64,000 nucleotides of DNA from an uncultured Neomegalonema sp. (lineage in GTDB: Bacteria; Pseudomonadota; Alphaproteobacteria; Rhodobacterales; Rhodobacteraceae): NCBI GenBank assembly GCA_937922185.1, contig CAKZUT010000070.1, positions 2,856 to 66,855 on the forward strand. The letters run 5' to 3'. Positions within the stretch are counted from its first letter, which is position 1. Each line of letters starts with the position of its first letter. A model generated the notes under the pieces. It was not told the DNA's origin, searched no databases, and worked only from the letters and a program-made list of their open reading frames with translations. The position numbers were made by a program, and so were the translations under genes. This document shows positions 1 to 64,000 of the stretch, in pieces.

Positions 1-384
1 GGGGGCGGCGGCCAGCAGGGCGAGGATGGTGACGATGGCGGCGACCGAGTCGCTCTTGCCATAGCGCGATGAGACGAAATCGGCGATGGAGGTGATGTTG
101 TCGCGCCGGGTGATCCGCAGGATCTTGCGGAGCAGGGTCCAGAACCCCACGAAAACCAGCGTGGGACCGAGATAGATCGTCAGGTATTCCAGCCCGTTGC
201 GGGTGGCCGATCCGACCGCGCCGTAGAAGGTCCAGGATGTGCAGTAAACCGAGATCGACAGGGTGTAGACGAGAGGGGAGGCCAGCCAGCGGGGACGCCC
301 CTGCCGGTCACCGAGAAAGGCGATCAGGAACAGCAGAAGCGCGAAGCCGACCGCCGCTATCAGCGCAAGCTCGCGCAGGGTCAT
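1..384 (-). CDS. N-terminal fragment (128 codons) of a sodium:solute-symporter-like membrane domain of the kind fused to CbrA/CrbS-type sensor histidine kinases; the gene runs off the left edge
   Basis: My own reverse-complement translation from the ATG at 382-384 gives MTLRELALIAAVGFALLLFLIAFLGDRQGRPRWLASPLVYTLSISVYCTSWTFYGAVGSATRNGLEYLTIYLGPTLVFVGFWTLLRKILRITRRDNITSIADFVSSRYGKS. It is hydrophobic, multi-TM and SSS-like. Its start overlaps the stop of the upstream small ORF (ATGA at 381-384). It is not in the ORF track because it is truncated. Confidence 0.6.
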   Translation of the reverse strand, partial: MTLRELALIAAVGFALLLFLIAFLGDRQGRPRWLASPLVYTLSISVYCTSWTFYGAVGSATRNGLEYLTIYLGPTLVFVGFWTLLRKILRITRRDNITSIADFVSSRYGKSDSVAAIVTILALLAAAP

Positions 385-611
385 GGGTCGTCGGGGCGGG
401 TCGCCCGTCTGAGGCGGGAAGCGACAAGCAGCGCCATGAGGATCAGGGCCAGCCACAGGCCGAAAAGGTAGATGACGATCAGGGGGATGCCGAACACGCC
501 CGTATCGGGCCGCGCGAACAGGCCGATGAGGGGGGGCATGAGGGCGATGACGCCGAAGGCCGGGACGATCAGCGCGAGGTCGCGCGCCCTGCGCCGCCCG
601 TTGTCAGCCAT
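381..611 (-). CDS. small two-TM membrane protein (76 aa) between the receiver gene and the symporter-like sensor gene
   Basis: Two hydrophobic stretches (LALIVPAFGVIALMPPLIGLF and IPLIVIYLFGLWLALILMALLV). It overlaps both neighbouring genes (604-611 and 381-384), which suggests translational coupling. Confidence 0.5.
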   Translation of the reverse strand: MADNGRRRARDLALIVPAFGVIALMPPLIGLFARPDTGVFGIPLIVIYLFGLWLALILMALLVASRLRRATRPDDP

Positions 612-1014
612 TTCCGCCGCCGTCCAGTAGTCGGGCGACCGTGGCGATCACGTCGTCATTGGCAAAGGGTTTGGTGACAAAGGCATCGACGCCCAGATCC
701 TCCGCCGCCCGGCGGTCATTGGCCTGACCCTTTGCCGTGAGCATCAGGATCGGCAGGGTGCGGGTCTCGGGTTCGGCGCGCAGTTCCTTGAGGACATCGA
801 AGCCGGAAAGCCTGGGGAGCATCAGGTCGAGCACCAGCGTATCGGGCCGCGCCCGGCGCACCATGGCCAGTGCCTCCGCGCCGTCATGGGCAAGACTGAC
901 CGTATGCCCCGCGCGCGTCAGCAGGAATCGCAGCGATTCCGCGATATTGCGCTCGTCCTCCGCGATCAGTACCCGTTTCGACACGGCTTCCCTCCCGTCG
1001 CCCCCTTTTGGCAT
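604..1014 (-). CDS. stand-alone CheY-like response regulator receiver
   Basis: RVLIAEDERNIAESL...DTLVLDLMLPRLSGFDVLKEL...PILMLTAKG...KPF shows the acidic pocket, phospho-acceptor Asp, T/S and K signature of receiver domains. Confidence 0.85.
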   Translation of the reverse strand: MPKGGDGREAVSKRVLIAEDERNIAESLRFLLTRAGHTVSLAHDGAEALAMVRRARPDTLVLDLMLPRLSGFDVLKELRAEPETRTLPILMLTAKGQANDRRAAEDLGVDAFVTKPFANDDVIATVARLLDGGGNG

Positions 1015-1071
1015 TTCTGCCCGAAGTGAGCGTTTTGTCCAGCTTTTCGGCGTTTCCCGGCCGGAAGGGAG

Positions 1072-3174
1072 TTATCGCCCCTCCATCCGCCATGCGCCGA
1101 TCAGGAGTGCGGCCGCGATGAGCAGGGCCAGCCAGCCGGGTGCCAGGGGCGTCAGGCGGCTGTCGCGGACGACATAGGCACCGCGTTCGCGCAGGCCGAT
1201 CCAGTCGGGACCGTAGGCGCGGCGGGAGCCGCTGACGCGGCGCAGGACGGGGGTGCCGGTATCGCGAAGCATCATCATCGCGCCACCCGTCGCCTCGGCC
1301 ACGGGGCGCAGCAGATCGAAGGTGGCCAGCGGGTTCTCGAATTCCTTCGGGCTGGCGGGGCCGACGGCGGCGGGGGTCTCCAGCACGCCGTCGGTTATGG
1401 AGTAGAGGCCCTGTTCCTCCGCCTCGAACTGCGCGCGCCAGCGGCCCGGCCCGCTCGGGGAGAAGGGGACGGAGAACCGTTCCCCGGAGGGGGCGACGAT
1501 ATCGGCGGTTTCGGGTGCATCACCCAGCGACCGGCGGATGATCTCGACATTGGCCCCGGAGGCGGCGGCTGTGAGGGCATCCTCTTCGAGTTGAGGCTCC
1601 TTCATCAGCCAGTGAGCGACCCGGCGAAGCATTTCGGCGAGGGGACCGCCGCCCTCGTAGCCGCGCGACCAGAGCCATGCGGTATCGGTGGCCAGCATCG
1701 CGACCCGGCCCTCGCCTACCCGGTCTAGGACCAGCAGGGGTTGCCCGGTTTCGCCCGACATCAGAACGTCGCCGGAGCGCGGTTCGATCTCGATCAGACG
1801 CATCCAGCGGCCCCATGTGGGATCGGTGGAATCGGCCTGCGGCAGGGTGGCGGTAACGGGGTGCTTCTCGCCCGTTTCGGTCAGTAGGGGCGTGAAGAGG
1901 GTGTTGACCGAACCGCCCGTTGGTGTGGCGGGCATCACCGAGGCGAGGGGAGAGCGATAGAGACTGCTCGGTCCCCCGAAATCGGGACCGGCGGCGATCA
2001 GAACGGCTCCGCCACGGCGCACATATTCGGTGACATTGGCCAGATAGGCGGGGGCGAGGACGCCGCGCCGGACATACTTGTCGAAGATCACCAGATCGAA
2101 ATCATCGATCTTCTGCATAAAGAGTTCGCGGGTCGGAAAGGGGATCAGTGAGAGTTCGCGGATCGGGGTGCCGCTCATCTTGGAAGGGGGGCGCAGAATG
2201 GTGAAATGGACCAGATCGACGGATGGATCGGCTTTCAGCAGGTTGCGCCATGCGCGCTCGCCCGCATGGGGCTGGCCCGACACGAGCAGGACGCGCAGGC
2301 GGTCTCGCGCACCCTGCACGGTGAAAAGGGCGCGGTTGTTGCGGGTGGTGATCTCGCCCGCCAGTTCCTCGACCTCGATCTCGAAGACACTCGCGCCACC
2401 CTTGTCGAGCCGGGCGGAGATGGTGGTCGGTTCGTTCAGCGACACGGTATCGCGGCGCACGGGGCGACCGTCGATGCTGAGCGTGATGCGCGCAGGGGCA
2501 GCGGGCGCGGGGCCGTTATCCGTGACCTGTAGCCGGATCTGGACTTCCTCGCTGACGATGCCGAAGCCGGGGGCGCTCTCAAGGATCAGTCGGCGATCAT
2601 AGGCCCCCTCGCGGCCCGTGGAGAGGATGTGGACGGGGCCTGTGAACCGGTCGCGGATCGCGTCCGCGTCCAGCGTGCCGAAATCGGGAGCATCATGGGC
2701 GCGGCCATCGGTGATGAGGACAGCCCCGGCAATGCGGTCCTGCCCCACATCGGCAAGGGCGGTCTCCATCGCGTCGAAGAGAGGGGTGCCGGTGTCGTCG
2801 GTGGCTTTGCCGGAGCGCGAATCGACGGTGGCCACGCGCAACTCCAGGGGGGCGCGGCGGTCGAGTCCCCCGGCGGCGGCGCGGATCGCCTCCGCCGCGC
2901 GGGCGGTCAGGTCGGGGCGTCCGTCGATGGTCTGGCTGGCGCTCTCGTCGATGAGCAGAAGGGCGACATCGCTGAGGGGGTCACGGTCTTCCTGTGTCAG
3001 CTTCGGATCACACAGGGCTGCCAGCAGGGCCAGACCGGCGAAAAGGCGCAACCATGCCCCGCGTGCCCCGCGCAGAAGGCTGAAGGCGAAGACCAGCAGG
3101 ATCAGCACCGCAAAGGCGATGATCGCCCAGAGCGGGACGACGGGGGCGAAGACGATGCCGGTGGCGCTGTTCAC
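1072..3174 (-). CDS. large N-terminally membrane-anchored protein, last gene of the MoxR/DUF58/BatA-like operon
   Basis: 700 aa with N- and C-terminal TM segments. It lies 13 nt downstream of the BatA-N/DUF4159-like gene on the same strand. Its position matches the conserved alphaproteobacterial four-gene cluster. Confidence 0.65.
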   Translation of the reverse strand: MNSATGIVFAPVVPLWAIIAFAVLILLVFAFSLLRGARGAWLRLFAGLALLAALCDPKLTQEDRDPLSDVALLLIDESASQTIDGRPDLTARAAEAIRAAAGGLDRRAPLELRVATVDSRSGKATDDTGTPLFDAMETALADVGQDRIAGAVLITDGRAHDAPDFGTLDADAIRDRFTGPVHILSTGREGAYDRRLILESAPGFGIVSEEVQIRLQVTDNGPAPAAPARITLSIDGRPVRRDTVSLNEPTTISARLDKGGASVFEIEVEELAGEITTRNNRALFTVQGARDRLRVLLVSGQPHAGERAWRNLLKADPSVDLVHFTILRPPSKMSGTPIRELSLIPFPTRELFMQKIDDFDLVIFDKYVRRGVLAPAYLANVTEYVRRGGAVLIAAGPDFGGPSSLYRSPLASVMPATPTGGSVNTLFTPLLTETGEKHPVTATLPQADSTDPTWGRWMRLIEIEPRSGDVLMSGETGQPLLVLDRVGEGRVAMLATDTAWLWSRGYEGGGPLAEMLRRVAHWLMKEPQLEEDALTAAASGANVEIIRRSLGDAPETADIVAPSGERFSVPFSPSGPGRWRAQFEAEEQGLYSITDGVLETPAAVGPASPKEFENPLATFDLLRPVAEATGGAMMMLRDTGTPVLRRVSGSRRAYGPDWIGLRERGAYVVRDSRLTPLAPGWLALLIAAALLIGAWRMEGR

Positions 3175-3186
3175 GGCGGGGTGCTC

Positions 3187-5970
3187 CTACTGGCCGAGGC
3201 GCTGCAAAAGCGCGGGGATGTGGACCTGATCGGATTTGTAGGAGCCGGTATAGGCATACATCACGAGGTTGATGCCGAAGCGGTAGGCCATTTCGCGCTG
3301 ACGTTCGCCGCCCCGGCCCGCCATGGGCAGCATGGGGCGACCGGCATCGGTCATGGCCCAGGCTCCGGCCCAGTCATGGCCGCCGACGATGATGGGGGAA
3401 ACGCCGTCATTCCTGAAGCCGCCTTCTCTGGCGACCTCCTCGATATCCTCGGGCGGCGCGGCCTCGACCCAGACTTTGCCGCCGCGCCAGCGACCGGGGA
3501 AATCGTCCAGCAGGAAGAAGCTGCGATGCAGGACATGGCCTTCGGGCACCGGGGAGAGGGGCGGCAGATCGAGACCGGCGGTCAGCCGCCTGAGCGCGCG
3601 GGTGCCGGGGGTATCGCCACTGCCCAGCGCGAGATTGCGGTCACGGGTGTCGATCATCAGCATCCCGCCCCGGCGCATATACTCGTTGAGAGCGGCAATC
3701 GCCTCGTCGGAAGGGCGCGGCTGGTTTTCGGAGACGGCCCAGTAGAGCAGCGGATAGACAGCCAGCTCATCCGTCTCGATATTCACGCCTTCAGGTTCCG
3801 CCGGTTCGACGGAGGTACGTTCGATCAGGGTGCGGGTCAGACCGTAAAGACCCGCGCGGGCGATATCGTCGGTCTTGCTGTCGCCCGTGATGATATAGCC
3901 GAGCGCCCCGTCGAGCGCCGCACGCAGGGCCTGATCCTCCGCATCGCTGGCGCGGGCATGGTCGGCCATGCCGAGGGAGAGGACGAGGGCCGCTGCGGCC
4001 ACGGCCCCGCGCAGCTTACCGGCGAGGAAGAGGGCGGCGAGGGCGTCGAGCATCAGCAGCGCGAGCGCGGCGGCGAGGAACCATGGTTTCAATTCGGTCT
4101 CCTTGCGCGCGCCCAGTGTCTCGATGACAGCACCGGCGGGCGGCGGGGGGGCGGCGATCAGGTCGGCATCGGGCCGCAGCAGGTTATGGGCGCGGATCGC
4201 TCCGGCATCGCCGCCGCCCACCGCACGATAGAGGCCGGGGGGCGCGATGAGGCTGGCTCCCGCGCCGATATTCTCGCCCGGAACGGTACGCGCGCCTTCG
4301 GGGGCGGCGCGTAGGGCACCGTCGGCCCCGATGAGGGAAACGGGTGCCCAGAAGCCGCTTTCATCGGTTGTGGCCTTCGATTCGCCGCCCACACCGAATT
4401 TCACGATCCGGTCGAGCATATCCACGAACAGGCCCGATAGCGGAATGGTGGACCATCGCGGGTCGGCACTGGTGTGGAAGAGGACGATGCGCCCGTCGCC
4501 GCGCCGGTCTGACGTGACGAGCGGCGCGCCGTCGGTCAGCGAGGCCCATGTGCGGGTTGGCAGGTCGATATCGGGTTCGGCGAGGATCTGCTTTGTCACC
4601 CGCGCGTCCTCCGGGGTGCGAAGACCCGCGAAGGGGCTGTCCTCGGCATAGGAAGCGATTTTCTGCGGTTCGCCCCAGCTCATCGCGCCGCCCAGATCGC
4701 GCCCGCCGGGGCGGATGCGGACGGGCAGCAGCGGATCGTCGCTGGCCCCGAAACCTGCGCGGCGTTCCTCGGCGGTGGCGGCCAGTGTGGGTCCGGCAAA
4801 GCGCACCAGCACGCCCCCGGTCTCCACCCATGCCAGCAATGCTTCGGCTTCCTGTTCGGGGAAAGCTCCGACATCGATCAGGACGAGGGTATCGACCTCT
4901 TCCTCGATCAGCTTCTCAACCGTGCCCTCGCGCAGTTCAGTGCGGCCTTCGAGAGCCTTTCTGACGTAATGCGCGCCGGATAGGAGCCGCTGTCCGCCGT
5001 CCTCGCGCTCGCCGGAGACGAGGCCGACCTTGCGGCGACGCCAGCGTTCATCAATCAGGGCGGTCGCCCCGGCATGGGCCGTGCCCTCGATGCCGAAGAC
5101 GGCGATGCGATTGCGAAGTTCCAGCGGGGCATCGAACAGGGCTTCGGCGCGGGTATCGCCCTCGGCAAAGGCCGCATCCGCCACGGCCAGCGCGCGGCGG
5201 GTGCCGCTTTCCTCTGCGGAGAAGCCGATCACCTGGGCCTGTGCCGGACCGATGGTATCGGGACGCAGCACATCCGCCGCCAGTCCGCCATCCTCCGGGG
5301 AGCCGGGCATGACGGCCCGGACGGGGCGTTCAGGGCCGATCAGGCGCAGGCTCCCGGCATTCGCGAGGGCCTCGGCGAGGGCTTCATAGGTGCCGTCATG
5401 ATCGAGACCGTCATGAATCCAGACGCTCTGGGCCTCCTCTCCGATCCGGTCGAGCAGGTCGGCGCGAACCGGAGGCCACGGGGACGGCTCCAGTGCGTCG
5501 ATGCGCGCGCGGGCATCGGTGGCGGTCAGGATCTCGGCCTCGCGCCCCTCGGGGACGGGCTGGCTCAGGATATCCAGCCGCACGGAGACGCCTGCGCGAT
5601 CCGCGCGGTCCAGCAGGTCGGTGGCGGAGGCTATGCGGTCATCCCAGTCGGGCGCGCTGGCCCAGCCGCCATCGACGATCAGATGCAGGGGCGATGCGCT
5701 CGACAGGCTCTCGCGGGGGTTCAGGAGGGGCTGTGCAAAGGCAAGGATCGCGAGTGCGGCGATCAGCAGGCGCAGGAGCAGCAGCCACCACGGGGTATGC
5801 TGAGGTGTTTTCTCGGGAGGCTCCAGCCCCAGCAGGACGACGACGCCGGGAAACCGCTCGCGGATCGGCGTTGGCGGTGTCGCGCGCAGCAGCCACCAGA
5901 GGAGCGGCAGGGCAAGCAGCGCCAGCAGGAGGAGAGGGGAGGCGAAGCCGAGGGGACCGAGCTGGATCAC
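3187..5970 (-). CDS. BatA-N (aerotolerance regulator N-terminal) / DUF4159-type membrane protein
   Basis: The N-terminus MIQLGPLGFASPLLLLALLALPLLWWLLR is the typical double-TM BatA_N start. The C-terminal part (GGMLMIDTRD...FGINLVMYAYTG) resembles DUF4159. Operon context with DUF58 and MoxR supports the call. Confidence 0.7.
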   Translation of the reverse strand: MIQLGPLGFASPLLLLALLALPLLWWLLRATPPTPIRERFPGVVVLLGLEPPEKTPQHTPWWLLLLRLLIAALAILAFAQPLLNPRESLSSASPLHLIVDGGWASAPDWDDRIASATDLLDRADRAGVSVRLDILSQPVPEGREAEILTATDARARIDALEPSPWPPVRADLLDRIGEEAQSVWIHDGLDHDGTYEALAEALANAGSLRLIGPERPVRAVMPGSPEDGGLAADVLRPDTIGPAQAQVIGFSAEESGTRRALAVADAAFAEGDTRAEALFDAPLELRNRIAVFGIEGTAHAGATALIDERWRRRKVGLVSGEREDGGQRLLSGAHYVRKALEGRTELREGTVEKLIEEEVDTLVLIDVGAFPEQEAEALLAWVETGGVLVRFAGPTLAATAEERRAGFGASDDPLLPVRIRPGGRDLGGAMSWGEPQKIASYAEDSPFAGLRTPEDARVTKQILAEPDIDLPTRTWASLTDGAPLVTSDRRGDGRIVLFHTSADPRWSTIPLSGLFVDMLDRIVKFGVGGESKATTDESGFWAPVSLIGADGALRAAPEGARTVPGENIGAGASLIAPPGLYRAVGGGDAGAIRAHNLLRPDADLIAAPPPPAGAVIETLGARKETELKPWFLAAALALLMLDALAALFLAGKLRGAVAAAALVLSLGMADHARASDAEDQALRAALDGALGYIITGDSKTDDIARAGLYGLTRTLIERTSVEPAEPEGVNIETDELAVYPLLYWAVSENQPRPSDEAIAALNEYMRRGGMLMIDTRDRNLALGSGDTPGTRALRRLTAGLDLPPLSPVPEGHVLHRSFFLLDDFPGRWRGGKVWVEAAPPEDIEEVAREGGFRNDGVSPIIVGGHDWAGAWAMTDAGRPMLPMAGRGGERQREMAYRFGINLVMYAYTGSYKSDQVHIPALLQRLGQ

Positions 5971-6094
5971 AGGATCACCCCGCTACCTGACCGGGAGGCC
6001 CATTGCCCAATTCTCGGCAAGCGGCTGACCGCAAAGATGGATTCCGCGATCAGGTCGCGGAATGACAGTGCTGTCCGTAACGATCCGATTCCGC

Positions 6095-6982
6095 TCATCC
6101 GCTCACCCGCTTGGCTTGCAGAGTCTGGTGAATCATCATCAGCGCGGGGGTCGGCGGGGTATCGGTGCGGTGAATGGCGAAGGTCCATCCGGCCTGCCGG
6201 GCCATGTCTTTCAGGGCCGCGCGGCGGGCTTCCAGCTTGTCGCGATAGGCGTCGCGCAGAGATTCCGCACGGTCGGCATCGTACCGCAGTCCCCCGCCGA
6301 TGCTCTCGAACAGGACACGGCCCGAATACGGAAAGGCTTCCTCGACCGGATCAACCACCTGTAACAGAATGCCGCGCACCCGACGGGCAACTGCCGAGGA
6401 CAGGGTTTTCGACAGCGCATCAAGATCGCCGAAGAAATCGGAAATGAACAGCGCGCGTGATCCCATGGTGAAGGAGGTTTCGGGCGGTGTGCCGGTCTCG
6501 GCGGGGCTTTCGGAGGGCAGCGAGAGGAAATTCGACAGGCGATTTACGCCCGTGCGGCCCTGCATCACCTTGCCTGCATCACCGCGCATCAGGGCGAATC
6601 GTTCATCGCCGCGCTCCAGCAGGATCGCGGTCGAAAGGGCCAGCACAGCGGCGCGGCGGCCTTTGGTCGTCTGCACGCCCCTGGACGCGAATTGCATCGA
6701 GGCGGATTCGTCAGGCCAGAGAAAGACGCTCTGGGCTGTCTCCCACTCGGTTTCGCGCACGAAGAGGTCATCGGATCGGCCCGAGCGCCGCCAGTCGATA
6801 CTGCCGAGAGAATCCCCCGGCTGGGCATGTCGGTACTGCCAGAAGGTCTCACCCGATCCCGCCGAGCGCCGACCATGCACACCCCAGATCGAGGCGGCGG
6901 CCCGTTCGGCCTCGGCCAGCAGAGGGGGCAGGGCGGCTGAGGCTGCGCTCGATTCGGCGGAAAGCTGGGTGGATGGGTTCAC
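6095..6982 (-). CDS. DUF58 domain protein (vWA-like partner of MoxR)
   Basis: YRHAQPGDSLGSIDWRRSGRSDDLFVRETEWE matches the DUF58 signature region. There is a 4-nt overlap with the moxR stop (6979-6982). Confidence 0.8.
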   Translation of the reverse strand: MNPSTQLSAESSAASAALPPLLAEAERAAASIWGVHGRRSAGSGETFWQYRHAQPGDSLGSIDWRRSGRSDDLFVRETEWETAQSVFLWPDESASMQFASRGVQTTKGRRAAVLALSTAILLERGDERFALMRGDAGKVMQGRTGVNRLSNFLSLPSESPAETGTPPETSFTMGSRALFISDFFGDLDALSKTLSSAVARRVRGILLQVVDPVEEAFPYSGRVLFESIGGGLRYDADRAESLRDAYRDKLEARRAALKDMARQAGWTFAIHRTDTPPTPALMMIHQTLQAKRVSG

Positions 6983-7998
6983 CCGCAGGCCCTCGCGACA
7001 GCTTCGTCGATCACGGCTTCGAGGGTGACGCCTTCGGCCTTGGCCGCGAAACCCAGGGCCATGCGGTGGCGCAGGGCAGGTCTGGCAAGGGCGACCACAT
7101 CATCCAGCGAGGGAGCGAGGCGACCGTTGAGCAGGGCGCGGGCGCGGCTGGCCAACATCAGGGACTGGGCCGCGCGTGGTCCCGGCCCCCAGGCGACGGA
7201 ATCACGGACCTGATCCGGTGCGCTGGTATCCTCGGGGCGGCAGGAGCGGACGAGCGAGAGAATCGCCTCCGTCACCTTGTCGCCCACGGGCGCGCGGCGG
7301 ATGAGGTTCTGCAAATGCATCAGCCCGTCGGGATCGAGAATCGCCTTTGCCTCGCCCTGCTCCACGCCGGTGGTCGCGACGAGGATCCGGCGTTCCTCCT
7401 CCAGCGTGGGATAGCCGACGACGATCTCCAGAAGAAACCGGTCAAGCTGCGCTTCGGGCAGGGGGTAGGCCCCCTCCTGCTCAATGGGGTTCTGGGTGGC
7501 GAGAACGTGAAAGGGGGCGGGCAGATCACGCTGCTGGCCCGCGATGGTCACCTGCTTTTCCTGCATGGCTTGCAGCAGGGCGGACTGAGTGCGTGGGCTG
7601 GCGCGGTTGATCTCGTCAGCCATCAGAAGCTGACAGAAAACCGGCCCCTGAATGAACTTGAACATCCGCGAGCCGTCGGAACCGGTTTCCAGCACTTCCG
7701 AACCGAGGATATCGGCGGGCATCAGGTCGGGGGTGAACTGGACACGCTTGTTATCGAGGCCGAGCACGGTGCCCAGCGTATCGACCAGCAGAGTCTTCGC
7801 CAGACCGGGAACGCCGACCAGCAGGCCGTGTCCGCCGGAGAGAATCGCAGCGAGGGTGAGTTCGACCACCTCGTCCTGGCCGACGATGCGCTTGGCAACC
7901 TCGCGGCGGACGGCGGCAAGGGTTTCGGCGGCGTTCTCCGCCTCTGCCACGGGGTCGGCACCTGATGCGGCGGGCGCGTCGGCAGTCATGCTTTCCAA
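6979..7998 (-). CDS. MoxR-family AAA+ ATPase
   Basis: GHGLLVGVPGLAKT (Walker A), LLMADEINRASPRTQSALLQAMQE (Walker B and sensor), VLATQNP. Size 339 aa. Confidence 0.9.
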   Translation of the reverse strand: MESMTADAPAASGADPVAEAENAAETLAAVRREVAKRIVGQDEVVELTLAAILSGGHGLLVGVPGLAKTLLVDTLGTVLGLDNKRVQFTPDLMPADILGSEVLETGSDGSRMFKFIQGPVFCQLLMADEINRASPRTQSALLQAMQEKQVTIAGQQRDLPAPFHVLATQNPIEQEGAYPLPEAQLDRFLLEIVVGYPTLEEERRILVATTGVEQGEAKAILDPDGLMHLQNLIRRAPVGDKVTEAILSLVRSCRPEDTSAPDQVRDSVAWGPGPRAAQSLMLASRARALLNGRLAPSLDDVVALARPALRHRMALGFAAKAEGVTLEAVIDEAVARACG

Positions 7999-8210
7999 GG
8001 ATTCGCTCCGTTATCGTTCACGCCCTCGCGGGTCGGCCTGTCGCTTGCTGCACAGCGTCGTTGCACCATCTCGTAACCCGGTGGCATTTCGGACGGCTTA
8101 TCCAGAGGATGGTCCAGCGTCGCCGCCTGTCCAGCGTGTTCGTTCTATCGCGCGTGATGGAACGTATGCAACGCATGGTGTCCAACGCGGTGCAGAATTG
8201 AGGCTACAGA

Positions 8211-8795
8211 ATGTCGAATGACGATCAACGCAACGTACCGCCGGGCACGATCTCCATCGTACAGGCCGTGACGCAGGCCGCAGCGAAAGGCCAGCCGCCC
8301 GTGCATCTCTGGAACCCGCCTCTCTCGGGAACGCTGGACATGCGGATCGCGCGGGACGGCACCTGGTTCTATAACGGCACTCCGATCAAGCGCCCCGGAC
8401 TGGTGCGTCTGTTCGCCTCGGTCCTGAAGCGTGAGGGTGATGATTACTTTCTCGTGACCCCGGTGGAAAAATTCGGGATCGAGGTCGATGACGCCCCTTT
8501 CGTCGCGGTGGATTTCGAGATCGAGGGCGAAGCGGATGTTCCGATTCTCGTCTTCGAAACCAATACGGGCGATTTCGTGCGGGCCGGGGCGGAGAACGCG
8601 GTCACCGTCTCGGTGAACCCCGAAACGGGCGAGCCGTCTCCCTATATTCATGTCAGGAACGATCTTCACGCGCTTATAGACCGTAAATCTTTTTATCGTC
8701 TGGCCGATCGTGCCGAAGCGGGCGAGACCGACGAGGGACCATGCATGGTGGTGCGCTCGGGTGACGAGACATTCATGATCGGTCCGATGACCTGA
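8211..8795 (+). CDS. DUF1285 domain protein
   Basis: GTWFYNGTPIKRPGLVRLFASVLKREGDDYFLVTPVEKFGIEVDDAPF resembles DUF1285. It lies directly upstream of the CoA pyrophosphatase gene, as in many alphaproteobacteria. Confidence 0.65.
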   Translation: MSNDDQRNVPPGTISIVQAVTQAAAKGQPPVHLWNPPLSGTLDMRIARDGTWFYNGTPIKRPGLVRLFASVLKREGDDYFLVTPVEKFGIEVDDAPFVAVDFEIEGEADVPILVFETNTGDFVRAGAENAVTVSVNPETGEPSPYIHVRNDLHALIDRKSFYRLADRAEAGETDEGPCMVVRSGDETFMIGPMT

Positions 8796-8811
8796 CAGGC
8801 ACCGGCATTTC

Positions 8812-9441
8812 ATGGTATTCCGAGGGTACATGATTTCGGAGAATGATATCTTCAGGGCGTTGCAGCCCGTGAACCGCGACCGGGACGATGCCACGTCGGT
8901 TATCGGCGGCAAGCCGAGGCGGCGGGCGGCTGTGCTGTGTCCGCTGGTGCCGCGCGATACGGGGCTGCATGTCATGCTGACGGTGCGGTCGGCGCAGCTC
9001 AAGGTCCATGCGGGGCAGATCGCCTTTCCGGGCGGCAAGATCGACCCGTCAGATGCCTCTCCGCTGGCCGCTGCCCTGCGCGAGGCGGATGAGGAGATCG
9101 GCCTTCCGGCTGAGGATGTGGATATTCTCGGGATGCTCGACCTCTATGACACCAGCACGGGGTTCGTGGTCAGGCCCTTCATCGGAATGGTGGACCCCCG
9201 CTTCGTGCCGATGCCCCATGAAGGCGAAGTGGCGGAAGTGTTCGAGGTGCCCTTCGATTTCCTGATGGATATCGGCAATCACGAACGGATCGAGCGGGTG
9301 CATGAGGGGCGCGTCCGGCGATTTTACCAGATGGTGCATGGCAAGTATCGAATCTGGGGAGCCACGGCGGGGATGCTCCGCAATCTCGCACACCGGATCG
9401 AGCATGTCCGCGAAGGCGGTACTATGTGCGAGGCCGGGTGA
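8812..9441 (+). CDS. NUDIX hydrolase, CoA pyrophosphatase type
   Basis: Nudix box GGKIDPSDASPLAAALREADEEIGL. The upstream LT.R motif (LTVRSAQL) is typical of NudL-like CoA pyrophosphatases. The start may be slightly downstream. Confidence 0.85.
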   Translation: MVFRGYMISENDIFRALQPVNRDRDDATSVIGGKPRRRAAVLCPLVPRDTGLHVMLTVRSAQLKVHAGQIAFPGGKIDPSDASPLAAALREADEEIGLPAEDVDILGMLDLYDTSTGFVVRPFIGMVDPRFVPMPHEGEVAEVFEVPFDFLMDIGNHERIERVHEGRVRRFYQMVHGKYRIWGATAGMLRNLAHRIEHVREGGTMCEAG

Positions 9442-9655
9442 TATTCCTGTGTTGTAGGACACAGCCGTGCCGGCAGGGGCCGCCGCAATATCCTGTAGGG
9501 AATGCGAGGCCATACCGGTTTTGCGATCCCCTGTGGCCATGTGACGTGAAGGTGACAGGTCGCTGGATTGCAGCGTGGCTATCTGATAGTCGAAAGGCGA
9601 TCCGTGCGGATAGTGGGCGGCTCCGGCACGGAAAAATCAGGATCGATGGGCAGAG

Positions 9656-11968
9656 ATGACCAATATCAACAGTCTGAACCAGTCCGGTGATGGTCAGGGC
9701 AGCCGGTATGCCCCGGATGTCGAAAACCCGGATATCGATCTTGGTTTCATCCTGTCGCAGTTGCGTCGGAACCGTATCCTTCTGCTCGGCTTGATCCTGC
9801 TTGGATTGTTGATCGGAAGCATCTCCTATCTTGCCGCCGAGCGGGAGTATACCGCCCATACGACCCTGATGATCAATATCGACGGGGATGCCGCATCGCA
9901 GCAGGGCGCGGGCCTTCTCGGCGCGTTCTCAGTGGGCCAGCCTGACCCCATCGCGACCCCCTTTGCCATTGCCGAGTCCAATGCTCTGCTCGCGCAGGTC
10001 GTGGACGAGATGCAGCTCGTGCTCGACCCTGAGTTCAATGCGAAACTGCGTGAGGTCACTCTCAGGGACAGGATCATTGAGGCCGTGAAACCCATCATCA
10101 CGTCGGTAAAGGACGCGGTGAAGAATCTGGTAAAGGGCGACGCTGCCCTGTCCGACTCCGAGGCACGCGATCCCGATTGGCTGAAGCCCGAAGTGCTGGA
10201 AAGAAGGCAAACGATAATCGCCTTGCGACGCAGCGTCGCGATCACCGATATGCAGGACGACATGCGGCTTCGGATCGCTGTCACGACCGGTGACCGCGTG
10301 AAATCTTCCAGGATCGCCGGGACGATGGCGAACAAACTCAACGCCCTGCTGAAGCAAAGCAAAGTGTCGGCGCTCGGCAGCGCGCGGAAATGGATCGAAC
10401 GCGAGGCCAGTCGCGTTGAGGTTTCGCTTCGTGATATCGAGAGGCAGATCAATGCCGAAATGAGCAGGGGCAGCGTGTCCCCCGATTCCGAGGTGCTCGG
10501 CGAGAATGCTGAGCGCCTGGTCGAGGGCGAGTTGATCCTCGAAGCGAACAAACGCCGGGAACAGGGATTGATCCAACTGGCGGCGGCGATTTCCCGGATT
10601 GAGGATGGCGCGACGCCCCGGTCGGCTTTCGCCACGATGCCCGACGACCTGAGAACCGACCTGTTCACGGATTATGAAGCGATATTCGGGTGGGAGCAAC
10701 GCGATGAAGTGCCGTCACGGTCCGACCTTGCCGCAGCGACCCGCCTGATCGAGCGCGATCTTGCCAGTCAGAGTGAAGTTACATCACGGCGTGAGCAGGA
10801 AATTCTCCCCCTGCGCGCCTATACCCGCAAGCTCTCGACGGCCCAGAACCGTTATATCCAGCTTCAGACGCGCTACACGGCCAGCACGGAACTTCTGACG
10901 ACGCTGCGGGAACGGCTGGCGGAGCTGCAGATCGAACTTGCCGGTGAGGTGGAACGTATGACGGTGCTCGAAAGGCCGTATCCGCCGCTCAGTCATAGCA
11001 GTCCGTCGCTCCCGTTCACCCTTGCATGGTACATCCTGCTCGGACTTGCGGCCGCAGTTGCGGTCATACTCATGCGCTTTTTCAAACGCGATGCCTTCCT
11101 GTCGCTGGAAGATGTGGAGCAGACCTTTGAAGCGCCGGCAATCGCCATCGTCTCGGATTTCCGCCGGAATCTGAGGGATGGATTTTCCTGGGATCGACTT
11201 CCCAACGAAATACAGGAAGCCTATCGCCGCGCTTATACGGCAGTATTCGTTGTGTCCGAGGGACAGGGATCACGGTCCCTGATGGTCACGTCCTCCATTC
11301 CCGGCGAAGGCAAGACGACGAGCAGTCTCTACATCGCCGCCGCCGCCGCCGAAGAAGGCAAAAAGACGCTGGTGATCGACCTCGACTTCCGCAAGCGCAG
11401 CGTATCGCGCTATCTCAAGCTGAAAGGCAAACTCGGAGTGTTTTCGGTATTCCGGGGCGATGACACTCTGGAAAATGCTGTCATTGCCTACAGATACGGG
11501 AAAAACGATAACGGGTTCGATGTGCTGACCACCGACGGACGCCGCAGTTCCGAGGGTGAGAACAGTCGCGAGACCCTGTCGGCAGGAGAGGTGCGGGATC
11601 TGATTGCCTCGGCGAAGGAGCAGTACGAGGTCGTGATCGTCGATGTGCCGCCGATCCTTGCGGTGCAGGATGCCGGCATGGTGGGCCGGATGGTCGATGC
11701 CGTCTTCTGTGTTGTCTCGACCCGTGATTTGCAGAGGAAAGCGGCCCGGCGTGCGGCAAAGGAATGGGAACGCGCCCGTGTGAAGCTGTTCGGCCTGCTG
11801 GTTCGCGGGGAAAAAAGCGAACTCCACGAATATTACGATTACAGCTATTATCATTATGATTATGCGGCGGGCGCGGAAGATGATCGCCCGCGACGGCCCT
11901 CGCAGCGCAAGCCCAAGCCGCGCAAGGATGTGGGGCGGCATCAGGCATCGGGCAGTTCAAGGGACTGA
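9656..11968 (+). CDS. polysaccharide co-polymerase / bacterial tyrosine autokinase (ExoP/Wzc/GumC-like)
   Basis: 770 aa. Architecture: N-terminal TM, a long coiled periplasmic region, a second TM, then a cytoplasmic P-loop (SSIPGEGKTTSSLYIA, VIVDVPP) and a C-terminal tyrosine cluster HEYYDYSYYHYDY. Confidence 0.85.
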   Translation: MTNINSLNQSGDGQGSRYAPDVENPDIDLGFILSQLRRNRILLLGLILLGLLIGSISYLAAEREYTAHTTLMINIDGDAASQQGAGLLGAFSVGQPDPIATPFAIAESNALLAQVVDEMQLVLDPEFNAKLREVTLRDRIIEAVKPIITSVKDAVKNLVKGDAALSDSEARDPDWLKPEVLERRQTIIALRRSVAITDMQDDMRLRIAVTTGDRVKSSRIAGTMANKLNALLKQSKVSALGSARKWIEREASRVEVSLRDIERQINAEMSRGSVSPDSEVLGENAERLVEGELILEANKRREQGLIQLAAAISRIEDGATPRSAFATMPDDLRTDLFTDYEAIFGWEQRDEVPSRSDLAAATRLIERDLASQSEVTSRREQEILPLRAYTRKLSTAQNRYIQLQTRYTASTELLTTLRERLAELQIELAGEVERMTVLERPYPPLSHSSPSLPFTLAWYILLGLAAAVAVILMRFFKRDAFLSLEDVEQTFEAPAIAIVSDFRRNLRDGFSWDRLPNEIQEAYRRAYTAVFVVSEGQGSRSLMVTSSIPGEGKTTSSLYIAAAAAEEGKKTLVIDLDFRKRSVSRYLKLKGKLGVFSVFRGDDTLENAVIAYRYGKNDNGFDVLTTDGRRSSEGENSRETLSAGEVRDLIASAKEQYEVVIVDVPPILAVQDAGMVGRMVDAVFCVVSTRDLQRKAARRAAKEWERARVKLFGLLVRGEKSELHEYYDYSYYHYDYAAGAEDDRPRRPSQRKPKPRKDVGRHQASGSSRD

Positions 11969-11974
11969 TAAACC

Positions 11975-12757
11975 ATGTTCAGACGTATGCTTTCTGCGGC
12001 GCGGCCCCGTGAAGCGCAACGCGAAGCCGTCTCTCTGCGCGCGCCCCGACCCCTTTTCGCGGTCGGCGATGTGCATGGCATGGCGGATATGCTCGACCGG
12101 ATGATCGAAACGATCCGGGAACGGATTGAGGGGGACGGCCTGAATGATGCGGCGGTCGTCTTTCTCGGGGATTACGTGGATCGGGGCCCGCATTCGCGGG
12201 AGACAATCGACCTGTTGCTGGAAAGTCAGGCGCGACTGGGGGTCGAGACGATCTTTATCCGGGGCAATCATGAGGATTTCGCCCGGCGGTTTCTGGATCG
12301 GCCCTTCGAGGAATCGCAGTGGCTGAAATGGGGCGGGGACAGCACGGTCGAATCCTACGGGATCGACCCGCAGGATTTCCCGGCGGGCGTTCAGGGTCAG
12401 GTTGCTCTGTCAAAGGCCTTGTCGGAGGCGATGGGCGCAACGCATACGGCCTTTCTGCGCGAGGGTCTGGTCACCCATCATAACGAGTGGCCTTTCTTTT
12501 TCTGCCATGCCGGAATCGACAGGCATCTTCCACCGGATGCCCAGCCTGAGCGCGCCCTGGTCCATGGCATTCGGGGGTTCCGTGAAACCGGCGGATGGCC
12601 CGACAGCGTTGTGGTCCATGGCCATTATATCACCGGCGAACCCGAGCTTGGATCACGGCGTATCGGCGTTGATACCGGCGCATATAGAAGCGGTGTTCTG
12701 ACCGCCGTGTTCTGCATCGACGAGACCATCGACTTCATCGAGATCGAAGACGAATAA
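11975..12757 (+). CDS. PPP-family metallophosphoesterase (PrpA/ApaH-like Ser/Thr protein phosphatase)
   Basis: GDVHGM, FLGDYVDRGPHS and RGNHE motifs in canonical order. It lies 7 nt after the kinase gene stop. Confidence 0.8.
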   Translation: MFRRMLSAARPREAQREAVSLRAPRPLFAVGDVHGMADMLDRMIETIRERIEGDGLNDAAVVFLGDYVDRGPHSRETIDLLLESQARLGVETIFIRGNHEDFARRFLDRPFEESQWLKWGGDSTVESYGIDPQDFPAGVQGQVALSKALSEAMGATHTAFLREGLVTHHNEWPFFFCHAGIDRHLPPDAQPERALVHGIRGFRETGGWPDSVVVHGHYITGEPELGSRRIGVDTGAYRSGVLTAVFCIDETIDFIEIEDE

Positions 12758-12842
12758 ACCTGAAGAGGATCACACAAAGGGATGACTCGCCTTTAAGGCT
12801 CTTTCGGGTGTATTAATACATACAGCCGATGGGGAGGCGAAC

Positions 12843-13502
12843 ATGATTATACTTCACGACGCACCATCGAGTATCCATGGCGCGAAGATTCGGATCATCC
12901 TGCACCGCAAGGGTCTGGACTGGTCGGAGGGAGATGCCGGGGATCTCTGTGCGAAGACCGGCGCGAAACCGTTCGCAACCATGCCTGTCCTGATCGATGA
13001 GGCGCTGAAGATCACGCAGCCCGGTGCCATGGCAGAATATCTGGAAGATATTTGCCGGGCACCCTCTATGCTCCCCGATGATCTGCGGGCGCGGGCAAAG
13101 GCGCGGGAATTGTCGGATTTTCTCGATACACGACTGGTTCCGGCGGTCTGCGCCCTCGCGGGTAGCGGTCAGGATGCGACGGATGCCGGAAATGCGGTGA
13201 CGGCGGAGTTGGCCGGGCTGGCCGCTCTGGTGGATCGGCGCCGGTATCAGCGACGGGGCAGTCGCCGACCGCCTCCCCTGCGGAGCGAATCCGTGCCGCT
13301 GTTGCTGGGTGACTGCGGATATCCGGCGGCCTGTGCATGGATCGAGACACTCAGCGAGGCGCGGGGTCTGGATATCGAGATACCCGGAGCGGTTCGTGCC
13401 TATCTGGATATGCTGGAGGCGATGGAGGCGGTTTCCCGGACCATGGCCCCCTGCCGCACTGCGATGCAGGACTGGATCGCGGCGCAATGTGCTGCGGCAT
13501 GA
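12843..13502 (+). CDS. glutathione S-transferase-like protein
   Basis: The N-terminal thioredoxin-like GST pattern is present (ILHDAPSSIHGAKIRIILHRKGLDW...PVLIDEALKITQPGAMAEYLEDI). The C-terminal half is poorly conserved, so the call is tentative. The antisense ORF 12813-13517 was judged a shadow. Confidence 0.5.
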   Translation: MIILHDAPSSIHGAKIRIILHRKGLDWSEGDAGDLCAKTGAKPFATMPVLIDEALKITQPGAMAEYLEDICRAPSMLPDDLRARAKARELSDFLDTRLVPAVCALAGSGQDATDAGNAVTAELAGLAALVDRRRYQRRGSRRPPPLRSESVPLLLGDCGYPAACAWIETLSEARGLDIEIPGAVRAYLDMLEAMEAVSRTMAPCRTAMQDWIAAQCAAA

Positions 13503-13556
13503 CGCGCCCCGGCGCATCCCGCTGGACGGGTCTGTCGTCGTTGGCCCCGCCGGATA

Positions 13557-15158
13557 TCAGGCCGCCGGAGCGGCCTGACGTACATCCGCGTCCACATCGG
13601 TCTCGTACTGGGCGAAATTGCTGATGAACATATGCACCAGCTTGCGCGCCTGCGTGTCATAGGCGTCGCGATCATCCCATGTCTTGCGGGGGTTGAGGAT
13701 GGTGTCGTTGATGTCGCGCACGGATACCGGCACGTCGAAGCCGAAATTCTCGTCCCTGCGGAACTCCCCTTCATTCAGCGAGCCGTCAAGGGCCGCTGTC
13801 AGAAGGCGGCGGGTGACGTTGATCGGCATCCGATTGCCTGCCCCGTAGGCCCCGCCTGTCCAGCCGGTATTCACCAGCCAGCAGGTCGAGCCGTGCTCGG
13901 CGATCTTCGCGCGCAGCAGGTTGCCGTATTCGGTAGGTTTGCGCGGCATGAAGGGCGCACCGAAACAGGTTGAGAAGGTCGGTTCCGGCTCGGTCACACC
14001 CTTTTCGGTTCCGGCCACCTTGGCGGTGAAACCGCTGAGAAAGTGGTACATCGCCTGCGCCGGGGTCAGCCGCGCGATGGGCGGAAGAACGCCGAAGCTG
14101 TCACAGGTCAGCATCACGATATTCTTCGGCACGCCAGCAAGGCCCGTCTCGGAGGCATTGGGAATCATGTCGAGCGGATAGCAGACGCGGGTGTTCTGCG
14201 TCAGGCTGGCATCGTCGAAATCGAGTGCGCGGGTATCGGGGTCCATGACCACGTTTTCCAGCACGGCCCCGAATTTCGACGTGGTGTCGTAGATTTCAGG
14301 CTCGGCCTCGTGCGACAGGTTGATCGTCTTGGCGTAGCAGCCGCCCTCGAAATTGAAGATGCCGTCATCCGACCAGCCATGCTCGTCATCGCCGATGAGA
14401 ACGCGATTCGGATCGGCGGAAAGCGTTGTCTTCCCGGTGCCGGAAAGGCCGAAGAACACGGCGGAATCATGGGGGTCACCCTGCGCGTGGTTGGCCGAGC
14501 AATGCATCGGCATCACGCCTTTTTCGGGCAGGACGTAGTTCATCACCCCGAAGATCGATTTCTTGTTCTCGCCCGCATAGGAGGTGCTGCCGATCAGGAC
14601 CAGCTTCTTTTCGAAGGATACCGCGATCACCGTTTCGGAGCGACAGCCGTGCCGTGCCGGGTCTGCCCGGAAGCTGGGGCAATTGATGACGGTCCATTCA
14701 TTGACGAAACTTGCCAGTTCGGAGCGTTCCGGGCGGCGCATCATGTTGCGGATGAACAGCATGTGCCAGGCCAGCTCATTCACGAAGCGCACCGGAATCC
14801 GATGGGCGGGGTCGGCACCGCAGGCCAGATCCTGCACGAAGACGGTCTTCGATTTCAGGTGGTCGAGCATGTCCGCATGGAGAGCGTCGAAATGGGCGGG
14901 TTCCATCGCCGCGTTGTTCGTCCAGTCTACCGTGTGTTCCGTGGTCGCGTCCCGGACGGTGAACTTGTCCTTCGGCGAGCGGCCTGTGTGCTGGCCGGTC
15001 AGGGCCAGAAGCGCGCCGCCGGGGGCCAGTTGCGCCTCGTCGCGCTGAAGGGCGTGTTCCACAAGGGCGGCTTCGAGGTCGTTGTAATAGACGGCCCCCG
15101 CTTCGATCCCGTTCTGTTTCAAACCATGGTCGGGATTTCTCGTACCGCTCTCGTTCAC
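13557..15158 (-). CDS. pckA: phosphoenolpyruvate carboxykinase (ATP)
   Basis: 533 aa with [16 protein letters not shown] (kinase-1a P-loop), IGDDEHGW and NTGWTGG motifs. Confidence 0.95.
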
Positions 15159-15546
15159 ACCATTATCCTCCGGGGTCAGTCTACCGGGGCCGTTTTGCGG
15201 CCCGTACAGAAAATGCGTCCATGGGCCGCTTCCATACCTTCAAGGCTATGGCCATGACAACGCAATTATGTTGCGCGGGGGTGGAGAAACCGTTCGAAAT
15301 TCCTGCTTGATTGCCGAACGGTCGGAACATGCATCTTTTGTGGGAGGATTCTCACAGGAGTGTTGCCATGTGGTGAATCGCAAGGGCTTTGCATCACGGG
15401 GCCTGTGTAAGCGGAAATCGCCCGGCCTGCCCCGGTTCCGCCCTGTCAGCGCCGGAATCGGGTAGATGTCGCGTATCAGGAACGATTGTACCGCCGTTCC
15501 AACCTGCGTAAGGTCCGCGAGCGAGCAAGCCCGACCGGAGAAGCCT

Positions 15547-16245
15547 ATGCCGACGATTGCCCTTGTGGATGATGACCGCAATATCCTGACTTCCGTGTCC
15601 ATTGCTCTGGAGGCGGATGGATTTGAGGTACGGACTTATTCCGACGGGGCGGCGGCCCTTGCCGCGCTCAGCCAGAATCCGCCGGATGTGGCCGTGCTGG
15701 ATATCAAGATGCCGCGCATGGACGGGATGGAACTGCTGCGCCGCCTGCGCCAGAAATCGGATATGCCGATCCTGTTTCTCACGTCCAAGGATGAAGAGAT
15801 CGACGAGGTTCTCGGCCTGCGAATGGGGGCGGATGACTACATTCGCAAGCCGTTCTCCCAGCGCCTGCTGATCGAGCGTATCCGCGCGGTGCTGCGCCGC
15901 CGGGATGCCCAGATCGAGGGCGGCGAGCGGCAGGAAAAGGACAAGGTGATGACGCGGGGCAGCCTGACACTTGACCCGCTGCGCCATTCCTGCGTGTGGA
16001 AGAGCGAGCCGGTCACGCTGACGGTTACGGAATTCCTGATCCTTCAGGCGCTGGCCACGCGGCCCGGTTTTGTGAAAAGCCGTGATGCCCTGATGGATGC
16101 CGCTTATGACGATCAGGTCTATGTCGATGATCGAACCATCGACAGCCACATCAAACGCATCCGCAAGAAGTTCCGCGTCGTCGATGACGATTTTGCAGCA
16201 ATCGAGACCCTTTATGGCGTCGGATACCGGTATCGCGAAACCTGA
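15547..16245 (+). CDS. chvI: OmpR-family response regulator ChvI
   Basis: [28 protein letters not shown]...[14 protein letters not shown]...winged-helix C-terminus YGVGYRY. Divergent from pckA and followed by chvG. The start was set at the ATG at 15547 rather than the longer track ORF. Confidence 0.9.
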
Positions 16246-17965
16246 ACCCCCGGCCTCTCAGGCCCCGCCGCTCTCCGCGCTGGATGGTGAGGGGCCGGAG
16301 TTCGTCGCTATGGATGCGGCGGGCGACGGCAAAGTCGCGCGTCCCGTCCTGCGCCCTGCACGACCCGGCCTCGCAGGCGAAATGAGGGCTTTGCTGGTAA
16401 GCCCCATGCGCTCGCTGACCCGGCGGATCGTGGCGACCAATCTCGTCGGTCTGGCCATACTCGTTGCAACGGTCCTCTATCTCAACCAGATGCGCGATGA
16501 GCTGATCGATGTGCGCGTCGAATCTCTGGCGACGGAGGCGAATATTCTCGCCACAGCCATTGCCGAGATCGCCTCGACGGGGCCGGAGAAGGACAGGATC
16601 GATGCTCAGGCGGCGGTCGAATTGCTGCGCCAGCTCACCCTGCGGACGGACCAGCGCGCGCAATTGTACCGCAATGGTCGCCTGATCGGGGATACCCGCG
16701 ATTTCCAGCCCGCCCGTGCGAAGGTCGAGACGCGCTACCTGCCGCCTCTGGACGGGGCAAGCGGCCTGCTCGGCTGGATCGAGGAACTCTACAGCCGCGC
16801 GGTGCGGCTGGTGCAGCGGCGCAATCTGCCTCTCTATATCGAAAGCTCGGTGCCCGGCATCGAGGAAGACCCGGCGATCTGGACCGCGCAACTTGGCGAC
16901 ACCGCCACGTCCCAGCGCGCCAACAGCGAGGGGGAGCTTATCGTATCCGTTGCTGTCCCGGTGCGGCGGCTGAAGGTTATCATGGGCGTCCTGATGCTCT
17001 CGACCGAGGGCGGGGATATCGACCGGGTGATCCGGGCAGGGCGCATCGAGATCCTGCGTATTTTCGTGGTGGCGGGGCTGGTGTCGATCCTGCTCGCGAT
17101 TTTGCTGGCGAACGGCATCGCGCGACCTTTGCGTCGGCTGGCCAGGGCCGCCGATGCCGCGCGGGCCGACGAAGGCCAGCTTGTCGCTTCCGAGCGGGTG
17201 GAAATTCCCGATCTGACGTCCCGTGCTGACGAGATCGGCAATCTTTCCGGCTCGATGCGCCGCATGACGGACGCTCTCTACGGGCGGATCGACGCCATTG
17301 AGAGTTTTGCCGCCGATGTGGCCCATGAGATCAAGAATCCGCTTTCCTCCCTGCGATCAGCCACGGAAACGCTCGACTATGCGAAGACCGACGCGGCGCG
17401 GGAGCGTTTGTACACGGTGATCCGGGAAGACGTGGACCGTCTCGACCGTCTGGTTACGGATATCTCCAATGCCTCGCGTCTGGATGCCGAACTGGTGCGC
17501 GAGGAACGGGCACCCTTCGATCTGGGAGCATTGGTCGAGACGACCGCCGACATCCTCGCACAGAACGCCGTCGCCCGGCGGGTGCGTATCGTGGCGGATG
17601 TGCCGGACGGCGCGCTGACGGTGCGGGGGCTGGAAAGCCGGATCGCGCAGGTCGTCTCGAATATCGTGCTGAACGGCATTTCCTTCAGCCCCGAGGACGG
17701 AACGCTGCGGGTGGCCGCGTGGCGCGATGATCTCAAGGCCGCTGTCATCACCGTGGAGGATGACGGGCCGGGTATCCCGGCGGACAATCTCGATTCGATC
17801 TTCGAGCGTTTCTATACCGAGCGCCCGGAAGGAGAGGCATTCGGGCGGCATTCAGGGCTTGGCCTGTCGATCTCCCGCCGGATCGTGGAGGCCCATGGCG
17901 GGACGATCCGGGCCGAGAACCGCGAGGGGGGCGGCGCTCGCTTCATCGTGCGGCTGCCCAGTTGA
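16214..17965 (+). CDS. chvG: sensor histidine kinase ChvG/ExoS-like
   Basis: Two TM segments, HAMP, H-box [17 protein letters not shown]-box and G-boxes ([23 protein letters not shown]). The start is uncertain: ATG at 16214 or 16310. The track ORF start at 16097 overlaps chvI too far. Confidence 0.85.
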
Positions 17966-17983
17966 GAAAGGAGGGGGAGCGGC

Positions 17984-20542
17984 TCAGATCTTCGCGATCG
18001 CCCGTACCAGCGTATCGCGGTCATAGGGCTTTTGCACCACCGGCACGCCGGGAAACAGCTCGGTCAGGTCGCGTATCTCGCCATAGCCGGTCGCAAAGAC
18101 GAAGGGTATGCCGTCCCGCGCCAGCCGTGATGCCACCGGCGTCGATGTCTCCATTCCGAGATTCACGTCAAGCAGGGCGAAATCGAAGACCGTCTCCTCC
18201 ATGGCCCGGATCGCCTGTCCGTTGCTCGATGTTGTGACGACCGCTTCCGCGCCCAGATCCACCAGATAGCTTTCGGCATCGAGCGCGATGATCATGTTGT
18301 CCTCCACGATCAGAACCTTGCCCATCTGCACCGCAGGCACCGCCGCAGGGGGCGTTTCGGCCACATGCTCAACCCTGCGATTGGCGAAGCGGTCGATGCT
18401 TTCCGAGGGCAGCAGGAAGGACGCACGTACCCCCGCAGGATCGTAGTCGATTTCGGAAGTGCCGTTCAGTTCATAAGGGATCGAGCGTTCGATGATCGTG
18501 GTGCCGAAGCCCCGCCGGGTGGGTCTGGCCACGGGCGGGCCTCCGGTTTCCTGCCATCCGATTTGCAATTGCCCGTCGCTCTGACGCTCAAGCGTGACCG
18601 TGACCGTCCCTGTCGAGTCGGCCAGCGCCCCGTATTTGGCGGAGTTCGTCAGCAATTCGTGGATCACGAGCGCCACTGTCGAATAGGCATGGGGATGCAG
18701 CATCGCATCCGGCCCCACCATGACCACCCGGTCCCGTTTGGCGCCCAGATACGCGGCGGTCTCGGTCTGGATCAGGTCGTGGAGGGAGGCGGGCGACCAG
18801 TTCTCCCGCGTGATCTGATCATGAGCGCGGGCGAGGGCATGGACGCGGCCCCCGATGACATTGGTGAAGCTGACGATATCGCTCTGGCCATCGGCACTTT
18901 GTGCGATCAGACTCTTGATGAGGTTCAGGATATTGCGGACCCGATGGTTCAGTTCCGCGATCAGCAATTCCTGTTGCTCCTTCGAGCGGATCTGGTCGCG
19001 TATGTTCGCGCTGGCCATACGCAGCACCACTTCCATCAGCGTCACGCGCAGGGACTCGGCGGTCTGCAATTCAATGTCCGTCCAGGGCGCGCTGTGGTGG
19101 CGCAGGATCTGCTGCCATGCCGCGAAGCTCTGGCGCGGAGTGAGCCGTGTGCTGTTCGGCCCCATCGTCATGGGTTTTTCGGGATTTCCGGCCCAGCGGA
19201 CCGATTGGACGACCTCCTGCCGGAAGAGGACGATATAATCCCTCGGTGTCCGCGATACCGGCAGGACCATCGCTCCCGCCGCCCTCTCCGCGAAAGCCTC
19301 CGCTTCCGGGAAGGGCTTTGACAGGCATTCCGTGGCGAACAGGCGGCTTGCCGTCGTGGTATTCAGCGAGGGGACAAGGGCCTCGAATTCCTCGCGGGTC
19401 GGTGTCTGCCCGACCGAGCGGAACTCGCCGTCGATCCACCCGACCGCGCCGTCATGGGGAATGACGGGAGCAGTCGCGTCGATGATCGCCTCGAAATTGT
19501 CACTGACCGAGACGTTCTCGGCAAGCTGTGCCATCAGCCGGTCATGAAGCTTGCGGCCCGCTTCCGTGGCCATCCGTTCGGCATCGCCCTGTTTCTGGTC
19601 GAGCAGAAACGAGAAGAGCTGCGCGAACAGTTCCGCCGCCGTACGGACCGGATAGGACGGCACCTTTGCCGTCTCGTGATGACAGGCGAACAGCCCCCAC
19701 AGCTTTCCCCGCCGCAGGATCGAGATCGACATGGAGGCGCTCACACCCATATTCCGCAGGTATTCCAGATGGATGGGCGAGACGGCACGCACCGAACTCA
19801 TGCTCATGTCGAGGGGCTGGCCTTCCGGGTTGAGCACCGGTTCTATCTCGATGCCCTCGTCATGCACATCCGCGATCACACGCAGCAGGTTCCGCGTATA
19901 GAGTGCCCTCGCCTGCCTCGGAATGTCAGAGGCGGGATAACGCAGCCCGAGATACGGCTCCATTCCCGGCGCACAGGTTTCCGCGATCACCTCGCCGCTG
20001 TCATCGGGGGCAAAGCGATAGACCATCACCCGGTCATAGCCGGTCAGTGCCTTTATCTGCCGCGCGGCGATATCGCAGAGATGCTTTGTGTCCTGTGCGC
20101 CGGTCATCCGTTCGATCATCGGTTTGACATAGCTGGACGGGTCCGCCTGACGGTTCGCCTCGCACCGCTCTCCCTCGATGATGATGGAGCTGCCCGACTG
20201 GTGGACCGCAATATCGAAGGAAGTGTCTCTGTCGGTCAGGCGCAGGTTGAAGAGACGTCCCACCGAATCCGGCCCGCCCAGCATCTGAAGCTGCGAGCGA
20301 AGATCGTGGATCGCATCGGGGGTGAACAGGGTGTTCAACGGCGTTCCGGCCCGGAGAGGCTGGTCCAGTCCGAGAATATCCCCGGCATTCCGCGACACAT
20401 GGTTCACTATCCAGTCGCCGGTAACGGAAATCAGAAAGCCGAAATACTGCACCCGTCCGGGGGTGTGGATCGGCTCACGGTCGCAATTGGTCAGGTCGAC
20501 TTCCTCGCGGGCGAGGCTGTGGTCGATCTCAGGCGAGTTCAT
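17984..20542 (-). CDS. bphP: bacteriophytochrome: PAS-GAF-PHY photosensory core, HWE-type histidine kinase and C-terminal receiver
   Basis: The N-terminal DLTNCDREPIHTPGRVQ contains the biliverdin-binding Cys. A GAF/PHY region follows, then the HWE/HisKA_2 H-box ELNHRVRNILNLIKSL and a receiver (KVLIVEDNMIIALDAE...LLDVNL). Confidence 0.9.
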   Translation of the reverse strand: MNSPEIDHSLAREEVDLTNCDREPIHTPGRVQYFGFLISVTGDWIVNHVSRNAGDILGLDQPLRAGTPLNTLFTPDAIHDLRSQLQMLGGPDSVGRLFNLRLTDRDTSFDIAVHQSGSSIIIEGERCEANRQADPSSYVKPMIERMTGAQDTKHLCDIAARQIKALTGYDRVMVYRFAPDDSGEVIAETCAPGMEPYLGLRYPASDIPRQARALYTRNLLRVIADVHDEGIEIEPVLNPEGQPLDMSMSSVRAVSPIHLEYLRNMGVSASMSISILRRGKLWGLFACHHETAKVPSYPVRTAAELFAQLFSFLLDQKQGDAERMATEAGRKLHDRLMAQLAENVSVSDNFEAIIDATAPVIPHDGAVGWIDGEFRSVGQTPTREEFEALVPSLNTTTASRLFATECLSKPFPEAEAFAERAAGAMVLPVSRTPRDYIVLFRQEVVQSVRWAGNPEKPMTMGPNSTRLTPRQSFAAWQQILRHHSAPWTDIELQTAESLRVTLMEVVLRMASANIRDQIRSKEQQELLIAELNHRVRNILNLIKSLIAQSADGQSDIVSFTNVIGGRVHALARAHDQITRENWSPASLHDLIQTETAAYLGAKRDRVVMVGPDAMLHPHAYSTVALVIHELLTNSAKYGALADSTGTVTVTLERQSDGQLQIGWQETGGPPVARPTRRGFGTTIIERSIPYELNGTSEIDYDPAGVRASFLLPSESIDRFANRRVEHVAETPPAAVPAVQMGKVLIVEDNMIIALDAESYLVDLGAEAVVTTSSNGQAIRAMEETVFDFALLDVNLGMETSTPVASRLARDGIPFVFATGYGEIRDLTELFPGVPVVQKPYDRDTLVRAIAKI

Positions 20543-21092
20543 GATCTGCCCCTTTCGCTCGGGCGAGAGTCAGGCACTCCGCGAACAGCGCAAAGGTCGC
20601 TTCCGCCCCGAGGGTCAGGCGCTTGAGCCGGTCGGGGCCATCCGGGGCATCGATCACCTGTTCGATAGCCTCTTTCAGCACCGGCCAGTACAGTTTCAGC
20701 GCCGGGGATGCGAGATAGCGTTCCGCATCGCGTACAATCGGGTCGTCGGAGCGCCGGTGCTGCGCGCACAGGACACGCTGACCGAAATGCGACCCGGCGA
20801 CCACATAGGCGGCTCCGAGTGCGTCGCCCGTGAAGTGCGGTTCTGTCATATCATCGGTATCAAACCCCAGGGTATGCAGATCATCCGCCAGCAGATCGGC
20901 CATGGCCGGAGGGCGCTGGGCAGCGGGTAGTCCGGCTTCGAAAACCGGCATCATCGCCCGATAGGCGAGGAAGTGACTGCCAAGAAAAACGCCATAATCA
21001 TGCCGCTGCGCCAGATCGAGCGCGGAGAAGGCGATATCGGTTCGCTGATGTGCCGCGCGCGTCGCGTCGCGCAGGTAAAATCGAGCGTTCAT
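20529..21092 (-). CDS. bphO: biliverdin-producing heme oxygenase
   Basis: 187 aa. The N-terminus LRDATRAAHQRTD is typical of BphO/HmuO-type heme oxygenases. It overlaps the bphP start by 14 nt (operon). Confidence 0.8.
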   Translation of the reverse strand: MNARFYLRDATRAAHQRTDIAFSALDLAQRHDYGVFLGSHFLAYRAMMPVFEAGLPAAQRPPAMADLLADDLHTLGFDTDDMTEPHFTGDALGAAYVVAGSHFGQRVLCAQHRRSDDPIVRDAERYLASPALKLYWPVLKEAIEQVIDAPDGPDRLKRLTLGAEATFALFAECLTLARAKGADHELA

Positions 21093-21283
21093 ACGATCCT
21101 GAATTTTCTCTATACAAACCCTAGCTTACGAGTTTGTGAAAGGCCGCTCAACCAAACAGTTGTTAATCTGGTTTAACTTAATGACGTTCAATCGGTTGAA
21201 GTAAGGGGCGGCCCGCGAGAGGCAACGCATGAGTAGACAATCAGTCTTTATTCGCTTTCTGCGCGAACGCATCTCCCTTTTTC

Positions 21284-22144
21284 TCAGGCCTGTATCCTGT
21301 CCTGCGTCTTTGTCTCGAAATCGCCGGCATCATGGCGTTCGTGAAGCTGGTCTTCGAGCGGGCCGGAAATACGGTTGACCTTGCGTCCGCGCTGCACCGG
21401 CTCCCGCGAGGCGATCTCGTCATGCCAGCGGATGACATGGGTATAGGATTTCACGTCGAGGAATTCAGCGGCGTTATAGAGCTTTCCGGTGGTCAGCACG
21501 CCATACCAGGGCCAGATCGCCATATCCGCGATGGTGTAGTCATCACCGACCATGTAGCGGTTCTCCGCAAGATGGCGGTCCAGCACGTCCATCTGACGCT
21601 TGGTCTCCATCGTGAAGCGATCAATGGGATACTGGAATTTTTCGGGCGCATAGGCATAGAAATGGCCGAAGCCGCCGCCCAGATACGGCGCGCTGCCCAT
21701 CTGCCAGAACAGCCATGACAGGCATTCGGCGCGCGCGGCTCCGCCCTCTGGCAGGAACGCCCCGAATTTCTCGGCCAGATACATCAGGATCGCACCGGAT
21801 TCGAACACGCGGGTCGGCGGGGTCGTGCTGCGGTCGAGCAGGGCGGGAATCTTGGAATTCGGGTTGATCGCGACGAAATCGCTGCCGAACTGGTCGCCTT
21901 TGCGTATATCGATCACATAGGCGTCATATTCGGCCCCTGAATGCCCGGCAGCCAGTAACTCCTCCAGCATGACCGTGACCTTCACCCCGTTTGGCGTGGC
22001 CAGCGAGTGCAGTTGCAGCGGATGCTTGCCCACGGGCAGTTCGGCGTCATGGGTCGCCCCGGCGACGGGGCGGTTGGTGCTGGCGAACTCGCCGCCGTTT
22101 TCCTGATCCCAGGTCCAGACTCTGGGGGGGACATAGTCGGTCAT
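21284..22144 (-). CDS. yghU: Nu-class glutathione S-transferase / GSH-dependent disulfide reductase (YghU-like)
   Basis: 286 aa; PPRVWTWDQENGG.FASTNRPVAG...LPVGKHPLQLHSLATPNGVKVTVMLEELL matches the YghU family N-terminus. Confidence 0.85.
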   Translation of the reverse strand: MTDYVPPRVWTWDQENGGEFASTNRPVAGATHDAELPVGKHPLQLHSLATPNGVKVTVMLEELLAAGHSGAEYDAYVIDIRKGDQFGSDFVAINPNSKIPALLDRSTTPPTRVFESGAILMYLAEKFGAFLPEGGAARAECLSWLFWQMGSAPYLGGGFGHFYAYAPEKFQYPIDRFTMETKRQMDVLDRHLAENRYMVGDDYTIADMAIWPWYGVLTTGKLYNAAEFLDVKSYTHVIRWHDEIASREPVQRGRKVNRISGPLEDQLHERHDAGDFETKTQDRIQA

Positions 22145-22238
22145 CGGGCCACTCTCGCTCTGTTTCCCGCCCCTGCGGGTATCGGGTTATACGGGACAGA
22201 TAACCCTGCTCCGGGGCATGGCAAATCGTGGCGCGATT

Positions 22239-22934
22239 CTACAGCAATCCGTTGATGACCTGCGACAGCGACAGCAGATCCTCGCGTCCGTCATAGCGTT
22301 GGCCGTTGATGATCAGTGTCGGCGTGCTGTTGACCCCGAACACCGCCCCTCCCGCCTTCCGGCGATCATTGATGCTCTGGAACAGGGCGCTGTCCTTGAG
22401 ACAGGCATCGATGCGCTGCGGGGCAAGGCCCCGTTGTCTGGCGATGGTTTCCACCCCGTTCAGCCAGTCATTGCCGAAGGCCCACTGATCCTGCGTCGAA
22501 AGGAACTGATCCACGAGAGACAGATAATTCCCCGCCCCGCCGCATCGCGCCATGATCGCTGCGGCAAAGGCCGATTCGTTCAGGGGAAAATCCCTCACGA
22601 TGAAGCGGACCTTCCCGGTATCGATATATTGCGACTTGAGCGTCGGATAGATGCCCGCATGAAACCGCGCACAGCTCGGACAGCTCAGCGAGGCATATTC
22701 GATGATCGTGACAGGCGCGTCGGGCGACCCTTCGGCCACGTCTCCGGTGAAGCCGCCGCTTGGCGTTACAGTCCCCGTATACACCCCCGCAGGGGCCAGA
22801 GTGGCCATGGCCGGATCGACCGGCGCGATATATTGCGTCGCCGTGCTGCTGCCCGCCCCGGTGGCTCCCGCGCCCCCGATACCGGCGGCGGTTGCGAGAG
22901 CGATGGCGATACCGGCGATGATCCGTTTAGTCAT
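22239..22934 (-). CDS. DsbA-family thiol:disulfide oxidoreductase, paralog 1 (CPSC active site)
   Basis: Signal/anchor MTKRIIAGIAIALATAAG, thioredoxin motif YASLSCPSCARFH. The start was set at the ATG at 22932-22934, which is preceded by AGGAAAG. The track ORF starts 21 nt further upstream. Confidence 0.8.
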   Translation of the reverse strand: MTKRIIAGIAIALATAAGIGGAGATGAGSSTATQYIAPVDPAMATLAPAGVYTGTVTPSGGFTGDVAEGSPDAPVTIIEYASLSCPSCARFHAGIYPTLKSQYIDTGKVRFIVRDFPLNESAFAAAIMARCGGAGNYLSLVDQFLSTQDQWAFGNDWLNGVETIARQRGLAPQRIDACLKDSALFQSINDRRKAGGAVFGVNSTPTLIINGQRYDGREDLLSLSQVINGLL

Positions 22935-22976
22935 GGCGTCTTTCCTGGTTCTCATGTGACGGGGGCAGGCGGCAGA

Positions 22977-23690
22977 TCAGAGCTTGCTGTCGATGAACTC
23001 CGACAGGGCCTGTACGCTCATCTCGCCCTCGTATTTATTGCCGTTGACCAGCACGGTCGGGGTCGAGCTGATCTGGAAGGTCTCGCTGCCCGCGCGATAG
23101 CGGTCGATGACACTCTGGCCGAGGGCTTTGTCCTGAAGGCAGGCATTGATCTTATCGACGCTGAGGCCCCCGATCCGTGCCATATTCTGCAACTCGCCCA
23201 TCCAGTCCTCGGCGCGGGTCCAGCGATCCTGCTGTGTCAGGAACAGATCGATAAAGGCGGTATACCGATCCTTGCCCCCGCACCGCGCGATGATCGAGGC
23301 GGCGATGGCCGGGTTGTTGAGCGGGAAGTCGCGGTAGATGAACTTCACCTTGCCGGTATCGATGTAATCCGTCTTCAGTTGCTTGTAGATGCGGTCATGG
23401 AACGACGCGCAATGCGGGCAGGTCAGCGAGGCGTATTCGATGATCGTCACCGGCGCATCGGCATCGCCTTCCAGAACATCACCCGTGAAGCCGCCCGATT
23501 CCGTGACCGTTCCCGCATAGGCACCCGGCGGCGCGAGAGCGGCTGCGGTGGTCTCGCCCGTGGCCGTCGCGCTGCTGTCGAGCATGGCGGCGGGCACATC
23601 CGTGTCCTGCGACAGCATCGACATCGCGCTCCAGCCTCCGACCGCCGCGACCGCAACGATCGCTGCGCCGATGAGAAGTCCCTTGTTCAT
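22977..23690 (-). CDS. DsbA-family thiol:disulfide oxidoreductase, paralog 2 (CPHC active site)
   Basis: MNKGLLIGAAIVAVAAVGGW anchor and YASLTCPHCASFH. It is colinear with paralog 1 along its whole length. The start was set at the ATG at 23688-23690; the 360-aa track ORF is an upstream read-through. Confidence 0.8.
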   Translation of the reverse strand: MNKGLLIGAAIVAVAAVGGWSAMSMLSQDTDVPAAMLDSSATATGETTAAALAPPGAYAGTVTESGGFTGDVLEGDADAPVTIIEYASLTCPHCASFHDRIYKQLKTDYIDTGKVKFIYRDFPLNNPAIAASIIARCGGKDRYTAFIDLFLTQQDRWTRAEDWMGELQNMARIGGLSVDKINACLQDKALGQSVIDRYRAGSETFQISSTPTVLVNGNKYEGEMSVQALSEFIDSKL

Positions 23691-24223
23691 ACTTTTCCTC
23701 GTTCTTGCTTGCCGGTCTCCGCCCCTGGGCGTCGTGTGGCGATATTTCTTCCCAGACGTTCGAGTGCGCCGCGCAGGCCCTCGTCGGTCACGGGTTCGAC
23801 CATGCTGCGGATACGTGTCACCTCTTCCGGGCGAGGTTGTGGCACGTCCGGTTTGTTTTTTCGTTCCTCGAAGGCTTCCGGCCCCAGTTGCACCAGCCGG
23901 ATGCGCGAGATGGCGCGGTATCCGTAATGGGCGTTCACCCGCTCGATTATCTGGGGCGTCAGGTGCTGTACTTCCAGCGCCATGGCCCCGAGTGTCCCGA
24001 CCGTCAGTGTGCCGCCCATGCCCTCGCGCCCCGCATAGCCCAACCTGACCGGGCGGCAAAGCCCCGCGATACGCTCACCGACCACATCGTCCCATTCCAC
24101 GAGGATACGCGATTCCGAGAACCCCCGTTTGGTCAGGGCGGGGCGGATCAGTCCTTTCGCCGCAGTGGCCGCGCGCACGAAATTCTTGCGGCCATAGCGC
24201 TTTTTCTGGAAACGGGTGGCCAT
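23687..24223 (-). CDS. DUF721 (DciA-like) protein
   Basis: LVEWDDVVGERIAGLCRPVRL...GTLTVGTLGAMALEVQHLTPQIIERVNAHYGYRAISRIRL fits the DUF721 pattern. Divergent from mutY, as is usual in alphaproteobacteria. Confidence 0.7.
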   Translation of the reverse strand: MATRFQKKRYGRKNFVRAATAAKGLIRPALTKRGFSESRILVEWDDVVGERIAGLCRPVRLGYAGREGMGGTLTVGTLGAMALEVQHLTPQIIERVNAHYGYRAISRIRLVQLGPEAFEERKNKPDVPQPRPEEVTRIRSMVEPVTDEGLRGALERLGRNIATRRPGAETGKQERGKV

Positions 24224-24319
24224 GGACTGGCTGGCGTCCTTCTGAGGGGGGCATTGCCGACACTATGCGTTGAAAGGGTTGTCGAATGCCAAGGGATTCA
24301 ATGTCGTGATGACGGGGTT

Positions 24320-25378
24320 GTGACAGTTTCCGTCGCAAGCGCAATCCTGTGCTGGTACGATGCCCATGCCCGCAGCCTGCCGTGGCGCATCGGCCCGGCG
24401 GCGCGCAGGGCGGGGGTGCGGCCCGACCCTTACCGCGTCTGGCTGTCGGAAATCATGCTGCAACAGACCACCGTGGCAACGGTGAAAGCCTATTTTGAAC
24501 GGTTCACGGCCCGCTGGCCCACCGTCGAGGCGCTGGCCTCGGCTCCGCGTGACGACGTGCTCGCCGAATGGGCGGGCCTCGGCTATTACGCTCGCGCCCG
24601 CAACCTACATGCCTGCGCGCAGGCCATCGTGCGGGATCATGGCGGCAGTTTTCCGCGCACCGAAGCGGAGTTGCGGACCCTGCCGGGCGTGGGTCTCTAC
24701 ACGGCGGCGGCCATCGCCTCCATCGTCTTCGACGAGGCCGCAACGGTGGTGGACGGAAATATCGAGCGGGTCCTGGCACGTCTTCACGCCGTCGAGCTGC
24801 CTCTGCCGGGCGCGAAGAAACATCTCTATGCCCTCGCCGCCGCCGAGACGCCGCAGCGGCGCCCCGGCGATTATGCCCAGGCGGTCATGGATATCGGCGC
24901 GACGATCTGCACCCCCCGCAATCCGTCCTGCGATCTCTGCCCCATCGCCGCTCCCTGCCGCGCCCGTGCGGAGGGCATCGCGGCAACCCTGCCCCGCAAG
25001 ACCCCGAAAAAAGCCAAACCGACCCGCCATGGCATCTGCTATCTCGCCCGCCGCGCGGACGGTGCGATCCTTCTGACCATCCGCCCGGATACGGGCCTGC
25101 TCGGCGGCATGGCCGAGCTTCCGGGCACGGACTGGACCGAGGATACGGCTCCGCCCCCCGCCCCGCCGCTCGCCGCCGGCTGGCGCGCGATGGGTCATGT
25201 GCGGCACACCTTTACACATTTTCACCTGATCCTCGCGGTCATGCGCGCTGACCTGCCCTCCGGCACCTGCGCGGAACGGGGCCGCTGGACGTCGGCGGCG
25301 GCGATGGGGGAGGCGGCCCTGCCCACGCTCATGCGAAAGGCCCTCCGGTGCGGTCTCGGCCCTGAAAAGCTGATATAA
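24320..25378 (+). CDS. mutY: A/G-specific adenine DNA glycosylase
   Basis: WYDAHARSLPWR...PYRVWLSEIMLQQTTVATV, HhH-GPD region (LPGVGLYTAAAIASIVF), Fe-S cluster Cys pattern C..R.P.C..CP....C, and a NUDIX-like C-terminal domain. No in-frame ATG is nearby, so a GTG start at 24320 is proposed. Confidence 0.85.
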   Translation: MTVSVASAILCWYDAHARSLPWRIGPAARRAGVRPDPYRVWLSEIMLQQTTVATVKAYFERFTARWPTVEALASAPRDDVLAEWAGLGYYARARNLHACAQAIVRDHGGSFPRTEAELRTLPGVGLYTAAAIASIVFDEAATVVDGNIERVLARLHAVELPLPGAKKHLYALAAAETPQRRPGDYAQAVMDIGATICTPRNPSCDLCPIAAPCRARAEGIAATLPRKTPKKAKPTRHGICYLARRADGAILLTIRPDTGLLGGMAELPGTDWTEDTAPPPAPPLAAGWRAMGHVRHTFTHFHLILAVMRADLPSGTCAERGRWTSAAAMGEAALPTLMRKALRCGLGPEKLI

Positions 25379-25507
25379 GATGCATTGCGGTTATCGGTGC
25401 TTGGAATCGTGGTGAACGTCTGATTAGACTTGAGGCCAACGGGGCGGGCCATGCCACGCCGCGATCCATAAAGTCATAATAACCCACACCGGGAGGAAAC
25501 TATCTTG

Positions 25508-26746
25508 ATGGGTACCCTGAAAAAATTCGGCATCTCGCTTCTGGCTACCGGCGCGCTCTTTGCTTCCGCGCCTGCCGCCATGGCAGAGGATTGCGATACC
25601 ATCACGCTCGGCGCAGCGATCTCGCTGACCGGCAAATACGCCACCAACGGCGTCCACGCCAAGAACGGCTACGAATACGCGATCCAGAAGATCAAGGACG
25701 CCGGTGGCGTCAAGGTCGCGGACAAGTGCTACAACTTCTCGACCATCTACTACGACGACGAATCCAAGGGCGACCGTGGCGCGACACTGGCCGAACGCCT
25801 CATCAATCAGGATGGCGTCCAGTACATGCTCGGGCCGTACTCCTCCGGTCTGACCAAGGCCATCGCGCCCGTCACCGAGCAGTACAAGATTCCCATGGTC
25901 GAGGCCGAGGGCGCGTCCCGCTCGCTGTTCAACAAGGGCTACAAGTACCTTTTCGCGGTCCTGTCCACGTCCGAACAGTATCTTGCCTCCGCCATCACCC
26001 TCGCGGCTGAAATGGCCGAGAAGGAAGGCAAAGACCCCAAAAGCGTCAAGGTCGCCATTGCGGTCGAGAACGATCCTTTCTCGCTCGATATCCGCGCCGG
26101 TGTTCAGGAAGACGCCAAGAAATACGGCATGAAGATCGTCCTCGACGAGAAACTGCCGCGTGACCTGTCGGATATGAGCGCGATCCTGACCAAGGTGAAG
26201 CTGCTGAAACCCGACGTTCTCATCGTCTCCGGCCACTCCAAGGGTGCCGCGACCGCCGTGCGTCAGATCGGCGAGCAGAACATCGACGTTCCGATGATCG
26301 CCGTCACCCATTGCGAGGCTGCGGATGTTGTCGGCAACTTCGGCAAGGCCGCCAACGGTATCCTCTGCTCGACGCAGTGGGCGGAAACGCTCTCCTATGA
26401 GGACGATCTCTTCGGCACCGCCGCCGAATACGAGGCCGGTTTCAAGGAAGCCTTCCCTGAATACACCAACAAGACCGTGCCCTATCAGGTCGCGCAGGCT
26501 TCCGCCGCCGTCTACGTCTTCAAGGACGCTTTCGAGCGTGCCGGTACCCTCGACAAGGAAATGGTGCGTGACGCCATCTCGGCGACGGATATGAAGACCT
26601 TCTACGGCGATATCCGCTTCTCCGAGGCGGGCAACAACATCGCGAAGCCGATGGTGCTGCGCCAGATTCAGGACGGCAAATACAACGTGGTCGCGCCGTC
26701 CAAATTCGCCTCGCATAAGCTGGAATGGCCCCGCGAAGCTGAATAA
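25508..26746 (+). CDS. ABC transporter periplasmic substrate-binding protein (HAAT / branched-chain amino acid family)
   Basis: Signal peptide MGTLKKFGISLLATGALFASAPAAMA followed by ITLGAAISLTGKYATNGVHAKNGYEYAI, typical of LivJ/K-type binding proteins. Confidence 0.9.
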   Translation: MGTLKKFGISLLATGALFASAPAAMAEDCDTITLGAAISLTGKYATNGVHAKNGYEYAIQKIKDAGGVKVADKCYNFSTIYYDDESKGDRGATLAERLINQDGVQYMLGPYSSGLTKAIAPVTEQYKIPMVEAEGASRSLFNKGYKYLFAVLSTSEQYLASAITLAAEMAEKEGKDPKSVKVAIAVENDPFSLDIRAGVQEDAKKYGMKIVLDEKLPRDLSDMSAILTKVKLLKPDVLIVSGHSKGAATAVRQIGEQNIDVPMIAVTHCEAADVVGNFGKAANGILCSTQWAETLSYEDDLFGTAAEYEAGFKEAFPEYTNKTVPYQVAQASAAVYVFKDAFERAGTLDKEMVRDAISATDMKTFYGDIRFSEAGNNIAKPMVLRQIQDGKYNVVAPSKFASHKLEWPREAE

Positions 26747-26779
26747 GGCGTCGTAAACAGCGCAGCTACAGCCCTGAAT

Positions 26780-26820
26780 CCGGGGCCTCGCCGGACTGTC
26801 ACGGTCTGTCGAGGCCCCGG
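26780..26820 (+). other. intercistronic stem-loop between the binding-protein gene and the first permease gene
   Basis: A perfect 11-bp inverted repeat, CCGGGGCCTCG (26780-26790) and CGAGGCCCCGG (26810-26820), with a 19-nt loop. No T-run follows. Confidence 0.45.
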
Positions 26821-26869
26821 ATCACCCTCCGGGCTGCCGCCATATTCTCCCTCCCGCGAAAGTTCCCGC

Positions 26870-27784
26870 ATGGACCAGATTATTTCCAATATCGGGCTGC
26901 TCTTCGAGTTTCCCGTCGTGAACTTGAAGATTCTCATTGACGGTATCATGATCGGGGCACTCTTTGCCCTCGCCGCCTACGGCCTCGCGCTCGTCTGGGG
27001 CGTCATGAACGTGAAGAATCTCGCTCAGGGCGATTTCGTGATCGCGGGCGGCTATGTCGCCTGGAGTCTGACGAATATCGGCATTCATCCCTTTCTCGGC
27101 ATTCCGGCGGCCTTCATCGTCATGTGGGGCATCGGCTGGATCACCTACAAGCTGGTCATCAAGCGCGTGATCGAGCGCGACCTTTTCACCTCCCTGCTCG
27201 CCACCTTCGGCCTCGCGATCATGTTCGCGCAGATCATGAACCTGATGTTCGGTTCCGATACCCAGAGCATCGATCTTGGCTATGACACCCTGCATTTCGG
27301 TCCCGGTGGTTTCGTGGACGTGCCGATCTCCAAGCTGATCGGGGTGATCGTTGCCCTGTCGCTGGCCTTCGGCGTCATCATCTTCATGAAGCGTTCGCGC
27401 ATGGGACAGGCGATCCGCGCCACGGCGCAGGATGCCCGTGCCGCCCGTGTGCTGGGGATCGACACCGACAAGGTCTATGCCTTCACCTTCTCGCTCAACT
27501 CCGCCATCTGCGGCGCGGCGGGGGCGATCATCGTCATGGCATGGGTCATCCAGCCCTTCTATGGCATCACCTACTCGATCCGGGCCTTCGTCATCGTCAC
27601 GGCGGCGGGGCTGGGTAACCTGCCCGGTGTCATCGCGGCGGGCCTTGGCATCGGGGCGATGGAACAATACGGCGCGCATATCTTCGGCATCGGCTACCAG
27701 CAGGCCATCGCGGTTCTGTTGCTGCTTATCGTCCTGTTCTTCCGCTTGCTGCAACAGCGCCGTAAGCGGCAGGTTCTGCAATAA
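26870..27784 (+). CDS. ABC transporter permease (LivH-like)
   Basis: 304 aa polytopic protein; the GYVAWSL...AAGLGNLPGVIAAGLGIG pattern is typical of HAAT permeases. Confidence 0.9.
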   Translation: MDQIISNIGLLFEFPVVNLKILIDGIMIGALFALAAYGLALVWGVMNVKNLAQGDFVIAGGYVAWSLTNIGIHPFLGIPAAFIVMWGIGWITYKLVIKRVIERDLFTSLLATFGLAIMFAQIMNLMFGSDTQSIDLGYDTLHFGPGGFVDVPISKLIGVIVALSLAFGVIIFMKRSRMGQAIRATAQDARAARVLGIDTDKVYAFTFSLNSAICGAAGAIIVMAWVIQPFYGITYSIRAFVIVTAAGLGNLPGVIAAGLGIGAMEQYGAHIFGIGYQQAIAVLLLLIVLFFRLLQQRRKRQVLQ

Positions 27785-27797
27785 AAAGGGGCGACAC

Positions 27798-28844
27798 ATG
27801 GCTATCCTGCGTCCGGTCTTCTACCTCGCCCTGCTCGCACTCATCATCGCGGCACCGTTCATCTTTCCTGATTTCCGAACGCAGCTCGCGACGCTGTGGG
27901 TTTTCATCATCCTCTCGATGACCTGGGACATGACGGGCGGGCAGATGGGTTACAACTCGCTGGGGAACATCCTGTTCTTCGGGGCGGGCATGTATATCGC
28001 CGCCGTCGTCACCATTGCGCTTGCCTATGATGTCGGCGAGTACACCAACGCCTTCGGGGGCGGCACGTACAAGTTCACCACCACGCAATATTTTCTCGGA
28101 ATGGGCCTCGGCCTTGTCTTTGCGGGTCTGCTGAGCGCCGCCATCGCGTGGCTCATGGGGTATCTGCTGTTCCAGTTCCGGGGACCGTATTTCGCCATCG
28201 GCACCCTCGGCGCGGCCATTGCCGCCGGGGAACTGGTGTCGAACTGGGAATGGGTCGGCGGCGGACAGGGCATCGCGTTGCCCGTCTATCCGGGCGATTT
28301 CGATGTCGGCAAGCTGTTCTTCTACTACCTTTTTGCCGCCACGGGCGTGATCCTCTTCATCTTCCTGCGCTGGCTCTACGGCACCCGCTTCGCCGGGGCG
28401 ATCAACGCCATCCGCGACGATGAGGAAAAGGCCGAGGCCATGGGCCTGCACACCCTGCGCTACAAGCAGGTGACCTGGGCCATCTCCGCCTTCTTCGTCG
28501 GCATCGTCGGCGGCATCTCCGGCTTCCAGAACATCCATTTCGAGCCTCTGGAAACCGCCTTCCAGACCATCAACCTCGGCATCTTCATGGTTGTCTGTGT
28601 GCTGCTCGGCGGCAAGGGCACCCTCTGGGGGCCGATCATCGGCGCGATCCTCTTCCATGTCATCAAGGAGGTGACGTGGAATTATCTGCTCGGCTGGCAG
28701 TGGGTGGCCCTCGGTGCCCTCATCGTCATCACCGTCGTCTATTTCCAGGACGGCCTCATGGGCTGGCTGGCCAGGGTCAAGCCCGAATGGTTCGGCGAGC
28801 GTGTCCAGAAAAAGCCCGACCTGATTGCGGAGCCTGCGGAATGA
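27798..28844 (+). CDS. ABC transporter permease (LivM-like)
   Basis: Polytopic. GQMGYNSLGNILFFGAGMY and RDDEEKAEAMG motifs are typical of LivM. The start was set at the ATG at 27798. Confidence 0.9.
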   Translation: MAILRPVFYLALLALIIAAPFIFPDFRTQLATLWVFIILSMTWDMTGGQMGYNSLGNILFFGAGMYIAAVVTIALAYDVGEYTNAFGGGTYKFTTTQYFLGMGLGLVFAGLLSAAIAWLMGYLLFQFRGPYFAIGTLGAAIAAGELVSNWEWVGGGQGIALPVYPGDFDVGKLFFYYLFAATGVILFIFLRWLYGTRFAGAINAIRDDEEKAEAMGLHTLRYKQVTWAISAFFVGIVGGISGFQNIHFEPLETAFQTINLGIFMVVCVLLGGKGTLWGPIIGAILFHVIKEVTWNYLLGWQWVALGALIVITVVYFQDGLMGWLARVKPEWFGERVQKKPDLIAEPAE

Positions 28845-29581
28845 AGATCATCGAAGTCCACGACGTCTCCAAATCCTATGGCGGGGTCAAGGCCAATACC
28901 GACATCTCCATCGACGTGGAGAAGGGCGGTATCACCGGCCTGATCGGTCCCAACGGCTCCGGCAAAACGACGCTGTTCAACTCCATTGTCGGCTATCATC
29001 CCATCGACAAAGGCTCGATCAGGTTCGAGGGCAATGAGATATCGAAACTGCCCGTGCAGCAGATCGCCCGTCTCGGCCTCCTGCGGACCTTCCAGCAGAC
29101 GCGCATCTACGGCGACATGAACTGCGTCCAGAACATGCTCATCTCCCTGCCCCACCGGAAGATGACCCTGCGCGAGGCCCTCACCACCAATACCCGCGCC
29201 GACCATGAGCGCGCCGAACACCTGCTCGATTTCGTCGGTCTCTACGAAAAGCGTTACCTGCGCTCCGGGTCGCTGAGTTTCGGCCAGCAAAAGCTGCTCG
29301 AATTCGCCATGGCCCTGATGAATGAGCCGACCGTCCTGCTGCTCGACGAGCCGACCGCCGGGATCAACCCGACTCTCATCAACGGCCTGATCGAGCGCCT
29401 CAAGCGGGCCAATTCCGAATTCGGCATCACCCTCTTCATCATCGAGCACAATATGCGCGTCATCATGAACATGGCCGACCGTATCTACTGCCTCGCCCAT
29501 GGCGAGTTGCTCGCCGCCGGAACCCCCGAACAGATCCAGGGCGACCAGCGTGTCGTCGATGCTTATCTGGGAGCGCATTGA
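28841..29581 (+). CDS. ABC transporter ATP-binding protein (LivG-like)
   Basis: Walker A GPNGSGKTT, signature LSFGQQKLLEFA, Walker B LLLDEPTAG. ATGA overlap with the upstream permease stop at 28841-28844. Confidence 0.9.
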   Translation: MKIIEVHDVSKSYGGVKANTDISIDVEKGGITGLIGPNGSGKTTLFNSIVGYHPIDKGSIRFEGNEISKLPVQQIARLGLLRTFQQTRIYGDMNCVQNMLISLPHRKMTLREALTTNTRADHERAEHLLDFVGLYEKRYLRSGSLSFGQQKLLEFAMALMNEPTVLLLDEPTAGINPTLINGLIERLKRANSEFGITLFIIEHNMRVIMNMADRIYCLAHGELLAAGTPEQIQGDQRVVDAYLGAH

Positions 29582-30477
29582 TGGCCGAAGAACCCACCCC
29601 CGGCACCGACGGGGCGAAGCAGTCCGGCTCGCGCGGTTACCATATGGGAACCGTCGATACCGTCATCTCCGTCGAGGAGGTCACGCGACAGGTCGCCGCT
29701 ATTGCCGAAGGCACCTCCACCGAACAGCTTGATGCCCTGGTGGTCGGCGACCCCTTCGTCACCATCGAGAAACTGCGCGCGGGCTACGGCAAGATGGAGA
29801 TCCTGCACGATATCGATCTCAGGATCGGCAAGGGCCAGTCCCTCTGCCTCATCGGCCCGAACGGCGCGGGCAAATCCACCATCCTGCATTCGATCTTCGG
29901 TTTCACGAATATCTTCTCCGGTTCGATCAAGGTCGATCAGGGCGGCACGATGAACGATGTCACGCGCCTGACCCCCAGCCAGAAGCTCTCCGAGGCCGGT
30001 ATCGCCTATATTCTCCAGGACAAATCGGTCTTCCCCGGCATGACCGTGGAGGAAAATCTCTGGATGGGCGGCTTCCTCAAGGACCAGCCCGCCGAGGCAA
30101 AGAAGGCCGCCGAGATGGTCTTCGACAAATATCCCCGCCTTGCCGCGCGCCGCCGGCATCAGGCAAAGGTTCTCTCCGGGGGTGAGCGCCGCCTGCTGGA
30201 AATCAGCCGCGCTCTGGTCATGAATCCCGAGGTTCTGCTGGTGGATGAACCGTCCATCGGTCTGGAGCCGCGTTTCATCGACATGGTGTTTGAAATTCTC
30301 GATGACCTGCAACGCCGGGACGGCAAGACCATCATCATGGTCGAGCAAAACGCGAAGAAAGGTCTGGAATTCGCCGATATCGGCTATGTTCTGGTCTCCG
30401 GCGAAGTCGCCATCGCGGGCACCGGCGACGAGTTGCTGGCAAACCCCAATGTCGGACAGTTGTTCCTCGGCGGCTGA
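29581..30477 (+). CDS. ABC transporter ATP-binding protein (LivF-like) with a possible N-terminal extension of about 55 aa
   Basis: Walker A GPNGAGKST, signature LSGGERRLLEIS, Walker B LLVDEPSIG. The ATG at 29581 overlaps the livG-like stop by 1 nt. An alternative GTG at 29740 would give a canonical length. Confidence 0.85.
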   Translation: MAEEPTPGTDGAKQSGSRGYHMGTVDTVISVEEVTRQVAAIAEGTSTEQLDALVVGDPFVTIEKLRAGYGKMEILHDIDLRIGKGQSLCLIGPNGAGKSTILHSIFGFTNIFSGSIKVDQGGTMNDVTRLTPSQKLSEAGIAYILQDKSVFPGMTVEENLWMGGFLKDQPAEAKKAAEMVFDKYPRLAARRRHQAKVLSGGERRLLEISRALVMNPEVLLVDEPSIGLEPRFIDMVFEILDDLQRRDGKTIIMVEQNAKKGLEFADIGYVLVSGEVAIAGTGDELLANPNVGQLFLGG

Positions 30478-30534
30478 TCCGCCGCCGCCGGGATGTGAAA
30501 TTTCCGGGCTTTCCTGCCTGTAGCGATAGAAATC

Positions 30535-32781
30535 TCAGCGCCGCGACTTTCCGCGACGCGCACGGGGCGGGCCTTTCTGCCGGGACGGCCTGCCCCGTGC
30601 GGGTCGCCCCGACACGGTGCCGCCCTCCAGCAGCGTGAACCGCAGCCCCCCGGTCAGCGGCACGGCCTCCTCCAGCCGCACCGTCACCCGCTGTCCCAGT
30701 CGAAACACCCGGTTCGTGCGCTCCCCCGTCAGGGTTCCGGTCTCCTGTTCATGCCGGTAGTAATCATCCCCCAGCGAGGAGACCGGCACCAGCCCGTCGG
30801 CCCCCGTCTCGTCCAGCTTCACGAACAGGCCGAACCGCGCCACCCCTGAGATCAACCCCGTGAAATCCGCTCCGATCCGGTCTTCCATATAGGCGGCGAG
30901 ATAGCGGTCGTTGGAATCGCGCTCCGCCAGCATGGCCCGGCGCTCCATCTGCGAGATATGCGTCGCCGTCTCGTCCAGCCGTGCGGCCTCGTCGGCACTC
31001 AGCCCGTCCCTGCCCGGATCGGCCCCCAGACCCAGCGCCGCGATCAGCGCCCGATGGACGATCAGGTCGGCATAGCGCCGGATCGGTGAGGTGAAATGGG
31101 CGTACCGGGCGAGGTTCAGCCCGAAATGCCCCAGATTCTCCGGTCCGTAATAGGCCTGCGTCTGCGCCCGCAGCACGGCGATGCTCACGGTTTCGGAGAA
31201 TTCGGTCTTTGCCGCCGCTCTCAGGGCATCATTGAGCAGCGCCGGGGTGATCCGCTGTCCCTTCGCGAAGGGCAGGCCGATGCTCCGCACCGTCTCGCGC
31301 AGGGCTTCCACCCGCTCCTCCAGGGGGGGTTCATGGACCCGGTAGATCAGGTCACTGCGCTTGTCCTCCAGCGTTTCGGCGGCGCAGACATTGGCGAGGA
31401 CCATGCATTCCTCGATCAGCTTATGGGCGTCGAACCGCTCACGCAGGCGGATGCTCTCGACTTCGCCCTCCTCGTTCAGGATCACCCGCCGTTCCGGCAG
31501 ATCCAGATCGAGGGGCTGTCGCCGTTCCCGCGCCGTGACCAGCGCGCGGTAGGCGGCATAGAGCGGGGCCACCACCGGCGCGTCCAGCGCGTCATGTGGC
31601 CCGTCATAGCCCCCGTCCGCCATGGCCTGAGCATCCTCGTAGGTCAGGCTTCCGGCAGAGCGCATCATTGCCCGGAAAAAGGAATGCTCCCGCTTGTGTC
31701 CCGCCCTGTCCAGCACGATCCGCACGCCGATACAGGGCCGGTCCACCCCTTCATGCAGCGAGCACAGATCGCCCGAAAGGCTGTCGGGCAGCATCGGCAC
31801 CACCCGGTCGGGGAAATAGCACGAGTTTCCCCGGCTCCTCGCTTCGCGGTCCAGCACCGTTCCGGGGCGCACATAATGGGCCACATCGGCAATGGCGATC
31901 CAGAGGATATGCCCGCCCTCATTGGCCGGATCGCCATCGGCCTCGGCATAGACCGCATCGTCATGGTCGCGGGCATCCTCGGGGTCGATGGTCACGAAGG
32001 GGATAGCGCGCAGGTCGTCGCGCCCTTTCAGCGATGTTACCGCCTGTGCGGCCCCGGCCAGCTCCAGCGCCTCATCGGAGAATTCGGTCTCGATGCCGTG
32101 TTCATGAATCGCGATCAGCGAGATCGTGCGCGGCGCGCCCACATCGCCCACCCGCACCAGAACCTTCGCGGAGGGCAGGCCATAGCGTGCCCCGCCGAGC
32201 ACCTCGACCTCCACCAGCTCCCCGTCCACCGCGCCGTTCACATGCTCGGCCTCCACGCGAAATTCGCGGCTCTCCTTCTTGTCCACCGGCTGAATACGGC
32301 CTCCGTCGCCCTGCTTGCGGAAGACGCCCACGGATCGCCGCCGGGAGGACAGCTTGCGGATCGGGGTCGCCTCGTAGCGGAATTCCTCGCCGTCATCGAG
32401 GGCGCGCAGTTTGGCCAGCACCCGGTCGCCCACTCCGAGGGCGGGGTCGCCCTTTTTCTGGGCGGCGAAGACGATGGCGGGCGGCTCGATGCCGTCATGC
32501 TCCCAGGTATGGGGGCTGGCGACCGGCTCTCCGTCGCGGCTCAGTCGCACGATATCGACTACCGTGACCGGGGGCAGCTTGCCGGGATCGCCCGTGAAGG
32601 TCTTGCGCCGTCCCCGGACGATCAGGCCCTCATCGGCCAGTTCGGCCAGCATTTCCTTCAGCCGGATACGGTCGGCCCCCTTCACCCTGAACGCCCGCGC
32701 GATCTCGCGTTTGCCGGTTTTTGCCGGGGCTTCCCGCAGGAAGGTCAGCAATTCGTCCTTCGTCGGCAGCCCGTGCGCCAT
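30535..32781 (-). CDS. rnr: ribonuclease R
   Basis: 748 aa with cold-shock-like N-terminal domains, an RNB catalytic domain (DPEDARDHDDAV, HFGL...YAHFTSPIRRYADL), an S1 domain and a basic C-terminal tail. Confidence 0.9.
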   Translation of the reverse strand: MAHGLPTKDELLTFLREAPAKTGKREIARAFRVKGADRIRLKEMLAELADEGLIVRGRRKTFTGDPGKLPPVTVVDIVRLSRDGEPVASPHTWEHDGIEPPAIVFAAQKKGDPALGVGDRVLAKLRALDDGEEFRYEATPIRKLSSRRRSVGVFRKQGDGGRIQPVDKKESREFRVEAEHVNGAVDGELVEVEVLGGARYGLPSAKVLVRVGDVGAPRTISLIAIHEHGIETEFSDEALELAGAAQAVTSLKGRDDLRAIPFVTIDPEDARDHDDAVYAEADGDPANEGGHILWIAIADVAHYVRPGTVLDREARSRGNSCYFPDRVVPMLPDSLSGDLCSLHEGVDRPCIGVRIVLDRAGHKREHSFFRAMMRSAGSLTYEDAQAMADGGYDGPHDALDAPVVAPLYAAYRALVTARERRQPLDLDLPERRVILNEEGEVESIRLRERFDAHKLIEECMVLANVCAAETLEDKRSDLIYRVHEPPLEERVEALRETVRSIGLPFAKGQRITPALLNDALRAAAKTEFSETVSIAVLRAQTQAYYGPENLGHFGLNLARYAHFTSPIRRYADLIVHRALIAALGLGADPGRDGLSADEAARLDETATHISQMERRAMLAERDSNDRYLAAYMEDRIGADFTGLISGVARFGLFVKLDETGADGLVPVSSLGDDYYRHEQETGTLTGERTNRVFRLGQRVTVRLEEAVPLTGGLRFTLLEGGTVSGRPARGRPSRQKGPPRARRGKSRR

Positions 32782-32854
32782 GCTCTCACCCGCAAATCAC
32801 CTGTGTCGATGGGCTGTAACAGATGGGGCGCGGCGGCGCAGGGGAAAACTCCGG

Positions 32855-33607
32855 TCAGGCCGCGTCGCGCGTATCGACGTCCAGCAGGGTCGCTACCGGC
32901 GCGATGGTCGCCCCGCTCCGGTCATTCATCTGCGCCGCCAGACTGAACAGGCGCACGGCGTCCCAGATTCCTCTGGCCGTATCCACCGGGCGCAATTCCT
33001 CCGCAAGGGCCAGCAATTCGCTCGGCTGGCGGCTTTCGAGGAAGAAGAGGCCCTGCTCCAGCCGCACCTCGCTGTAGCACCACTCCTGCTGGCTTTCTTC
33101 CGAGAGATCGGTGAAGGCATCGATCAGGGTGTGTCGCACGGCGGCGGCGGCGGCATCGGTCAGATAGGGTTTTCCGAGCAGGGTATTGAGAGAATCGAAC
33201 AGCCCGATCCGGGCCGCGAGCATCGATTCCGTCACCAGCCATCCCGTGCGTGGATCGGCCACCAGCACCGGGTCGGCCTCGAAGATATCCTTTACCCGTG
33301 GGTCTTCGGCGGCATCACGATGCATATCGACCAGCGTATCGGCCCGCATCTGTGCGGCGTGGACGGGTTCGTCAGGCCGGACGGTCGTGAGAAGGCGGTC
33401 GGCGGCCATCTCCATCCCGGCGGGAATGGGTACCATGCCCTTTCTCCGGGCCGTATCTTTCGGTCTGTACCCGGCCCCGGCAAGCCACATCAGGACAGGC
33501 AGGTTGCCGCCGGAGGCGCGCGGTGCCGCGCCCTCCAGAGTGAATGCCTGCTTGCCCCGCGTGGCAGCGGCACGCGCCACCAGCGATATCGAATCCGTTT
33601 CCAGCAT
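32855..33607 (-). CDS. hypothetical protein (250 aa), no family recognised
   Basis: Long ORF with host-like codon bias, sitting between pth and rnr on the same strand. No motif recognised. Confidence 0.45.
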   Translation of the reverse strand: MLETDSISLVARAAATRGKQAFTLEGAAPRASGGNLPVLMWLAGAGYRPKDTARRKGMVPIPAGMEMAADRLLTTVRPDEPVHAAQMRADTLVDMHRDAAEDPRVKDIFEADPVLVADPRTGWLVTESMLAARIGLFDSLNTLLGKPYLTDAAAAAVRHTLIDAFTDLSEESQQEWCYSEVRLEQGLFFLESRQPSELLALAEELRPVDTARGIWDAVRLFSLAAQMNDRSGATIAPVATLLDVDTRDAA

Positions 33608-33638
33608 ATCTCTCGCCTCCCGCCACGGGCCGCGCGCG

Positions 33639-34316
33639 TCAGTCGCGGAACAGCCCCTTCAATGCGTCAAACATTCCGCCGCCTCCGTCCGGTTCCGCCG
33701 CCCGCTTCCGGGCAGGTGCGGGTTTCGGAGGCAATGCTCTGGGCGAGGCGTCCTGCATATCCTGCGCCACATCGCTCATGAACCGCCCCTCGTCCCCGGC
33801 GGCCAGCATCGGCGCGGCCCGGCCTATCCCCTCCAGCAGCGGGTCGAGCCAGTCGCGCTCGGCCTTCGCGAAATCGTGCAGCACATAGCCCGAGACCTTT
33901 GACTTATGCCCCGGATGCCCGATCCCGAGGCGCACCCGGCGATATTCCGCCCCGATATGGGCGTGGATCGAGCGCAGGCCATTATGCCCCGCATGGCCGC
34001 CCCCCGTCTTGCAGCGCAGCTTGCCGGGGGCCAGATCCAGCTCGTCATGGAAGACGATCACATCGGCGGGGTCCAGCTTGTAGAAGCGCAGGGCCTCGCC
34101 CACGGCCCGTCCGCTCTCGTTCATGAAGGTGCCGGGTTTGAGCGTGATGACCTTTCCGGTACCGAGCCTTCCCTCGCGCATGAGGCCCTGAAACTTGCGG
34201 CTTTCCGGGCCGAAGCCATGGTCGTCGGCGATCCGGTCCACGGCCATGAAGCCGATATTGTGCCGGTTCCCGGCATAGTCTTTGCCCGGATTTCCGAGGC
34301 CGACGAACAGGAGCAT
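33639..34316 (-). CDS. pth: peptidyl-tRNA hydrolase
   Basis: [30 protein letters not shown] and [12 protein letters not shown] motifs. Confidence 0.95.
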
Positions 34317-34439
34317 GGCGCGTCTCTCCGCTTGAATCCCGTAAAGTCTAACGCAGACAGGGGCCTGCGTCGATGACCCAGCAAAAACGCCCGCCGGTGA
34401 GGGCGGGCGTCGGGAATCGGTCGGCGGGGAGAAGGGCGA

Positions 34440-35108
34440 TCAGTCGTTCGACTCGCCCTCGCCCTCGGCGGCGGCTTCTTCCCCGGCTTCGGCGGTCTCG
34501 CCTTCGCCGTCGGCATCCTCGTCCTCGCTTGCGCCGCCCATCCCGGCGGGCGTCGCGATGGTTGCCACCGTGAAGTCACGATCCGTGATCGTGAAGGCTG
34601 CGCCCTCGGGCAGGGTGATCGCGCTGGCATTGATCGAATCGCCCAGCTCAAAGCCGCTGAGATCGATGGTGAAGGTATCGGGCATTGCGGTTGCCAGCAC
34701 TTCCACCTCGACGGCGTGGCGCACCACGTTGAGCGTACCGCCCTGCTCCAGACCGGGGCAGGCTTTCTCGTTGATGAACTCGACCGGCACCTCGATGGTC
34801 ACCGTCGCGCCTTTGGCGAGGCGCAGGAAATCCACATGGGTCGGCAGGCCGTTGAGCAGGTTTTTCTGCATGGCCTTGGGGATCACCGTGTGTTTCTCGC
34901 CATTCACGTCCAGTTCGAACATCGTGGTGTAGAAGCCGCCCTTCTTGAGCGTCTTGAGCAACTGGCTTCCGAGGATCTGGATGGTGGTCGGCTCCTTGCC
35001 GGCTCCGTAGATCACTCCGGGCACATAGCCCGCGCGACGCGCGGCCCGGGCGGCCCCCTTGCCAACTCCCGGACGCGCCTCGACTGTCATTGGCACCATA
35101 TCGGCCAT
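34440..35108 (-). CDS. rplY: 50S ribosomal protein L25 / general stress protein Ctc
   Basis: GKGAARAARRAGYVPGVIYG... is a long-form L25 with an acidic C-terminal tail. It lies upstream of pth, as is usual. Confidence 0.9.
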   Translation of the reverse strand: MADMVPMTVEARPGVGKGAARAARRAGYVPGVIYGAGKEPTTIQILGSQLLKTLKKGGFYTTMFELDVNGEKHTVIPKAMQKNLLNGLPTHVDFLRLAKGATVTIEVPVEFINEKACPGLEQGGTLNVVRHAVEVEVLATAMPDTFTIDLSGFELGDSINASAITLPEGAAFTITDRDFTVATIATPAGMGGASEDEDADGEGETAEAGEEAAAEGEGESND

Positions 35109-35279
35109 GTCTGTCTCTCCTGAAAAGATGCGAAAACCGCCCCCTCCAAGGGTGTGGGCGGCCCGAAGCGCGGCTTATAGGGCGGTTCGGGACCGAATCC
35201 CAACGAAAAATGCGGAGTATCGGCTTGCCGGTCATCAGGAGTAAAATCTGCATACGGACAATATAGACGCAACCCCGCC

Positions 35280-35954
35280 CTATCGCGCGGCGGCCCGTTC
35301 GGCCTCCACCATCGCCCGCGCGCGCAGGGCCAGATCGTGGCAATTGGCCAGCAGGTCATCCACATCCCGCCTGCCATTCTCCACATGCCCCGGTGCGCGG
35401 CCCGTGCGGATGGGATAGAGCCGCGAGAACACCCCCGTCGCCCGCATCCGGTCCCGCCGCGCATACCACCGGGCCAATCGCTGCGCCTGTTTCGACAGAT
35501 CGACCAGCGCCGCCTCCATCGCCGTCATCCGCCGCCGCAGCGCCCCGATATCGACCGCGTCATCATCGACGGGCAGCGGAAATTCCGGTGCCGGTTCCCG
35601 CTCATCCAGCGAGCGGATGCGCGGCTCCCGGCGGCGCGGACAGGTCGGCGGTTTCGGGTCCGGGATACGCGGCGCATCCGTCAGCCGGAAGACCGGCGCG
35701 CGGTCTTTCTTCTGTTTGCCACGCGCCCCGCCCGATGTCCGCCCCGCCCCGACCACCACCGGCAGATCGCGCGCCATGACAAAAATCAGCCGCCGCAGCG
35801 ATGCCTCCATCGGCAACAGCCGCGCCAGCACTGCCCGCTTCAGCAGACGCGGCACGACCTCCCCGGTTCCGAGCATGGCAAACAGCCCCGCGAGCAGCCC
35901 GATAAGCCGCCCCCGGTTCGCCTCCACCATCCCGTCCCAGTCCCAGTGCCGCAC
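35280..35954 (-). CDS. hypothetical protein (224 aa), no family recognised
   Basis: ORF with a hydrophobic N-terminal segment and an Arg/Pro-rich middle. Coding status is supported only by length and strand context. Confidence 0.4.
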   Translation of the reverse strand: MRHWDWDGMVEANRGRLIGLLAGLFAMLGTGEVVPRLLKRAVLARLLPMEASLRRLIFVMARDLPVVVGAGRTSGGARGKQKKDRAPVFRLTDAPRIPDPKPPTCPRRREPRIRSLDEREPAPEFPLPVDDDAVDIGALRRRMTAMEAALVDLSKQAQRLARWYARRDRMRATGVFSRLYPIRTGRAPGHVENGRRDVDDLLANCHDLALRARAMVEAERAAAR

Positions 35955-36059
35955 ATCGCCTCCGCTATATTGAACACAACATGAACAAAAAGACGGATTT
36001 CACAAAAGATGTCAACACCGCGCGCTCCTCTTTTTCCGGTATCCGCTACGCAATGCCGC

Positions 36060-36089
36060 TTTTCTATGCCCCGGTTTTCTATGCCCCGG
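36060..36089. repeat. perfect 15-bp tandem duplication TTTTCTATGCCCCGG x2 spanning the stop codon of the DsbA-like isomerase gene
   Basis: Read directly: 36060-36074 is identical to 36075-36089. Confidence 0.9.
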
Positions 36090-36696
36090 GCGACACCCCC
36101 TGCCCCAGCCGCCAGTCCAGCATTGCAAGGCGGTCCTGTCCCCAGAAGATTTCGCCCCCCGACAGCACATAGCTCGGCGCGCCGAAAACCCCGGCGGCGA
36201 GAGCTTCCCGCGTATAGGCCTCGTGCCGCTCCCGTGCGGCCTGCGGCGACGGGGCCTCGGCGAGCAGGGCCTCACCGTCCATTCCGGCCCGGTCCGCCGC
36301 CGCGAGCAGCACGTCCTGTCCGGCGATATCCTCTTCGCGTTCCCACACGGCCCGCCCGATCTCGCGCAGCAGGGACAGGGCATCCCCGCCCTGATCGACA
36401 GCCGCGATCAGCAGCCGCACACCGGCGGCCTCATCCGCCGGAAAATGCGCGGGTTCCAGTGTGATCGGCATCGACAGATGATCGCGCCAGCGCCGCAGCT
36501 CCATCATCCGATAGGCGCGCCGTTCGGGCGACCGGCGCGGCAGGGGCAGGCCGCCGGTTCGCTCGAAGACCGCGCTGAACTGCGCCGGTCTGACCGCGAC
36601 GGTGCAGCCGTGGCGCGCGGCGATCTCGGCCAGCCGGGCGCAGCCGAGATAGGTCCAGGGCGAGTTGAGCGAGGCATAGCAGGTGATGGTCGTCAT
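36079..36696 (-). CDS. DsbA-family 2-hydroxychromene-2-carboxylate isomerase-like protein
   Basis: MTTITCYASLNSPWTYLG (the SPW/SPY motif that replaces CxxC in HCCA isomerase-like proteins), ...GVFGAPSYVLSGGEIFWGQDRL. The start was set at the ATG at 36694-36696. Confidence 0.7.
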   Translation of the reverse strand: MTTITCYASLNSPWTYLGCARLAEIAARHGCTVAVRPAQFSAVFERTGGLPLPRRSPERRAYRMMELRRWRDHLSMPITLEPAHFPADEAAGVRLLIAAVDQGGDALSLLREIGRAVWEREEDIAGQDVLLAAADRAGMDGEALLAEAPSPQAARERHEAYTREALAAGVFGAPSYVLSGGEIFWGQDRLAMLDWRLGQGVSPGA

Positions 36697-36709
36697 GGTG
36701 CGGTTTCCT

Positions 36710-37354
36710 TCAGTCCAGCCCGCAGGCATGGCGCAGTGTGGCATAGCGGTCGAGAAAGGCGTCCCGCGCCTCCAGAGGCGGCAGGGGTTTGAGGCGAATG
36801 GCGATCTTCCGGCGGAAACGGGGACGCGGAAAATGCTTCGCGGCCTCGGTTTCCGCGAATCCGGCCAGTTGCGTCGCCTCGAACCATGCCGCTGTCAGAT
36901 CGGCCCGCTTGATCGCCTTTTCCGCAGTTTGCGGCAGGGTTTCGGGCAGGCCCGCGCGGCGATGGATCGCGCCCATCAATCGCCCTTCCAGCGCCTTGTA
37001 ATCGCCCCCCACCACGGCCTTGAACGGACTGATGAGATCGCCGATCACGTATTCGGGGCCGTCATGCAGCAGCGCGGCCAGCCGCCATTTCGGGGCCAGA
37101 TCGGGCACGGTCAGCCCCGCGATCCGCTCGACCAGCACCGAATGCTGTGCGACCGAGAAGGCCCAGTCCCCTGCGGTCTGCCCGTTCCATCGCGGTACGC
37201 GGGAGAGGCCGTGGGCCACATCCTCTATCTCGACATCCAGCGGCGAAGGATCGAGCAGATCGAGCCGCCGCCCGCTCAGCATCCGTTGCCAGGCCCGGCG
37301 GGGTGCAGCGGGGGCGGAAACATCGGCCATTCTTGTCCTCCGTGACTTTTTCAT
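36710..37354 (-). CDS. HD-domain phosphohydrolase (YfbR-like)
   Basis: RVPRWNGQT...FSVAQHSVLV...LLHDGPEYVIGDLISPFK shows the H...HD...D pattern. The start could instead be the ATG at 37330. Confidence 0.7.
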   Translation of the reverse strand: MKKSRRTRMADVSAPAAPRRAWQRMLSGRRLDLLDPSPLDVEIEDVAHGLSRVPRWNGQTAGDWAFSVAQHSVLVERIAGLTVPDLAPKWRLAALLHDGPEYVIGDLISPFKAVVGGDYKALEGRLMGAIHRRAGLPETLPQTAEKAIKRADLTAAWFEATQLAGFAETEAAKHFPRPRFRRKIAIRLKPLPPLEARDAFLDRYATLRHACGLD

Positions 37355-37481
37355 ACAGTGTTAACGGGGCGGACGGTTTCCGCGCCCCAATTTCGCCGTG
37401 CAGGTATGGCACATCCTTCGCTTTCCGGGCAGGGGGCGTCGCAGACGATTACGCTTGTCTACCAGAGAAGAGGCTTCAGAC

Positions 37482-37844
37482 ATGCACCTATACGGTCCGT
37501 CCCTCGCCGCCGCGTGCTGCGCCGTCCTGATCTCGTTCGACGCGGGGGCGCAGGAATGCCCGGCTATCGTGTGGATGGACAGCTTCGTCACATCGAAGGG
37601 TCTGAGCGTCGAACTGCCCGATATCGGCACACTCACCTGCGATGAAATCGTTACGACTCTCTCGAAAATTGATTCGACGCGCTACCGCGAGAACGGGCCG
37701 CGCCCCGCCGATCCCGCCGACACCCCGCTCTATTGCTACGAGAAAAAGCTGGCGCAGGTGAATTACGAGGTCTGCATCATCGAAAGGCGTCAGTCCGCCG
37801 CGCCCCCCGTCGAGGCGTTGCGTCAGCAGGCCGAAAAGCAATAG
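37482..37844 (+). CDS. small secreted hypothetical protein
   Basis: The ATG at 37482 gives MHLYGPSLAAACCAVLISFDAGAQE, a signal-peptide-like start. No family recognised. Confidence 0.4.
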   Translation: MHLYGPSLAAACCAVLISFDAGAQECPAIVWMDSFVTSKGLSVELPDIGTLTCDEIVTTLSKIDSTRYRENGPRPADPADTPLYCYEKKLAQVNYEVCIIERRQSAAPPVEALRQQAEKQ

Positions 37845-37881
37845 GGTCTTCCCGACATCGCCATCGCAGACGGGACAATCC

Positions 37882-38373
37882 ATGGGCATTTCCGCCTTCA
37901 ATATCGTGACAGTCCTGATCGTCTCGGCCCTGTCCTGGGGGCTGGACCGCTTTTCAAAGCTCCATATCCTCGAAACCCTCGCCCTGCGTCCCGGTGATGC
38001 GGTGGAGATGATCCCCGGCATCCTGACCTTCGTGATGACGTGGAATTACGGGATCAATTTCGGCATCCTCGCCTCCGACGGCGATCTGTCGAAGACGATC
38101 CTCAGCGTTCTGGCGCTCGTGGTCAGCATCGCGCTGTTCATCTGGGCCGCGCGGCATCCGAGGGACGGTATTTTCGCTTTCGCTGTCGGTCTCGTCATTG
38201 GCGGCGCGCTCGGAAACGGCTATGACAGACAGGTATATGGTGCTGTTGCGGATTTTCTGAATGTGACATGCTGCGGTATCAATAATCCGTTCGCGTTCAA
38301 TATCGCGGATGTGACGATCTTTCTGGGCGTGGTGATCCTGCTGCTGCGTCCGTCCGGTGAGGGAATGCCATGA
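37882..38373 (+). CDS. lspA: lipoprotein signal peptidase II
   Basis: 163 aa with four TM segments and the motifs NYGINFG, GGALGNGYDR, AVADFL and FNIADV. Confidence 0.9.
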   Translation: MGISAFNIVTVLIVSALSWGLDRFSKLHILETLALRPGDAVEMIPGILTFVMTWNYGINFGILASDGDLSKTILSVLALVVSIALFIWAARHPRDGIFAFAVGLVIGGALGNGYDRQVYGAVADFLNVTCCGINNPFAFNIADVTIFLGVVILLLRPSGEGMP

Positions 38374-39125
38374 TTCGCGACGTAACGGGAAAACCAGCCA
38401 TGAGGATGTCTTTTCGGACGGGAATGCTGCGGGCGACTGCGGGTGCGTGCCTTGCTCTCCTGTGCGCGTGCCAGTCGGATCGTGTTGAGGTCGCCGAGGA
38501 AAACGACGTCTATGACGACACGTTCCAGATCTCGAACATCGCCGGAATATTGCAGACCGTGCCCGACGAGTTCAGCGTCGTGACCAAGCGTCCTCTCGAA
38601 ATGCCGGGCAGCTTCGCGGCCCTGCCGCCCCCGGAACCGGGCAAGGTGAGTTCGCGCGACCCGAACCCCTTGGCCGATGCCCGCGCGGCGCTGGCCTTTG
38701 AACCGGTGCCCGCCAGCACGAGGGCGGGAACGCCTTCGGCGGTGGAGGCCGAAATCCTGTCCGCCGCCGGGGCCGTCGATCCCGCCATCCGCGCCACACT
38801 GGCCAGCGAACAGGCGCAATACGATGCGGAGCAGGAACAGTACCTGCTGGACCGGATCTTCCCGCGCCTGCGCCGGTTGCGCGGTGATGTTGACCCCGAT
38901 GCAATCAATGCCGAGGCCGAACGGGTCCGCCTGCTGCAAGCCGGTATCACCCCCCGTCCGACAGGCACCGTCGCGCCGATCCCCGCGATCCCGGCCCCGG
39001 CCCAGCCCGCGCTGATCCCCGGCCCGGCTCTCCCGGCCCCGCCGCCGTCCGGCGTCCCGACCCTCGGCGTGATCGTGCCCGAGCCGGTCGAGGCCGTCCC
39101 GTCGCTGATCTATCTGCCCGAGTAA
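38370..39125 (+). CDS. DUF3035-like lipoprotein with a Pro/Ala-rich C-terminus
   Basis: The leader RATAGACLALLCACQSD is lipoprotein-like. It has a 4-nt overlap with the lspA stop. The position after lspA matches DUF3035 proteins in alphaproteobacteria. Confidence 0.55.
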   Translation: MIRDVTGKPAMRMSFRTGMLRATAGACLALLCACQSDRVEVAEENDVYDDTFQISNIAGILQTVPDEFSVVTKRPLEMPGSFAALPPPEPGKVSSRDPNPLADARAALAFEPVPASTRAGTPSAVEAEILSAAGAVDPAIRATLASEQAQYDAEQEQYLLDRIFPRLRRLRGDVDPDAINAEAERVRLLQAGITPRPTGTVAPIPAIPAPAQPALIPGPALPAPPPSGVPTLGVIVPEPVEAVPSLIYLPE

Positions 39126-40253
39126 TCACCCGGCGGGATCACCGATCCCCCGCAGGGCCGCGCGCCATTCCGCCCGTACCCCGGCATCCTCATCGTCCTG
39201 CACAGGCGCGGTGAGGTCGGTGCCATCGGACAGGCGCGCCATCGCCCACACGGCGGCCCCGCGCACCAGCGGCTCGTCATCCCGCAACAGCGCCCGCACG
39301 GATGCCACCAGCCCCGCATCGCCCGAATTTCCGGCGGCGATCAGCACATTGCGGAGAAACCGTCCCCGCCCGATCCGCTTGACCGGCGAGGCGGTGAACA
39401 GCGCCCGGAACCCCGCTTCGTCCAGCGCCAGCAACTCGGCCAGTGCCGGAGCGCGCAGGGCCTCGCGCGCATGATAGGCGCTGTCCTGCGCCACGCGGGC
39501 GAACTTGTTCCACGGACAGACGGCGAGACAGTCATCGCAGCCATAGATGCGGTTACCCATCGCCGCGCGGAACTCCTGCGGGATCGGCCCCTTATGCTCG
39601 ATGGTCAGATACGAGATACAGCGCCGCGCATCCAGCCGATAGGGCGCGGGAAACGCCGCCGTCGGACAGATATCGAGACACGCCCGGCACGAGCCGCAGC
39701 GGTCGCCATGGGCGGCGTCCTTCGGCAGGTCCAGCGTCGTGAAGATCGCCCCCAGAAACGCCCATGATCCCACATCGCGGCTGACGAGGTTCGTGTGCTT
39801 GCCCTGCCAGCCCAGCCCCGCCAGCGCGGCCAGCGGCTTTTCCATCACCGGGGCCGTATCGACGAAAACCTTCACGTCCTCGCCCGTCTCCTCCACGATC
39901 CAGCGGGCCAGCCGTTTCAGCCGCTTCTTGATCCGGTCATGGTAGTCGCGGTTGCGCGCATAGACGCTGATGGTCGCGCGGTCGGCCTGGGCCAGCGTCG
40001 CCAGCGGATCGTCCTGCGGCCCGTAATTCTCGACCAGCATCACCACCGACCGCGCCTCCGGCCACAGCGCAGAGGCATCCGCCCTCCACGCGATGCGCTC
40101 TTCCATCCAGCCCATCCCGCCGTGATAGCCCTCGGCCACCCAGTCGCGCAGCCGCTCGCCCGCAGGCCGCATCGCGCCGGGCGCGGCGATCCCCATGGCC
40201 GCAAACCCCTCCCCGCGCGCGCGGGCTTCCAGCAAAGAGCGCAGATCGGTCAC
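39126..40253 (-). CDS. queG: tRNA epoxyqueuosine(34) reductase
   Basis: 375 aa with two 4Fe-4S Cys clusters ([27 protein letters not shown]) and a HEAT-like C-terminus. Confidence 0.9.
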
Positions 40254-40328
40254 GACAGGGCTGTCTCCATTGAAGGAATGGCCACCGGGATACCGGAGTG
40301 AACCCCCTTCCGGCGCATATGGTCGCCT

Positions 40329-41000
40329 TCAGAAATCCACATCCGCATAGTGATCCGCCGCCGGTATTCCCGGCACATGGTCCGATAGCAGGGTGCGGAA
40401 GGCCGGGCGGCTCTTGATGCGGGCATACCAGCCCTTTGCCGCCGGATAGGCCTGCCAGTCCACTTCACCGATATAATCGAGGCAACTGATATGCGCGGCG
40501 GCGGCGAAATCGGCCAGCGTCAGCGCCTCCCCCGCCAGCCAGTTGCGCCGGTCGGCCAGGTGCGCGACATATTCGAGATGGGCGCGCAGGTTCGCCGCGC
40601 CGATGCGGATATAGTCGCTGTCCGGCCCGCCATCCCGGCGCATCCGGCGCATGACCTTCTCGTCCAGCAGCGTCTCGATCACCTCCGAGCGGAACCGCCC
40701 GTCGAACCACGCCACCAACCGCCGCGCCTCCGCCCGCGCCTCGAGTCGCCGGGGTAGCAGCGGATGCTGCGGATAGGCTTCCTCCAGATATTCGCAGATC
40801 GCCATGGAATCGACGATGACCGTCCCGTCCGGCTCGACCAGAACCGGCGTCTCCCCCGCCGGATTGAGCTTCACGAGATCGCGGGGCCGCTCCCACGGGG
40901 CCGTCTCGATCAGATCGACGCCCAGCCCCTTCTCGGCCAGTGCAAGGCGCACCTTGCGGCACCAGGGAGAGAGCGAAAAGGCATAAAGCCTGCGGGTCAC
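40329..41000 (-). CDS. glutathione S-transferase
   Basis: LYAFSLSPWCRKVRLALAEKGL...PVLVEPDGTVIVDSMAICEYLEE is a GST N-terminal fold, followed by a C-terminal helical domain. GTG start at 40998-41000, preceded by GGAGG. Confidence 0.8.
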   Translation of the reverse strand: MTRRLYAFSLSPWCRKVRLALAEKGLGVDLIETAPWERPRDLVKLNPAGETPVLVEPDGTVIVDSMAICEYLEEAYPQHPLLPRRLEARAEARRLVAWFDGRFRSEVIETLLDEKVMRRMRRDGGPDSDYIRIGAANLRAHLEYVAHLADRRNWLAGEALTLADFAAAAHISCLDYIGEVDWQAYPAAKGWYARIKSRPAFRTLLSDHVPGIPAADHYADVDF

Positions 41001-41022
41001 GGTCGGCCTCCGATATCAGCTT

Positions 41023-41808
41023 TCATCGGTAATCCCGGATTTTCCGGTGGTCCGGTTCCGTGGCCGATACCAGCCGATAGTGCCGTTCCTCGACAACTTT
41101 CATCGCAAAATCCTCTATGACCAGTTCAAAGAACGCAATCCGGTTCCCGTCCATGAACTGCACCGATATCGCCCTGGCGCGCAGGTCCGCAAACCGTTCC
41201 GCACACCAGTCCAGATCCTGCATTGTCTGCACGACGGATATCTGATCGGTGCCGCCCTTTGCCTGCACCGGAACGATGTAATGGCCTCCGTACCTGTCCA
41301 GCCCGACGTAAAGCTCGTCGATTTCTATCTGCCCGACGCCCGCCACGGTGGTCCGCAGGTGGTTCTGGAGCGAATAGGTCGTCAGGCCGAGAAAGATGTC
41401 GAGCAACCTGTTGTACCGGACGATGGCGAGCAGTGCCTGTTCATCGTCGAGAGCATAATGGCGGATGATCTCCGGCGTGGCATCCGGGATTGAGACCGTT
41501 GCAAGGTCCGGGTTGGGGACGATCCGGCTGAGGCTGAAAAGGATGAACTCGTACTTGCCTTTGCCGACCATCGTGATGAGCCATTCCCTGCCTTGAGGCT
41601 GGGTTGCCAGAATACGGTCGGGCAGAGGTATCCTGAACCGGAAAGAGTAGAGAATGTCGCCGAGATTTTTGGGCAGCGATATGGCCAGTGCTTTCGCGGC
41701 TGTTTCGATATCCTCCCGTTCAAACCCGACCACCGCATCGCCCGGTGTGTAGCGGTCAAAGAATATCTTCTCGATGATCGCGCCATAGCGATTGGGGGGT
41801 CTAGCCAT
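41023..41808 (-). CDS. putative type II restriction endonuclease (partner of the adjacent C5 methyltransferase)
   Basis: 262-aa ORF starting at the ATG at 41806-41808. It overlaps the methyltransferase stop (41801-41803) by 8 nt. No known fold was recognised by eye, so the call is contextual. The 379-aa track ORF is an upstream read-through into the methyltransferase gene. Confidence 0.5.
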   Translation of the reverse strand: MARPPNRYGAIIEKIFFDRYTPGDAVVGFEREDIETAAKALAISLPKNLGDILYSFRFRIPLPDRILATQPQGREWLITMVGKGKYEFILFSLSRIVPNPDLATVSIPDATPEIIRHYALDDEQALLAIVRYNRLLDIFLGLTTYSLQNHLRTTVAGVGQIEIDELYVGLDRYGGHYIVPVQAKGGTDQISVVQTMQDLDWCAERFADLRARAISVQFMDGNRIAFFELVIEDFAMKVVEERHYRLVSATEPDHRKIRDYR

Positions 41809-43150
41809 GGGCAGGCCCGTGTTGTGCATTGAGCCTTTCGCGCTCGATATCGACCTGCTTGCGCTTTTTCGCGCCGCTTTTCCGGTCCCGTTTGCTCGGG
41901 GGAGGGGCGATCCCGAAATGGCGGGATGCTTTCGACAGATCGAAATGCAGCAGTTCGGCATCGCCGGGGGAAAGGGTCCGTTCGGGGCGTGTCGCCCGGA
42001 TGCCCAGAGCGTCGCGGATCGCTCCTGCCACCGCTCTCGCCAGAGGCGGGGGCACCGCATTGCCGATCTGACGCGCTCCATGCCATTTCGTCGCGTTGAA
42101 CCTGAACCAGTCGGGAAAGCCGTGAAGGCGGGCCATTTCCCGCACTGTGATGCAGCGGTCATGGGCGTAATGGATAGGCCGGGGGCTGGTGAATGCCCCT
42201 CTCGCCCCGTCCGTTCCTGCCCTCAGAGTGTTGGATACGCCTTCCATCGGCAATCGAAAGAAGCGGCTGATCGGTTCGACCGTGCCCGGTGCCGTTTCGG
42301 CGAAACGGCGTTTTGATATCCCGGTATGGACCGTACGGGCACTGGACGTGAGGAATTCCGGCTGCCAGTCCCGCACATAGCCGAAATGCCATGCGTCATT
42401 GCCGGTGCATCGCATCTCGGCGGCATAGGCCGAGGCGCGGCCATAGCGTTCCGCCCGGACCATATCGCCGGTCAGCAAGGCGTCGAAACCATCGGCATCG
42501 GGCAGGTCGCCGATGGCCTGCCGGACCGTCGGGCCGTCAGGAAGATGATCGTACTGTCTGCTCTGTCCGGCGATATTGGTCAGAGCGGCGGGGTAGTCCG
42601 GGACGGTTCCGCCTTCTCTCACACCCATCAGGAACAGGCGCTGGCGGTTCTGCGGCACGCCGTAATGGGCGGCGTTCAACACCTGCCACGGCAACCGAAC
42701 CCGGTATCCTGCCTGCTCGAACGCCTCCACAAGCTCATCGAGAACGGCACGATGCTTGCCGACGGTCAATCCTCTGACGTTCTCGAAAACAAAGCTGCCT
42801 GCCTCCAGTTCAGCGACGATTCTGACAAAATCGCGAACCAGCGCATTGCGCGGATCATCCAGAACACGGTGACCGATCAGGGAAAACCCCTGACAGGGTG
42901 CGCCCCCGAAGACGCAATCGATACGGCGATCCCCGATGCCGGCGGCGTCGCGGATATCCGCACCGCTCAGGCCCTCCACGGATCGGGGCAGAATGGTCGT
43001 CTCCGGGAAGTTGAATGCATGTACCGCGCTGTGTACCGGGTCGATTTCCACGGCGGCGGCGATGTCGAAACCCGCCTGCTCAAATCCCAGACTCAGCCCT
43101 CCGGCCCCGGCAAAAAGATCGATCCCTGTGGGTCGCATGAATCCCGCCAT
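41801..43150 (-). CDS. DNA (cytosine-5)-methyltransferase
   Basis: Canonical motif order: I DLFAGAGGLSLG, IV GGAPCQGFS, VI ENVRGL, VIII QNRQRLFL, a variable TRD, and X GNAVPPPLA. Confidence 0.9.
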   Translation of the reverse strand: MAGFMRPTGIDLFAGAGGLSLGFEQAGFDIAAAVEIDPVHSAVHAFNFPETTILPRSVEGLSGADIRDAAGIGDRRIDCVFGGAPCQGFSLIGHRVLDDPRNALVRDFVRIVAELEAGSFVFENVRGLTVGKHRAVLDELVEAFEQAGYRVRLPWQVLNAAHYGVPQNRQRLFLMGVREGGTVPDYPAALTNIAGQSRQYDHLPDGPTVRQAIGDLPDADGFDALLTGDMVRAERYGRASAYAAEMRCTGNDAWHFGYVRDWQPEFLTSSARTVHTGISKRRFAETAPGTVEPISRFFRLPMEGVSNTLRAGTDGARGAFTSPRPIHYAHDRCITVREMARLHGFPDWFRFNATKWHGARQIGNAVPPPLARAVAGAIRDALGIRATRPERTLSPGDAELLHFDLSKASRHFGIAPPPSKRDRKSGAKKRKQVDIERERLNAQHGPAHG

Positions 43151-43210
43151 TTGTTCTTTTGTTGTTCTGCATAGCGAAAGATAGACGACTGTGCAAACCG
43201 TGTTGATCGT

Positions 43211-44149
43211 TTACTGCGTCTTCCGGGGAAAATTTTCATGATGCATCGCGGTCGTCTCCAGCATCCAGTCGATGAAGGCGCGCGCTTCGGGGCGGCGGGT
43301 GGCGGCTGTGGTGGTCACGAGGTCATAGCCGATGCCCGGCGCGACGCTCTCGGTGAAGGGGCGCATCAGGTGGCCGCTGGCGAGGGTCGCGCGCAGCAGG
43401 GGGCCGCTGGCCAGCACGACGCCCTGTCCTGCGATCGCGGCCTGCACCGCCTGTCCGTAATCGCTGAAGATCAGCGCGCCGTCTCCCCCGATGGCCGGGA
43501 TACCGATCCGGGCGAACCAGCGGTCCCAGGCGAACCATTGCCGGGTGGTATGCGCCCAGTCGAGCTGCGAGATATCCCAGTGGATCAGCGGCACCAGGGC
43601 GAGGTCGCGCAGGTTGGTCAGGGTTGCGGCCAGGGCGGGGCTGCATACGGGAAAGATCAGGTCATCGAAAAGGCGATGGGTCACGAGATCGTCACGGGGC
43701 ACCACGCCGTAGCGGATGGCGATATCGACGTCGCTGCGGTGCAGATCCACGATTTCCTGCGATGAATCGATCAGAACGGTGATTTGCGGATGGCGGGCGC
43801 GGAAGGCTTCGAGTTGCGGTACCAGCCATGTCGCGGCCAGCGAGGCCTCGACCGACACGATCAGGCGGGGGGCGCTCCGCTGCCCGCGCATCTGGCCGAC
43901 GGCGGCGCTCATATGGGTCATGGCGGCGGTAAGATCCTCGAGTCCGGCCTGCCCGGCGCGGGTCAGCGCGAGGCCGCGCCCGCTGCGCTCGATCAGCGGG
44001 GTGCCGAGGGTTTCCTCCAGACGATAGACGAGCTGCTTCACGGCGGCGGGCGTCACCCCCAGTTCCTCCGCCGCACGGGGATAGCTCAGATGCCGCGCGA
44101 CAGCCTCGAACGCGCGCAGGGCATTGAGGGAGGGGAGCCACCGGGTCAT
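43211..44149 (-). CDS. LysR-family transcriptional regulator (GcvA-like)
   Basis: N-terminal HTH LNALRAFEAVARHLSYPRAAEELGVTPAAVKQLV plus a LysR substrate-binding domain. Divergent from the GcvT-like gene. Confidence 0.9.
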   Translation of the reverse strand: MTRWLPSLNALRAFEAVARHLSYPRAAEELGVTPAAVKQLVYRLEETLGTPLIERSGRGLALTRAGQAGLEDLTAAMTHMSAAVGQMRGQRSAPRLIVSVEASLAATWLVPQLEAFRARHPQITVLIDSSQEIVDLHRSDVDIAIRYGVVPRDDLVTHRLFDDLIFPVCSPALAATLTNLRDLALVPLIHWDISQLDWAHTTRQWFAWDRWFARIGIPAIGGDGALIFSDYGQAVQAAIAGQGVVLASGPLLRATLASGHLMRPFTESVAPGIGYDLVTTTAATRRPEARAFIDWMLETTAMHHENFPRKTQ

Positions 44150-44245
44150 CGGGAAGTCGGATATTGTTACCTGTGGGTGAGATCAAATGATTTCTCGATT
44201 TCCGGCATCCGGGCAATGCTGCGGCAAATAACAGGGGAGGACGCC

Positions 44246-45421
44246 ATGCGTTCGAGTGACGGAGCGACCCGCGATCTGGTGACGACGAGACCGGGGGCGG
44301 GGTGGGATTACGGGCTGACCCGGCATCCCTATCACGAGATCGAGCGCCCGATGGGGCCGCATTACTGCGTCTATAACCGCCGCCACATGGCAGTCTGCTT
44401 CGACGACCACACGACGGAGGAGGGATACTGGCGGCTGCGGCGACAGGCGGCGGTGCTGCATACCGGCGAATGGCCGTTGCAGTTCGAGGGGCCGGATGCC
44501 GAGGCCCTGCTCGACAGGCTGTTCACCAAGGACATTACCAGAGTGAAGGTAGGCCGCTGCGGCTATGGCCTCGCCTGTTACGAGGACGGGGGCCTGATTA
44601 CCGACGGTATCCTGCTGCGGCTGGCACCGGACAGGTTCTGGTACGCGCAGGCGGACGGCGATTTCTACTCCTGGGCGCGGGCGCATTCCGCCGGGATGGA
44701 CGTGACGATTTCGGACCCGGACGTATTCGTGTCGCAGGTACAGGGACCGAATGCCCTGAAGATACTGGAGGAGGCGAGCGATACCGGGATGCCCGATCCC
44801 TTCGGCTATTTCGCTGTCGCGCGCGTGTCCTTCGGCGGGCAGGAGGTGGTCATCACCCGCACCGGCTATACCAATGAACTGGGCTGGGAGTTCTATACCG
44901 AGCCGCATCACGACGCGCAGGCTCTCTGGGCGCATATCGAGGCGGCGGGCCGACCCCATGGCATCCGCATCTTCGGGCTGGATGCGATGAATATCCGCCG
45001 CATCGAGGCGGGCATCCTGAATGCGGGGGCCGATTTCAACCGCTTCACGACCCCTTACGAGGCGGGCCTCGGGCATTTCGTGGATGAGGGCAAGGGTGAT
45101 TTTCTGGGCAGGGCCGCGCTCATGGCCGCGCCGAAAGGCCGTCGCTCGCATGGCATCGCCTGCGAGGGGGGTGAGCCGCTCATCGCCGCACCCGTCGAGA
45201 TGGACGGCACTCGCGCCGGAACCGTGACGGCAGGGGCTACCTCGCCCTATCTCGGCCATGGTATCGGCATCGCGCTGATGGATACGGCGGACCCTGGCCC
45301 CGGCACGGCAATCACCGTCGGCTGCAAGGACGGCTCGATGCAGCCCGCCACGCTGGTCGAGATGCCGTTCTACGACAGGGAATGCGCCATTCCACGCGGC
45401 AAGCTGGTGGATATTCCCTGA
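44246..45421 (+). CDS. aminomethyltransferase-family protein (GcvT-like folate-dependent demethylase)
   Basis: GRCGYGLACYEDGGLITDGILLRL, TRTGYTNELGWEFY and a C-terminal barrel fit the GcvT family. The start was set at the ATG at 44246, preceded by GGGGAGG. Confidence 0.8.
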   Translation: MRSSDGATRDLVTTRPGAGWDYGLTRHPYHEIERPMGPHYCVYNRRHMAVCFDDHTTEEGYWRLRRQAAVLHTGEWPLQFEGPDAEALLDRLFTKDITRVKVGRCGYGLACYEDGGLITDGILLRLAPDRFWYAQADGDFYSWARAHSAGMDVTISDPDVFVSQVQGPNALKILEEASDTGMPDPFGYFAVARVSFGGQEVVITRTGYTNELGWEFYTEPHHDAQALWAHIEAAGRPHGIRIFGLDAMNIRRIEAGILNAGADFNRFTTPYEAGLGHFVDEGKGDFLGRAALMAAPKGRRSHGIACEGGEPLIAAPVEMDGTRAGTVTAGATSPYLGHGIGIALMDTADPGPGTAITVGCKDGSMQPATLVEMPFYDRECAIPRGKLVDIP

Positions 45422-45470
45422 CAGGCATCGCGCGGCAGGGCATGGTGTGGACAGGGGAGGTGCCGGGACC

Positions 45471-46616
45471 ATGCTGACGAATTCCGATCTGGCGGAGCTG
45501 ATCGCTTTGCGCCGTGAGCTGCATCGCCACCCCGAACTTTCCGGCGAGGAGGAGGGAACCGCCCGCATGATCGTGGAGGCACTCGCTCCTCTCTCGCCGT
45601 CGCGCATCGTGACCGGCCTGGGCGGTCATGGGGTGGCGGCGGTCTTCGACAGCGGCAGCGAAGGGCCGACGGTCCTCTTTCGGGCGGAACTGGATGCCCT
45701 GCCCATTCAGGAAAAATCGGATGTGCCATGGGCTTCCACGGTGCCCGGAAAGGGGCATCTCTGTGGCCATGACGGGCATATGACGATGCTGCTGGCTCTG
45801 GGGCGGATGCTGTCCCGCAAGCCTGTCGCGACAGGCCGCGCCGTCCTGATGTTCCAGCCTGCGGAGGAGGATGGCAGCGGCGCGCGCGCCGTTGTCGCCG
45901 ATCCGGCCTATGGCGCGATCCGGCCCGACTGGGCCTTTGCGATCCATATCGAGCCGGGGCGTCCGTTCGGATATGTCTCCCTTCGGGAGGGGCTGGTCAA
46001 CTGTGCCTCACAGGGTCTCGAAATCAGGCTGACCGGCAAGACCGCCCATGCGGCAAATCCCGAAGACGGTGTTTCACCGGCCCGGACCGTCGCCTCGCTG
46101 ATCCCTGCGCTTGATGCGCTGGGGGAGGGGGGTGCGCTGGATGATGACTTCCGCCTCGTCACGATCACCCATGTTCAGATCGGTGAGCCGTCCTTCGGCA
46201 TCGCACCGGGCGATGCCGTGATCCGCGCGACCCTGAGAACGGCGCGCGATGACGCGATGGCGGGGGTCGCCGCCGAGGCGCGGATGCTGGCCACGGCGGC
46301 GGCGCAACAGGCCGGTCTGGCCGTGTCCTTCGAGGTATGCGACGATTTCGCGGCCTCGATCAATGACCCCGATGCCACGCGGATCGCGATTGCCGCGCTG
46401 GAGGCGATGGGCGTCCCCCATGGCGATCTCGACCTGCCGATGCGCGCTTCCGAGGATTTCGGCGTATTCGGTCGCGATGCCGGAGCCGCGATGATGTTGC
46501 TGGGACCGGGCATGGATTACGCTGCCCTGCACAATCCCGACTATGATTTCCCGGACGATCTGATCCCCGTCGGCTCCGCGATCTTCGACCGCATCGCCCG
46601 CGACCTTCTGGGGTAG
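45471..46616 (+). CDS. M20D-family amidohydrolase (hippurate hydrolase / aminoacylase-like)
   Basis: LRRELHRHPELSGEE, FRAELDALP, GHLCGHDGH and FQPAEE metal-ligand motifs. Confidence 0.85.
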   Translation: MLTNSDLAELIALRRELHRHPELSGEEEGTARMIVEALAPLSPSRIVTGLGGHGVAAVFDSGSEGPTVLFRAELDALPIQEKSDVPWASTVPGKGHLCGHDGHMTMLLALGRMLSRKPVATGRAVLMFQPAEEDGSGARAVVADPAYGAIRPDWAFAIHIEPGRPFGYVSLREGLVNCASQGLEIRLTGKTAHAANPEDGVSPARTVASLIPALDALGEGGALDDDFRLVTITHVQIGEPSFGIAPGDAVIRATLRTARDDAMAGVAAEARMLATAAAQQAGLAVSFEVCDDFAASINDPDATRIAIAALEAMGVPHGDLDLPMRASEDFGVFGRDAGAAMMLLGPGMDYAALHNPDYDFPDDLIPVGSAIFDRIARDLLG

Positions 46617-46662
46617 AGTCGATCTCGATCAGAATGACCCCGCGTGATCGTGTGGTCGTCGG

Positions 46663-47564
46663 TCATTCCAGCAGGATCAGCAGGATCGCACAGACGATGA
46701 GGGCGACGCCGATCACCTCCGTGCGGGTCGTTTTCTCGCCGAAGACGAACAGACCGGCGGCGAAGGTGAACAGCAGTTCCACCTGCCCCAGCGCCCGGAC
46801 ATAGGCGGCGTTCTGCAAGGTGAACGCCATGAACCAGCAGGCCGAGCAGGCCATGCCGACCAGCCCGACCGGGGCGGCCCGCCGCCATTCGGTGAAGACG
46901 CGGCCCAGTTCCGCGCGGTCGAAGATCAGGAACCACGCGCCCATCGCGAGGGTCTGGATCGTCAGGGCGACCACGAGCGTCAGGGCGGCGGACATGATGA
47001 AATCCGGGCTGCCCAGCGCCAGAGCCGCCCCCCGGAAACACACGACCGATGCGCCGAGCAGGGCGGCGCTCAGCAGGCCGATAAGCGTGGCTTTCTCGGT
47101 CACGCCGCGCAGCAGGGCGCGGGGGCTGAGGTCCGTTTCGGTCATGGCCAGAACGACCGTCCCCGCCGCTCCGATGCCGATGGCCAGTGCCGCCAGCGGC
47201 CCCACCGTGTCGCCCAGAAGGATGCCGCCGATCACGGCGATCAGCACCACTTCCAGCTTCGAGAACGTGGTCCCGACCGCAAAGCTGCGGAACGAGAACA
47301 TCCAGAGCAGCACGACGGTAAAGAGGATCTGCGCGATGCCGCCCAGCGCGCAATAGAGCACGAAAGTCGCGTTCGCCTGCGGCACCATAAAGCCGCCCAC
47401 CGCCTGCAACCCCCACAGATACAGCATCGCCAGCGGCAGGGCGTAGACAAAGCGCGCATAGGCCGCCCCGGCGGTCGAGAGCCGCCCTCTGATCGCCTTT
47501 TGCAGGACCGAGCGCAGGTTTTGCAGGAACGCGGCGACGATGGTGATGGGTATCCACAGCGACA
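46663..47564 (-). CDS. EamA/DMT-family transporter
   Basis: About 300 aa with ten predicted TM helices, starting MSLWIPITIVAAFLQNLRSVLQK. The start was set at the ATG at 47562-47564. Confidence 0.75.
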
Positions 47565-47666
47565 TAGCGTCTGCTCTTTCACCGATCCGGGCCGGGTTCA
47601 AGCCCGGTATGCGCCGCGCACCGGATAAGCCGTGACAGACCGCACGAAAGCGGCCAGTCTCGTCCC

Positions 47667-48371
47667 ATGCGCGCCTTGCTGTTTCTGCTGATCTTTCTGA
47701 TTCCGGTATCCGCCCATGCGCGCGGTTGTACGTTGGCGCTGGTTCTGGCAACCGACACGTCGTCCTCCATCGACGAGGATGAATACGCGGCCCAGATGCA
47801 GGGGCTGGCCGGGGCTTTCCGCACCGATGTGCTGCGCGAGGCGCTGCTGGGGACGCGGGGCATCCATGTCGAGGCAACCGTCGTCCACTGGAGCGGATAC
47901 AGGCATCAGGAACAGGTCGTGCCATGGACCGCGCTGACCGGGGCCGCGATCATCGACGATTTCGCGGACCGCATCGCCGCCGTGCCCCGCGCCGAGGACG
48001 GTCAGGCGACGGCGCTGGGCAAGGGGCTGGAATTCTCGGCAAGGCTGCTGCACGGGCGCGACTGTGACCGGCACATCATCGACCTGACCGGAGACGGGGT
48101 GAATAATTTCGGGATCGGGCCGCATTACTTCGCCGAGCGGGGCGATTTCGACGGCATCACCATCAACGGCCTTGCCATCCGGGGGGCCTTGCCCGACCCG
48201 GAGCCGTATTTCCGCGAGCACGTCGCGCGCGGGCCGGGGGCCTTCGTGATGGTGGCGGGTGGCTACGGGGAATATGCGGAGGCGATTCTGGAAAAACTGC
48301 TGCGCGAGATTTCTCCGCGCTACACCCTGCGCGTCACGCCTTCCCCGCGTCTTCCGGCGGCAGGGCGGTAA
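47667..48371 (+). CDS. DUF1194 (vWA-like) secreted protein
   Basis: Signal peptide MRALLFLLIFLIPVSAHA, MIDAS-like LATDTSSSID, DLTGDGVNN. Its 3' end overlaps the convergent STAND gene by 38 nt. Confidence 0.75.
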   Translation: MRALLFLLIFLIPVSAHARGCTLALVLATDTSSSIDEDEYAAQMQGLAGAFRTDVLREALLGTRGIHVEATVVHWSGYRHQEQVVPWTALTGAAIIDDFADRIAAVPRAEDGQATALGKGLEFSARLLHGRDCDRHIIDLTGDGVNNFGIGPHYFAERGDFDGITINGLAIRGALPDPEPYFREHVARGPGAFVMVAGGYGEYAEAILEKLLREISPRYTLRVTPSPRLPAAGR

Positions 48372-51318
48372 AGAACCAGCCGGTGATGAGATCATGCATC
48401 GCCGATACCGTCAGCGCGCGCGGGTCCGTGCGCCCCAGCAACGCCGCCAGCCGGTCGATCCGCCCCAGTTCATCGGCGATTTCCACCACCACCGTCGCCC
48501 GTTGCGGATCAAGGGGGCGCTGCGCGTCACAGTGCAATTCACGCGGCCAGAGCGGTGTCTCGCGCGCGATGTCATGCAGCACGGCATGGACTGCTTTCGA
48601 TGATGCCGTCCGCAGGCAGGTCACGAGCGGTGCATGAAGATCGGGGTTCGCGCCCCGCATGACCGGCGCGAAGGCCGGGGCAATGCCCGACAGGTCCACC
48701 GTGCTTTTCGCGATGGCCTGCCCGGTGCGGCCTATGGCGCGATGCAGGTCGGCCAGCGATATCGCCTCCCCCCGCAGGCCCGCGATCCCGTCGAAGACCG
48801 CGCGCTCCGCCGATCCCTGCGCCGGGGTCGCCATGCCGTCCCGCCACCGATACGCCGCCGGGCGCAGCGCGGGGATCTGCCGCCCCGCGATGATATCCGA
48901 CCGTCGCAGGCGCAGGCGATCGACCGCATGATCGAAGGCATCGACCTGCATGTCGTATTCCTCGATGACCCGGCCCGACAGAAAGGCCCGCCAGTCATAG
49001 ACCCCGTTGATCTGCGCCAATGCTCCGGCCAGAGCCGCTGCCGCCGCTTCCCCCTCCACCGCCGCCTTCGACAGCACCAGTTCCCAGACGGGCGTATGGA
49101 ACAGCCCCCCCAGCATCGCGCGCCGGAACCGCTCCACGGCCAGCCCGGAGGGATCATCTCCGAGCAGGGCGAGATAGCGGTCGGCAAGCTGCACGACGCG
49201 GGGGAAATCGGCCCCGGCGAAGCGGGCGGCGATCATCCGCTCCATCCGGGCGATGGAATCCGGCACATCGCCGGTCATCGCCCTTCTGCGCCCGGTCATC
49301 CGCTCCGCATTCAGGATCGCCGCCTCGGCCCTTTCGCGCGCGGCGCCGGACAGTGCGGCCCGCTCCGCCGCGTCCATCGGCATATCCACTCTGGCCTTGA
49401 CCGGTGCCCGCCAGTCCACAGGCAGGATTTCGAGATCATCACCGAGTTCCTGCCGGATATCCTGCGCCGCTCCGTGTGACAGATCGGGAGGGGTCGCCCC
49501 GGTCCCCGCAAGGGCCTCGTAATAATACGCATGAGCCATGCGCGTGGCATCGGAAAGCGCCTGCCAGCGGCCCCGCGCCGCGTCATCCCCGTGCGGCCCT
49601 TCCCGGTACCACGCCGCCGCCGCCATGCATGTCGCGCGGGCGGGCGCGGCCATTTCCGGCACGATCAGCCGCCGCAGTTCCGGTCGGGGCCGCAGCGCGA
49701 AGCCGCCCTCATCGGGTGTCATCAGCCAGGTTTCGCGCGCCAGCGCATCGTACAGCGCCCCGGCCTCCGCCGGACCGATCTTCCGCCCCGGCCCCGCCGG
49801 TAGCGACCGGATCAGATCGGGGGTCAGGGTTCGCAGGATCACCGCGCCCTCAACCAGCGCCCGGATATCCGGCTCCCTGATCCGGCCCGGAATACACCGG
49901 TACAGCACCATCCGGGCGGTTTCGACCGTCGCGGCTTCCCCGGCCTCCAGATCCCGGATCAGCGGCTCCAGCGCCTCCGGGCGGCTATGGGCAAAGCGTA
50001 CCCCCATCAGCAGGGCCATCGGATGCCCGCACAGGGCCTTGGTCAGCCGCCGCCGCCTCGCCGTCCCGTTCAGGTGCCGTGCGCCGGTCAGGGTGGCCAG
50101 GCGCGCATCCTCATCGGCCAGCAGCGCCATGCCGTCCTGTTCGGCAAGGCCCGCCAGATGGACCCCCCGCTCCGTCGGCCCGAAGACCTGTTCCATCCCC
50201 GACGGCTGCGCTCCGCCCCCCGATACCACGCTCCGCAGGCCGGGCAGGCGCGCACGCAACATCGCTTCCAGCGCGAAGATCATGTCCACGGTGCCGCCCC
50301 CGCGCCGGTCCACCGCCTCGAAACTGTCGAACAACACGGCAATTGGCCGCGCCCGCAGCGGGGCGGCCCAGTCCTGCGACAGCGCATCGAGGGTCACGGT
50401 ATCGAGCCAGCCGATCTGGGACTCGAAACTGCGTTCCCGCGCCGCCACGCCCGACACGGGCAAGTCCCGGCGCAAGGCCCGCAACCCGTCATCCACGGCC
50501 TTGACCATGGCGGGATCATCCAGCTTGTGTTTGATCCCGGTCGCGCACTGGCGCAAAAATTCTCCCAGGATTTCGACCGGCTTGCCGGACATGAGCTGTC
50601 GCCGGTCGAAATCGATCACCACGGTCAGGGGCGAATCCGAGCGCGGCTGCCAGTAGCCGAACATCCGCGCCAGCAAGGCCGATTTCCCCGCTCCCGCGAT
50701 CCCGGAGAGACAGACGGGCCGCGCATCCCCGTCCTGTCCCCGCAGAAACCGCGAGAGACGGGCGCGTTCGGCGTCATAGCCCCGGTGCCGGTGCGGCAGG
50801 ACAAGGGTCAGGTCGCGGCGGCGCTGAAGTTCCTGAATCCGCCGTTTCGCCGCCGTTTCCAGCACATCGAGCGCCGCCCCGTCGAGCGGTGCGACATGGC
50901 GGGCGAACTGCGCCGCCTCCAGCATCGCGCCGACATCGCGCATCTCCGCCAGCAGGGCCGCGTCATCCTCGCCATGGCCCGATATATCCACGCGAACCGC
51001 TTCTTCCGACAACAGCCGCCGCAGGGCGATGCCGAACCTGTCTTCCGGCCACAGAGGCGGTGCCTGCGCCAGCAGCCGGTCGATACCTGCCCGACTGACC
51101 AGCGCCTGAAACTGCCGCACCCGCGCATCGGGGGTCAGCACCCAGCCATAGCCGGGCGTCCCTTCCTCCAGCACCTCCGCCACATGCCCGGACAGCTCGC
51201 GCCACAGCGCCTGCCGCTGCGCCGTATCCAGCCCCAGCGCATCGGCCATGGCGGCGGGGGTGAACGCCCCCGACACCGCGCCCAGTTCCAGCGCCGAGCG
51301 GCAGAGCGGCGAGGTCAT
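48334..51318 (-). CDS. large STAND-like P-loop NTPase (994 aa) with an N-terminal domain of about 170 aa and a helical C-terminal region of about 570 aa
   Basis: Walker A LSGIAGAGKSALLARM (50680-50703), preceded by an FLRG-type helix. Candidate Walker B IAVLFDSFE. A long Ala/Leu/Arg-rich helical C-terminus. No signal peptide or TM. ATGA start/stop overlap with the upstream gene at 51315-51318. Confidence 0.75.
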   Translation of the reverse strand: MTSPLCRSALELGAVSGAFTPAAMADALGLDTAQRQALWRELSGHVAEVLEEGTPGYGWVLTPDARVRQFQALVSRAGIDRLLAQAPPLWPEDRFGIALRRLLSEEAVRVDISGHGEDDAALLAEMRDVGAMLEAAQFARHVAPLDGAALDVLETAAKRRIQELQRRRDLTLVLPHRHRGYDAERARLSRFLRGQDGDARPVCLSGIAGAGKSALLARMFGYWQPRSDSPLTVVIDFDRRQLMSGKPVEILGEFLRQCATGIKHKLDDPAMVKAVDDGLRALRRDLPVSGVAARERSFESQIGWLDTVTLDALSQDWAAPLRARPIAVLFDSFEAVDRRGGGTVDMIFALEAMLRARLPGLRSVVSGGGAQPSGMEQVFGPTERGVHLAGLAEQDGMALLADEDARLATLTGARHLNGTARRRRLTKALCGHPMALLMGVRFAHSRPEALEPLIRDLEAGEAATVETARMVLYRCIPGRIREPDIRALVEGAVILRTLTPDLIRSLPAGPGRKIGPAEAGALYDALARETWLMTPDEGGFALRPRPELRRLIVPEMAAPARATCMAAAAWYREGPHGDDAARGRWQALSDATRMAHAYYYEALAGTGATPPDLSHGAAQDIRQELGDDLEILPVDWRAPVKARVDMPMDAAERAALSGAARERAEAAILNAERMTGRRRAMTGDVPDSIARMERMIAARFAGADFPRVVQLADRYLALLGDDPSGLAVERFRRAMLGGLFHTPVWELVLSKAAVEGEAAAAALAGALAQINGVYDWRAFLSGRVIEEYDMQVDAFDHAVDRLRLRRSDIIAGRQIPALRPAAYRWRDGMATPAQGSAERAVFDGIAGLRGEAISLADLHRAIGRTGQAIAKSTVDLSGIAPAFAPVMRGANPDLHAPLVTCLRTASSKAVHAVLHDIARETPLWPRELHCDAQRPLDPQRATVVVEIADELGRIDRLAALLGRTDPRALTVSAMHDLITGWFFTALPPEDAGKA

Positions 51319-53405
51319 GGCCCGTCCTCCGCCACCGCCCCGCCGAAATAGGCATCCGCCACCCCGCTCACATGGTCGGAAACGAACCGCGACAGGGTTT
51401 CCAGCGGCACATCATCCCCGGCATGGGAGGCGAGGATGCCGCCCAGAAACTGGAGGCTCTCGTCAGATAACGGTTTTTCGGTATTGCGCGCGCCCCGCTC
51501 CATCAGCCATTCCACGAACCGGCCCTTGAGGTCGGCGAAATCCTCGCCTCCGATCACCGAATGGATCACCGTTTCGGGGGGCAGGCCGCTGATCGACACC
51601 GCGCGGGGCAATCCGATCAGTACCACGCGGACATCGGGCATCTGCTGAATCTGATTATAGATCGTGGCGAGAAATTCCCGCCCCGAGGCGTTCGACAGGT
51701 CGCTGCGGTCGAGGTCATCCAGCACGATCCACACGATCTGATCGCTCAGGCGCTCACGGATTGCCTGCGCCACGGCCCCCACCAGTTGCCGCACATAGGC
51801 GGGGGTCGTTGTCTCCGGGGCTGCGGGCAGGGTCGGCACCAGATCCTCGGCGAAGCTGCCCAGCGTATTGGCCGCCATGCTGTAGGCATCCACTGCCATA
51901 TCGCTGGCGCGAAAGAGAATATGGTGATGCTCCGGCCCCCGGAACAGCGCGCGCAGGATATCGACCGAGAAGGACTTTCCCGGTCGCCGCAGCGCCGTGG
52001 CATCCGGGTCCACCTCGATCCGCATGATCTGTTTCTCGCCGTCGAACAGGGTTTTCAGATCATCGAGAAACCCCTTGCGCCCGAAGACCGGATGCCGCCC
52101 GTCAAGGCATCCCCGAAAGGGCCGCAGCACCCCGGCTTCCGCGATATCGGCCAGCTTTCCGGCCCTGTCGAGCTGTCGATGGATGGCGGTCAGGGTGATC
52201 GCGACATTGACCGCCTTGGTGCGCTCGCCGGGATTGGCGGGCGGGCGTTTCGCCTTCAGCCCCATGTAATGCAGGCCCGCCACCTCGCCCGTCTCGTCGA
52301 GCAGCAGCCCGCCGGAGGAGCCTTGCACGGTGCTGGCATCATGGAAAAAGCGATGCGGCCTGCGCGCGCCCGCCTGGAGCTGTTCGGTGCCGCGCGTCAG
52401 GGTCTGACCGTTTTCGGACGGATGATGCACGGCCCAGACGGCTCCGGGCAGCGCCCGCCTTTTCGGCAGGGTGTACCATCCCCGTTGCAGCCCCGGCACC
52501 CCGTCGAGCCGCAGGACCGCGAAATCGAGCCGGTCCGCCACCGAATCGAGCCAGTCCTTCCGCAGGTTGAAATCGTCCCACCAGTAATCCGCCGCGTCGG
52601 GGGGTTCGAGCGGCGCATCCTCGCCCCGCGCGATCAGCCAGTTCTCGCTCACATCGAAGACCGAACTGTCGGCATCCTCCAGCCCCGTCGTCTCCGAGAA
52701 ATCGAACTGTACCCACAGCCGCCCCTTGCGCGGGAGCGGATGGGGCACATGCGAGACGACATGCCAGTTGGTCAGCACCGTCCCCGGCCCGATCAGAAAT
52801 CCCGTGCCGCTGACCGGCTTACCGGCGTCGTCGATGGAGACGATCCGGCATAATCGCCGCCGCGCTTTCAGGATCGCGGGCAGTAAATGGCCGGGATCGG
52901 TCCAGACCTCGTTATCCGAGGTCAGAGCATGGCGCGAGGCCCGGTGCAGGATCGCACGCGGGACATCGACGGGCGCGTCGAGCGCGGCCCCCATGGCCCG
53001 CCCGATCCCGACCCGCGCCTCTTCCGCCGCCCCGGCATCGGCTCCCGTCACGAGGCCCGCCGCCAGCGCGGCACTGAAACAGGCGACGATCTCCAGCGGA
53101 TCACCCAGCGCCGCAAGCGCCAGCCGCATCGCCTCGCCGCTGTCACCGGGCCGGGGGGCGGGGTCGCATTCCGCGCAGGCATCGGCCCCCAGCACGACCG
53201 CATGGATGAAGTTCTCCGGCCCGCCTTCGGGTCGGCGCTCGGTCAGCCAGCTATCGTAGAACTGCCGGAACCGCGCGCGCGAGGGCGCGATCCCCCCTGT
53301 CGGGGCGCGCAGGCGATCATAGAGAGCGGCAACCTGCGTCAATCGTCCGCCCCTTCGTTCAGCAGCCCGGTACGGAAGGCCCCGTCGGCCTTCGCCGCCA
53401 CGCAT
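51315..53405 (-). CDS. chymotrypsin-fold serine protease domain fused to a C-terminal P-loop NTPase-like domain (696 aa)
   Basis: Protease triad candidates: GTGFLIGPGTVLTNWHVV (His 52761-52763), LDFAVLRL (Asp 52524-52526), GSSGGLLLD (Ser 52314-52316). This is followed by PVFGRKGFLDDLKTLF, an AxxxxGKS P-loop (ALRRPGKS, 51972-51995) and hhhhDD (VWIVLDDLD). The start is uncertain: ATG at 53405 (67-nt overlap with the upstream gene) or TTG at 53340-53342, which overlaps the upstream stop. Confidence 0.75.
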   Translation of the reverse strand: MRGGEGRRGLPYRAAERRGGRLTQVAALYDRLRAPTGGIAPSRARFRQFYDSWLTERRPEGGPENFIHAVVLGADACAECDPAPRPGDSGEAMRLALAALGDPLEIVACFSAALAAGLVTGADAGAAEEARVGIGRAMGAALDAPVDVPRAILHRASRHALTSDNEVWTDPGHLLPAILKARRRLCRIVSIDDAGKPVSGTGFLIGPGTVLTNWHVVSHVPHPLPRKGRLWVQFDFSETTGLEDADSSVFDVSENWLIARGEDAPLEPPDAADYWWDDFNLRKDWLDSVADRLDFAVLRLDGVPGLQRGWYTLPKRRALPGAVWAVHHPSENGQTLTRGTEQLQAGARRPHRFFHDASTVQGSSGGLLLDETGEVAGLHYMGLKAKRPPANPGERTKAVNVAITLTAIHRQLDRAGKLADIAEAGVLRPFRGCLDGRHPVFGRKGFLDDLKTLFDGEKQIMRIEVDPDATALRRPGKSFSVDILRALFRGPEHHHILFRASDMAVDAYSMAANTLGSFAEDLVPTLPAAPETTTPAYVRQLVGAVAQAIRERLSDQIVWIVLDDLDRSDLSNASGREFLATIYNQIQQMPDVRVVLIGLPRAVSISGLPPETVIHSVIGGEDFADLKGRFVEWLMERGARNTEKPLSDESLQFLGGILASHAGDDVPLETLSRFVSDHVSGVADAYFGGAVAEDGP

Positions 53406-56140
53406 TCGAGATCATGGGCGAAGTTCTGCGACAGGCTCTCGCCCCCGAAATGCAGCCCGCAGAATCGCGCCTTGCCATGCAGCGATACGATGGCCGACCC
53501 GGACGAGCCGCCCATGGTCGTGGCATCATGGCTGAAACTCCAGCCTGCCGGATCGCCCTCCAGCGTACCGGGGCGCTGCATCACGAAGCCGGGACTCATG
53601 TACTGCACCCCGTATTCGTCGCCGTAGAGTTCGCCGATCCGATCCCAGAAGGCGAGAAACTCCTCCGCGTCATCCTGTGCGTCGGGTCCGGCATTGCGGC
53701 CCGGCGGCTGCGCCGGATAGCCCATGACCAACAGCTTTTGCACATCCTCATCGGTGGTCGAGACCCGGCCCGTATCGATAGGTTCGGGCGGATCGTCGCC
53801 CTCCGCGTTCTGCCCGATTTCGAGGATCGCCATATCCAGCTTGCCCAGATGCACCGCGCGCCCGATGCGATGGCGCCCCGCCGTCGCGATGCCGGTGACG
53901 GGAAAGCGCATCGTGTCGTCGGTGCCGTCGGGATCGAAGACGACGGAGGCCGTGCGCCGCATCCTGAAGGCCTGTTCCCCCTCGGCGGCGGGCAGTCCCA
54001 CGGCAAAGGTATCGAGGACATGGCGGTTGGTCATCACCCGGTTCCTGCCGATCACGAAGCCGGTCCCCGCCTGCATCCGGCCCCGTCCGGCGACGTCGAT
54101 ATCAATGCGTCCCGTGCGTTGGGCCAGTGCCTGCCATTTCCGGCGGGTCGGCACCAGATCACCGCGCCAGTCGCCGATATCCTCGTCCAGCACCTCGCTG
54201 CCGTCCCGCCGGATGCGGATCGCCGGACGCCCGGTCAGGCGCACCAGCGCCTCCAGCACGGCCCGCGCCTCGGTCGCCGCGTTGCTGTCGGAATCGTCCG
54301 GCGTGTCGCCGCGTATAATGGCATCCATGACCGGCGCGATCCGCTCCAGCGCCTGCGTCTGGACCCCGGCATCGGTCAGACCCGGCGCGCGCGCCGCCCG
54401 GCGTTTCAGCGCGGCCTCGGCGGTGTCGATGATTGTCCGCGCCCCTTCCTGCCGCACCCGTGTCAGGGCCTGCGCCGCGCTCTCGACACCTGCGCTTTCG
54501 AGGCCCGATCCGATACTGACCGACAGGCGTTTCATCGCCGGGGCCAGCGCCATCGGCTCCGTTGCGCGTCCCACCACCAAGGGCGCGGCGGCCAGCATGA
54601 TCTCCGGGTCGGGCGCAGGTGCGATCAGGGCGGCCAGACCCGGCGAGGGCATGGCGGGCATGGCCGTCTCGATGACCCGCGCGCCCGGTTGTCGGCGCAT
54701 TTCCCGATCCGCCGCGATGAAACTCGCCTCCGCCTCATAGGGGCCGCCCGCCGGATCGGTGCCGAGGATCGCGCGGATCGGGTCATCGCCCGAGGCGGCG
54801 GGCGGGGCGGGAATATCTCGCAGCGGCAGGTCGAGCAGGGCCTCCGCATCCACGATTCCGGTGCCCGTCGCCTGCGAATCCCAGTCCGCCGGTGTCCGTG
54901 CCGTTGCGCGCAGGGCCGACCGGAACAGCGCCTGCACCGGCACGCGGCGCGACCGGGCCTCGGCCTCGACCGCCGCCGTCCCGAACCGTTCCAGCCACAG
55001 GGCCGCGACCCCCGCCGTGATCGCGGCGGCAAAGGATGTGCCCTGTCCCCGGTCATCGATCGTATCGGTTGACGGATCATCCCCCGTGCGCCGCGCCACA
55101 TGAACGTTCTCGCCCGGTGCCGAGACATCCACCGCCGCTCCCCGGCATGACCCGCGCCAGATTCGTCCGTCCGAATCCACCGCCGCCACGGCGATCACAT
55201 TCGCGTCCCAGGCCGGGTAGGTGACTATCCTGACGCAGTTCCCCGCCGCCGCGAGAACGATCATATCCGCCGCCACTGCCCGCGCGATGGCCCGTCGCAG
55301 GGCGCGTCCGGCAATTGGCCCGCCCAGAGACATGGTTACGATGCGGCATCCGTCATGGCGGGCATGATCGACCGCCCGCGCCACCGCCACGCCCGAACCG
55401 ATCACCACCGAGTTCACTGCCCGGATCGGCACCACGGTCGCGCCGGGGGCCGAGCCACAGAGCGTAGAGGTATTCCGGCTGGCAATCACCGAGGCCGTCG
55501 CGGTGCCATGTCCCGGCGAGCGCATGTCCGGGGATAGCGGGTCGGTCGGGTCGGCCTTTCCCGCCATGAAATCGAACCCCGCCGCGCGGTCGATTACCCC
55601 GTCGAGTTCGCGGTGATCGGCCACCCCGGTATCGGGATGCCCGATGCGGATTCCCGTGCCCGACACCCCGTGGGCCGCGCGCGCCCGGTCGGCGCGGATC
55701 AGCTTGATCGCCCAGTGCGGATCATCCCGTGAGGGGGCGTCCGACAGGCAGAACAGGCCCGCAATGGCCCCCACGCTCTCCGGCGCGCCCCGGATGCTGA
55801 CGGCATCGACATAGAGCGGGCCGGTCTCCGGCGTTACCGACACCAGACCGAGGGCCACGCGCAGGTCTTCGGCCTCATGGAACAGGTAATCCGGCGGCTG
55901 TTCTATGGGGACGCCTGCGAATAGCAGGATTGCCAGCACGGGGTCATCCCCGGAATAGGGCAGCAGGTCGAACCCGTCCGCGCCCAGCAACGCCGCGATC
56001 CGTTTCCGTTCGGCATCGAGATCGGGGGGCGTGGCATATTCGAGGGTGAAACCGAGCCGGTCATCGGGGTAGCCGAGGGTATCGCTGCGCCGCGAAACGC
56101 CCGCCGCCGCCTTGAATAAATCGAGCAAAACAACCCCCAT
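53339..56140 (-). CDS. dual serine protease: N-terminal domain of about 150 aa, subtilisin-type S8 peptidase, helical linker of about 240 aa, and a C-terminal chymotrypsin-fold protease
   Basis: S8 triad: IGHPDTGV (Asp 55631-55633), GHGTATAS (His 55508-55510), AAAGN oxyanion Asn, GTSFAAA (Ser 55034-55036). Second protease: GTGFVIGRNRVMTNRHVLD (His 54020-54022), LDMAILEI, GGSSGSAIV (Ser 53501-53503). No signal peptide recognised. Start is the ATG at 56140; the track uses a GTG at 56158. Confidence 0.8.
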   Translation of the reverse strand: MGVVLLDLFKAAAGVSRRSDTLGYPDDRLGFTLEYATPPDLDAERKRIAALLGADGFDLLPYSGDDPVLAILLFAGVPIEQPPDYLFHEAEDLRVALGLVSVTPETGPLYVDAVSIRGAPESVGAIAGLFCLSDAPSRDDPHWAIKLIRADRARAAHGVSGTGIRIGHPDTGVADHRELDGVIDRAAGFDFMAGKADPTDPLSPDMRSPGHGTATASVIASRNTSTLCGSAPGATVVPIRAVNSVVIGSGVAVARAVDHARHDGCRIVTMSLGGPIAGRALRRAIARAVAADMIVLAAAGNCVRIVTYPAWDANVIAVAAVDSDGRIWRGSCRGAAVDVSAPGENVHVARRTGDDPSTDTIDDRGQGTSFAAAITAGVAALWLERFGTAAVEAEARSRRVPVQALFRSALRATARTPADWDSQATGTGIVDAEALLDLPLRDIPAPPAASGDDPIRAILGTDPAGGPYEAEASFIAADREMRRQPGARVIETAMPAMPSPGLAALIAPAPDPEIMLAAAPLVVGRATEPMALAPAMKRLSVSIGSGLESAGVESAAQALTRVRQEGARTIIDTAEAALKRRAARAPGLTDAGVQTQALERIAPVMDAIIRGDTPDDSDSNAATEARAVLEALVRLTGRPAIRIRRDGSEVLDEDIGDWRGDLVPTRRKWQALAQRTGRIDIDVAGRGRMQAGTGFVIGRNRVMTNRHVLDTFAVGLPAAEGEQAFRMRRTASVVFDPDGTDDTMRFPVTGIATAGRHRIGRAVHLGKLDMAILEIGQNAEGDDPPEPIDTGRVSTTDEDVQKLLVMGYPAQPPGRNAGPDAQDDAEEFLAFWDRIGELYGDEYGVQYMSPGFVMQRPGTLEGDPAGWSFSHDATTMGGSSGSAIVSLHGKARFCGLHFGGESLSQNFAHDLECVAAKADGAFRTGLLNEGADD

Positions 56141-56359
56141 AATACCTGTTGATAACACAATTCAACCGGTTTACCGTACATGAGAATTACTGGGGCAACA
56201 ACAACCACATCTTGGAAAAAGCGGTATTTTGTTCATGACGAACAATCCGTTAGATGTCTTGTTCCGTATGCTCCGTATAAGTGGCTTTCGGATCGGATGA
56301 GGGGGCATTCCGACCTGAAATAGATGTATTCTTTATTGACCCGTTAAAGGAGTATACCC
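56141..56359. promoter_or_regulatory. AT-rich divergent intergenic region between the protease/NTPase operon and the tyrosinase operon
   Basis: It is visibly much more AT-rich than the flanking DNA (runs such as ATAATACCTGTTGATAACACAATTC and GTATTCTTTATTGACCC). AAAGGAG lies 7 nt before the tyrosinase ATG. Specific -35/-10 boxes were not assigned. Confidence 0.45.

Positions 56360-64000: not shown

Follow-up and report, generated by a model that had tools for sequence, protein, structure and literature searches.

The window analysed here, a stretch of 64,000 nucleotides, carries on its minus strand a three-gene operon, A-B-C. By analogy we consider it, with a probability of about 70%, to be a CARD-NLR-type system in which an NLR-like sensor is coupled to a protease cascade. 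Judged by its architecture against published descriptions, the operon appeared likely to belong to the recently described bacterial CARD-NLR immune or cell-lysis family and not to be a new kind of system. DefenseFinder lists it under the name 'CARD_NLR'. The sequence-only reading had assigned the architecture to no named system; we found that it fits the three-gene CARD-NLR operons, the 'System 3' of Kaur and colleagues, and LypABC.

Three minus-strand open reading frames were confirmed (A, 53339-56158; B, 51315-53405; C, 48334-51318), all coding-type with a GC3 of 0.80-0.82, and the tight coupling proposed earlier was verified at both junctions. The B stop and the C start overlap in the ATGA at 51315-51318, and the A stop at 53339-53341 overlaps a TTG at 53340-53342 in the B frame (TTGA), with GAAGGGG before the TTG. 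This TTG is supported as the start of B because homologues begin there, giving gene B (51315-53342) a corrected length of 675 rather than 696 aa. The A frame reaches up to a GTG at 56158 (939 aa), and the most likely start is the ATG at 56140, where homologues also start, so that gene A (53339-56140) would encode 933 aa. Earlier residue numbers therefore differ from those used here by 6 (A) and 21 (B). Gene C (48334-51318) encodes 994 aa. The three genes are translationally coupled and the operon has a single terminator, a terminator-like hairpin with a T-run on the minus strand (48292-48320; hairpin itself 48302-48320) located 14 nt past the C stop. As had been claimed, no N-terminal signal peptide or transmembrane segment was found in A, B or C, and the highest 19-residue hydropathy was below 1.9, with the peaks inside domain cores.

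Gene A, the proposed effector, was confirmed by Pfam as an S8 subtilase joined to a chymotrypsin-fold protease (Peptidase_S8, 7.6e-32; Trypsin_2, 1.3e-11), and full-length homologues formed more than 120 clusters. Its AlphaFold2 (AF2) model (pLDDT 87.6, pTM 0.88) revealed that residues 1-110 (55811-56140), which had no Pfam or PDB match at the sequence level, are predicted to form a propeptide-like beta-alpha-beta-beta-alpha-beta domain (DSSP elements E28-34, H41-52, E58-61, E69-78, H83-97 and E101-104, pLDDT > 90). In Foldseek the alignment of the model with pro-subtilisin E in its unprocessed form (3whi_B) spanned 429 columns (TMt 0.78), compared with about 300 for mature subtilisins. A low-confidence loop follows at residues 111-130 (55751-55810; pLDDT 47-58, below 50 at residues 114-122), in which Glu121 of a PES motif (codon 55778-55780) is at least 90% conserved in the family alignment; we infer that this loop may be a cleavage site. 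The S8 catalytic domain (residues 140-460, 54761-55723) resembles subtilisins (E ~1e-18, TMt 0.86-0.89), with D170, H211 and N301 invariant and S369 at least 90% conserved. The unassigned linker domain that joins it to the second protease (residues 461-674, 54119-54760) is helical in the model (469-483, 532-543, 555-584, 591-609, 619-637 and 653-674) and is kept in the family at 30-46% identity by BLAST. The trypsin-like domain (residues 675-916, 53393-54118) has an invariant H707/D769/S880 triad, and the PADLOC model PDLC03010 spans residues 561-916 of the 939-aa frame (1.3e-19).

The predicted structure thus suggests that A is a cytoplasmic pro-subtilase zymogen, which is the new element of this analysis, and the propeptide-like fold lends weight to the earlier idea that A matures by losing its N-terminal region. 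As in I9-type zymogens such as pro-subtilisin E (3WHI), on whose unprocessed form the A model superposes, a beta-alpha-beta-beta-alpha-beta domain would lie ahead of the S8 domain. Unlike these, A is cytoplasmic, its N-domain has no sequence similarity to I9, and it also carries a helical domain and a trypsin-like protease.

We found that gene B encodes, as proposed, a chymotrypsin-fold protease followed by an NTPase-like domain (Trypsin_2, 4.8e-14; AAA_22, weak), an arrangement like that of LypA. The protease domain (residues 160-400, 52143-52865) carries an invariant H194/D273/S343 triad, and its closest solved relatives are Glu-specific endopeptidases (1p3c, 5.3e-11). The P-loop NTPase-like domain (residues 401-675, 51318-52142) contains PGKS at 454-457 and VLDDLD at 539-544, with G455 and D542 invariant and K456 and D543 at least 90% conserved; hhalign against the NTPase domain of C gave a probability of 31%. 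Residues 1-158 (52869-53342) are modelled as an all-helical domain with six helices in residues 1-120 and two linker helices thereafter (pLDDT 85; 91-98 across residues 1-90), which is a candidate CARD/Death-like adaptor. Foldseek returned no match for this domain, CARD/Death structures included, and no PDB sequence match was obtained, 8SS1 and 8SRZ being missed by both single-sequence and profile searches. The domain was found only in proteins of the B type (61 clusters among 1.84 billion). Profile-profile comparison of the unassigned parts of the three proteins revealed no EAD/Death-like adaptor common to them, a possibility raised by the sequence-only reading.

The designation of C as a STAND-like NTPase was borne out by its homologues, 25 of 26 of which match AAA_16 (NPHP3_N, 17/26; NACHT, 12/26), while C itself gave sub-threshold AAA_16/NACHT matches and was unmatched in the PADLOC search. 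The NTPase domain (residues 181-430, 50029-50778) contains a Walker A motif, GIAGAGKS at 206-213, and a Walker B region, FDSFE at 330-334, with G206, G209, G211, K212, S213, D331 and E334 invariant. It is preceded by a conserved N-terminal domain (residues 1-180, 50779-51318; invariant A9, G17, F19, W59, R66, D93, L99, A135, D169 and P175) that, by analogy with LypB, whose N-terminal domain binds the CARD of LypA, may be the partner of the B N-domain. Residues 431-994 (48337-50028) are the presumed sensor region, in which a C-terminal block of about 110 aa is conserved separately (W924, P925, D949, G952, W981, F982 and F983) and gives its own BLAST match in relatives. Across the three proteins, the catalytic and Walker residues first read from the translations are kept in the family alignments.

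Reasoning from the studied relatives and the A model, we propose that C would be an autoinhibited STAND NTPase that senses a trigger via its C-terminal region and forms an oligomer on NTP binding. Its N-domain would then recruit B via the helical N-domain, as LypB and LypA do, and the induced proximity would switch on the B protease, with the B P-loop domain probably adding nucleotide-dependent assembly. A would be the effector, a cytoplasmic subtilase that its propeptide-like domain keeps latent and that is linked to a second trypsin-like protease; cutting of the exposed loop past that domain, by B or by the trypsin-like domain of A, would free the subtilase, which might degrade cellular proteins or activate a further lytic factor, leading to growth arrest, death or lysis. 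The earlier model, with C as sensor, B recruited and A as effector, agrees in its general form with the architecture, the active sites, the gene order in about 20 loci and the published family. Its antiviral part is only one of two live functions, because LypABC, the sole studied alphaproteobacterial relative, serves gene-transfer-agent (GTA) lysis and no anti-phage role has been shown for it (PMC13236601).

Wein, Johnson et al. (2023, PMC10312443) describe three-gene CARD-NLR operons made up of a CARD-protease, a repeat-bearing ATPase and an effector joined to a trypsin-like protease. Their trypsin-like protease bears a helical N-domain of about 100 aa, as B does; their STAND/NLR-like ATPase has a conserved N-domain (about 150 aa) and a long C-terminal part, as in C; and their effector is fused to a second trypsin-like protease, as in A, with all components cytoplasmic. 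However, the B N-domain was unmatched to solved CARD-like domains (8SS1 is the Azospirillum sp. TSO35-2 example), the effectors named there are an endonuclease, a phospholipase and a gasdermin whereas A is a propeptide-bearing S8 subtilase, and those operons are reported to be enriched beside defence genes, none of which was found beside the window operon. In LypABC of Caulobacter crescentus (Banks et al. 2026, PMC13236601), the counterpart of B is the 592-aa LypA (CARD-trypsin-ATPase-like), that of C is LypB (NTD-AAA+/STAND-TPR), and that of A is LypC (trypsin plus a second enzymatic domain). The CARD of LypA binds the NTD of LypB, function depends on both protease sites and on the Walker motifs, overexpression is lethal, and the system is needed for GTA-mediated lysis and sited away from immunity genes (PMC13236601). 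Both operons are alphaproteobacterial and outside any defence island, but the window operon places the effector first, A begins with a propeptide-like domain and an S8 domain whereas the second enzymatic domain of LypC is a C-terminal endonuclease, B keeps the GKS and DD residues whereas LypA lacks canonical Walker motifs, and LypABC is tied to GTA while no such link is known for the window operon. In 'System 3' (Kaur, Burroughs, Iyer and Aravind 2020, PMC7159879), multiple peptidase domains are coupled to NucA-like endonucleases, the alphaproteobacterial version combining a single protein made of a Death-like domain (bDLD2), trypsin and a STAND NTPase with S8/trypsin/NucA effectors, and a proteolytic cascade was predicted. 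The window operon likewise combines trypsin-like and S8 peptidases with a STAND NTPase, but has neither the NucA endonuclease, which that study counts as core, nor an EAD1 gene, though NucA and EAD1-trypsin genes occur in four relatives (L035, L117, L010 and L008); a separate repeat-bearing NLR-like gene such as C is not emphasised there. The type II gasdermin system of Lysobacter enzymogenes (Johnson et al. 2022; Wein et al. 2023) likewise has an NLR-like ATPase and two trypsin-like proteases, while the window has no gasdermin gene.

The triad proved to recur as a unit: about 20 alphaproteobacterial loci and a single betaproteobacterial one share its gene order and architecture (Rhodobacterales, including Ruegeria pomeroyi DSS-3, Rhizobiales, Azospirillum, Paracoccus and Lampropedia; also L035, L037 and L117-L119). 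Its distribution is patchy and its flanks differ between loci, mostly at housekeeping sites, as expected for a mobile cassette. A defence-island setting was found neither in the 64 kb window nor in the sampled relatives, the neighbourhood being of a housekeeping kind.

The same machinery could instead be a domesticated lysis switch, like LypABC, that releases GTA or serves other programmed lysis without acting against phage, which we regard as rather unlikely. The triad is concentrated in Alphaproteobacteria, and GTA clusters are carried by many of the orders that have it, notably Rhodobacterales. LypABC, the one alphaproteobacterial relative studied by experiment, acts in GTA lysis and, like the window operon, does not lie among immunity genes (PMC13236601). 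However, no GTA or phage-like genes were found in the 64 kb window, the effector has an S8 domain and not the LypC endonuclease, the distribution is patchy, and three-gene operons are reported to be enriched beside defence genes (PMC10312443). An ordinary proteolytic or secretion-associated set (of the mycosin type, for example, or for quality control in the manner of HtrA/DegS) that includes a regulatory ATPase and has no role in conflict or death is the least probable reading of all. It would suit the housekeeping neighbours and the NCBIfam results, in which the S8 domain of A weakly resembles T7SS mycosin (134 bits against a cutoff of 279) and B weakly resembles MarP and DegS, but all these scores are far under the family cutoffs, and no signal peptides, transmembrane segments or secretion genes were found. 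The patchy distribution with varied insertion sites also argues against it, as does the pairing of a STAND NTPase with multi-protease fusions, which is typical of conflict systems (PMC7159879).

Upstream of A lies an AT-rich divergent intergenic region (56141-56359), followed on the plus strand by a tyrosinase-DUF7868 gene (56360-57787) and a PpoB2 copper chaperone gene (57797-58609), possibly associated with the operon. The region contains a palindrome, TTGTTC-N5-GAACAA (56229-56245), which is a candidate operator and is conserved with its flanking blocks in L035 and L037. The divergent pair adjoins the triad in six loci (the window, L035, L037, L117, L001 and L007). Outside the window, A and B of these loci are only 40-56% identical to those of the window, and the loci occupy two branches of the A tree. 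A multicopper oxidase (L017) and a haem peroxidase (L122) lie near related systems. These observations, together with the tyrosinase, in which no signal peptide was found, would be compatible with a cascade that activates the adjacent latent tyrosinase, as in arthropod prophenoloxidase activation, with the oxidase as output. We consider this improbable. The triad is absent from 79 of 80 other tyrosinase-DUF7868 loci and the one that has it is closely related, which makes the cassette independent; the pair is missing from about three quarters of triad loci, and a role of DUF7868 as a removable shielding domain is unsupported. In addition, the L017 oxidase is probably periplasmic, as its N-terminus looks like a signal peptide.

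Among more distant S8-trypsin homologues, one lacks B and C (L121) and two lie within other systems (L120 and L122), which counts against the CARD-NLR reading. In its favour, A and B are matched by the PADLOC models called 'nacht', 'subtilase' and 'trypsin-like', which derive from accessory genes of gasdermin operons.

The sequence-only reading had described three minus-strand open reading frames, A (53339–56158), B (51315–53405) and C (48334–51318), transcribed in that order. All three were recovered in our analysis, with GC3 values of 0.80–0.82, an excess of the kind that genuine genes show in this genome (about 65% GC). The close coupling of the genes was also confirmed: the stop of B and the start of C share ATGA at 51315–51318, and the stop codon of A, TGA at 53339–53341, overlaps a TTG (53340–53342) that is in-frame for B and has a Shine–Dalgarno-like GAAGGGG upstream. 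Because B homologues begin at this TTG, B is most likely a protein of 675 aa whose gene overlaps A by TTGA instead of by 67 nt. Since A homologues begin at ATG 56140, the predicted start of A was corrected to this codon, giving 933 aa (residue numbers follow the starts at ATG 56140 and TTG 53342). A terminator-like hairpin, the only one in the region, was found 14 nt past the C stop, and an AT-rich intergenic stretch lies upstream of A; from the gene junctions and these features we conclude that A, B and C form a single operon. Export signals were absent, as had been stated before, with no signal peptide and no transmembrane segment in any of the three proteins.

When the proteins were searched against Pfam, A matched Peptidase_S8 (7.6e-32) and Trypsin_2 (1.3e-11), B matched Trypsin_2 (4.8e-14) with a weak match to AAA_22, and C matched AAA_16, NPHP3_N and NACHT, all below threshold. 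The same three families were matched by 25, 17 and 12 of 26 C homologues, respectively, so the assignment of C as a STAND-type NTPase appears sound. Homologues of B comprised about 70 full-length proteins (identity 34–78%), and those of A more than 120 clusters with the same S8–trypsin fusion of about 925 aa. Alignment of the families revealed that each catalytic or nucleotide-binding residue named in the sequence-only reading was invariant or at least 90% conserved: D170, H211, N301 and S369 of the S8 domain and H707, D769 and S880 of the trypsin-like domain in A; H194, D273, S343, G455-K456 and D542-D543 in B; and G206, G209, G211, K212, S213 and D331/E334 in C, in which Walker motifs are present and an N-terminal domain of 180 aa is conserved. 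We regard the gene and domain anatomy and the conservation of the active sites as established. Genome records give these proteins no name beyond 'S8 family serine peptidase', 'trypsin-like peptidase' or 'hypothetical protein'.

The operon had been interpreted as a candidate NTPase-gated proteolytic conflict or cell-suicide system assignable to no named system. The general interpretation proved reasonable, but the system is not of an undescribed kind, as three published descriptions match it: the CARD-NLR systems (Wein et al. 2023; PMC10312443), LypABC of Caulobacter (Banks et al. 2026; PMC13236601) and 'System 3' (Kaur et al. 2020; PMC7159879). The operon therefore belongs to an already described kind, and its point of novelty, and of interest for further work, is the S8 effector, apparently a cytoplasmic zymogen of the pro-subtilase type. 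The whole set of the three-gene CARD-NLR type, consisting of a trypsin-fused effector, a protease with an N-domain and a STAND ATPase, was present in the A–B–C operon; the operon differs in that no enrichment beside defence genes was seen at the window or in sampled relatives.

[quoted passage not shown] The lypABC genes are repressed by CdxB, and an ipTM of 0.85 was obtained for the LypA–LypB pair. Compared by architecture only, B is the counterpart of LypA and C that of LypB, and A corresponds to LypC, its S8 module replacing the endonuclease; at this level LypA-like and LypB-like proteins are encoded together in the window operon. In contrast, a LypC-type trypsin–endonuclease is absent from it: no Endonuclease_NS domain was found in A by Pfam, the S8 domain and a helical linker being present instead. 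Genes of this type occur in the homologous loci L035, L117 and L010 of other genomes, and a trypsin–Endonuclease_NS (trypsin–NucA) protein is present in L022 as well.

Kaur et al. had earlier predicted alphaproteobacterial systems of trypsin-like, S8 and NucA proteins with a bDLD2–trypsin–STAND protein, operating as a proteolytic cascade (PMC7159879). The optional parts of System 3 are present here, with B combining a helical N-domain, a trypsin domain and a P-loop and A combining S8 and trypsin domains, the N-domain of B being a candidate Death-like domain. The trypsin-like domains are also present, whereas neither the operon nor the window contains the core NucA-type endonuclease, which is found in several related loci. 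The operon differs from bacterial gasdermin systems in lacking a gasdermin gene; no such ORF was detected in 47.6–56.3 kb, where the neighbours are a DUF1194 gene on one side and a tyrosinase gene on the other. With the PADLOC 2023 models, A matched 'nacht' (1.3e-19) and 'subtilase' (1.2e-13), and B matched 'trypsin-like' weakly (7e-4; B homologues as low as 2e-8). These three models are presumably derived from accessory genes of gasdermin operons. Membership of the Avs/AVAST group, judged by family profiles and by an effector–STAND fusion or Avs1 layout, was rejected: C had no PADLOC match at E<=1, and the Avs1b profile gave weak matches in only 7 of 30 B homologues (best E 5e-5).

The candidate Death-like domain of B was examined by modelling and by profile searches. 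Wein et al. solved the Death-fold N-domain of one such Azospirillum protease, 8SS1 (PMC10312443). In an AlphaFold model of B residues 1–158 (pLDDT 85, with residues 1–90 at 91–98), six helices are predicted within the first 120 residues, the count expected for a Death fold. Foldseek comparison of this model with the PDB returned nothing below E=1, small helical bundles being hard for this method. Searches of the PDB by phmmer and profiles, using B, its homologue from Azospirillum sp. A26, the full B family and a B N-domain profile, matched protease domains only, and 8SS1 and 8SRZ were never matched even at E<=10. Among 1.84 billion representative proteins the N-domain profile found 61 clusters only; full-length matches were B-type proteins of about 615–720 aa and most shorter matches were fragment-like, so a role as a promiscuous adaptor was rejected. 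An adaptor domain common to A, B and C, which had been raised before, was rejected at the sequence level because hhalign probabilities stayed under 5% for every pair among the N-terminal regions of A, B and C, the C-terminal region of C and the A linker. The sole weak signal was the P-loop similarity of the C-terminal domain of B to the NTPase domain of C, at an hhalign probability of 31%.

We then considered A as the effector. The full-length AlphaFold model of A (pLDDT 87.6, pTM 0.88) contains, at residues 28–104, a predicted beta-alpha-beta-beta-alpha-beta unit with the topology of a subtilisin propeptide, followed by a low-confidence loop (residues 111–130) in which Glu121 is almost invariant. 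Next come the S8 domain, the helical linker (about 210 residues) and the trypsin-like domain. Foldseek aligned the model with mature subtilisins over about 300 columns (E ~1e-18) and with unprocessed pro-subtilisin E (3whi_B) over 429 columns (target-normalised TM-score 0.78), a difference that indicates superposition of the modelled N-domain on the subtilisin propeptide. The N-domain had no match in Pfam or the PDB by sequence, and the propeptide assignment thus comes from the model. On this structural prediction, A appears to be a cytoplasmic pro-subtilase zymogen. The solved structures nearest to the B protease are those of Glu-specific endopeptidases, and the conserved Glu121 of the exposed loop is accordingly an appealing candidate for the site of cleavage.

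If the operon works like LypAB and NLR systems, C would sense a trigger and oligomerise with NTP, and its N-domain would recruit B through the B N-domain, after which the B protease would be switched on. A would then be cut at the loop past its propeptide-like domain, and the freed subtilase would degrade cytoplasmic proteins or activate a further factor, leading to death or lysis. We infer the trigger, the interaction and cleavage steps and the outcome from those systems. Should A prove to be a cytoplasmic subtilase that its propeptide locks and an NLR-controlled protease sets free, it would supply a concrete and testable executioner step for the CARD-NLR family, with processing of A at the 111–130 loop as a clean biochemical read-out.

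To gain insight into the distribution of the triad, loci were scanned in one genome per species. The resulting 33 loci kept the A–B–C order with the same three proteins in about 20, bearing out conservation of the triad as a unit; the first gene lacked the S8 domain in the variant loci L002, L012 and L020. The loci with this order come from Rhodobacteraceae, Rhizobiaceae, Xanthobacteraceae, Azospirillum sp. A26, Paracoccus lutimaris, Roseovarius and one betaproteobacterium, Lampropedia hyalina. Alphaproteobacteria carry the S8 variant in abundance, among them such model organisms as Ruegeria pomeroyi DSS-3, Rhodopseudomonas palustris and Mesorhizobium. In R. pomeroyi DSS-3 the triad lies on the megaplasmid NC_006569 at 216248–224325 (L034; SPO_RS20860, SPO_RS20855 and SPO_RS20850). 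The annotated CDS of its B gene is shortened, an antisense 'hypothetical protein' covering the 5′ part, and tblastn needs two pieces to span B, which suggests a frameshift or mis-annotation.

The genes flanking the triad vary by locus and are for the most part transporters, regulators and metabolic enzymes, and the window itself is ordinary chromosome, with genes for DUF1194, EamA, an M20 peptidase, CobT, an M3 peptidase, PEPCK, a bacteriophytochrome, a Liv-type transporter and RNase R. The triad therefore has the behaviour of a cassette with a patchy distribution. The defence-island setting raised in the sequence-only reading was not borne out, as housekeeping genes flank the triad in the window and the 10 flanking genes sampled from relatives were of the same sort; in the sampled loci the triad is not in defence islands, and SLATT and DUF4062 genes were found near it only in L035. 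No relatives were found on viral contigs in IMG/VR. The window locus also shows that such operons can sit outside defence islands, which bears on whether their role is defensive or they have been co-opted to another end such as GTA release. The triad could act in abortive-infection defence, as in Wein et al., or in programmed lysis such as GTA release, as in Banks et al.; no GTA genes were found in the window, and the housekeeping context and the alphaproteobacterial distribution are compatible with the latter role.

Divergent from A and upstream of it, a tyrosinase–DUF7868 gene and a PpoB2 copper-chaperone gene occupy 56360–58609 on the plus strand. The tyrosinase lacks a signal peptide; in PpoB2 a transmembrane segment lies at the C-terminal end. 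The pair adjoins the triad in six loci, namely the window, L035 (2981–5212), L037 (9977–12248), L117 (6444–8812), L001 (4719–6941) and L007 (4620–6868); the triad proteins of the other five are only 40–56% identical to those of the window, and in the A tree these loci belong to two separate branches. Outside these loci the pair is widespread and has no triad beside it. The intergenic region between A and the tyrosinase gene contains a perfect palindrome, TTGTTC-N5-GAACAA (56229–56245), conserved with flanking blocks in the close relatives L035 and L037, and we consider it a candidate operator. A functional link between triad and tyrosinase, like that of a prophenoloxidase cascade, is a faint possibility, but the tyrosinase is missing from most triad loci and the triad was found in only 1 of 80 metagenome tyrosinase loci, with 79 lacking it. 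A general linkage was thus rejected, and any linkage is at most lineage-specific. The widest reading would place a cytoplasmic pro-subtilase 'executioner' at the end of an NLR-to-protease cascade, filling the effector gap of LypABC as a bacterial counterpart of initiator/executioner cascades, with a latent tyrosinase wired to it in one sub-lineage as an NLR–protease–phenoloxidase axis resembling arthropod melanisation immunity; we hold this combination to be improbable.

Several related loci carry further genes beside the triad. In the close relatives L035 (13306–19689) and L117 (16999–20031) the operon runs on past C with a LypC-like trypsin–Endonuclease_NS protein and a protein of 374–385 aa, and L035 additionally carries an EAD1–trypsin protein, after which SLATT/DUF4231 and DUF4062 genes lie on the other strand; all of these downstream genes are absent from the window. 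Among more distant S8–trypsin fusions, a TPR-S–trypsin protein replaces B in L120 and the fusion stands alone in L121; that of L122 is part of a larger cluster, together with Endonuclease_NS, a second S8 protein, an AAA_5 ATPase, YcaO and an animal-type haem peroxidase. In a Paracoccus-like triad subfamily (L014, L015, L016, L018, L021 and L023) each locus has a conserved divergent upstream block, located at about 2–7.6 kb of the locus and encoding three proteins, one of about 950 aa with a weak FTP-propeptide motif only, a small one of about 180–220 aa and one of about 695 aa, the last two being His_Phos_1 and M28 peptidase proteins in L021, the locus that was scanned. In Roseovarius sp. M141 (L118, 17161–20150), the peptidoglycan hydrolase genes Amidase_2 and Peptidase_M15_3 come after an unannotated 357-aa gene, on the opposite strand and 1–3 kb downstream of the triad, and are of interest because of the LypABC lysis phenotype. 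In L. hyalina (L017, 4209–6779) a same-strand gene for an 856-aa multicopper oxidase ends 4 nt inside the S8–trypsin ORF; the oxidase is probably periplasmic because its N-terminus resembles a signal peptide, and the adjacency may be coincidental.

Elsewhere in the window, two ORFs at 1072–5970 with lengths like those of A and B (927 and 700 aa) were considered as a second copy of the system and rejected, as they encode BatA/DUF4159 and DUF7408 proteins. They belong to a minus-strand Bat/MoxR-type operon at 1072–7998, unrelated to A and B, which comprises BatA–DUF4159 (927 aa), the DUF7408 protein (700 aa) and a MoxR AAA_3 ATPase. The bacteriophytochrome gene (17984–20542, minus strand) encodes PAS_2–GAF–PHY, an HWE histidine kinase and a receiver domain, and is adjoined by a separate sensor kinase at 16097–17965.

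Follow-up and report, generated by a model that had tools for sequence, protein, structure and literature searches.

What is the C-terminal half of a bacterial trypsin-like protease that carries Walker-like motifs, and in what kind of operon does such a protein work? The question is raised by a locus on a 64,000-nucleotide stretch of DNA from an uncultured Neomegalonema sp., and we refer to this whole analysed stretch as the window. A sequence-only reading described the product of gene B of this locus as a chymotrypsin-fold protease fused to an NTPase-like domain, with the gene for a larger STAND NTPase (gene C) following immediately, an arrangement that our analysis bears out. It also proposed that the two NTPases form a two-tier switch, a view that we weigh below. 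The locus lies outside any defence island, among housekeeping genes, and is organised as follows.

53339..56158, minus strand: gene A, S8 subtilase plus trypsin-like protease, likely start ATG 56140
51315..53342, minus strand: gene B, predicted 675-aa protease-adaptor, TTG start, stop codon 51315-51317
48334..51318, minus strand: gene C, 994-aa STAND/NLR-like NTPase with weak Pfam AAA_16, NACHT and NPHP3_N matches
48302..48320, minus strand: terminator-like hairpin with a T-run directly past the stop codon of C, the likely operon end

The minus-strand open reading frame 51315-53405 is real and its translation agrees with the earlier description; PVFGRKGFLDDLKTLF, ALRRPGKS and VWIVLDDLD are all found in it. 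Of the two start codons previously considered, homologue alignment supports the TTG at 53342-53340 better, and translation probably does not begin at the ATG at 53405, although the 67-nt overlap with gene A that this ATG would create was correctly calculated. The nearest homologue, with 99% identity, has 675 aa, homologues at 72-78% identity start where the TTG lies, and the 21 additional residues that the ATG would supply are absent from every B homologue. The sequence AAGGGG is located 7 nt upstream of the TTG. The TTG shares bases with the TGA that ends gene A (53341-53339), and the ATG with which C begins overlaps the stop of B in the sequence ATGA; with these overlapping start and stop codons, B is translationally coupled to A upstream and to C downstream. 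We collected 62 full-length B homologues, and residue invariance was judged on 42 aligned ones with 34-78% identity.

The gene order is conserved. Among 26 fetched loci, A lies upstream of B in 25, which are all those having an upstream flank, and C lies downstream in 24; the gaps are a short contig (L021) and a locus with no detectable C (L024). A, B and C travel together in Alpha- and Gammaproteobacteria, including Ferrimonas, Azospirillum and Rhizobium plasmids, and some relatives are found on plasmids with integrases and a dCTP deaminase as neighbours. In one genome, B and C are naturally fused into a 1602-aa protein (P0203), which aligns to B (E 2e-34) and to C (E 4e-26) and is flanked by an S8+trypsin gene on one side and an Endonuclease_NS gene on the other. 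Operons of B-family relatives add or substitute a NucA endonuclease as the third or fourth gene, as seen in loci L030 and L031, and a Polaromonas plasmid operon encodes, in this order, a B-family protease (E 5e-37), an ATP-binding protein and a NucA-type endonuclease. Pfam detected no Endonuclease_NS (NucA) domain in A, B or C of the window.

The N-terminal and central parts of B consist of a helical bundle, a linker and the protease (residues are numbered from the TTG).

52983..53342, minus strand: six-helix bundle, aa 1-120 (AF2 model, pLDDT 82.8)
52893-52982, minus strand: low-confidence linker, aa 121-150 (AF2 model)
52161..52892, minus strand: trypsin-like serine protease, aa 151-394 (Pfam Trypsin_2, E 4.8e-14)
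minus strand: catalytic triad H194 (within nt 52755-52772), D273 (52512-52532) and S343 (52308-52322)

In the AF2 model of the N-terminus, pLDDT exceeds 90 across aa 1-100 and residues 129-141 are disordered. Foldseek found no match to the bundle in PDB or BFVD (the best against PDB has an E-value of 1.7, and no Death/CARD fold appeared), Pfam gave no match, and neither did a PDB sequence search, in which an Azospirillum homologue was also used as query. Profile comparison detected no similarity between the bundle and the N-terminal regions of C or A. The protease triad previously given as H215, D294 and S364, in numbering from the ATG, corresponds to H194, D273 and S343 and is invariant in 42/42 homologues; the protease of B looks active. 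The 611-position PADLOC 'trypsin-like' model matches B weakly (E 7e-4), and on distant B-family members it covers the N-terminal and trypsin parts only.

The flanking genes A and C contain the following elements.

54902-55660, minus strand: S8 subtilase of A, aa 167-419 (Pfam Peptidase_S8, 7.6e-32)
53471-54067, minus strand: trypsin-like protease of A, aa 698-896 (Pfam Trypsin_2, 1.3e-11)
50680-50703, minus strand: Walker A of C, GIAGAGKS (GxxGxGKS conserved in 25 homologues)
50317-50343, minus strand: Walker B of C, IAVLFDSFE (DSFE conserved in 25 homologues)
50011-50028, minus strand: GxP motif of C, GHPMAL (GHP[LM]AL conserved in 25 homologues)

The catalytic motifs of A were found, and homologues of its trypsin half include trypsin-NucA (Endonuclease_NS) fusions. 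In C, about 520 residues follow the NTPase domain, and the C-terminal third is variable, with the lowest conservation of the protein (0.42).

The C-terminal half of B adopts a P-loop NTPase-type fold according to AF2 and Foldseek, as had been predicted; the opposite outcome, a half with no such fold, did not occur.

51318..52097, minus strand: divergent AAA+/STAND-type module of B, aa 416-675 (AF2 and Foldseek), with a nucleotide-binding core (aa 416-605) and a three-helix lid (aa 606-675)
51972..51995, minus strand: variant Walker A ALRRPGKS, aa 450-457, closing the 11-residue loop that follows beta1
51708..51734, minus strand: Walker B VWIVLDDLD, aa 537-545, with W538, D542, D543 and L544 invariant

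The AF2 model of aa 395-675 (pLDDT 87.7, pTM 0.84) shows, in order, beta1, a long loop, alpha1 from K456, beta2, a helical insert, beta3 carrying Walker B, alpha3, beta4, beta5 and the lid. Foldseek returned 69 PDB matches at E<=1e-3, the best 50 of which were all AAA+; Orc1/Cdc6 (2qby_A) ranked first with an E-value of 2.3e-5, and MalT (8bob_C) and Hda were also among the matches listed, with moderate TM-scores of about 0.45. Pfam matched the module to AAA_22 and AAA_16 only below threshold (AAA_22 scored 16.6-18.6 bits, the cut-off being 27), and AAA_16 was likewise sub-threshold in 14 of 29 B-family members scanned separately, with a best E-value of 1.3e-4. Like Orc1/Cdc6-type AAA+ proteins and STAND domains such as those of MalT and Apaf-1, the module combines an alpha/beta core and a helical lid; an FGR-type helix precedes its P-loop, and its Walker B has the form hhhhDD. 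Its lid also contains a G-x-x-x-P-L stretch that appears reminiscent of the STAND GxP motif known from NB-ARC domains. The previous assignment to the AAA_16/STAND type stands only in part, given that the core and lid are present but AF2 shows neither the winged helix nor the C-terminal sensor or repeat region of a complete STAND layout, and the protein stops after the lid. Because it lacks the winged helix and repeats of MalT and Apaf-1, we regard the module as STAND-like rather than as a complete STAND domain. It is not detectably paralogous to the NTPase domain of C (hhalign probability <1%).

The motifs of the module are conserved in an unusual form. The distance from the Walker A Lys to the first Walker B Asp is 86 residues, close to the earlier estimate of about 85. 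G455, K456, W538, D542, D543 and L544 are invariant in the 42 homologues, the clade keeping GK[ST] and DD, and therefore the motifs of B are not chance matches. A canonical Walker A (GxxxxGK[ST]) is absent from B, which retains RPGK[ST] alone. The sequence-only reading explained this by replacement of the first Gly with Ala, but alignment to a canonical relative (VRGGPDC------GKSFS vs IEVDPDATALRRPGKSFS) revealed instead that a 6-residue insertion between beta1 and GK displaced that Gly. Among 194 family representatives, 46 have a canonical GxxxxGK[ST], 99 an inserted loop and 25 an Arg in place of the Lys, while the Lys is lost in 23; Walker B reads DD or DE in 165. P-loop erosion recurs across the B family.

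Other elements of the catalytic machinery were inspected on the basis of sequence and secondary structure. In B, an invariant Gly-Leu comes after beta4 (VRVVLI), and no conserved polar or Arg sensor-1 residue was seen there; likewise, the AF2 secondary structure has no helix between beta4 and beta5 that could carry an Arg finger. These differences from Orc1/Cdc6-type AAA+ and STAND domains add to the inserted P-loop without its first Gly, and the apparent lack of conserved sensor-1 and Arg-finger candidates is a stronger hint of weak or no hydrolysis than the Walker A change. SGR is the C motif that aligns with the end of B's beta4. The other 24 aligned homologues of C all have SGR, with a sensor-1-like Arg, but C of the window reads SGGG, and this lineage may have an altered or impaired sensor in C.

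The architecture of B has counterparts among known systems. [quoted passage not shown] The LypA bundle binds LypB and recruits the protease to this NLR-like protein, and function is abolished by mutation of either the ATPase pocket or the catalytic Ser of LypA (PMC13236601). [quoted passage not shown] The two differ in that the A-B-C order corresponds to lypC-lypA-lypB, that A has an S8 subtilase instead of the endonuclease, that B has 675 aa against about 600 and retains GK[ST] and DD, that B's predicted bundle has no Death/CARD match in PDB whereas the N-terminus of LypA is CARD-like, and that a tyrosinase gene adjoins the operon here. The comparison of B with LypA and with the Lysobacter and Azospirillum CARD-proteases was made by architecture, operon context and the Polaromonas and L031 bridges, from descriptions rather than sequences. 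Roseovarius, Jannaschia, Sulfitobacter and Rhizobium proteins are among the structural homologues of LypA.

The three-gene operons described by Wein et al. encode a CARD-protease, a repeat-bearing ATPase and an effector that is often trypsin-fused; an ATPase-like domain in the protease is not discussed there (PMC10312443). These CARD-NLR anti-phage systems, including the Lysobacter type II gasdermin, Pedobacter and Azospirillum operons, have in common with A-B-C a STAND/NLR-like ATPase, trypsin-like proteases, a protease-dependent effector and a variable effector position. Unlike them, the window lacks an effector of the gasdermin, phospholipase or nuclease type; the trigger of the Lysobacter system is the phage protein RIIB (PMC10312443). 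Kaur, Burroughs, Iyer and Aravind (2020) sketched a STAND NTPase fused to Death-like and trypsin domains, as well as S8+trypsin fusions (PMC7159879). Their NucA-trypsin 'System 3', mostly alphaproteobacterial, resembles the present operon in its multiple trypsin paralogues, in having S8 and trypsin in one polypeptide and in the proteolytic cascade proposed for it, but the defining NucA endonuclease is present in L030 and L031 and not in the operon of the window. Given the match to LypA/LypB/LypC, to the operons of Wein et al. and to the sketch of Kaur et al., B therefore probably belongs to a known kind of protein, the protease subunit of bacterial CARD-NLR (LypABC-like) cell-death or defence operons.

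B is thus likely to act as the protease-adaptor of a three-gene, cytoplasmic NLR-type module of this kind. On the model of LypABC and of the Lysobacter gasdermin system, the variable C-terminal region of C would sense a trigger and C would oligomerise on ATP. C would then recruit B, whose protease domains, brought together, would turn on and cleave or activate A. The proteases of A would in turn either damage the cell themselves or switch on an effector made as a zymogen; where its gene is present, this effector may be a lid-blocked tyrosinase.

What the C-terminal module contributes to such a relay can be viewed in three ways. It could be a pure pseudo-NTPase scaffold that binds no nucleotide and provides only a surface for docking or oligomerisation, perhaps lying against the nucleotide-binding ring of C or inserted into it. 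The repeated erosion of both Walker motifs in the family, the natural B-C fusion and the failure to detect an adaptor domain shared by the N-termini of B and C are consistent with this idea, which we nevertheless consider unlikely, since the clade-wide invariance of K456, S/T457, D542 and D543 would be difficult to account for if no ligand were bound. Also against it are the lack of detectable paralogy between the module and the NTPase domain of C and the mapping of the LypA/LypB contact to the N-terminal bundle, not the ATPase domains (PMC13236601).

The two-tier switch of the sequence-only reading would make the NTPase of B a competent, independent checkpoint, hydrolysing in series with C before the protease fires. 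It accords with the clade-invariant GK[ST] and DD, with a nucleotide-binding core that is conserved to the same degree as the protease (0.58 for each) and with the loss of function in LypA pocket mutants. However, the P-loop of B has the 6-residue insertion, no conserved sensor-1 or Arg-finger candidate accompanies it, the Walker Lys is gone in a quarter of the family representatives (48 of 194), and B has no winged-helix or sensor domain to link a signal to the module. In addition, LypA works although reported without conserved Walker A/B residues, and its divergent pocket is needed but the evidence stops short of an independent switch (PMC13236601). We find this model quite improbable. The module is probably not an independent motor; most likely, it uses bound ATP-Mg as a cofactor for assembly or competence and turns over little of it, or none.

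The neighbourhood of the operon raises the question of the effector. Two genes on the opposite strand adjoin gene A.

56360..57787, plus strand: latent-type tyrosinase with a C-terminal lid (DUF7868), candidate effector (Pfam Tyrosinase 1e-34, DUF7868 3e-27)
57797..58609, plus strand: PpoB2-type copper chaperone, co-transcribed with the tyrosinase (Pfam PpoB2 1.9e-16)

The tyrosinase is homologous to HcTyr1 (PDB 8B74, E 4e-75), removal of whose lid leads to about 10-fold activation (PMC11609597). Its F391 aligns with the placeholder Phe397 of HcTyr1, and both the lid and the placeholder Phe in it are conserved. The tyrosinase adjoins A-B-C in the window and in seven related loci (Rhodobacterales and Ferrimonas), in two arrangements; PpoB2 accompanies it in six of these seven and in most of 80 metagenomic tyrosinase loci. 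Stand-alone S8 proteases lie directly upstream of tyrosinase-lid genes at two unrelated metagenomic loci.

One might suppose that A, B and C are a melanin maturation machine rather than an immune system, processing the lid-bearing pro-tyrosinase upon a physiological cue, for instance stress or development. The recurrent pairing with tyrosinase and PpoB2, the conserved lid and the housekeeping genes all around would fit. Yet the tyrosinase is missing from five same-clade loci with enough flank on both sides and from all six adequately flanked sister-clade loci, most A-B-C loci lack the pairing, and 79 of the 80 metagenomic tyrosinase-lid loci lack A-B-C; relatives have nucleases instead, on plasmids near integrases and a dCTP deaminase. 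This proposal is very unlikely to be correct. Gene transfer agents (GTAs) are common in Rhodobacterales, an order rich in B homologues. That A-B-C lyse the cell to release GTA particles is hardly credible: LypABC is needed for GTA-mediated lysis in Caulobacter (PMC13236601) and B has homologues in Roseovarius-like genomes and in Ruegeria, the megaplasmid of Ruegeria pomeroyi DSS-3 being one example, but the parts of the window examined contain no GTA genes and the system is also present in Ferrimonas, Azospirillum and Rhizobium plasmids.

Returning to the CARD-NLR/LypABC-like cell-death or defence module, the latent tyrosinase beside operons of the A-B-C type is an unreported and possibly new part. 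We tentatively suggest, as a possibility well short of an even chance, that the lid-blocked cytoplasmic tyrosinase is the effector of the C sensor and the B-to-A relay, such that a trigger would lead to the DUF7868 lid with Phe391 being cut off. As in the arthropod prophenoloxidase cascade and the protease-activated latent tyrosinases (HcTyr1, fungal and plant PPOs), serine proteases here adjoin a lid-blocked tyrosinase with a placeholder Phe; the likeness to the arthropod cascade is an analogy only, and the tyrosinase link is found in part of the B family alone. If the suggestion is true, lid removal would release phenol oxidation and quinone/melanin chemistry within the cell, the arthropod prophenoloxidase cascade would have a bacterial counterpart in this locus, and CARD-NLR-type systems would gain a new effector class.

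Genes A, B and C are three tightly packed genes on the minus strand, which encode, respectively, a protein with S8 subtilase and trypsin domains, a protein composed of a helical bundle, a trypsin-like protease and an ATPase-like module, and a STAND/NLR-like NTPase. The features of the operon and of its neighbours are as follows.

48320-48302, minus strand: terminator-like hairpin after gene C
48334-51318, minus strand: gene C
51315-53405 from an ATG, or 51315-53342 from a TTG, minus strand: gene B
53339-56158, minus strand: gene A, GTG-initiated ORF
56360-57787, plus strand: tyrosinase of 475 aa with a C-terminal DUF7868, divergently upstream of gene A
57797-58609, plus strand: copper chaperone PpoB2, divergently upstream of gene A

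The start codon of gene B had been considered ambiguous from the sequence alone. The TTG is favoured, because a 99%-identical homologue is 675 aa long, the TTG position is the exact start of homologues at 72–78% identity, and the codon (53342-53340) overlaps the TGA of gene A (53341-53339). The sequence AAGGGG lies 7 nt 5' of this TTG, from which the residues of B are numbered here. The TGA of gene B in turn overlaps the ATG of gene C as ATGA. Gene A, preceded by an AT-rich gap of approximately 200 bp, probably starts at the ATG at 56140, since homologues align with the GTG-initiated ORF from near residue 8 onwards; both catalytic sets of its product, S8 subtilase and trypsin-like, are intact. 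A 737-aa ORF at 56333-58546 (minus strand) was rejected as a gene, being an antisense shadow of the tyrosinase and PpoB2 genes in DNA of 65–70% GC; it is rich in Gly, Arg and Pro, and comparable shadow ORFs lie over genes A, B and C.

The gene order is conserved. Among the 26 related loci fetched, gene A lies upstream of gene B in all 25 that have an upstream flank, and gene C lies downstream in 24, the remaining two being a contig that is too short (L021) and a distant locus in which C is not detectable (L024). The hosts are Rhodobacterales (Ruegeria, Pseudorhodobacter and Roseovarius-like bacteria), Azospirillum, Xanthobacteraceae, Phenylobacterium, Sphingomonadales and the gammaproteobacterium Ferrimonas, and plasmid-borne copies are found in Ruegeria pomeroyi DSS-3 (on its megaplasmid), Rhizobium and Sinorhizobium. 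The DSS-3 megaplasmid (L027; NC_006569.1, 216248-224325) carries an A-B-C operon, comprising the genes SPO_RS20860 to SPO_RS20850, which makes genetic study feasible in a model bacterium. Its gene B was matched by tblastn in two pieces and is annotated as a shortened protein of 486 aa with an overlapping antisense "hypothetical protein", suggesting a frameshift or a mis-annotation. The Sinorhizobium meliloti plasmid pMl1 (L028, 3830-9664), like L024, encodes a distant B (approximately 28% identity) with the upstream S8 gene kept and no detectable C; in L028, two small ORFs of 188 and 136 aa follow gene B in the place of gene C.

The surroundings of the operon in the window are housekeeping genes (PEPCK, RNase R, bacteriophytochrome, CobT and oligopeptidase F), and the setting is not a defence island. 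The bacteriophytochrome (17984-20542, minus strand) has an HWE histidine kinase and a receiver domain, and the other housekeeping genes sampled encode BatA/DUF4159 proteins and a Wzz-type tyrosine kinase. A C-5 cytosine DNA methylase gene (41801-43150, minus strand; Pfam E 1.2e-62) is located approximately 5 kb past the operon. Contrary to the window, the Rhizobium phaseoli plasmid pRetR611c (L029) has an S8/trypsin-like/AAA ATPase operon in a defence-island-like setting, beside genes for a dCTP deaminase, a Fic protein and an integrase. PADLOC assigned the operon of the window to no named system and gave weak matches to its "trypsin-like", "subtilase" and "nacht" models; NCBIfam returned only generic protease matches. 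Clustering of flanking ORFs from 27 loci revealed no recurring accessory genes besides tyrosinase and PpoB2; a cluster shared by three loci turned out to be a generic ABC ATPase.

In the translation of gene B, all the motifs described in the sequence-only reading were found: ALRRPGKS at aa 450–457 and VWIVLDDLD at aa 537–545, preceded by PVFGR at aa 418–422. The protease triad noted there as H215, D294 and S364, counted from the ATG, corresponds to H194, D273 and S343. A search of 5.8 billion proteins yielded 62 full-length homologues (34–99% identity, 650–726 aa). In an alignment of 42 homologues, the triad, G455, K456, W538, D542, D543, L544, G554, R572, L575, G577 and L578 are invariant, and the motifs are therefore under selection and not due to chance. 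An invariant TTxPAY-type motif (T511 and A515) is also present at aa 511–516 (51795-51812, minus strand), in the loop before helix a2, and is retained in distant members of the family in the related form [DE]T..xA[WY].

In Pfam searches, Trypsin_2 was matched clearly by B and AAA_22/AAA_16 below threshold; when family members were scanned singly, 14 of 29 matched AAA_16. We modelled aa 395–675 with AlphaFold2 from a 29-sequence alignment and obtained a confident model (pLDDT 87.7, pTM 0.84), in which a helix bearing the FGR motif is followed by strand b1, an 11-residue loop, helix a1 starting from K456, strand b2, a helical insert, strand b3 ending in DD, helix a3, strands b4 and b5, and a three-helix lid. 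Foldseek returned 69 matches in the PDB at E<=1e-3; the best 50, which are those listed, are without exception AAA+ ATPases. Archaeal Cdc6/Orc1 (2qby_A, 2.3e-5) heads them, with ORC subunits near the top and with MalT, Hda, TnsC, Msp1 and FtsH also present. The C-terminal half thus has the P-loop NTPase fold that had been proposed for it. TM-scores are only approximately 0.45, and the module is therefore a divergent AAA+ member. It is STAND-like, but it ends after the lid, with neither a winged helix nor repeats, and hence B is not a full STAND protein. The sole match of the C-terminal profile among PDB sequences was a spurious short stretch of a Lon fragment.

The motifs and fold outline proposed earlier thus stood, whereas the proposed origin of the unusual P-loop did not. 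The first Gly of Walker A had been thought to be replaced by Ala; in a pairwise alignment with a canonical relative, B instead has an insertion of six residues between strand b1 and GK (VRGGPDC------GKSFS in the relative versus IEVDPDATALRRPGKSFS in B). We searched 1.84 billion representatives exhaustively with a profile and found 353 proteins at E<=1e-3, nearly all of which are 600–700 aa long with a C-terminal ATPase-like module; three domains are therefore the rule in this family. Distant members have textbook P-loops such as GDPKTGKS, GVKDSGKT and GGPDCGKS. Among 194 representatives, Walker A is canonical (GxxxxGK[ST]) in 46 and consists of GK[ST] after an inserted loop in 99; its Lys is replaced by Arg in 25 and by another residue in 23, and one retains K[ST] with the preceding Gly gone. 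Of the same 194, 165 have DD or DE as Walker B.

The family as a whole thus appears, from this variation, to tolerate loss of the nucleotide site. In the clade of the window, conservation of the nucleotide-binding core equals that of the protease (0.58 versus 0.58). At the end of strand b4, where C has SGR in the alignment, B has an invariant Gly-Leu and lacks a conserved polar or Arg residue, and an Arg-finger helix between b4 and b5 is absent in the model. Judging from the alignment and the model, nucleotide binding by the pocket has probably been retained in this clade, and turnover by the module is unlikely. That the module stays constrained while its P-loop erodes repeatedly favours a function in binding or assembly over one as a motor. 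We regard the module as most plausibly an ATP-binding element for assembly or competence, not as a second autonomous switch. The family-wide erosion also supplies natural P-loop variants to test. The comparison of the module with the NTPase domain of C by hhalign was not significant (probability <1%) and placed Walker A out of register; the two are therefore not recent paralogues.

The N-terminal 120 residues of B form a confidently predicted six-helix bundle followed by a disordered linker (AlphaFold2). Six helices are compatible with a Death/CARD fold; the best Foldseek match had an E of 1.7, and no Death-fold structure was matched. Other searches were negative as well: Foldseek against PDB and BFVD gave no match below E 0.5, Pfam gave no match, and the Azospirillum CARD structure was not retrieved from PDB sequences with either the B N-terminal profile or an Azospirillum B homologue. 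Comparison by hhalign of the N-terminal regions of A, B and C and the middle region of A detected no common domain (trypsin-versus-trypsin positive control, 98%).

Directly downstream of gene B, C is the larger STAND NTPase that had been recognised from the sequence, and GIAGAGKS, DSFE and the GxP-type motif GHP[LM]AL are conserved in 25 homologues. The C-terminal third is its least conserved part (0.42), as a sensor predicts. At aa 364–369 (approximately 50212-50229, minus strand), C of the window has VVSGGG versus VVSGR in all the other 24 aligned homologues, the Arg of which is sensor-1-like. A three-residue deletion lies just after this site, and both traits are shared with the 99%-identical relative P0069. 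The substitution hints at a possibly altered sensor in this lineage. A compensated frameshift received no support from the alternative reading frames, and the change is not a simple frameshift.

The protease-ATPase fusion is already known as the protease subunit of CARD-NLR/LypABC-type systems, bacterial relatives of inflammasome and apoptosome logic. [quoted passage not shown] The lypABC operon likewise lies outside a defence island (PMC13236601). In the wider CARD-NLR family set out by Wein et al., three-gene operons encode a CARD-protease, an ATPase with repeats and an effector that is often fused to a trypsin-like protease (PMC10312443). Kaur et al. (2020) described alphaproteobacterial NucA-trypsin systems with a STAND NTPase fused to Death-like and trypsin domains, and noted S8-trypsin fusions in them (PMC7159879).

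Bridging loci connect the operon of the window with nuclease-type systems. In L031 (GCA_042682145.1, 3221-11782), an S8-trypsin gene is followed by a B-C fusion of 1602 aa (P0203), which matches both B (E 2e-34) and C (E 4e-26), and then by a stand-alone Endonuclease_NS gene, with a serine recombinase close by; the position of the fusion beside S8-trypsin and NucA endonuclease genes joins subtilase-type and nuclease-type operons as one family. A Polaromonas naphthalenivorans CJ2 plasmid encodes a 601-aa B-family protease (P-loop GAAKTGRS), which matches B aa 158–592 at E 5e-37, together with a 984-aa ATP-binding protein and a DNA/RNA non-specific endonuclease, and trypsin-Endonuclease_NS fusions occur among homologues of the trypsin half of A. 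The operon of the window and the bridging nuclease-type loci follow the reported LypABC plan (PMC13236601). By architecture, operon context and bridging loci, we place the system as a subtilase-type variant of the CARD-NLR/LypABC kind. The searchable literature contained nothing relevant on CARD-NLR systems with a subtilase.

The domain plan, its conservation, the gene coupling and the B-C fusion are direct observations, and the mechanism is proposed by analogy. C would sense a trigger and oligomerise on ATP, and B would join it through the N-terminal bundle, as LypA joins LypB, perhaps with a contribution from the AAA+-like module of B. Clustering would switch on the protease of B, which would act on A, and the proteases of A would then either cause cell death or convert a zymogen effector to its active form.

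Homology of the tyrosinase to HcTyr1 (PDB 8B74, E 4e-75) is clear; in HcTyr1, a C-terminal lid blocks the active site via Phe397 and loss of the lid increases activity approximately 10-fold (PMC11609597). F391 of the window tyrosinase, which lacks a signal peptide, aligns with this placeholder residue, and the linker ahead of the lid lies around aa 290–330. The tyrosinase–PpoB2 pair is found beside A-B-C in seven related loci, namely six genome loci and one close metagenomic relative (L032); it lies divergently upstream in five of the genome loci (L002 from Ferrimonas, L005, L006, L010 and L016) and downstream and co-directional in L015. Pair-bearing loci are interspersed with pair-less ones in the B tree. 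Given that A-B-C is present in only one of 80 metagenomic tyrosinase-lid loci, the link is clade-limited. Two unrelated metagenomic contigs carry a stand-alone S8 gene directly upstream of, and co-directional with, a tyrosinase-lid gene (L070, 7818-9383; L078, 7728-9554); the next gene upstream in L078 encodes a 1112-aa protein with M78 peptidase, UvrD helicase and PD-(D/E)XK nuclease domains. Alignment of the A/tyrosinase intergenic region showed no conserved operator-like motif beyond the closest relative, and the searchable literature held nothing relevant on a tyrosinase beside STAND/anti-phage or bacterial gasdermin systems, or on DUF7868.

A functional link between the tyrosinase and the operon is therefore a candidate, unproven and clade-limited, which is consistent with present understanding of zymogen effectors that proteases activate (bioRxiv 10.1101/2025.11.14.688446). 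This association is the sole potentially new biology in the system of the window. If functional, it would add a new kind of chemistry to the immune effectors of bacteria and would strikingly parallel melanisation in insects.

Follow-up and report, generated by a model that had tools for sequence, protein, structure and literature searches.

The closest described relatives of the locus are the CARD-NLR operons, which are reported to be enriched beside known defence systems (Wein et al., 2023; PMC10312443). The same paper also reports poor sequence similarity amongst CARD-like domains themselves, and for the operon of Azospirillum sp. TSO35-2 it describes work on the CARD-like domain only, giving no function for the S8-trypsin gene in the text consulted. 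[quoted passage not shown] The type II gasdermin system of Lysobacter enzymogenes, which is also a CARD-NLR system, has two serine-protease genes before the gene for an NLR-like ATPase, with the CARD on the second protease, and the first protease does not need its active site for defence against the phages tested. A further relative is the NucA-peptidase conflict system (“System 3”), which is mostly alphaproteobacterial and has multiple trypsin-like peptidases, sometimes with S8 and trypsin in one polypeptide, as well as a STAND NTPase carrying a Death-like domain and trypsin; a proteolytic cascade has been proposed for it (Kaur, Burroughs, Iyer and Aravind, 2020; PMC7159879).

The window, i.e., the whole 64-kb stretch of DNA analyzed here, encodes a cytoplasmic double serine protease (gene A) followed by two translationally coupled genes, B and C (Table 1). 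A scan for tRNA genes in the window found none. By sequence and by analogy, the A-B-C operon appears to belong to the CARD-NLR family (Wein et al., 2023; Banks et al., 2026), and it overlaps the NucA-peptidase system (Kaur et al., 2020) with an S8 domain in the effector position. Both this family of operons and the logic by which it works have been described before, and gene A represents a subtilase-carrying member of a known system.

Table 1. Positions of the genes, domains, and catalytic codons of the A-B-C operon in the window (residues of gene A in P0001 numbering).
Feature	Position	Strand	Basis or remark
Intergenic region, gene A to divergent tyrosinase gene	56141..56359	.	42% GC; presumed promoter region
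Gene A, cytoplasmic double serine protease, 933 aa	53339..56140	-	I9-like prodomain + S8 + helical linker + LypC-type trypsin
I9-like prodomain, aa 25-105	55826..56068	-	AF2 beta-alpha-beta-beta-alpha-beta
Prodomain-to-S8 junction, aa 106-160	55661..55825	-	Loop + P-E-S motif; candidate processing site
S8 subtilase catalytic domain, aa 161-440	54821..55660	-	Pfam E 7.6e-32; Foldseek TMt 0.87
S8 codons	D170 55631-55633; H211 55508-55510; N301 55238-55240; S369 55034-55036	-	
Helical linker, aa 441-625	54266..54820	-	AF2; not a NucA domain
Linker codon E491	54668-54670	-	Invariant among gene A homologues
LypC/NucA-type trypsin module, aa 626-933, including pre-segment EALVRLTGRPAIRI	53342..54265	-	Pfam; hhalign; PADLOC
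Trypsin codons	H707 54020-54022; D769 53834-53836; S880 53501-53503	-	
Gene B, 675 aa, TTG start overlapping gene A stop (TTGA)	51315..53342	-	LypA (CARD-protease) architecture
Gene B six-helix N-terminal bundle, aa 3-120	52968-53342	-	AF2
Gene B trypsin, aa 150-400, H194/D273/S343	52143-52895	-	Pfam; AF2
Gene B P-loop ATPase-like domain, aa 420-675, G455-K456-S457, D542	51318-52085	-	
Gene C, 994-aa NLR-like STAND ATPase, start overlapping gene B stop (ATGA)	48334..51318	-	LypB architecture
Terminator-like hairpin + T-run just past gene C stop	48302..48320	-	Consensus match only

Domain architecture of the gene A protein

The minus-strand open reading frame extends to an upstream GTG at 56158 (53339..56158, 939 aa), while P0001, a 100% identical database copy, and all homologues begin at the ATG at 56140, which is the likely start by comparison of these sequences. 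The resulting protein has 933 aa. Residue numbers of gene A follow P0001, and the numbering of the open reading frame is higher by 6. Pfam identifies both Peptidase_S8 (aa 167–419 of the open reading frame, E 7.6e-32) and Trypsin_2 (aa 698–896, E 1.3e-11), and AF2 folds the protein into a compact model of high confidence (pLDDT 87.6, pTM 0.88). The AT-rich first codons that had been pointed out earlier are also borne out: the first 30 nt have a GC content of 0.40, the lowest of any 30-nt window in an open reading frame with a GC content of 0.69, and the AT-rich stretch runs on into the intergenic region, where a promoter scan found no sigma-70 consensus site. No signal-peptide-like stretch occurs in the first 60 aa of gene A or its homologues by Kyte-Doolittle hydropathy (68 homologues; median 15-residue maximum 0.92).

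Homologues of gene A form 120 protein clusters among the matches listed, at 40–100% identity to the query, and almost all of these clusters have a length of about 900–960 aa and both protease domains. In a search of species-representative genomes, relatives were found in 275 of 185,579; they are alphaproteobacterial, with the nearest in the Rhodobacterales, and include copies on complete chromosomes and plasmids. Such homologues are often located on conjugative plasmids. The proposal that two mechanistically independent serine proteases are fused in one protein therefore holds, as both domains are recognized by Pfam and the architecture is conserved. Both triads are likewise complete and, judging from their conservation, both proteases are apparently active: D170, H211, and the oxyanion N301 of the S8 domain are kept in 68/68 aligned homologues and S369 in 67 (the remaining one has Thr), while H707, D769, and S880 of the trypsin domain are kept in 68/68.

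The region preceding the S8 domain, which had been suspected to be a propeptide, indeed resembles one in structure. Residues 28–104 adopt a beta-alpha-beta-beta-alpha-beta fold in the AF2 model (pLDDT ~90–98), as is found ahead of the catalytic domain in pro-subtilisins with an I9 prodomain. The prodomain and S8 domain superpose together with unprocessed pro-subtilisin E (3whi) over 430–432 columns in Foldseek (TMt 0.78–0.79), compared with approximately 300 columns for mature subtilisins; the order of secondary-structure elements and this alignment would agree with an I9-like fold docked on the subtilase as in the pro-enzyme. Unlike these pro-enzymes, gene A has no Pfam Inhibitor_I9 match even at E up to 10 and no other meaningful Pfam match in its N-terminal 160 aa; it is also cytoplasmic, its autoprocessing is putative, and a junction of about 55 residues separates the prodomain from the S8 domain. 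The junction contains a loop of low AF2 confidence (aa 115–123) and a conserved P-E-S motif, in which E121 is present in at least 90% of homologues, and is a candidate processing site at which cleavage may take place. The S8 domain itself shows the features of the family, namely the Asp-His-Ser order and oxyanion Asn within DTG, HGT, GN, and GTS motifs, and its best PDB matches are subtilisin DY and subtilisin Carlsberg (E 1e-26 to 1e-22).

The two protease domains are joined by a segment that AF2 predicts to be all-helical (aa 441–675), as the initial annotation described. It carries a conserved motif at aa ~467–500 (RF.AEAGFLA.D...R..P.R..ALESA..PRPS), and Pfam at E up to 10 yields nothing meaningful in aa 441–683. 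A NucA domain hidden in the linker was considered and rejected, as there is no Pfam or hhalign signal, no Endonuclease_NS match, and only helices in the AF2 model.

By sequence, the C-terminal protease of gene A is the trypsin type that is fused to NucA endonucleases. In hhalign, aa 626–933 match the trypsin module of Trypsin-NucA fusions over 258 columns (E 2.5e-43), and the match spans both the pre-segment EALVRLTGRPAIRI and an insertion with the pattern WDR..ELYGD.YGVKY.SPG. The NucA-associated trypsin-like peptidase core of the NucA-peptidase system (Kaur et al., 2020) is thus present in gene A, and by domain architecture the Caulobacter LypC protease would be of the same type. The PADLOC model PDLC03010 matches aa 561–916 (E 1.3e-19), and PADLOC models named ‘nacht’ and ‘subtilase’, which the output assigns to no particular system, also match gene A. 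DefenseFinder has a subtype named with ‘Subtilase’. The closest solved relatives are the S1B glutamyl endopeptidases (V8/SspA, Esp, and Spl; V8/Esp E 9e-7 in the PDB), which align around the catalytic His and Ser (TTMGGSSGS..CGLHFGG in gene A and STVGGNSGS..IGIHYGG in the S1B enzymes). These matches are local and of low identity, and gene A differs from the S1B enzymes in having a helical insertion (aa 825–839) and the pre-segment; a specificity for Glu is hypothesized from the alignment.

Genes B and C and comparison with described operons

The initial annotation took gene A in isolation and missed the three coupled genes of the operon; the CARD-NLR/LypABC-like context explains the presence of a second protease gene and an NTPase gene after gene A. 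The hairpin following gene C likely marks the end of the operon. In its AF2 model, the gene B protein begins with six helices, which are followed by a trypsin domain and a P-loop fold. Its triad is kept in 44/44 homologues, whereas the Walker A motif is partly degenerate, with the Lys present in 35/44. The six predicted helices are located where the CARD is expected, and a CARD-like fold is suggested by the model. Foldseek searches with the whole gene B model returned only trypsin matches (DegS/Esp/V8), a profile search with the N-terminus matched no PDB chain, and hhalign against the 8SS1 region gave E 0.35. Gene C has a GxGGxGKS Walker A motif (K212) and a Walker B D331 with E334, conserved in 36–37/37 sequences, and a weak Pfam match to AAA_16; no PADLOC model matched it. 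Its helical C-terminal half diverges rapidly and is the putative sensor: between the window and the related locus L084, this half is 33–52% identical while genes A and B are 77–78% identical. Pfam at E up to 10 found nothing meaningful in the N-terminus of gene B or in the N- and C-termini of gene C. An adaptor domain common to the linker of A and the N-terminal regions of all three proteins, in the manner of EAD-type coupling, was also considered and is undetectable by sequence, with hhalign probabilities of ≤1.3% for every pair.

Genes A and B do show a likeness ahead of their proteases, as had been noticed earlier (BLASTP E 4e-5 over 81 aa), but the proposed register was slightly off: the correct alignment places ALAQRTGRIDIDV of gene A with ILKARRRLCRIVSID of gene B, and the likeness consists mainly of the first beta-strands of the trypsin fold. 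A special paralogy of the two chymotrypsin-fold modules, which had been suggested on this ground, is not supported, as hhalign gives only E 1.9e-17 for A against B compared with 2.5e-43 for A against Trypsin-NucA. The sequence comparison points to homology of the two trypsins at the Trypsin_2 superfamily level only.

Amongst 59 species-representative loci with enough flanking sequence, gene B follows gene A in 43 and the full A-B-C order is present in 37; in locus L021, B and C are fused. A NucA domain is missing within 10 kb in 28 of the 37 complete loci. In the other 16 of the 59 loci, gene A is found without its B or C partner, so it can also work, or be retained, in a different setting. 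One copy of A-B-C is located on the megaplasmid of Ruegeria pomeroyi DSS-3 (SPO_RS20860, SPO_RS20855, and SPO_RS20850).

The Azospirillum sp. TSO35-2 operon (locus L079; Wein et al., 2023) has the same order as the window, consisting of an S8-trypsin gene, a CARD-trypsin-ATPase-like protease gene, and an NLR-like ATPase gene. Its A-like protein matches the gene A profile over 860 columns (E 3e-107), and the following open reading frame matches PDB 8SS1, the crystallized CARD-like domain (E 4e-59). The gene B profile aligns with this CARD-protease over 410 columns (hhalign E 7e-23), and gene C aligns with the ATPase over 449 aa (BLASTP E 6e-12). The relation is distant: A is ~31–33% identical, tblastn with a threshold of 1e-5 recovered neither B nor C, and the N-terminal bundle of gene B has no detectable sequence similarity to 8SS1. 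The constituents of CARD-NLR operons are recognizable in the window, as gene B has the trypsin and ATPase-like parts of the CARD-protease, the adjacent gene C encodes a STAND ATPase of NLR-like type in which both Walker motifs are intact, and gene A (S8 plus trypsin) takes the place of the third gene, a predicted effector that is often trypsin-fused.

Comparison with LypABC is based on published domain maps rather than on Lyp sequences (Banks et al., 2026). LypA corresponds to gene B in its helical bundle, trypsin, and divergent ATPase, and LypB corresponds to gene C in its N-terminal domain, helical repeats, and nearly identical positions of the Walker A Lys and Walker B Asp. LypC differs from gene A in having an endonuclease C-terminal to the trypsin, whereas gene A has a pro-subtilase N-terminal to the trypsin and no nuclease. 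Gene A is the first gene of the window operon while LypC is the last in Caulobacter, and the window has no LypC-like gene, whereas such a gene lies downstream of C in L084, a 78%-identical relative. Relatives of the operon carry Trypsin-NucA and EAD1-trypsin genes as System 3 does. On the other hand, the S8 and trypsin domains of gene A flank a helical linker rather than a NucA domain, and tblastn with stand-alone NucA and Trypsin-NucA queries found no NucA, the core feature of System 3, in the 64-kb window. Unlike the Lysobacter system, the window operon has no gasdermin and its first protease has an extra S8 domain. The dispensability of that protease's active site in Lysobacter counts against an effector role of gene A.

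Proposed mechanism and alternative roles

Gene A probably takes the effector position in a CARD-NLR-type STAND operon of three genes that acts in cell death or immunity. The NLR-like ATPase encoded by gene C would sense a trigger through its fast-evolving C-terminal helical region and oligomerize, which may recruit the gene B protein and switch on its protease. The gene B protein would then pass a proteolytic signal to the gene A protein, a latent cytoplasmic double protease in which the S8 domain would be held by the I9-like prodomain and tethered by the linker to the LypC-type (V8-like) trypsin. Processing of the gene A protein, probably at conserved exposed Glu-Ser sites, would free its protease activity and kill or lyse the cell, either as abortive infection or as a co-opted lysis function. 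Candidate cleavage sites are E121-S122 and the position after the invariant E491; the order of the cleavage events and the assignment of the killing activity to the S8 domain are likewise inferred. The domains and catalytic residues of A, B, and C, the stop/start coupling, and the homology to the Azospirillum operon were computed here, while CARD binding to the NLR N-terminal domain, the need for the peptidases and ATPase, and the toxicity of overexpression come from the literature on relatives. No experimental test of an S8-type CARD-NLR member was found in the literature.

The same machinery could perform another job, namely regulated lysis of the host on behalf of a mobile element or GTA that has co-opted it, rather than defence against phages, and we consider this unlikely. 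Many alphaproteobacteria carry GTAs, and the relatives of gene A are alphaproteobacterial. The window operon is also flanked by housekeeping genes, and its neighbors (cobT, pepF, an EamA transporter gene, and the tyrosinase gene) do not form an obvious defence island, a setting shared with the GTA-associated LypABC operon of Caulobacter (Banks et al., 2026). However, no GTA or prophage genes are located beside the operon. The fast divergence of the sensor half of gene C is what an arms race predicts, and both the enrichment of CARD-NLR operons near known defence systems (Wein et al., 2023) and the frequency of homologues on conjugative plasmids also argue against a lysis role.

A far less probable reading takes gene A for a protease that works on its own in degradation or peptide maturation (of the RiPP, cyanobactin, quinohemoprotein, or mycosin-like type) and is linked to B and C only incidentally. 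Gene A stands alone in 9 of the 59 loci, a Mesorhizobium gene A is located near YcaO and haem-peroxidase genes, and NCBIfam returns matches to mycosin (TIGR03921; 134 bits against a cut-off of 279), PatA-PatG (55 against 421), and QhpE (49 against 165). None of these matches passes, all being far under the cut-offs, and gene A has no signal peptide. In addition, neither a precursor-peptide gene nor a YcaO gene occurs in the window, translational coupling ties A to B, which follows it in most of the loci, and the trio is shared with the published Azospirillum operon.

A role of the proteases in activating the neighboring latent tyrosinase (C-terminal DUF7868) has an equally slight chance of being correct; if true, the operon would be the bacterial equivalent of the prophenoloxidase cascade of insects. 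A pair of genes for a tyrosinase and a PpoB2 copper chaperone is located beside A-B-C in the window and in 10 of the 84 other loci (11 in all), in three arrangements: divergently upstream in the window, L084, L036, L019, L010, L015, L008, L012, and L071; after C on the same strand in L011; and after Trypsin-NucA in the actinobacterial L055. A tyrosinase is missing from most A-B-C loci, however, and the association could come from shared Rhodobacterales ancestry. Of 80 metagenome loci that contain a tyrosinase homologue, practically none has any of the three operon genes in its vicinity, and their upstream neighbors are unrelated genes by Pfam scan; this reverse scan indicates that the link is not general. 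That the cascade of NucA-less operons unmasks a latent cytoplasmic tyrosinase, with quinone or melanin chemistry as the killing step, is similarly very doubtful.

Finally, the possibilities that the double protease is an assembly or frameshift artefact or that one domain is a dead pseudo-enzyme with a degenerate triad, both raised in the initial annotation together with a database search for the same fusion, can be dismissed as extremely improbable, since the ~900–960-aa architecture recurs in nearly all of the 120 clusters listed and in the genomes of 275 species and the triads are conserved in 67–68/68 sequences.

The preferred reading of gene A as the effector-position protein of a CARD-NLR-type operon bears on the wider question of how CARD-NLR systems, the equivalents in bacteria of inflammasome and apoptosome signalling, kill. 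The S8-type operon places a candidate effector and a LypC-type protease on one polypeptide, behind a subtilisin-prodomain fold. It thereby offers a compact system for asking whether its three serine proteases, which are of two folds, act one after another, where the cleavage sites are located, and whether the subtilase is the killer.

The double protease encoded by gene A

For gene A, which encodes the double protease, the most probable start codon is the ATG at 56140, the one used by the database protein P0001 (100% identical to A) and by all homologues. Counted from this codon, A is 933 aa long, its N-terminus follows the pattern M..LLKAAA, and the start of the mechanical ORF call (see table) lies too far upstream. 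Residue numbers follow P0001, and ORF numbering is higher by 6. The initial annotation described two fused serine-protease folds with complete triads, and this description holds: Pfam identifies Peptidase_S8 (E 7.6e-32) and Trypsin_2 (E 1.3e-11), and in a conservation alignment of 68 homologues (38–82% identical) the S8 residues D170, H211, and N301 and the trypsin residues H707, D769, and S880 occur in 68/68, with S369 of the S8 domain being Ser in 67/68 and Thr in one. The codon positions of these residues were verified in the window DNA. The same fusion recurs in database searches, in which 120/120 clusters among the matches listed are 40–100% identical to A and nearly all are approximately 900–960 aa long with both domains. 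Relatives were found in 275 species (scan of one genome per species), chiefly Rhodobacterales, Rhizobiales, and Azospirillum, alongside some Actinomycetota, Betaproteobacteria, and Gammaproteobacteria, and homologues are carried by the megaplasmid of Ruegeria pomeroyi DSS-3 and by conjugative plasmids of Rhizobium and Sinorhizobium. Because the triads are conserved and the architecture is the same in homologues, across 275 species and in plasmid copies, a degenerate triad and an assembly or frameshift artefact, both raised earlier as possibilities, are excluded. The AT-rich first codons were also confirmed, as the first 30 nt of the ORF form its lowest-GC window (0.40; whole ORF, 0.69) and run on from an intergenic region of 42% GC, which we read as an ordinary translation-start feature.

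The stretch preceding the S8 domain, previously left unassigned in the place where a propeptide would be expected, is predicted to be a conventionally positioned I9-like prodomain. In the AlphaFold2 model of A (68-sequence alignment; mean pLDDT 87.6, pTM 0.88), aa 28–104 adopt a beta-alpha-beta-beta-alpha-beta fold (pLDDT about 90–98), followed by a loop at aa 115–123 with pLDDT below 50. Foldseek searches of the PDB aligned the model with mature subtilisins over about 300 columns (TMt about 0.87) and with the unprocessed pro-subtilisin E 3whi (355 residues) over 430–432 columns (TMt 0.78–0.79), and the latter score exceeds what the catalytic domain alone could give. The Pfam I9 model did not match the N-terminal sequence, and no signal-peptide-like N-terminus was found in the A family. 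The helical linker proposed between the two proteases is likewise borne out by AlphaFold2, in which aa 441–675 are helical throughout; it carries the motif RF.AEAGFLA.D...R..P.R..ALESA..PRPS, with E491 invariant among homologues. A NucA (Endonuclease_NS-type nuclease) domain in this linker was ruled out by the purely helical model together with Pfam and hhalign checks.

The second protease and candidate processing sites

The trypsin domains of A and of the second protease gene, B, had been proposed to be paralogous, but their homology does not go beyond the Trypsin_2 level (hhalign E 1.9e-17). The A module (aa 626–933) is far closer to the trypsin module of Trypsin-NucA fusions from related loci (E 2.5e-43, 258 columns), in a match that takes in the EALVRLTGRPAIRI pre-segment and the WDR..ELYGD.YGVKY.SPG insertion, whereas the B trypsin reaches only 1.3e-14 against the same modules. 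The parallel noted between the segments preceding the two proteases does exist, but it corresponds in essence to the opening beta-hairpin of the fold and is not a sign of close paralogy. The PADLOC model PDLC03010 (‘nacht’) also matches this part of A (E 1.3e-19), spanning nearly all of its 378 positions, which correspond to the helical pre-segment plus the trypsin.

The best solved sequence relatives of the A trypsin are the staphylococcal glutamyl endopeptidases Esp (E 9e-7) and V8 (8e-3) and the Spl proteases. A conserved P-E-S lies at the prodomain-S8 junction, and at least 90% of homologues have its E121. Kinship with glutamyl endopeptidases together with conserved, exposed Glu-Ser motifs suggests Glu-directed processing of A, and the motifs listed in the table are hypothetical candidate sites for a V8-like protease.

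Coordinates of features in the window
Feature	Window position	Strand	Remarks
Gene A ORF	56158 (GTG) to 53339	minus	Mechanical ORF call, 939 aa
PES, A aa 120–122	55775–55780		Conserved Glu-Ser/Thr motif, low-confidence or extended segment
ALESA..PRPS around invariant E491 of A	54665–54670		Conserved Glu-Ser/Thr motif, low-confidence or extended segment
ESA near aa 548 of A	about 54490–54500		Conserved Glu-Ser/Thr motif, low-confidence or extended segment
PDLC03010 match, A aa 561–916 (ORF numbering)	53393–54457		
C aa 401–994	48337–50118		
Tyrosinase with C-terminal DUF7868; PpoB2 copper chaperone	56360–57787 and 57797–58609	plus	
C-5 cytosine DNA methylase	41801–43150	minus	

The A-B-C operon, its relatives, and its neighbors

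The three genes are tightly coupled. B starts with a TTG at 53342 that overlaps the A stop (TTGA) and encodes 675 aa, as confirmed by the database protein P0121 (100% identical, 675 aa) and by alignment with L084, the closest syntenic relative; the mechanical start at 53405 is too far upstream (696 aa). The ATG of C, an NLR-like STAND ATPase gene, overlaps the B stop (ATGA), and a terminator-like hairpin follows C. In B, the triad H194/D273/S343 is present in 44/44 homologues, and the P-loop is partly degenerate (Gly 44/44, Lys 35/44; Walker B Asp 43/44). The AlphaFold2 model of B (pLDDT 88.3) comprises six helices (aa 3–120), which may represent a CARD, a disordered linker, a trypsin domain, and a P-loop fold. 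In C, GxGGxGKS is invariant among homologues, and D331 and E334 are present as well. Compared with L084, A and B are 77–78% identical and C is 56% identical overall, with 33–52% in aa 401–994 against 70–78% for A, B, and the N-terminal 400 aa of C taken together. This fast divergence of the C-terminal half looks like sensor diversification.

Neither the double-protease architecture of A nor the operon logic is new. A mostly alphaproteobacterial “NucA-peptidase” system, for which a proteolytic cascade was proposed, at times has S8 and trypsin in one polypeptide and includes a STAND NTPase with a Death-like domain and trypsin (Kaur et al., 2020; PMC7159879). The CARD-like domain of Azospirillum sp. 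TSO35-2 has been solved (PDB 8SS1; Wein et al., 2023; PMC10312443). In this strain (L079), the first gene encodes S8 and Trypsin_2 and matches the A profile (E 3e-107 over 860 columns), the ORF directly after it matches 8SS1 (E 4e-59), the B profile matches the CARD-protease over the trypsin and ATPase-like domains (E 7e-23, 410 columns), and C matches the ATPase (E 6e-12). Based on this three-gene sequence homology, the window operon is assigned to the published CARD-NLR operon family as an S8-effector-type member, with the subtilase in the putative effector position. NucA was searched for and is absent from the window, and the operon is therefore kept out of a NucA-centered definition.

Among 59 species loci with enough flanking sequence, A-B-C occurs without NucA in 28 and with a NucA gene nearby in 9, A-B without detected C in 6, A with NucA but neither B nor C in 7, and A alone or in other contexts in 9. 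A single 1520-aa protein of a Xanthobacteraceae MAG combines B and C (L021 12795–17357), and the Oricola form of A (L003/L037; P0038, 1457 aa) is extended by fusion to TPR-S and to one more trypsin and is adjoined by a TIR_2 gene. In L084 (13306–17467), whose A is 78% identical to that of the window, C is followed by genes for a Trypsin-Endonuclease_NS (673 aa), a 385-aa protein lacking any Pfam match, and an EAD1-trypsin (327 aa), with SLATT/DUF4231 and DUF4062 genes next on the opposite strand. This gene set is exactly like System 3 of Kaur et al. (PMC7159879), and its Trypsin-NucA gene resembles LypC in domain architecture, whereas such downstream genes are absent from the window beyond 48334 and its operon ends at C. 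In Mesorhizobium (L002, L016, L042) and L025, A is followed by a stand-alone Endonuclease_NS, a second S8, a 565-aa protein, a MoxR-like AAA_5 gene, and a >1600-aa protein; YcaO, animal-haem-peroxidase, and Amidase_2 genes lie upstream. This context resembles MoxR-vWA ternary systems with peptide-modification accessories.

The tyrosinase/PpoB2 pair accompanies A-B-C at 11 loci, namely the window and 10 of 84 others (L084, L036, L019, L010, L015, L008, L012, L071, L011 18408–20533, and L055 17431–19520), in three arrangements, and one of these is an actinobacterial MAG. When 80 tyrosinase loci were scanned in the reverse direction, no general link to A, B, C, or proteases emerged, the pair usually occurring without A-B-C, and a functional link to the operon is a low-probability idea. 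On one metagenome contig, a tyrosinase homologue is immediately preceded by an unrelated S8 peptidase, and a trypsin gene lies nearby (L152; 8136–9848, 5402–6505); on another, the tyrosinase is preceded by an 830-aa PNP_UDP_1 phosphorylase-domain protein (L124 7429–9921). About 5 kb past the operon end, the methylase gene adjoins an unassigned 379-aa ORF within a lower-GC patch (dip to 0.585 at 41001–42000), and this region may encode a restriction-modification system.

Proposed mechanism

What was observed, namely the domains, the conservation of catalytic residues, the coupling within the operon, and the homology with published operons, is compatible with the following cascade. C would sense a trigger and oligomerize, and B would be recruited by its N-terminal bundle, activating its trypsin. 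A would be latent, its S8 blocked by the prodomain and linked to a trypsin of the LypC type, until processing of A unleashes destructive proteolysis. Several steps are borrowed from relatives. [quoted passage not shown] The order of cleavages, the use of Glu-Ser sites in A, and the S8 as the killing activity are our inferences. Caveats are that the Lysobacter first protease is catalytically dispensable, that A occurs without B or C, that LypABC serves in GTA release (PMC13236601), and that the CARD fold of B is putative. The double-protease zymogen design predicted for A would provide a good handle on how CARD-NLR systems kill.
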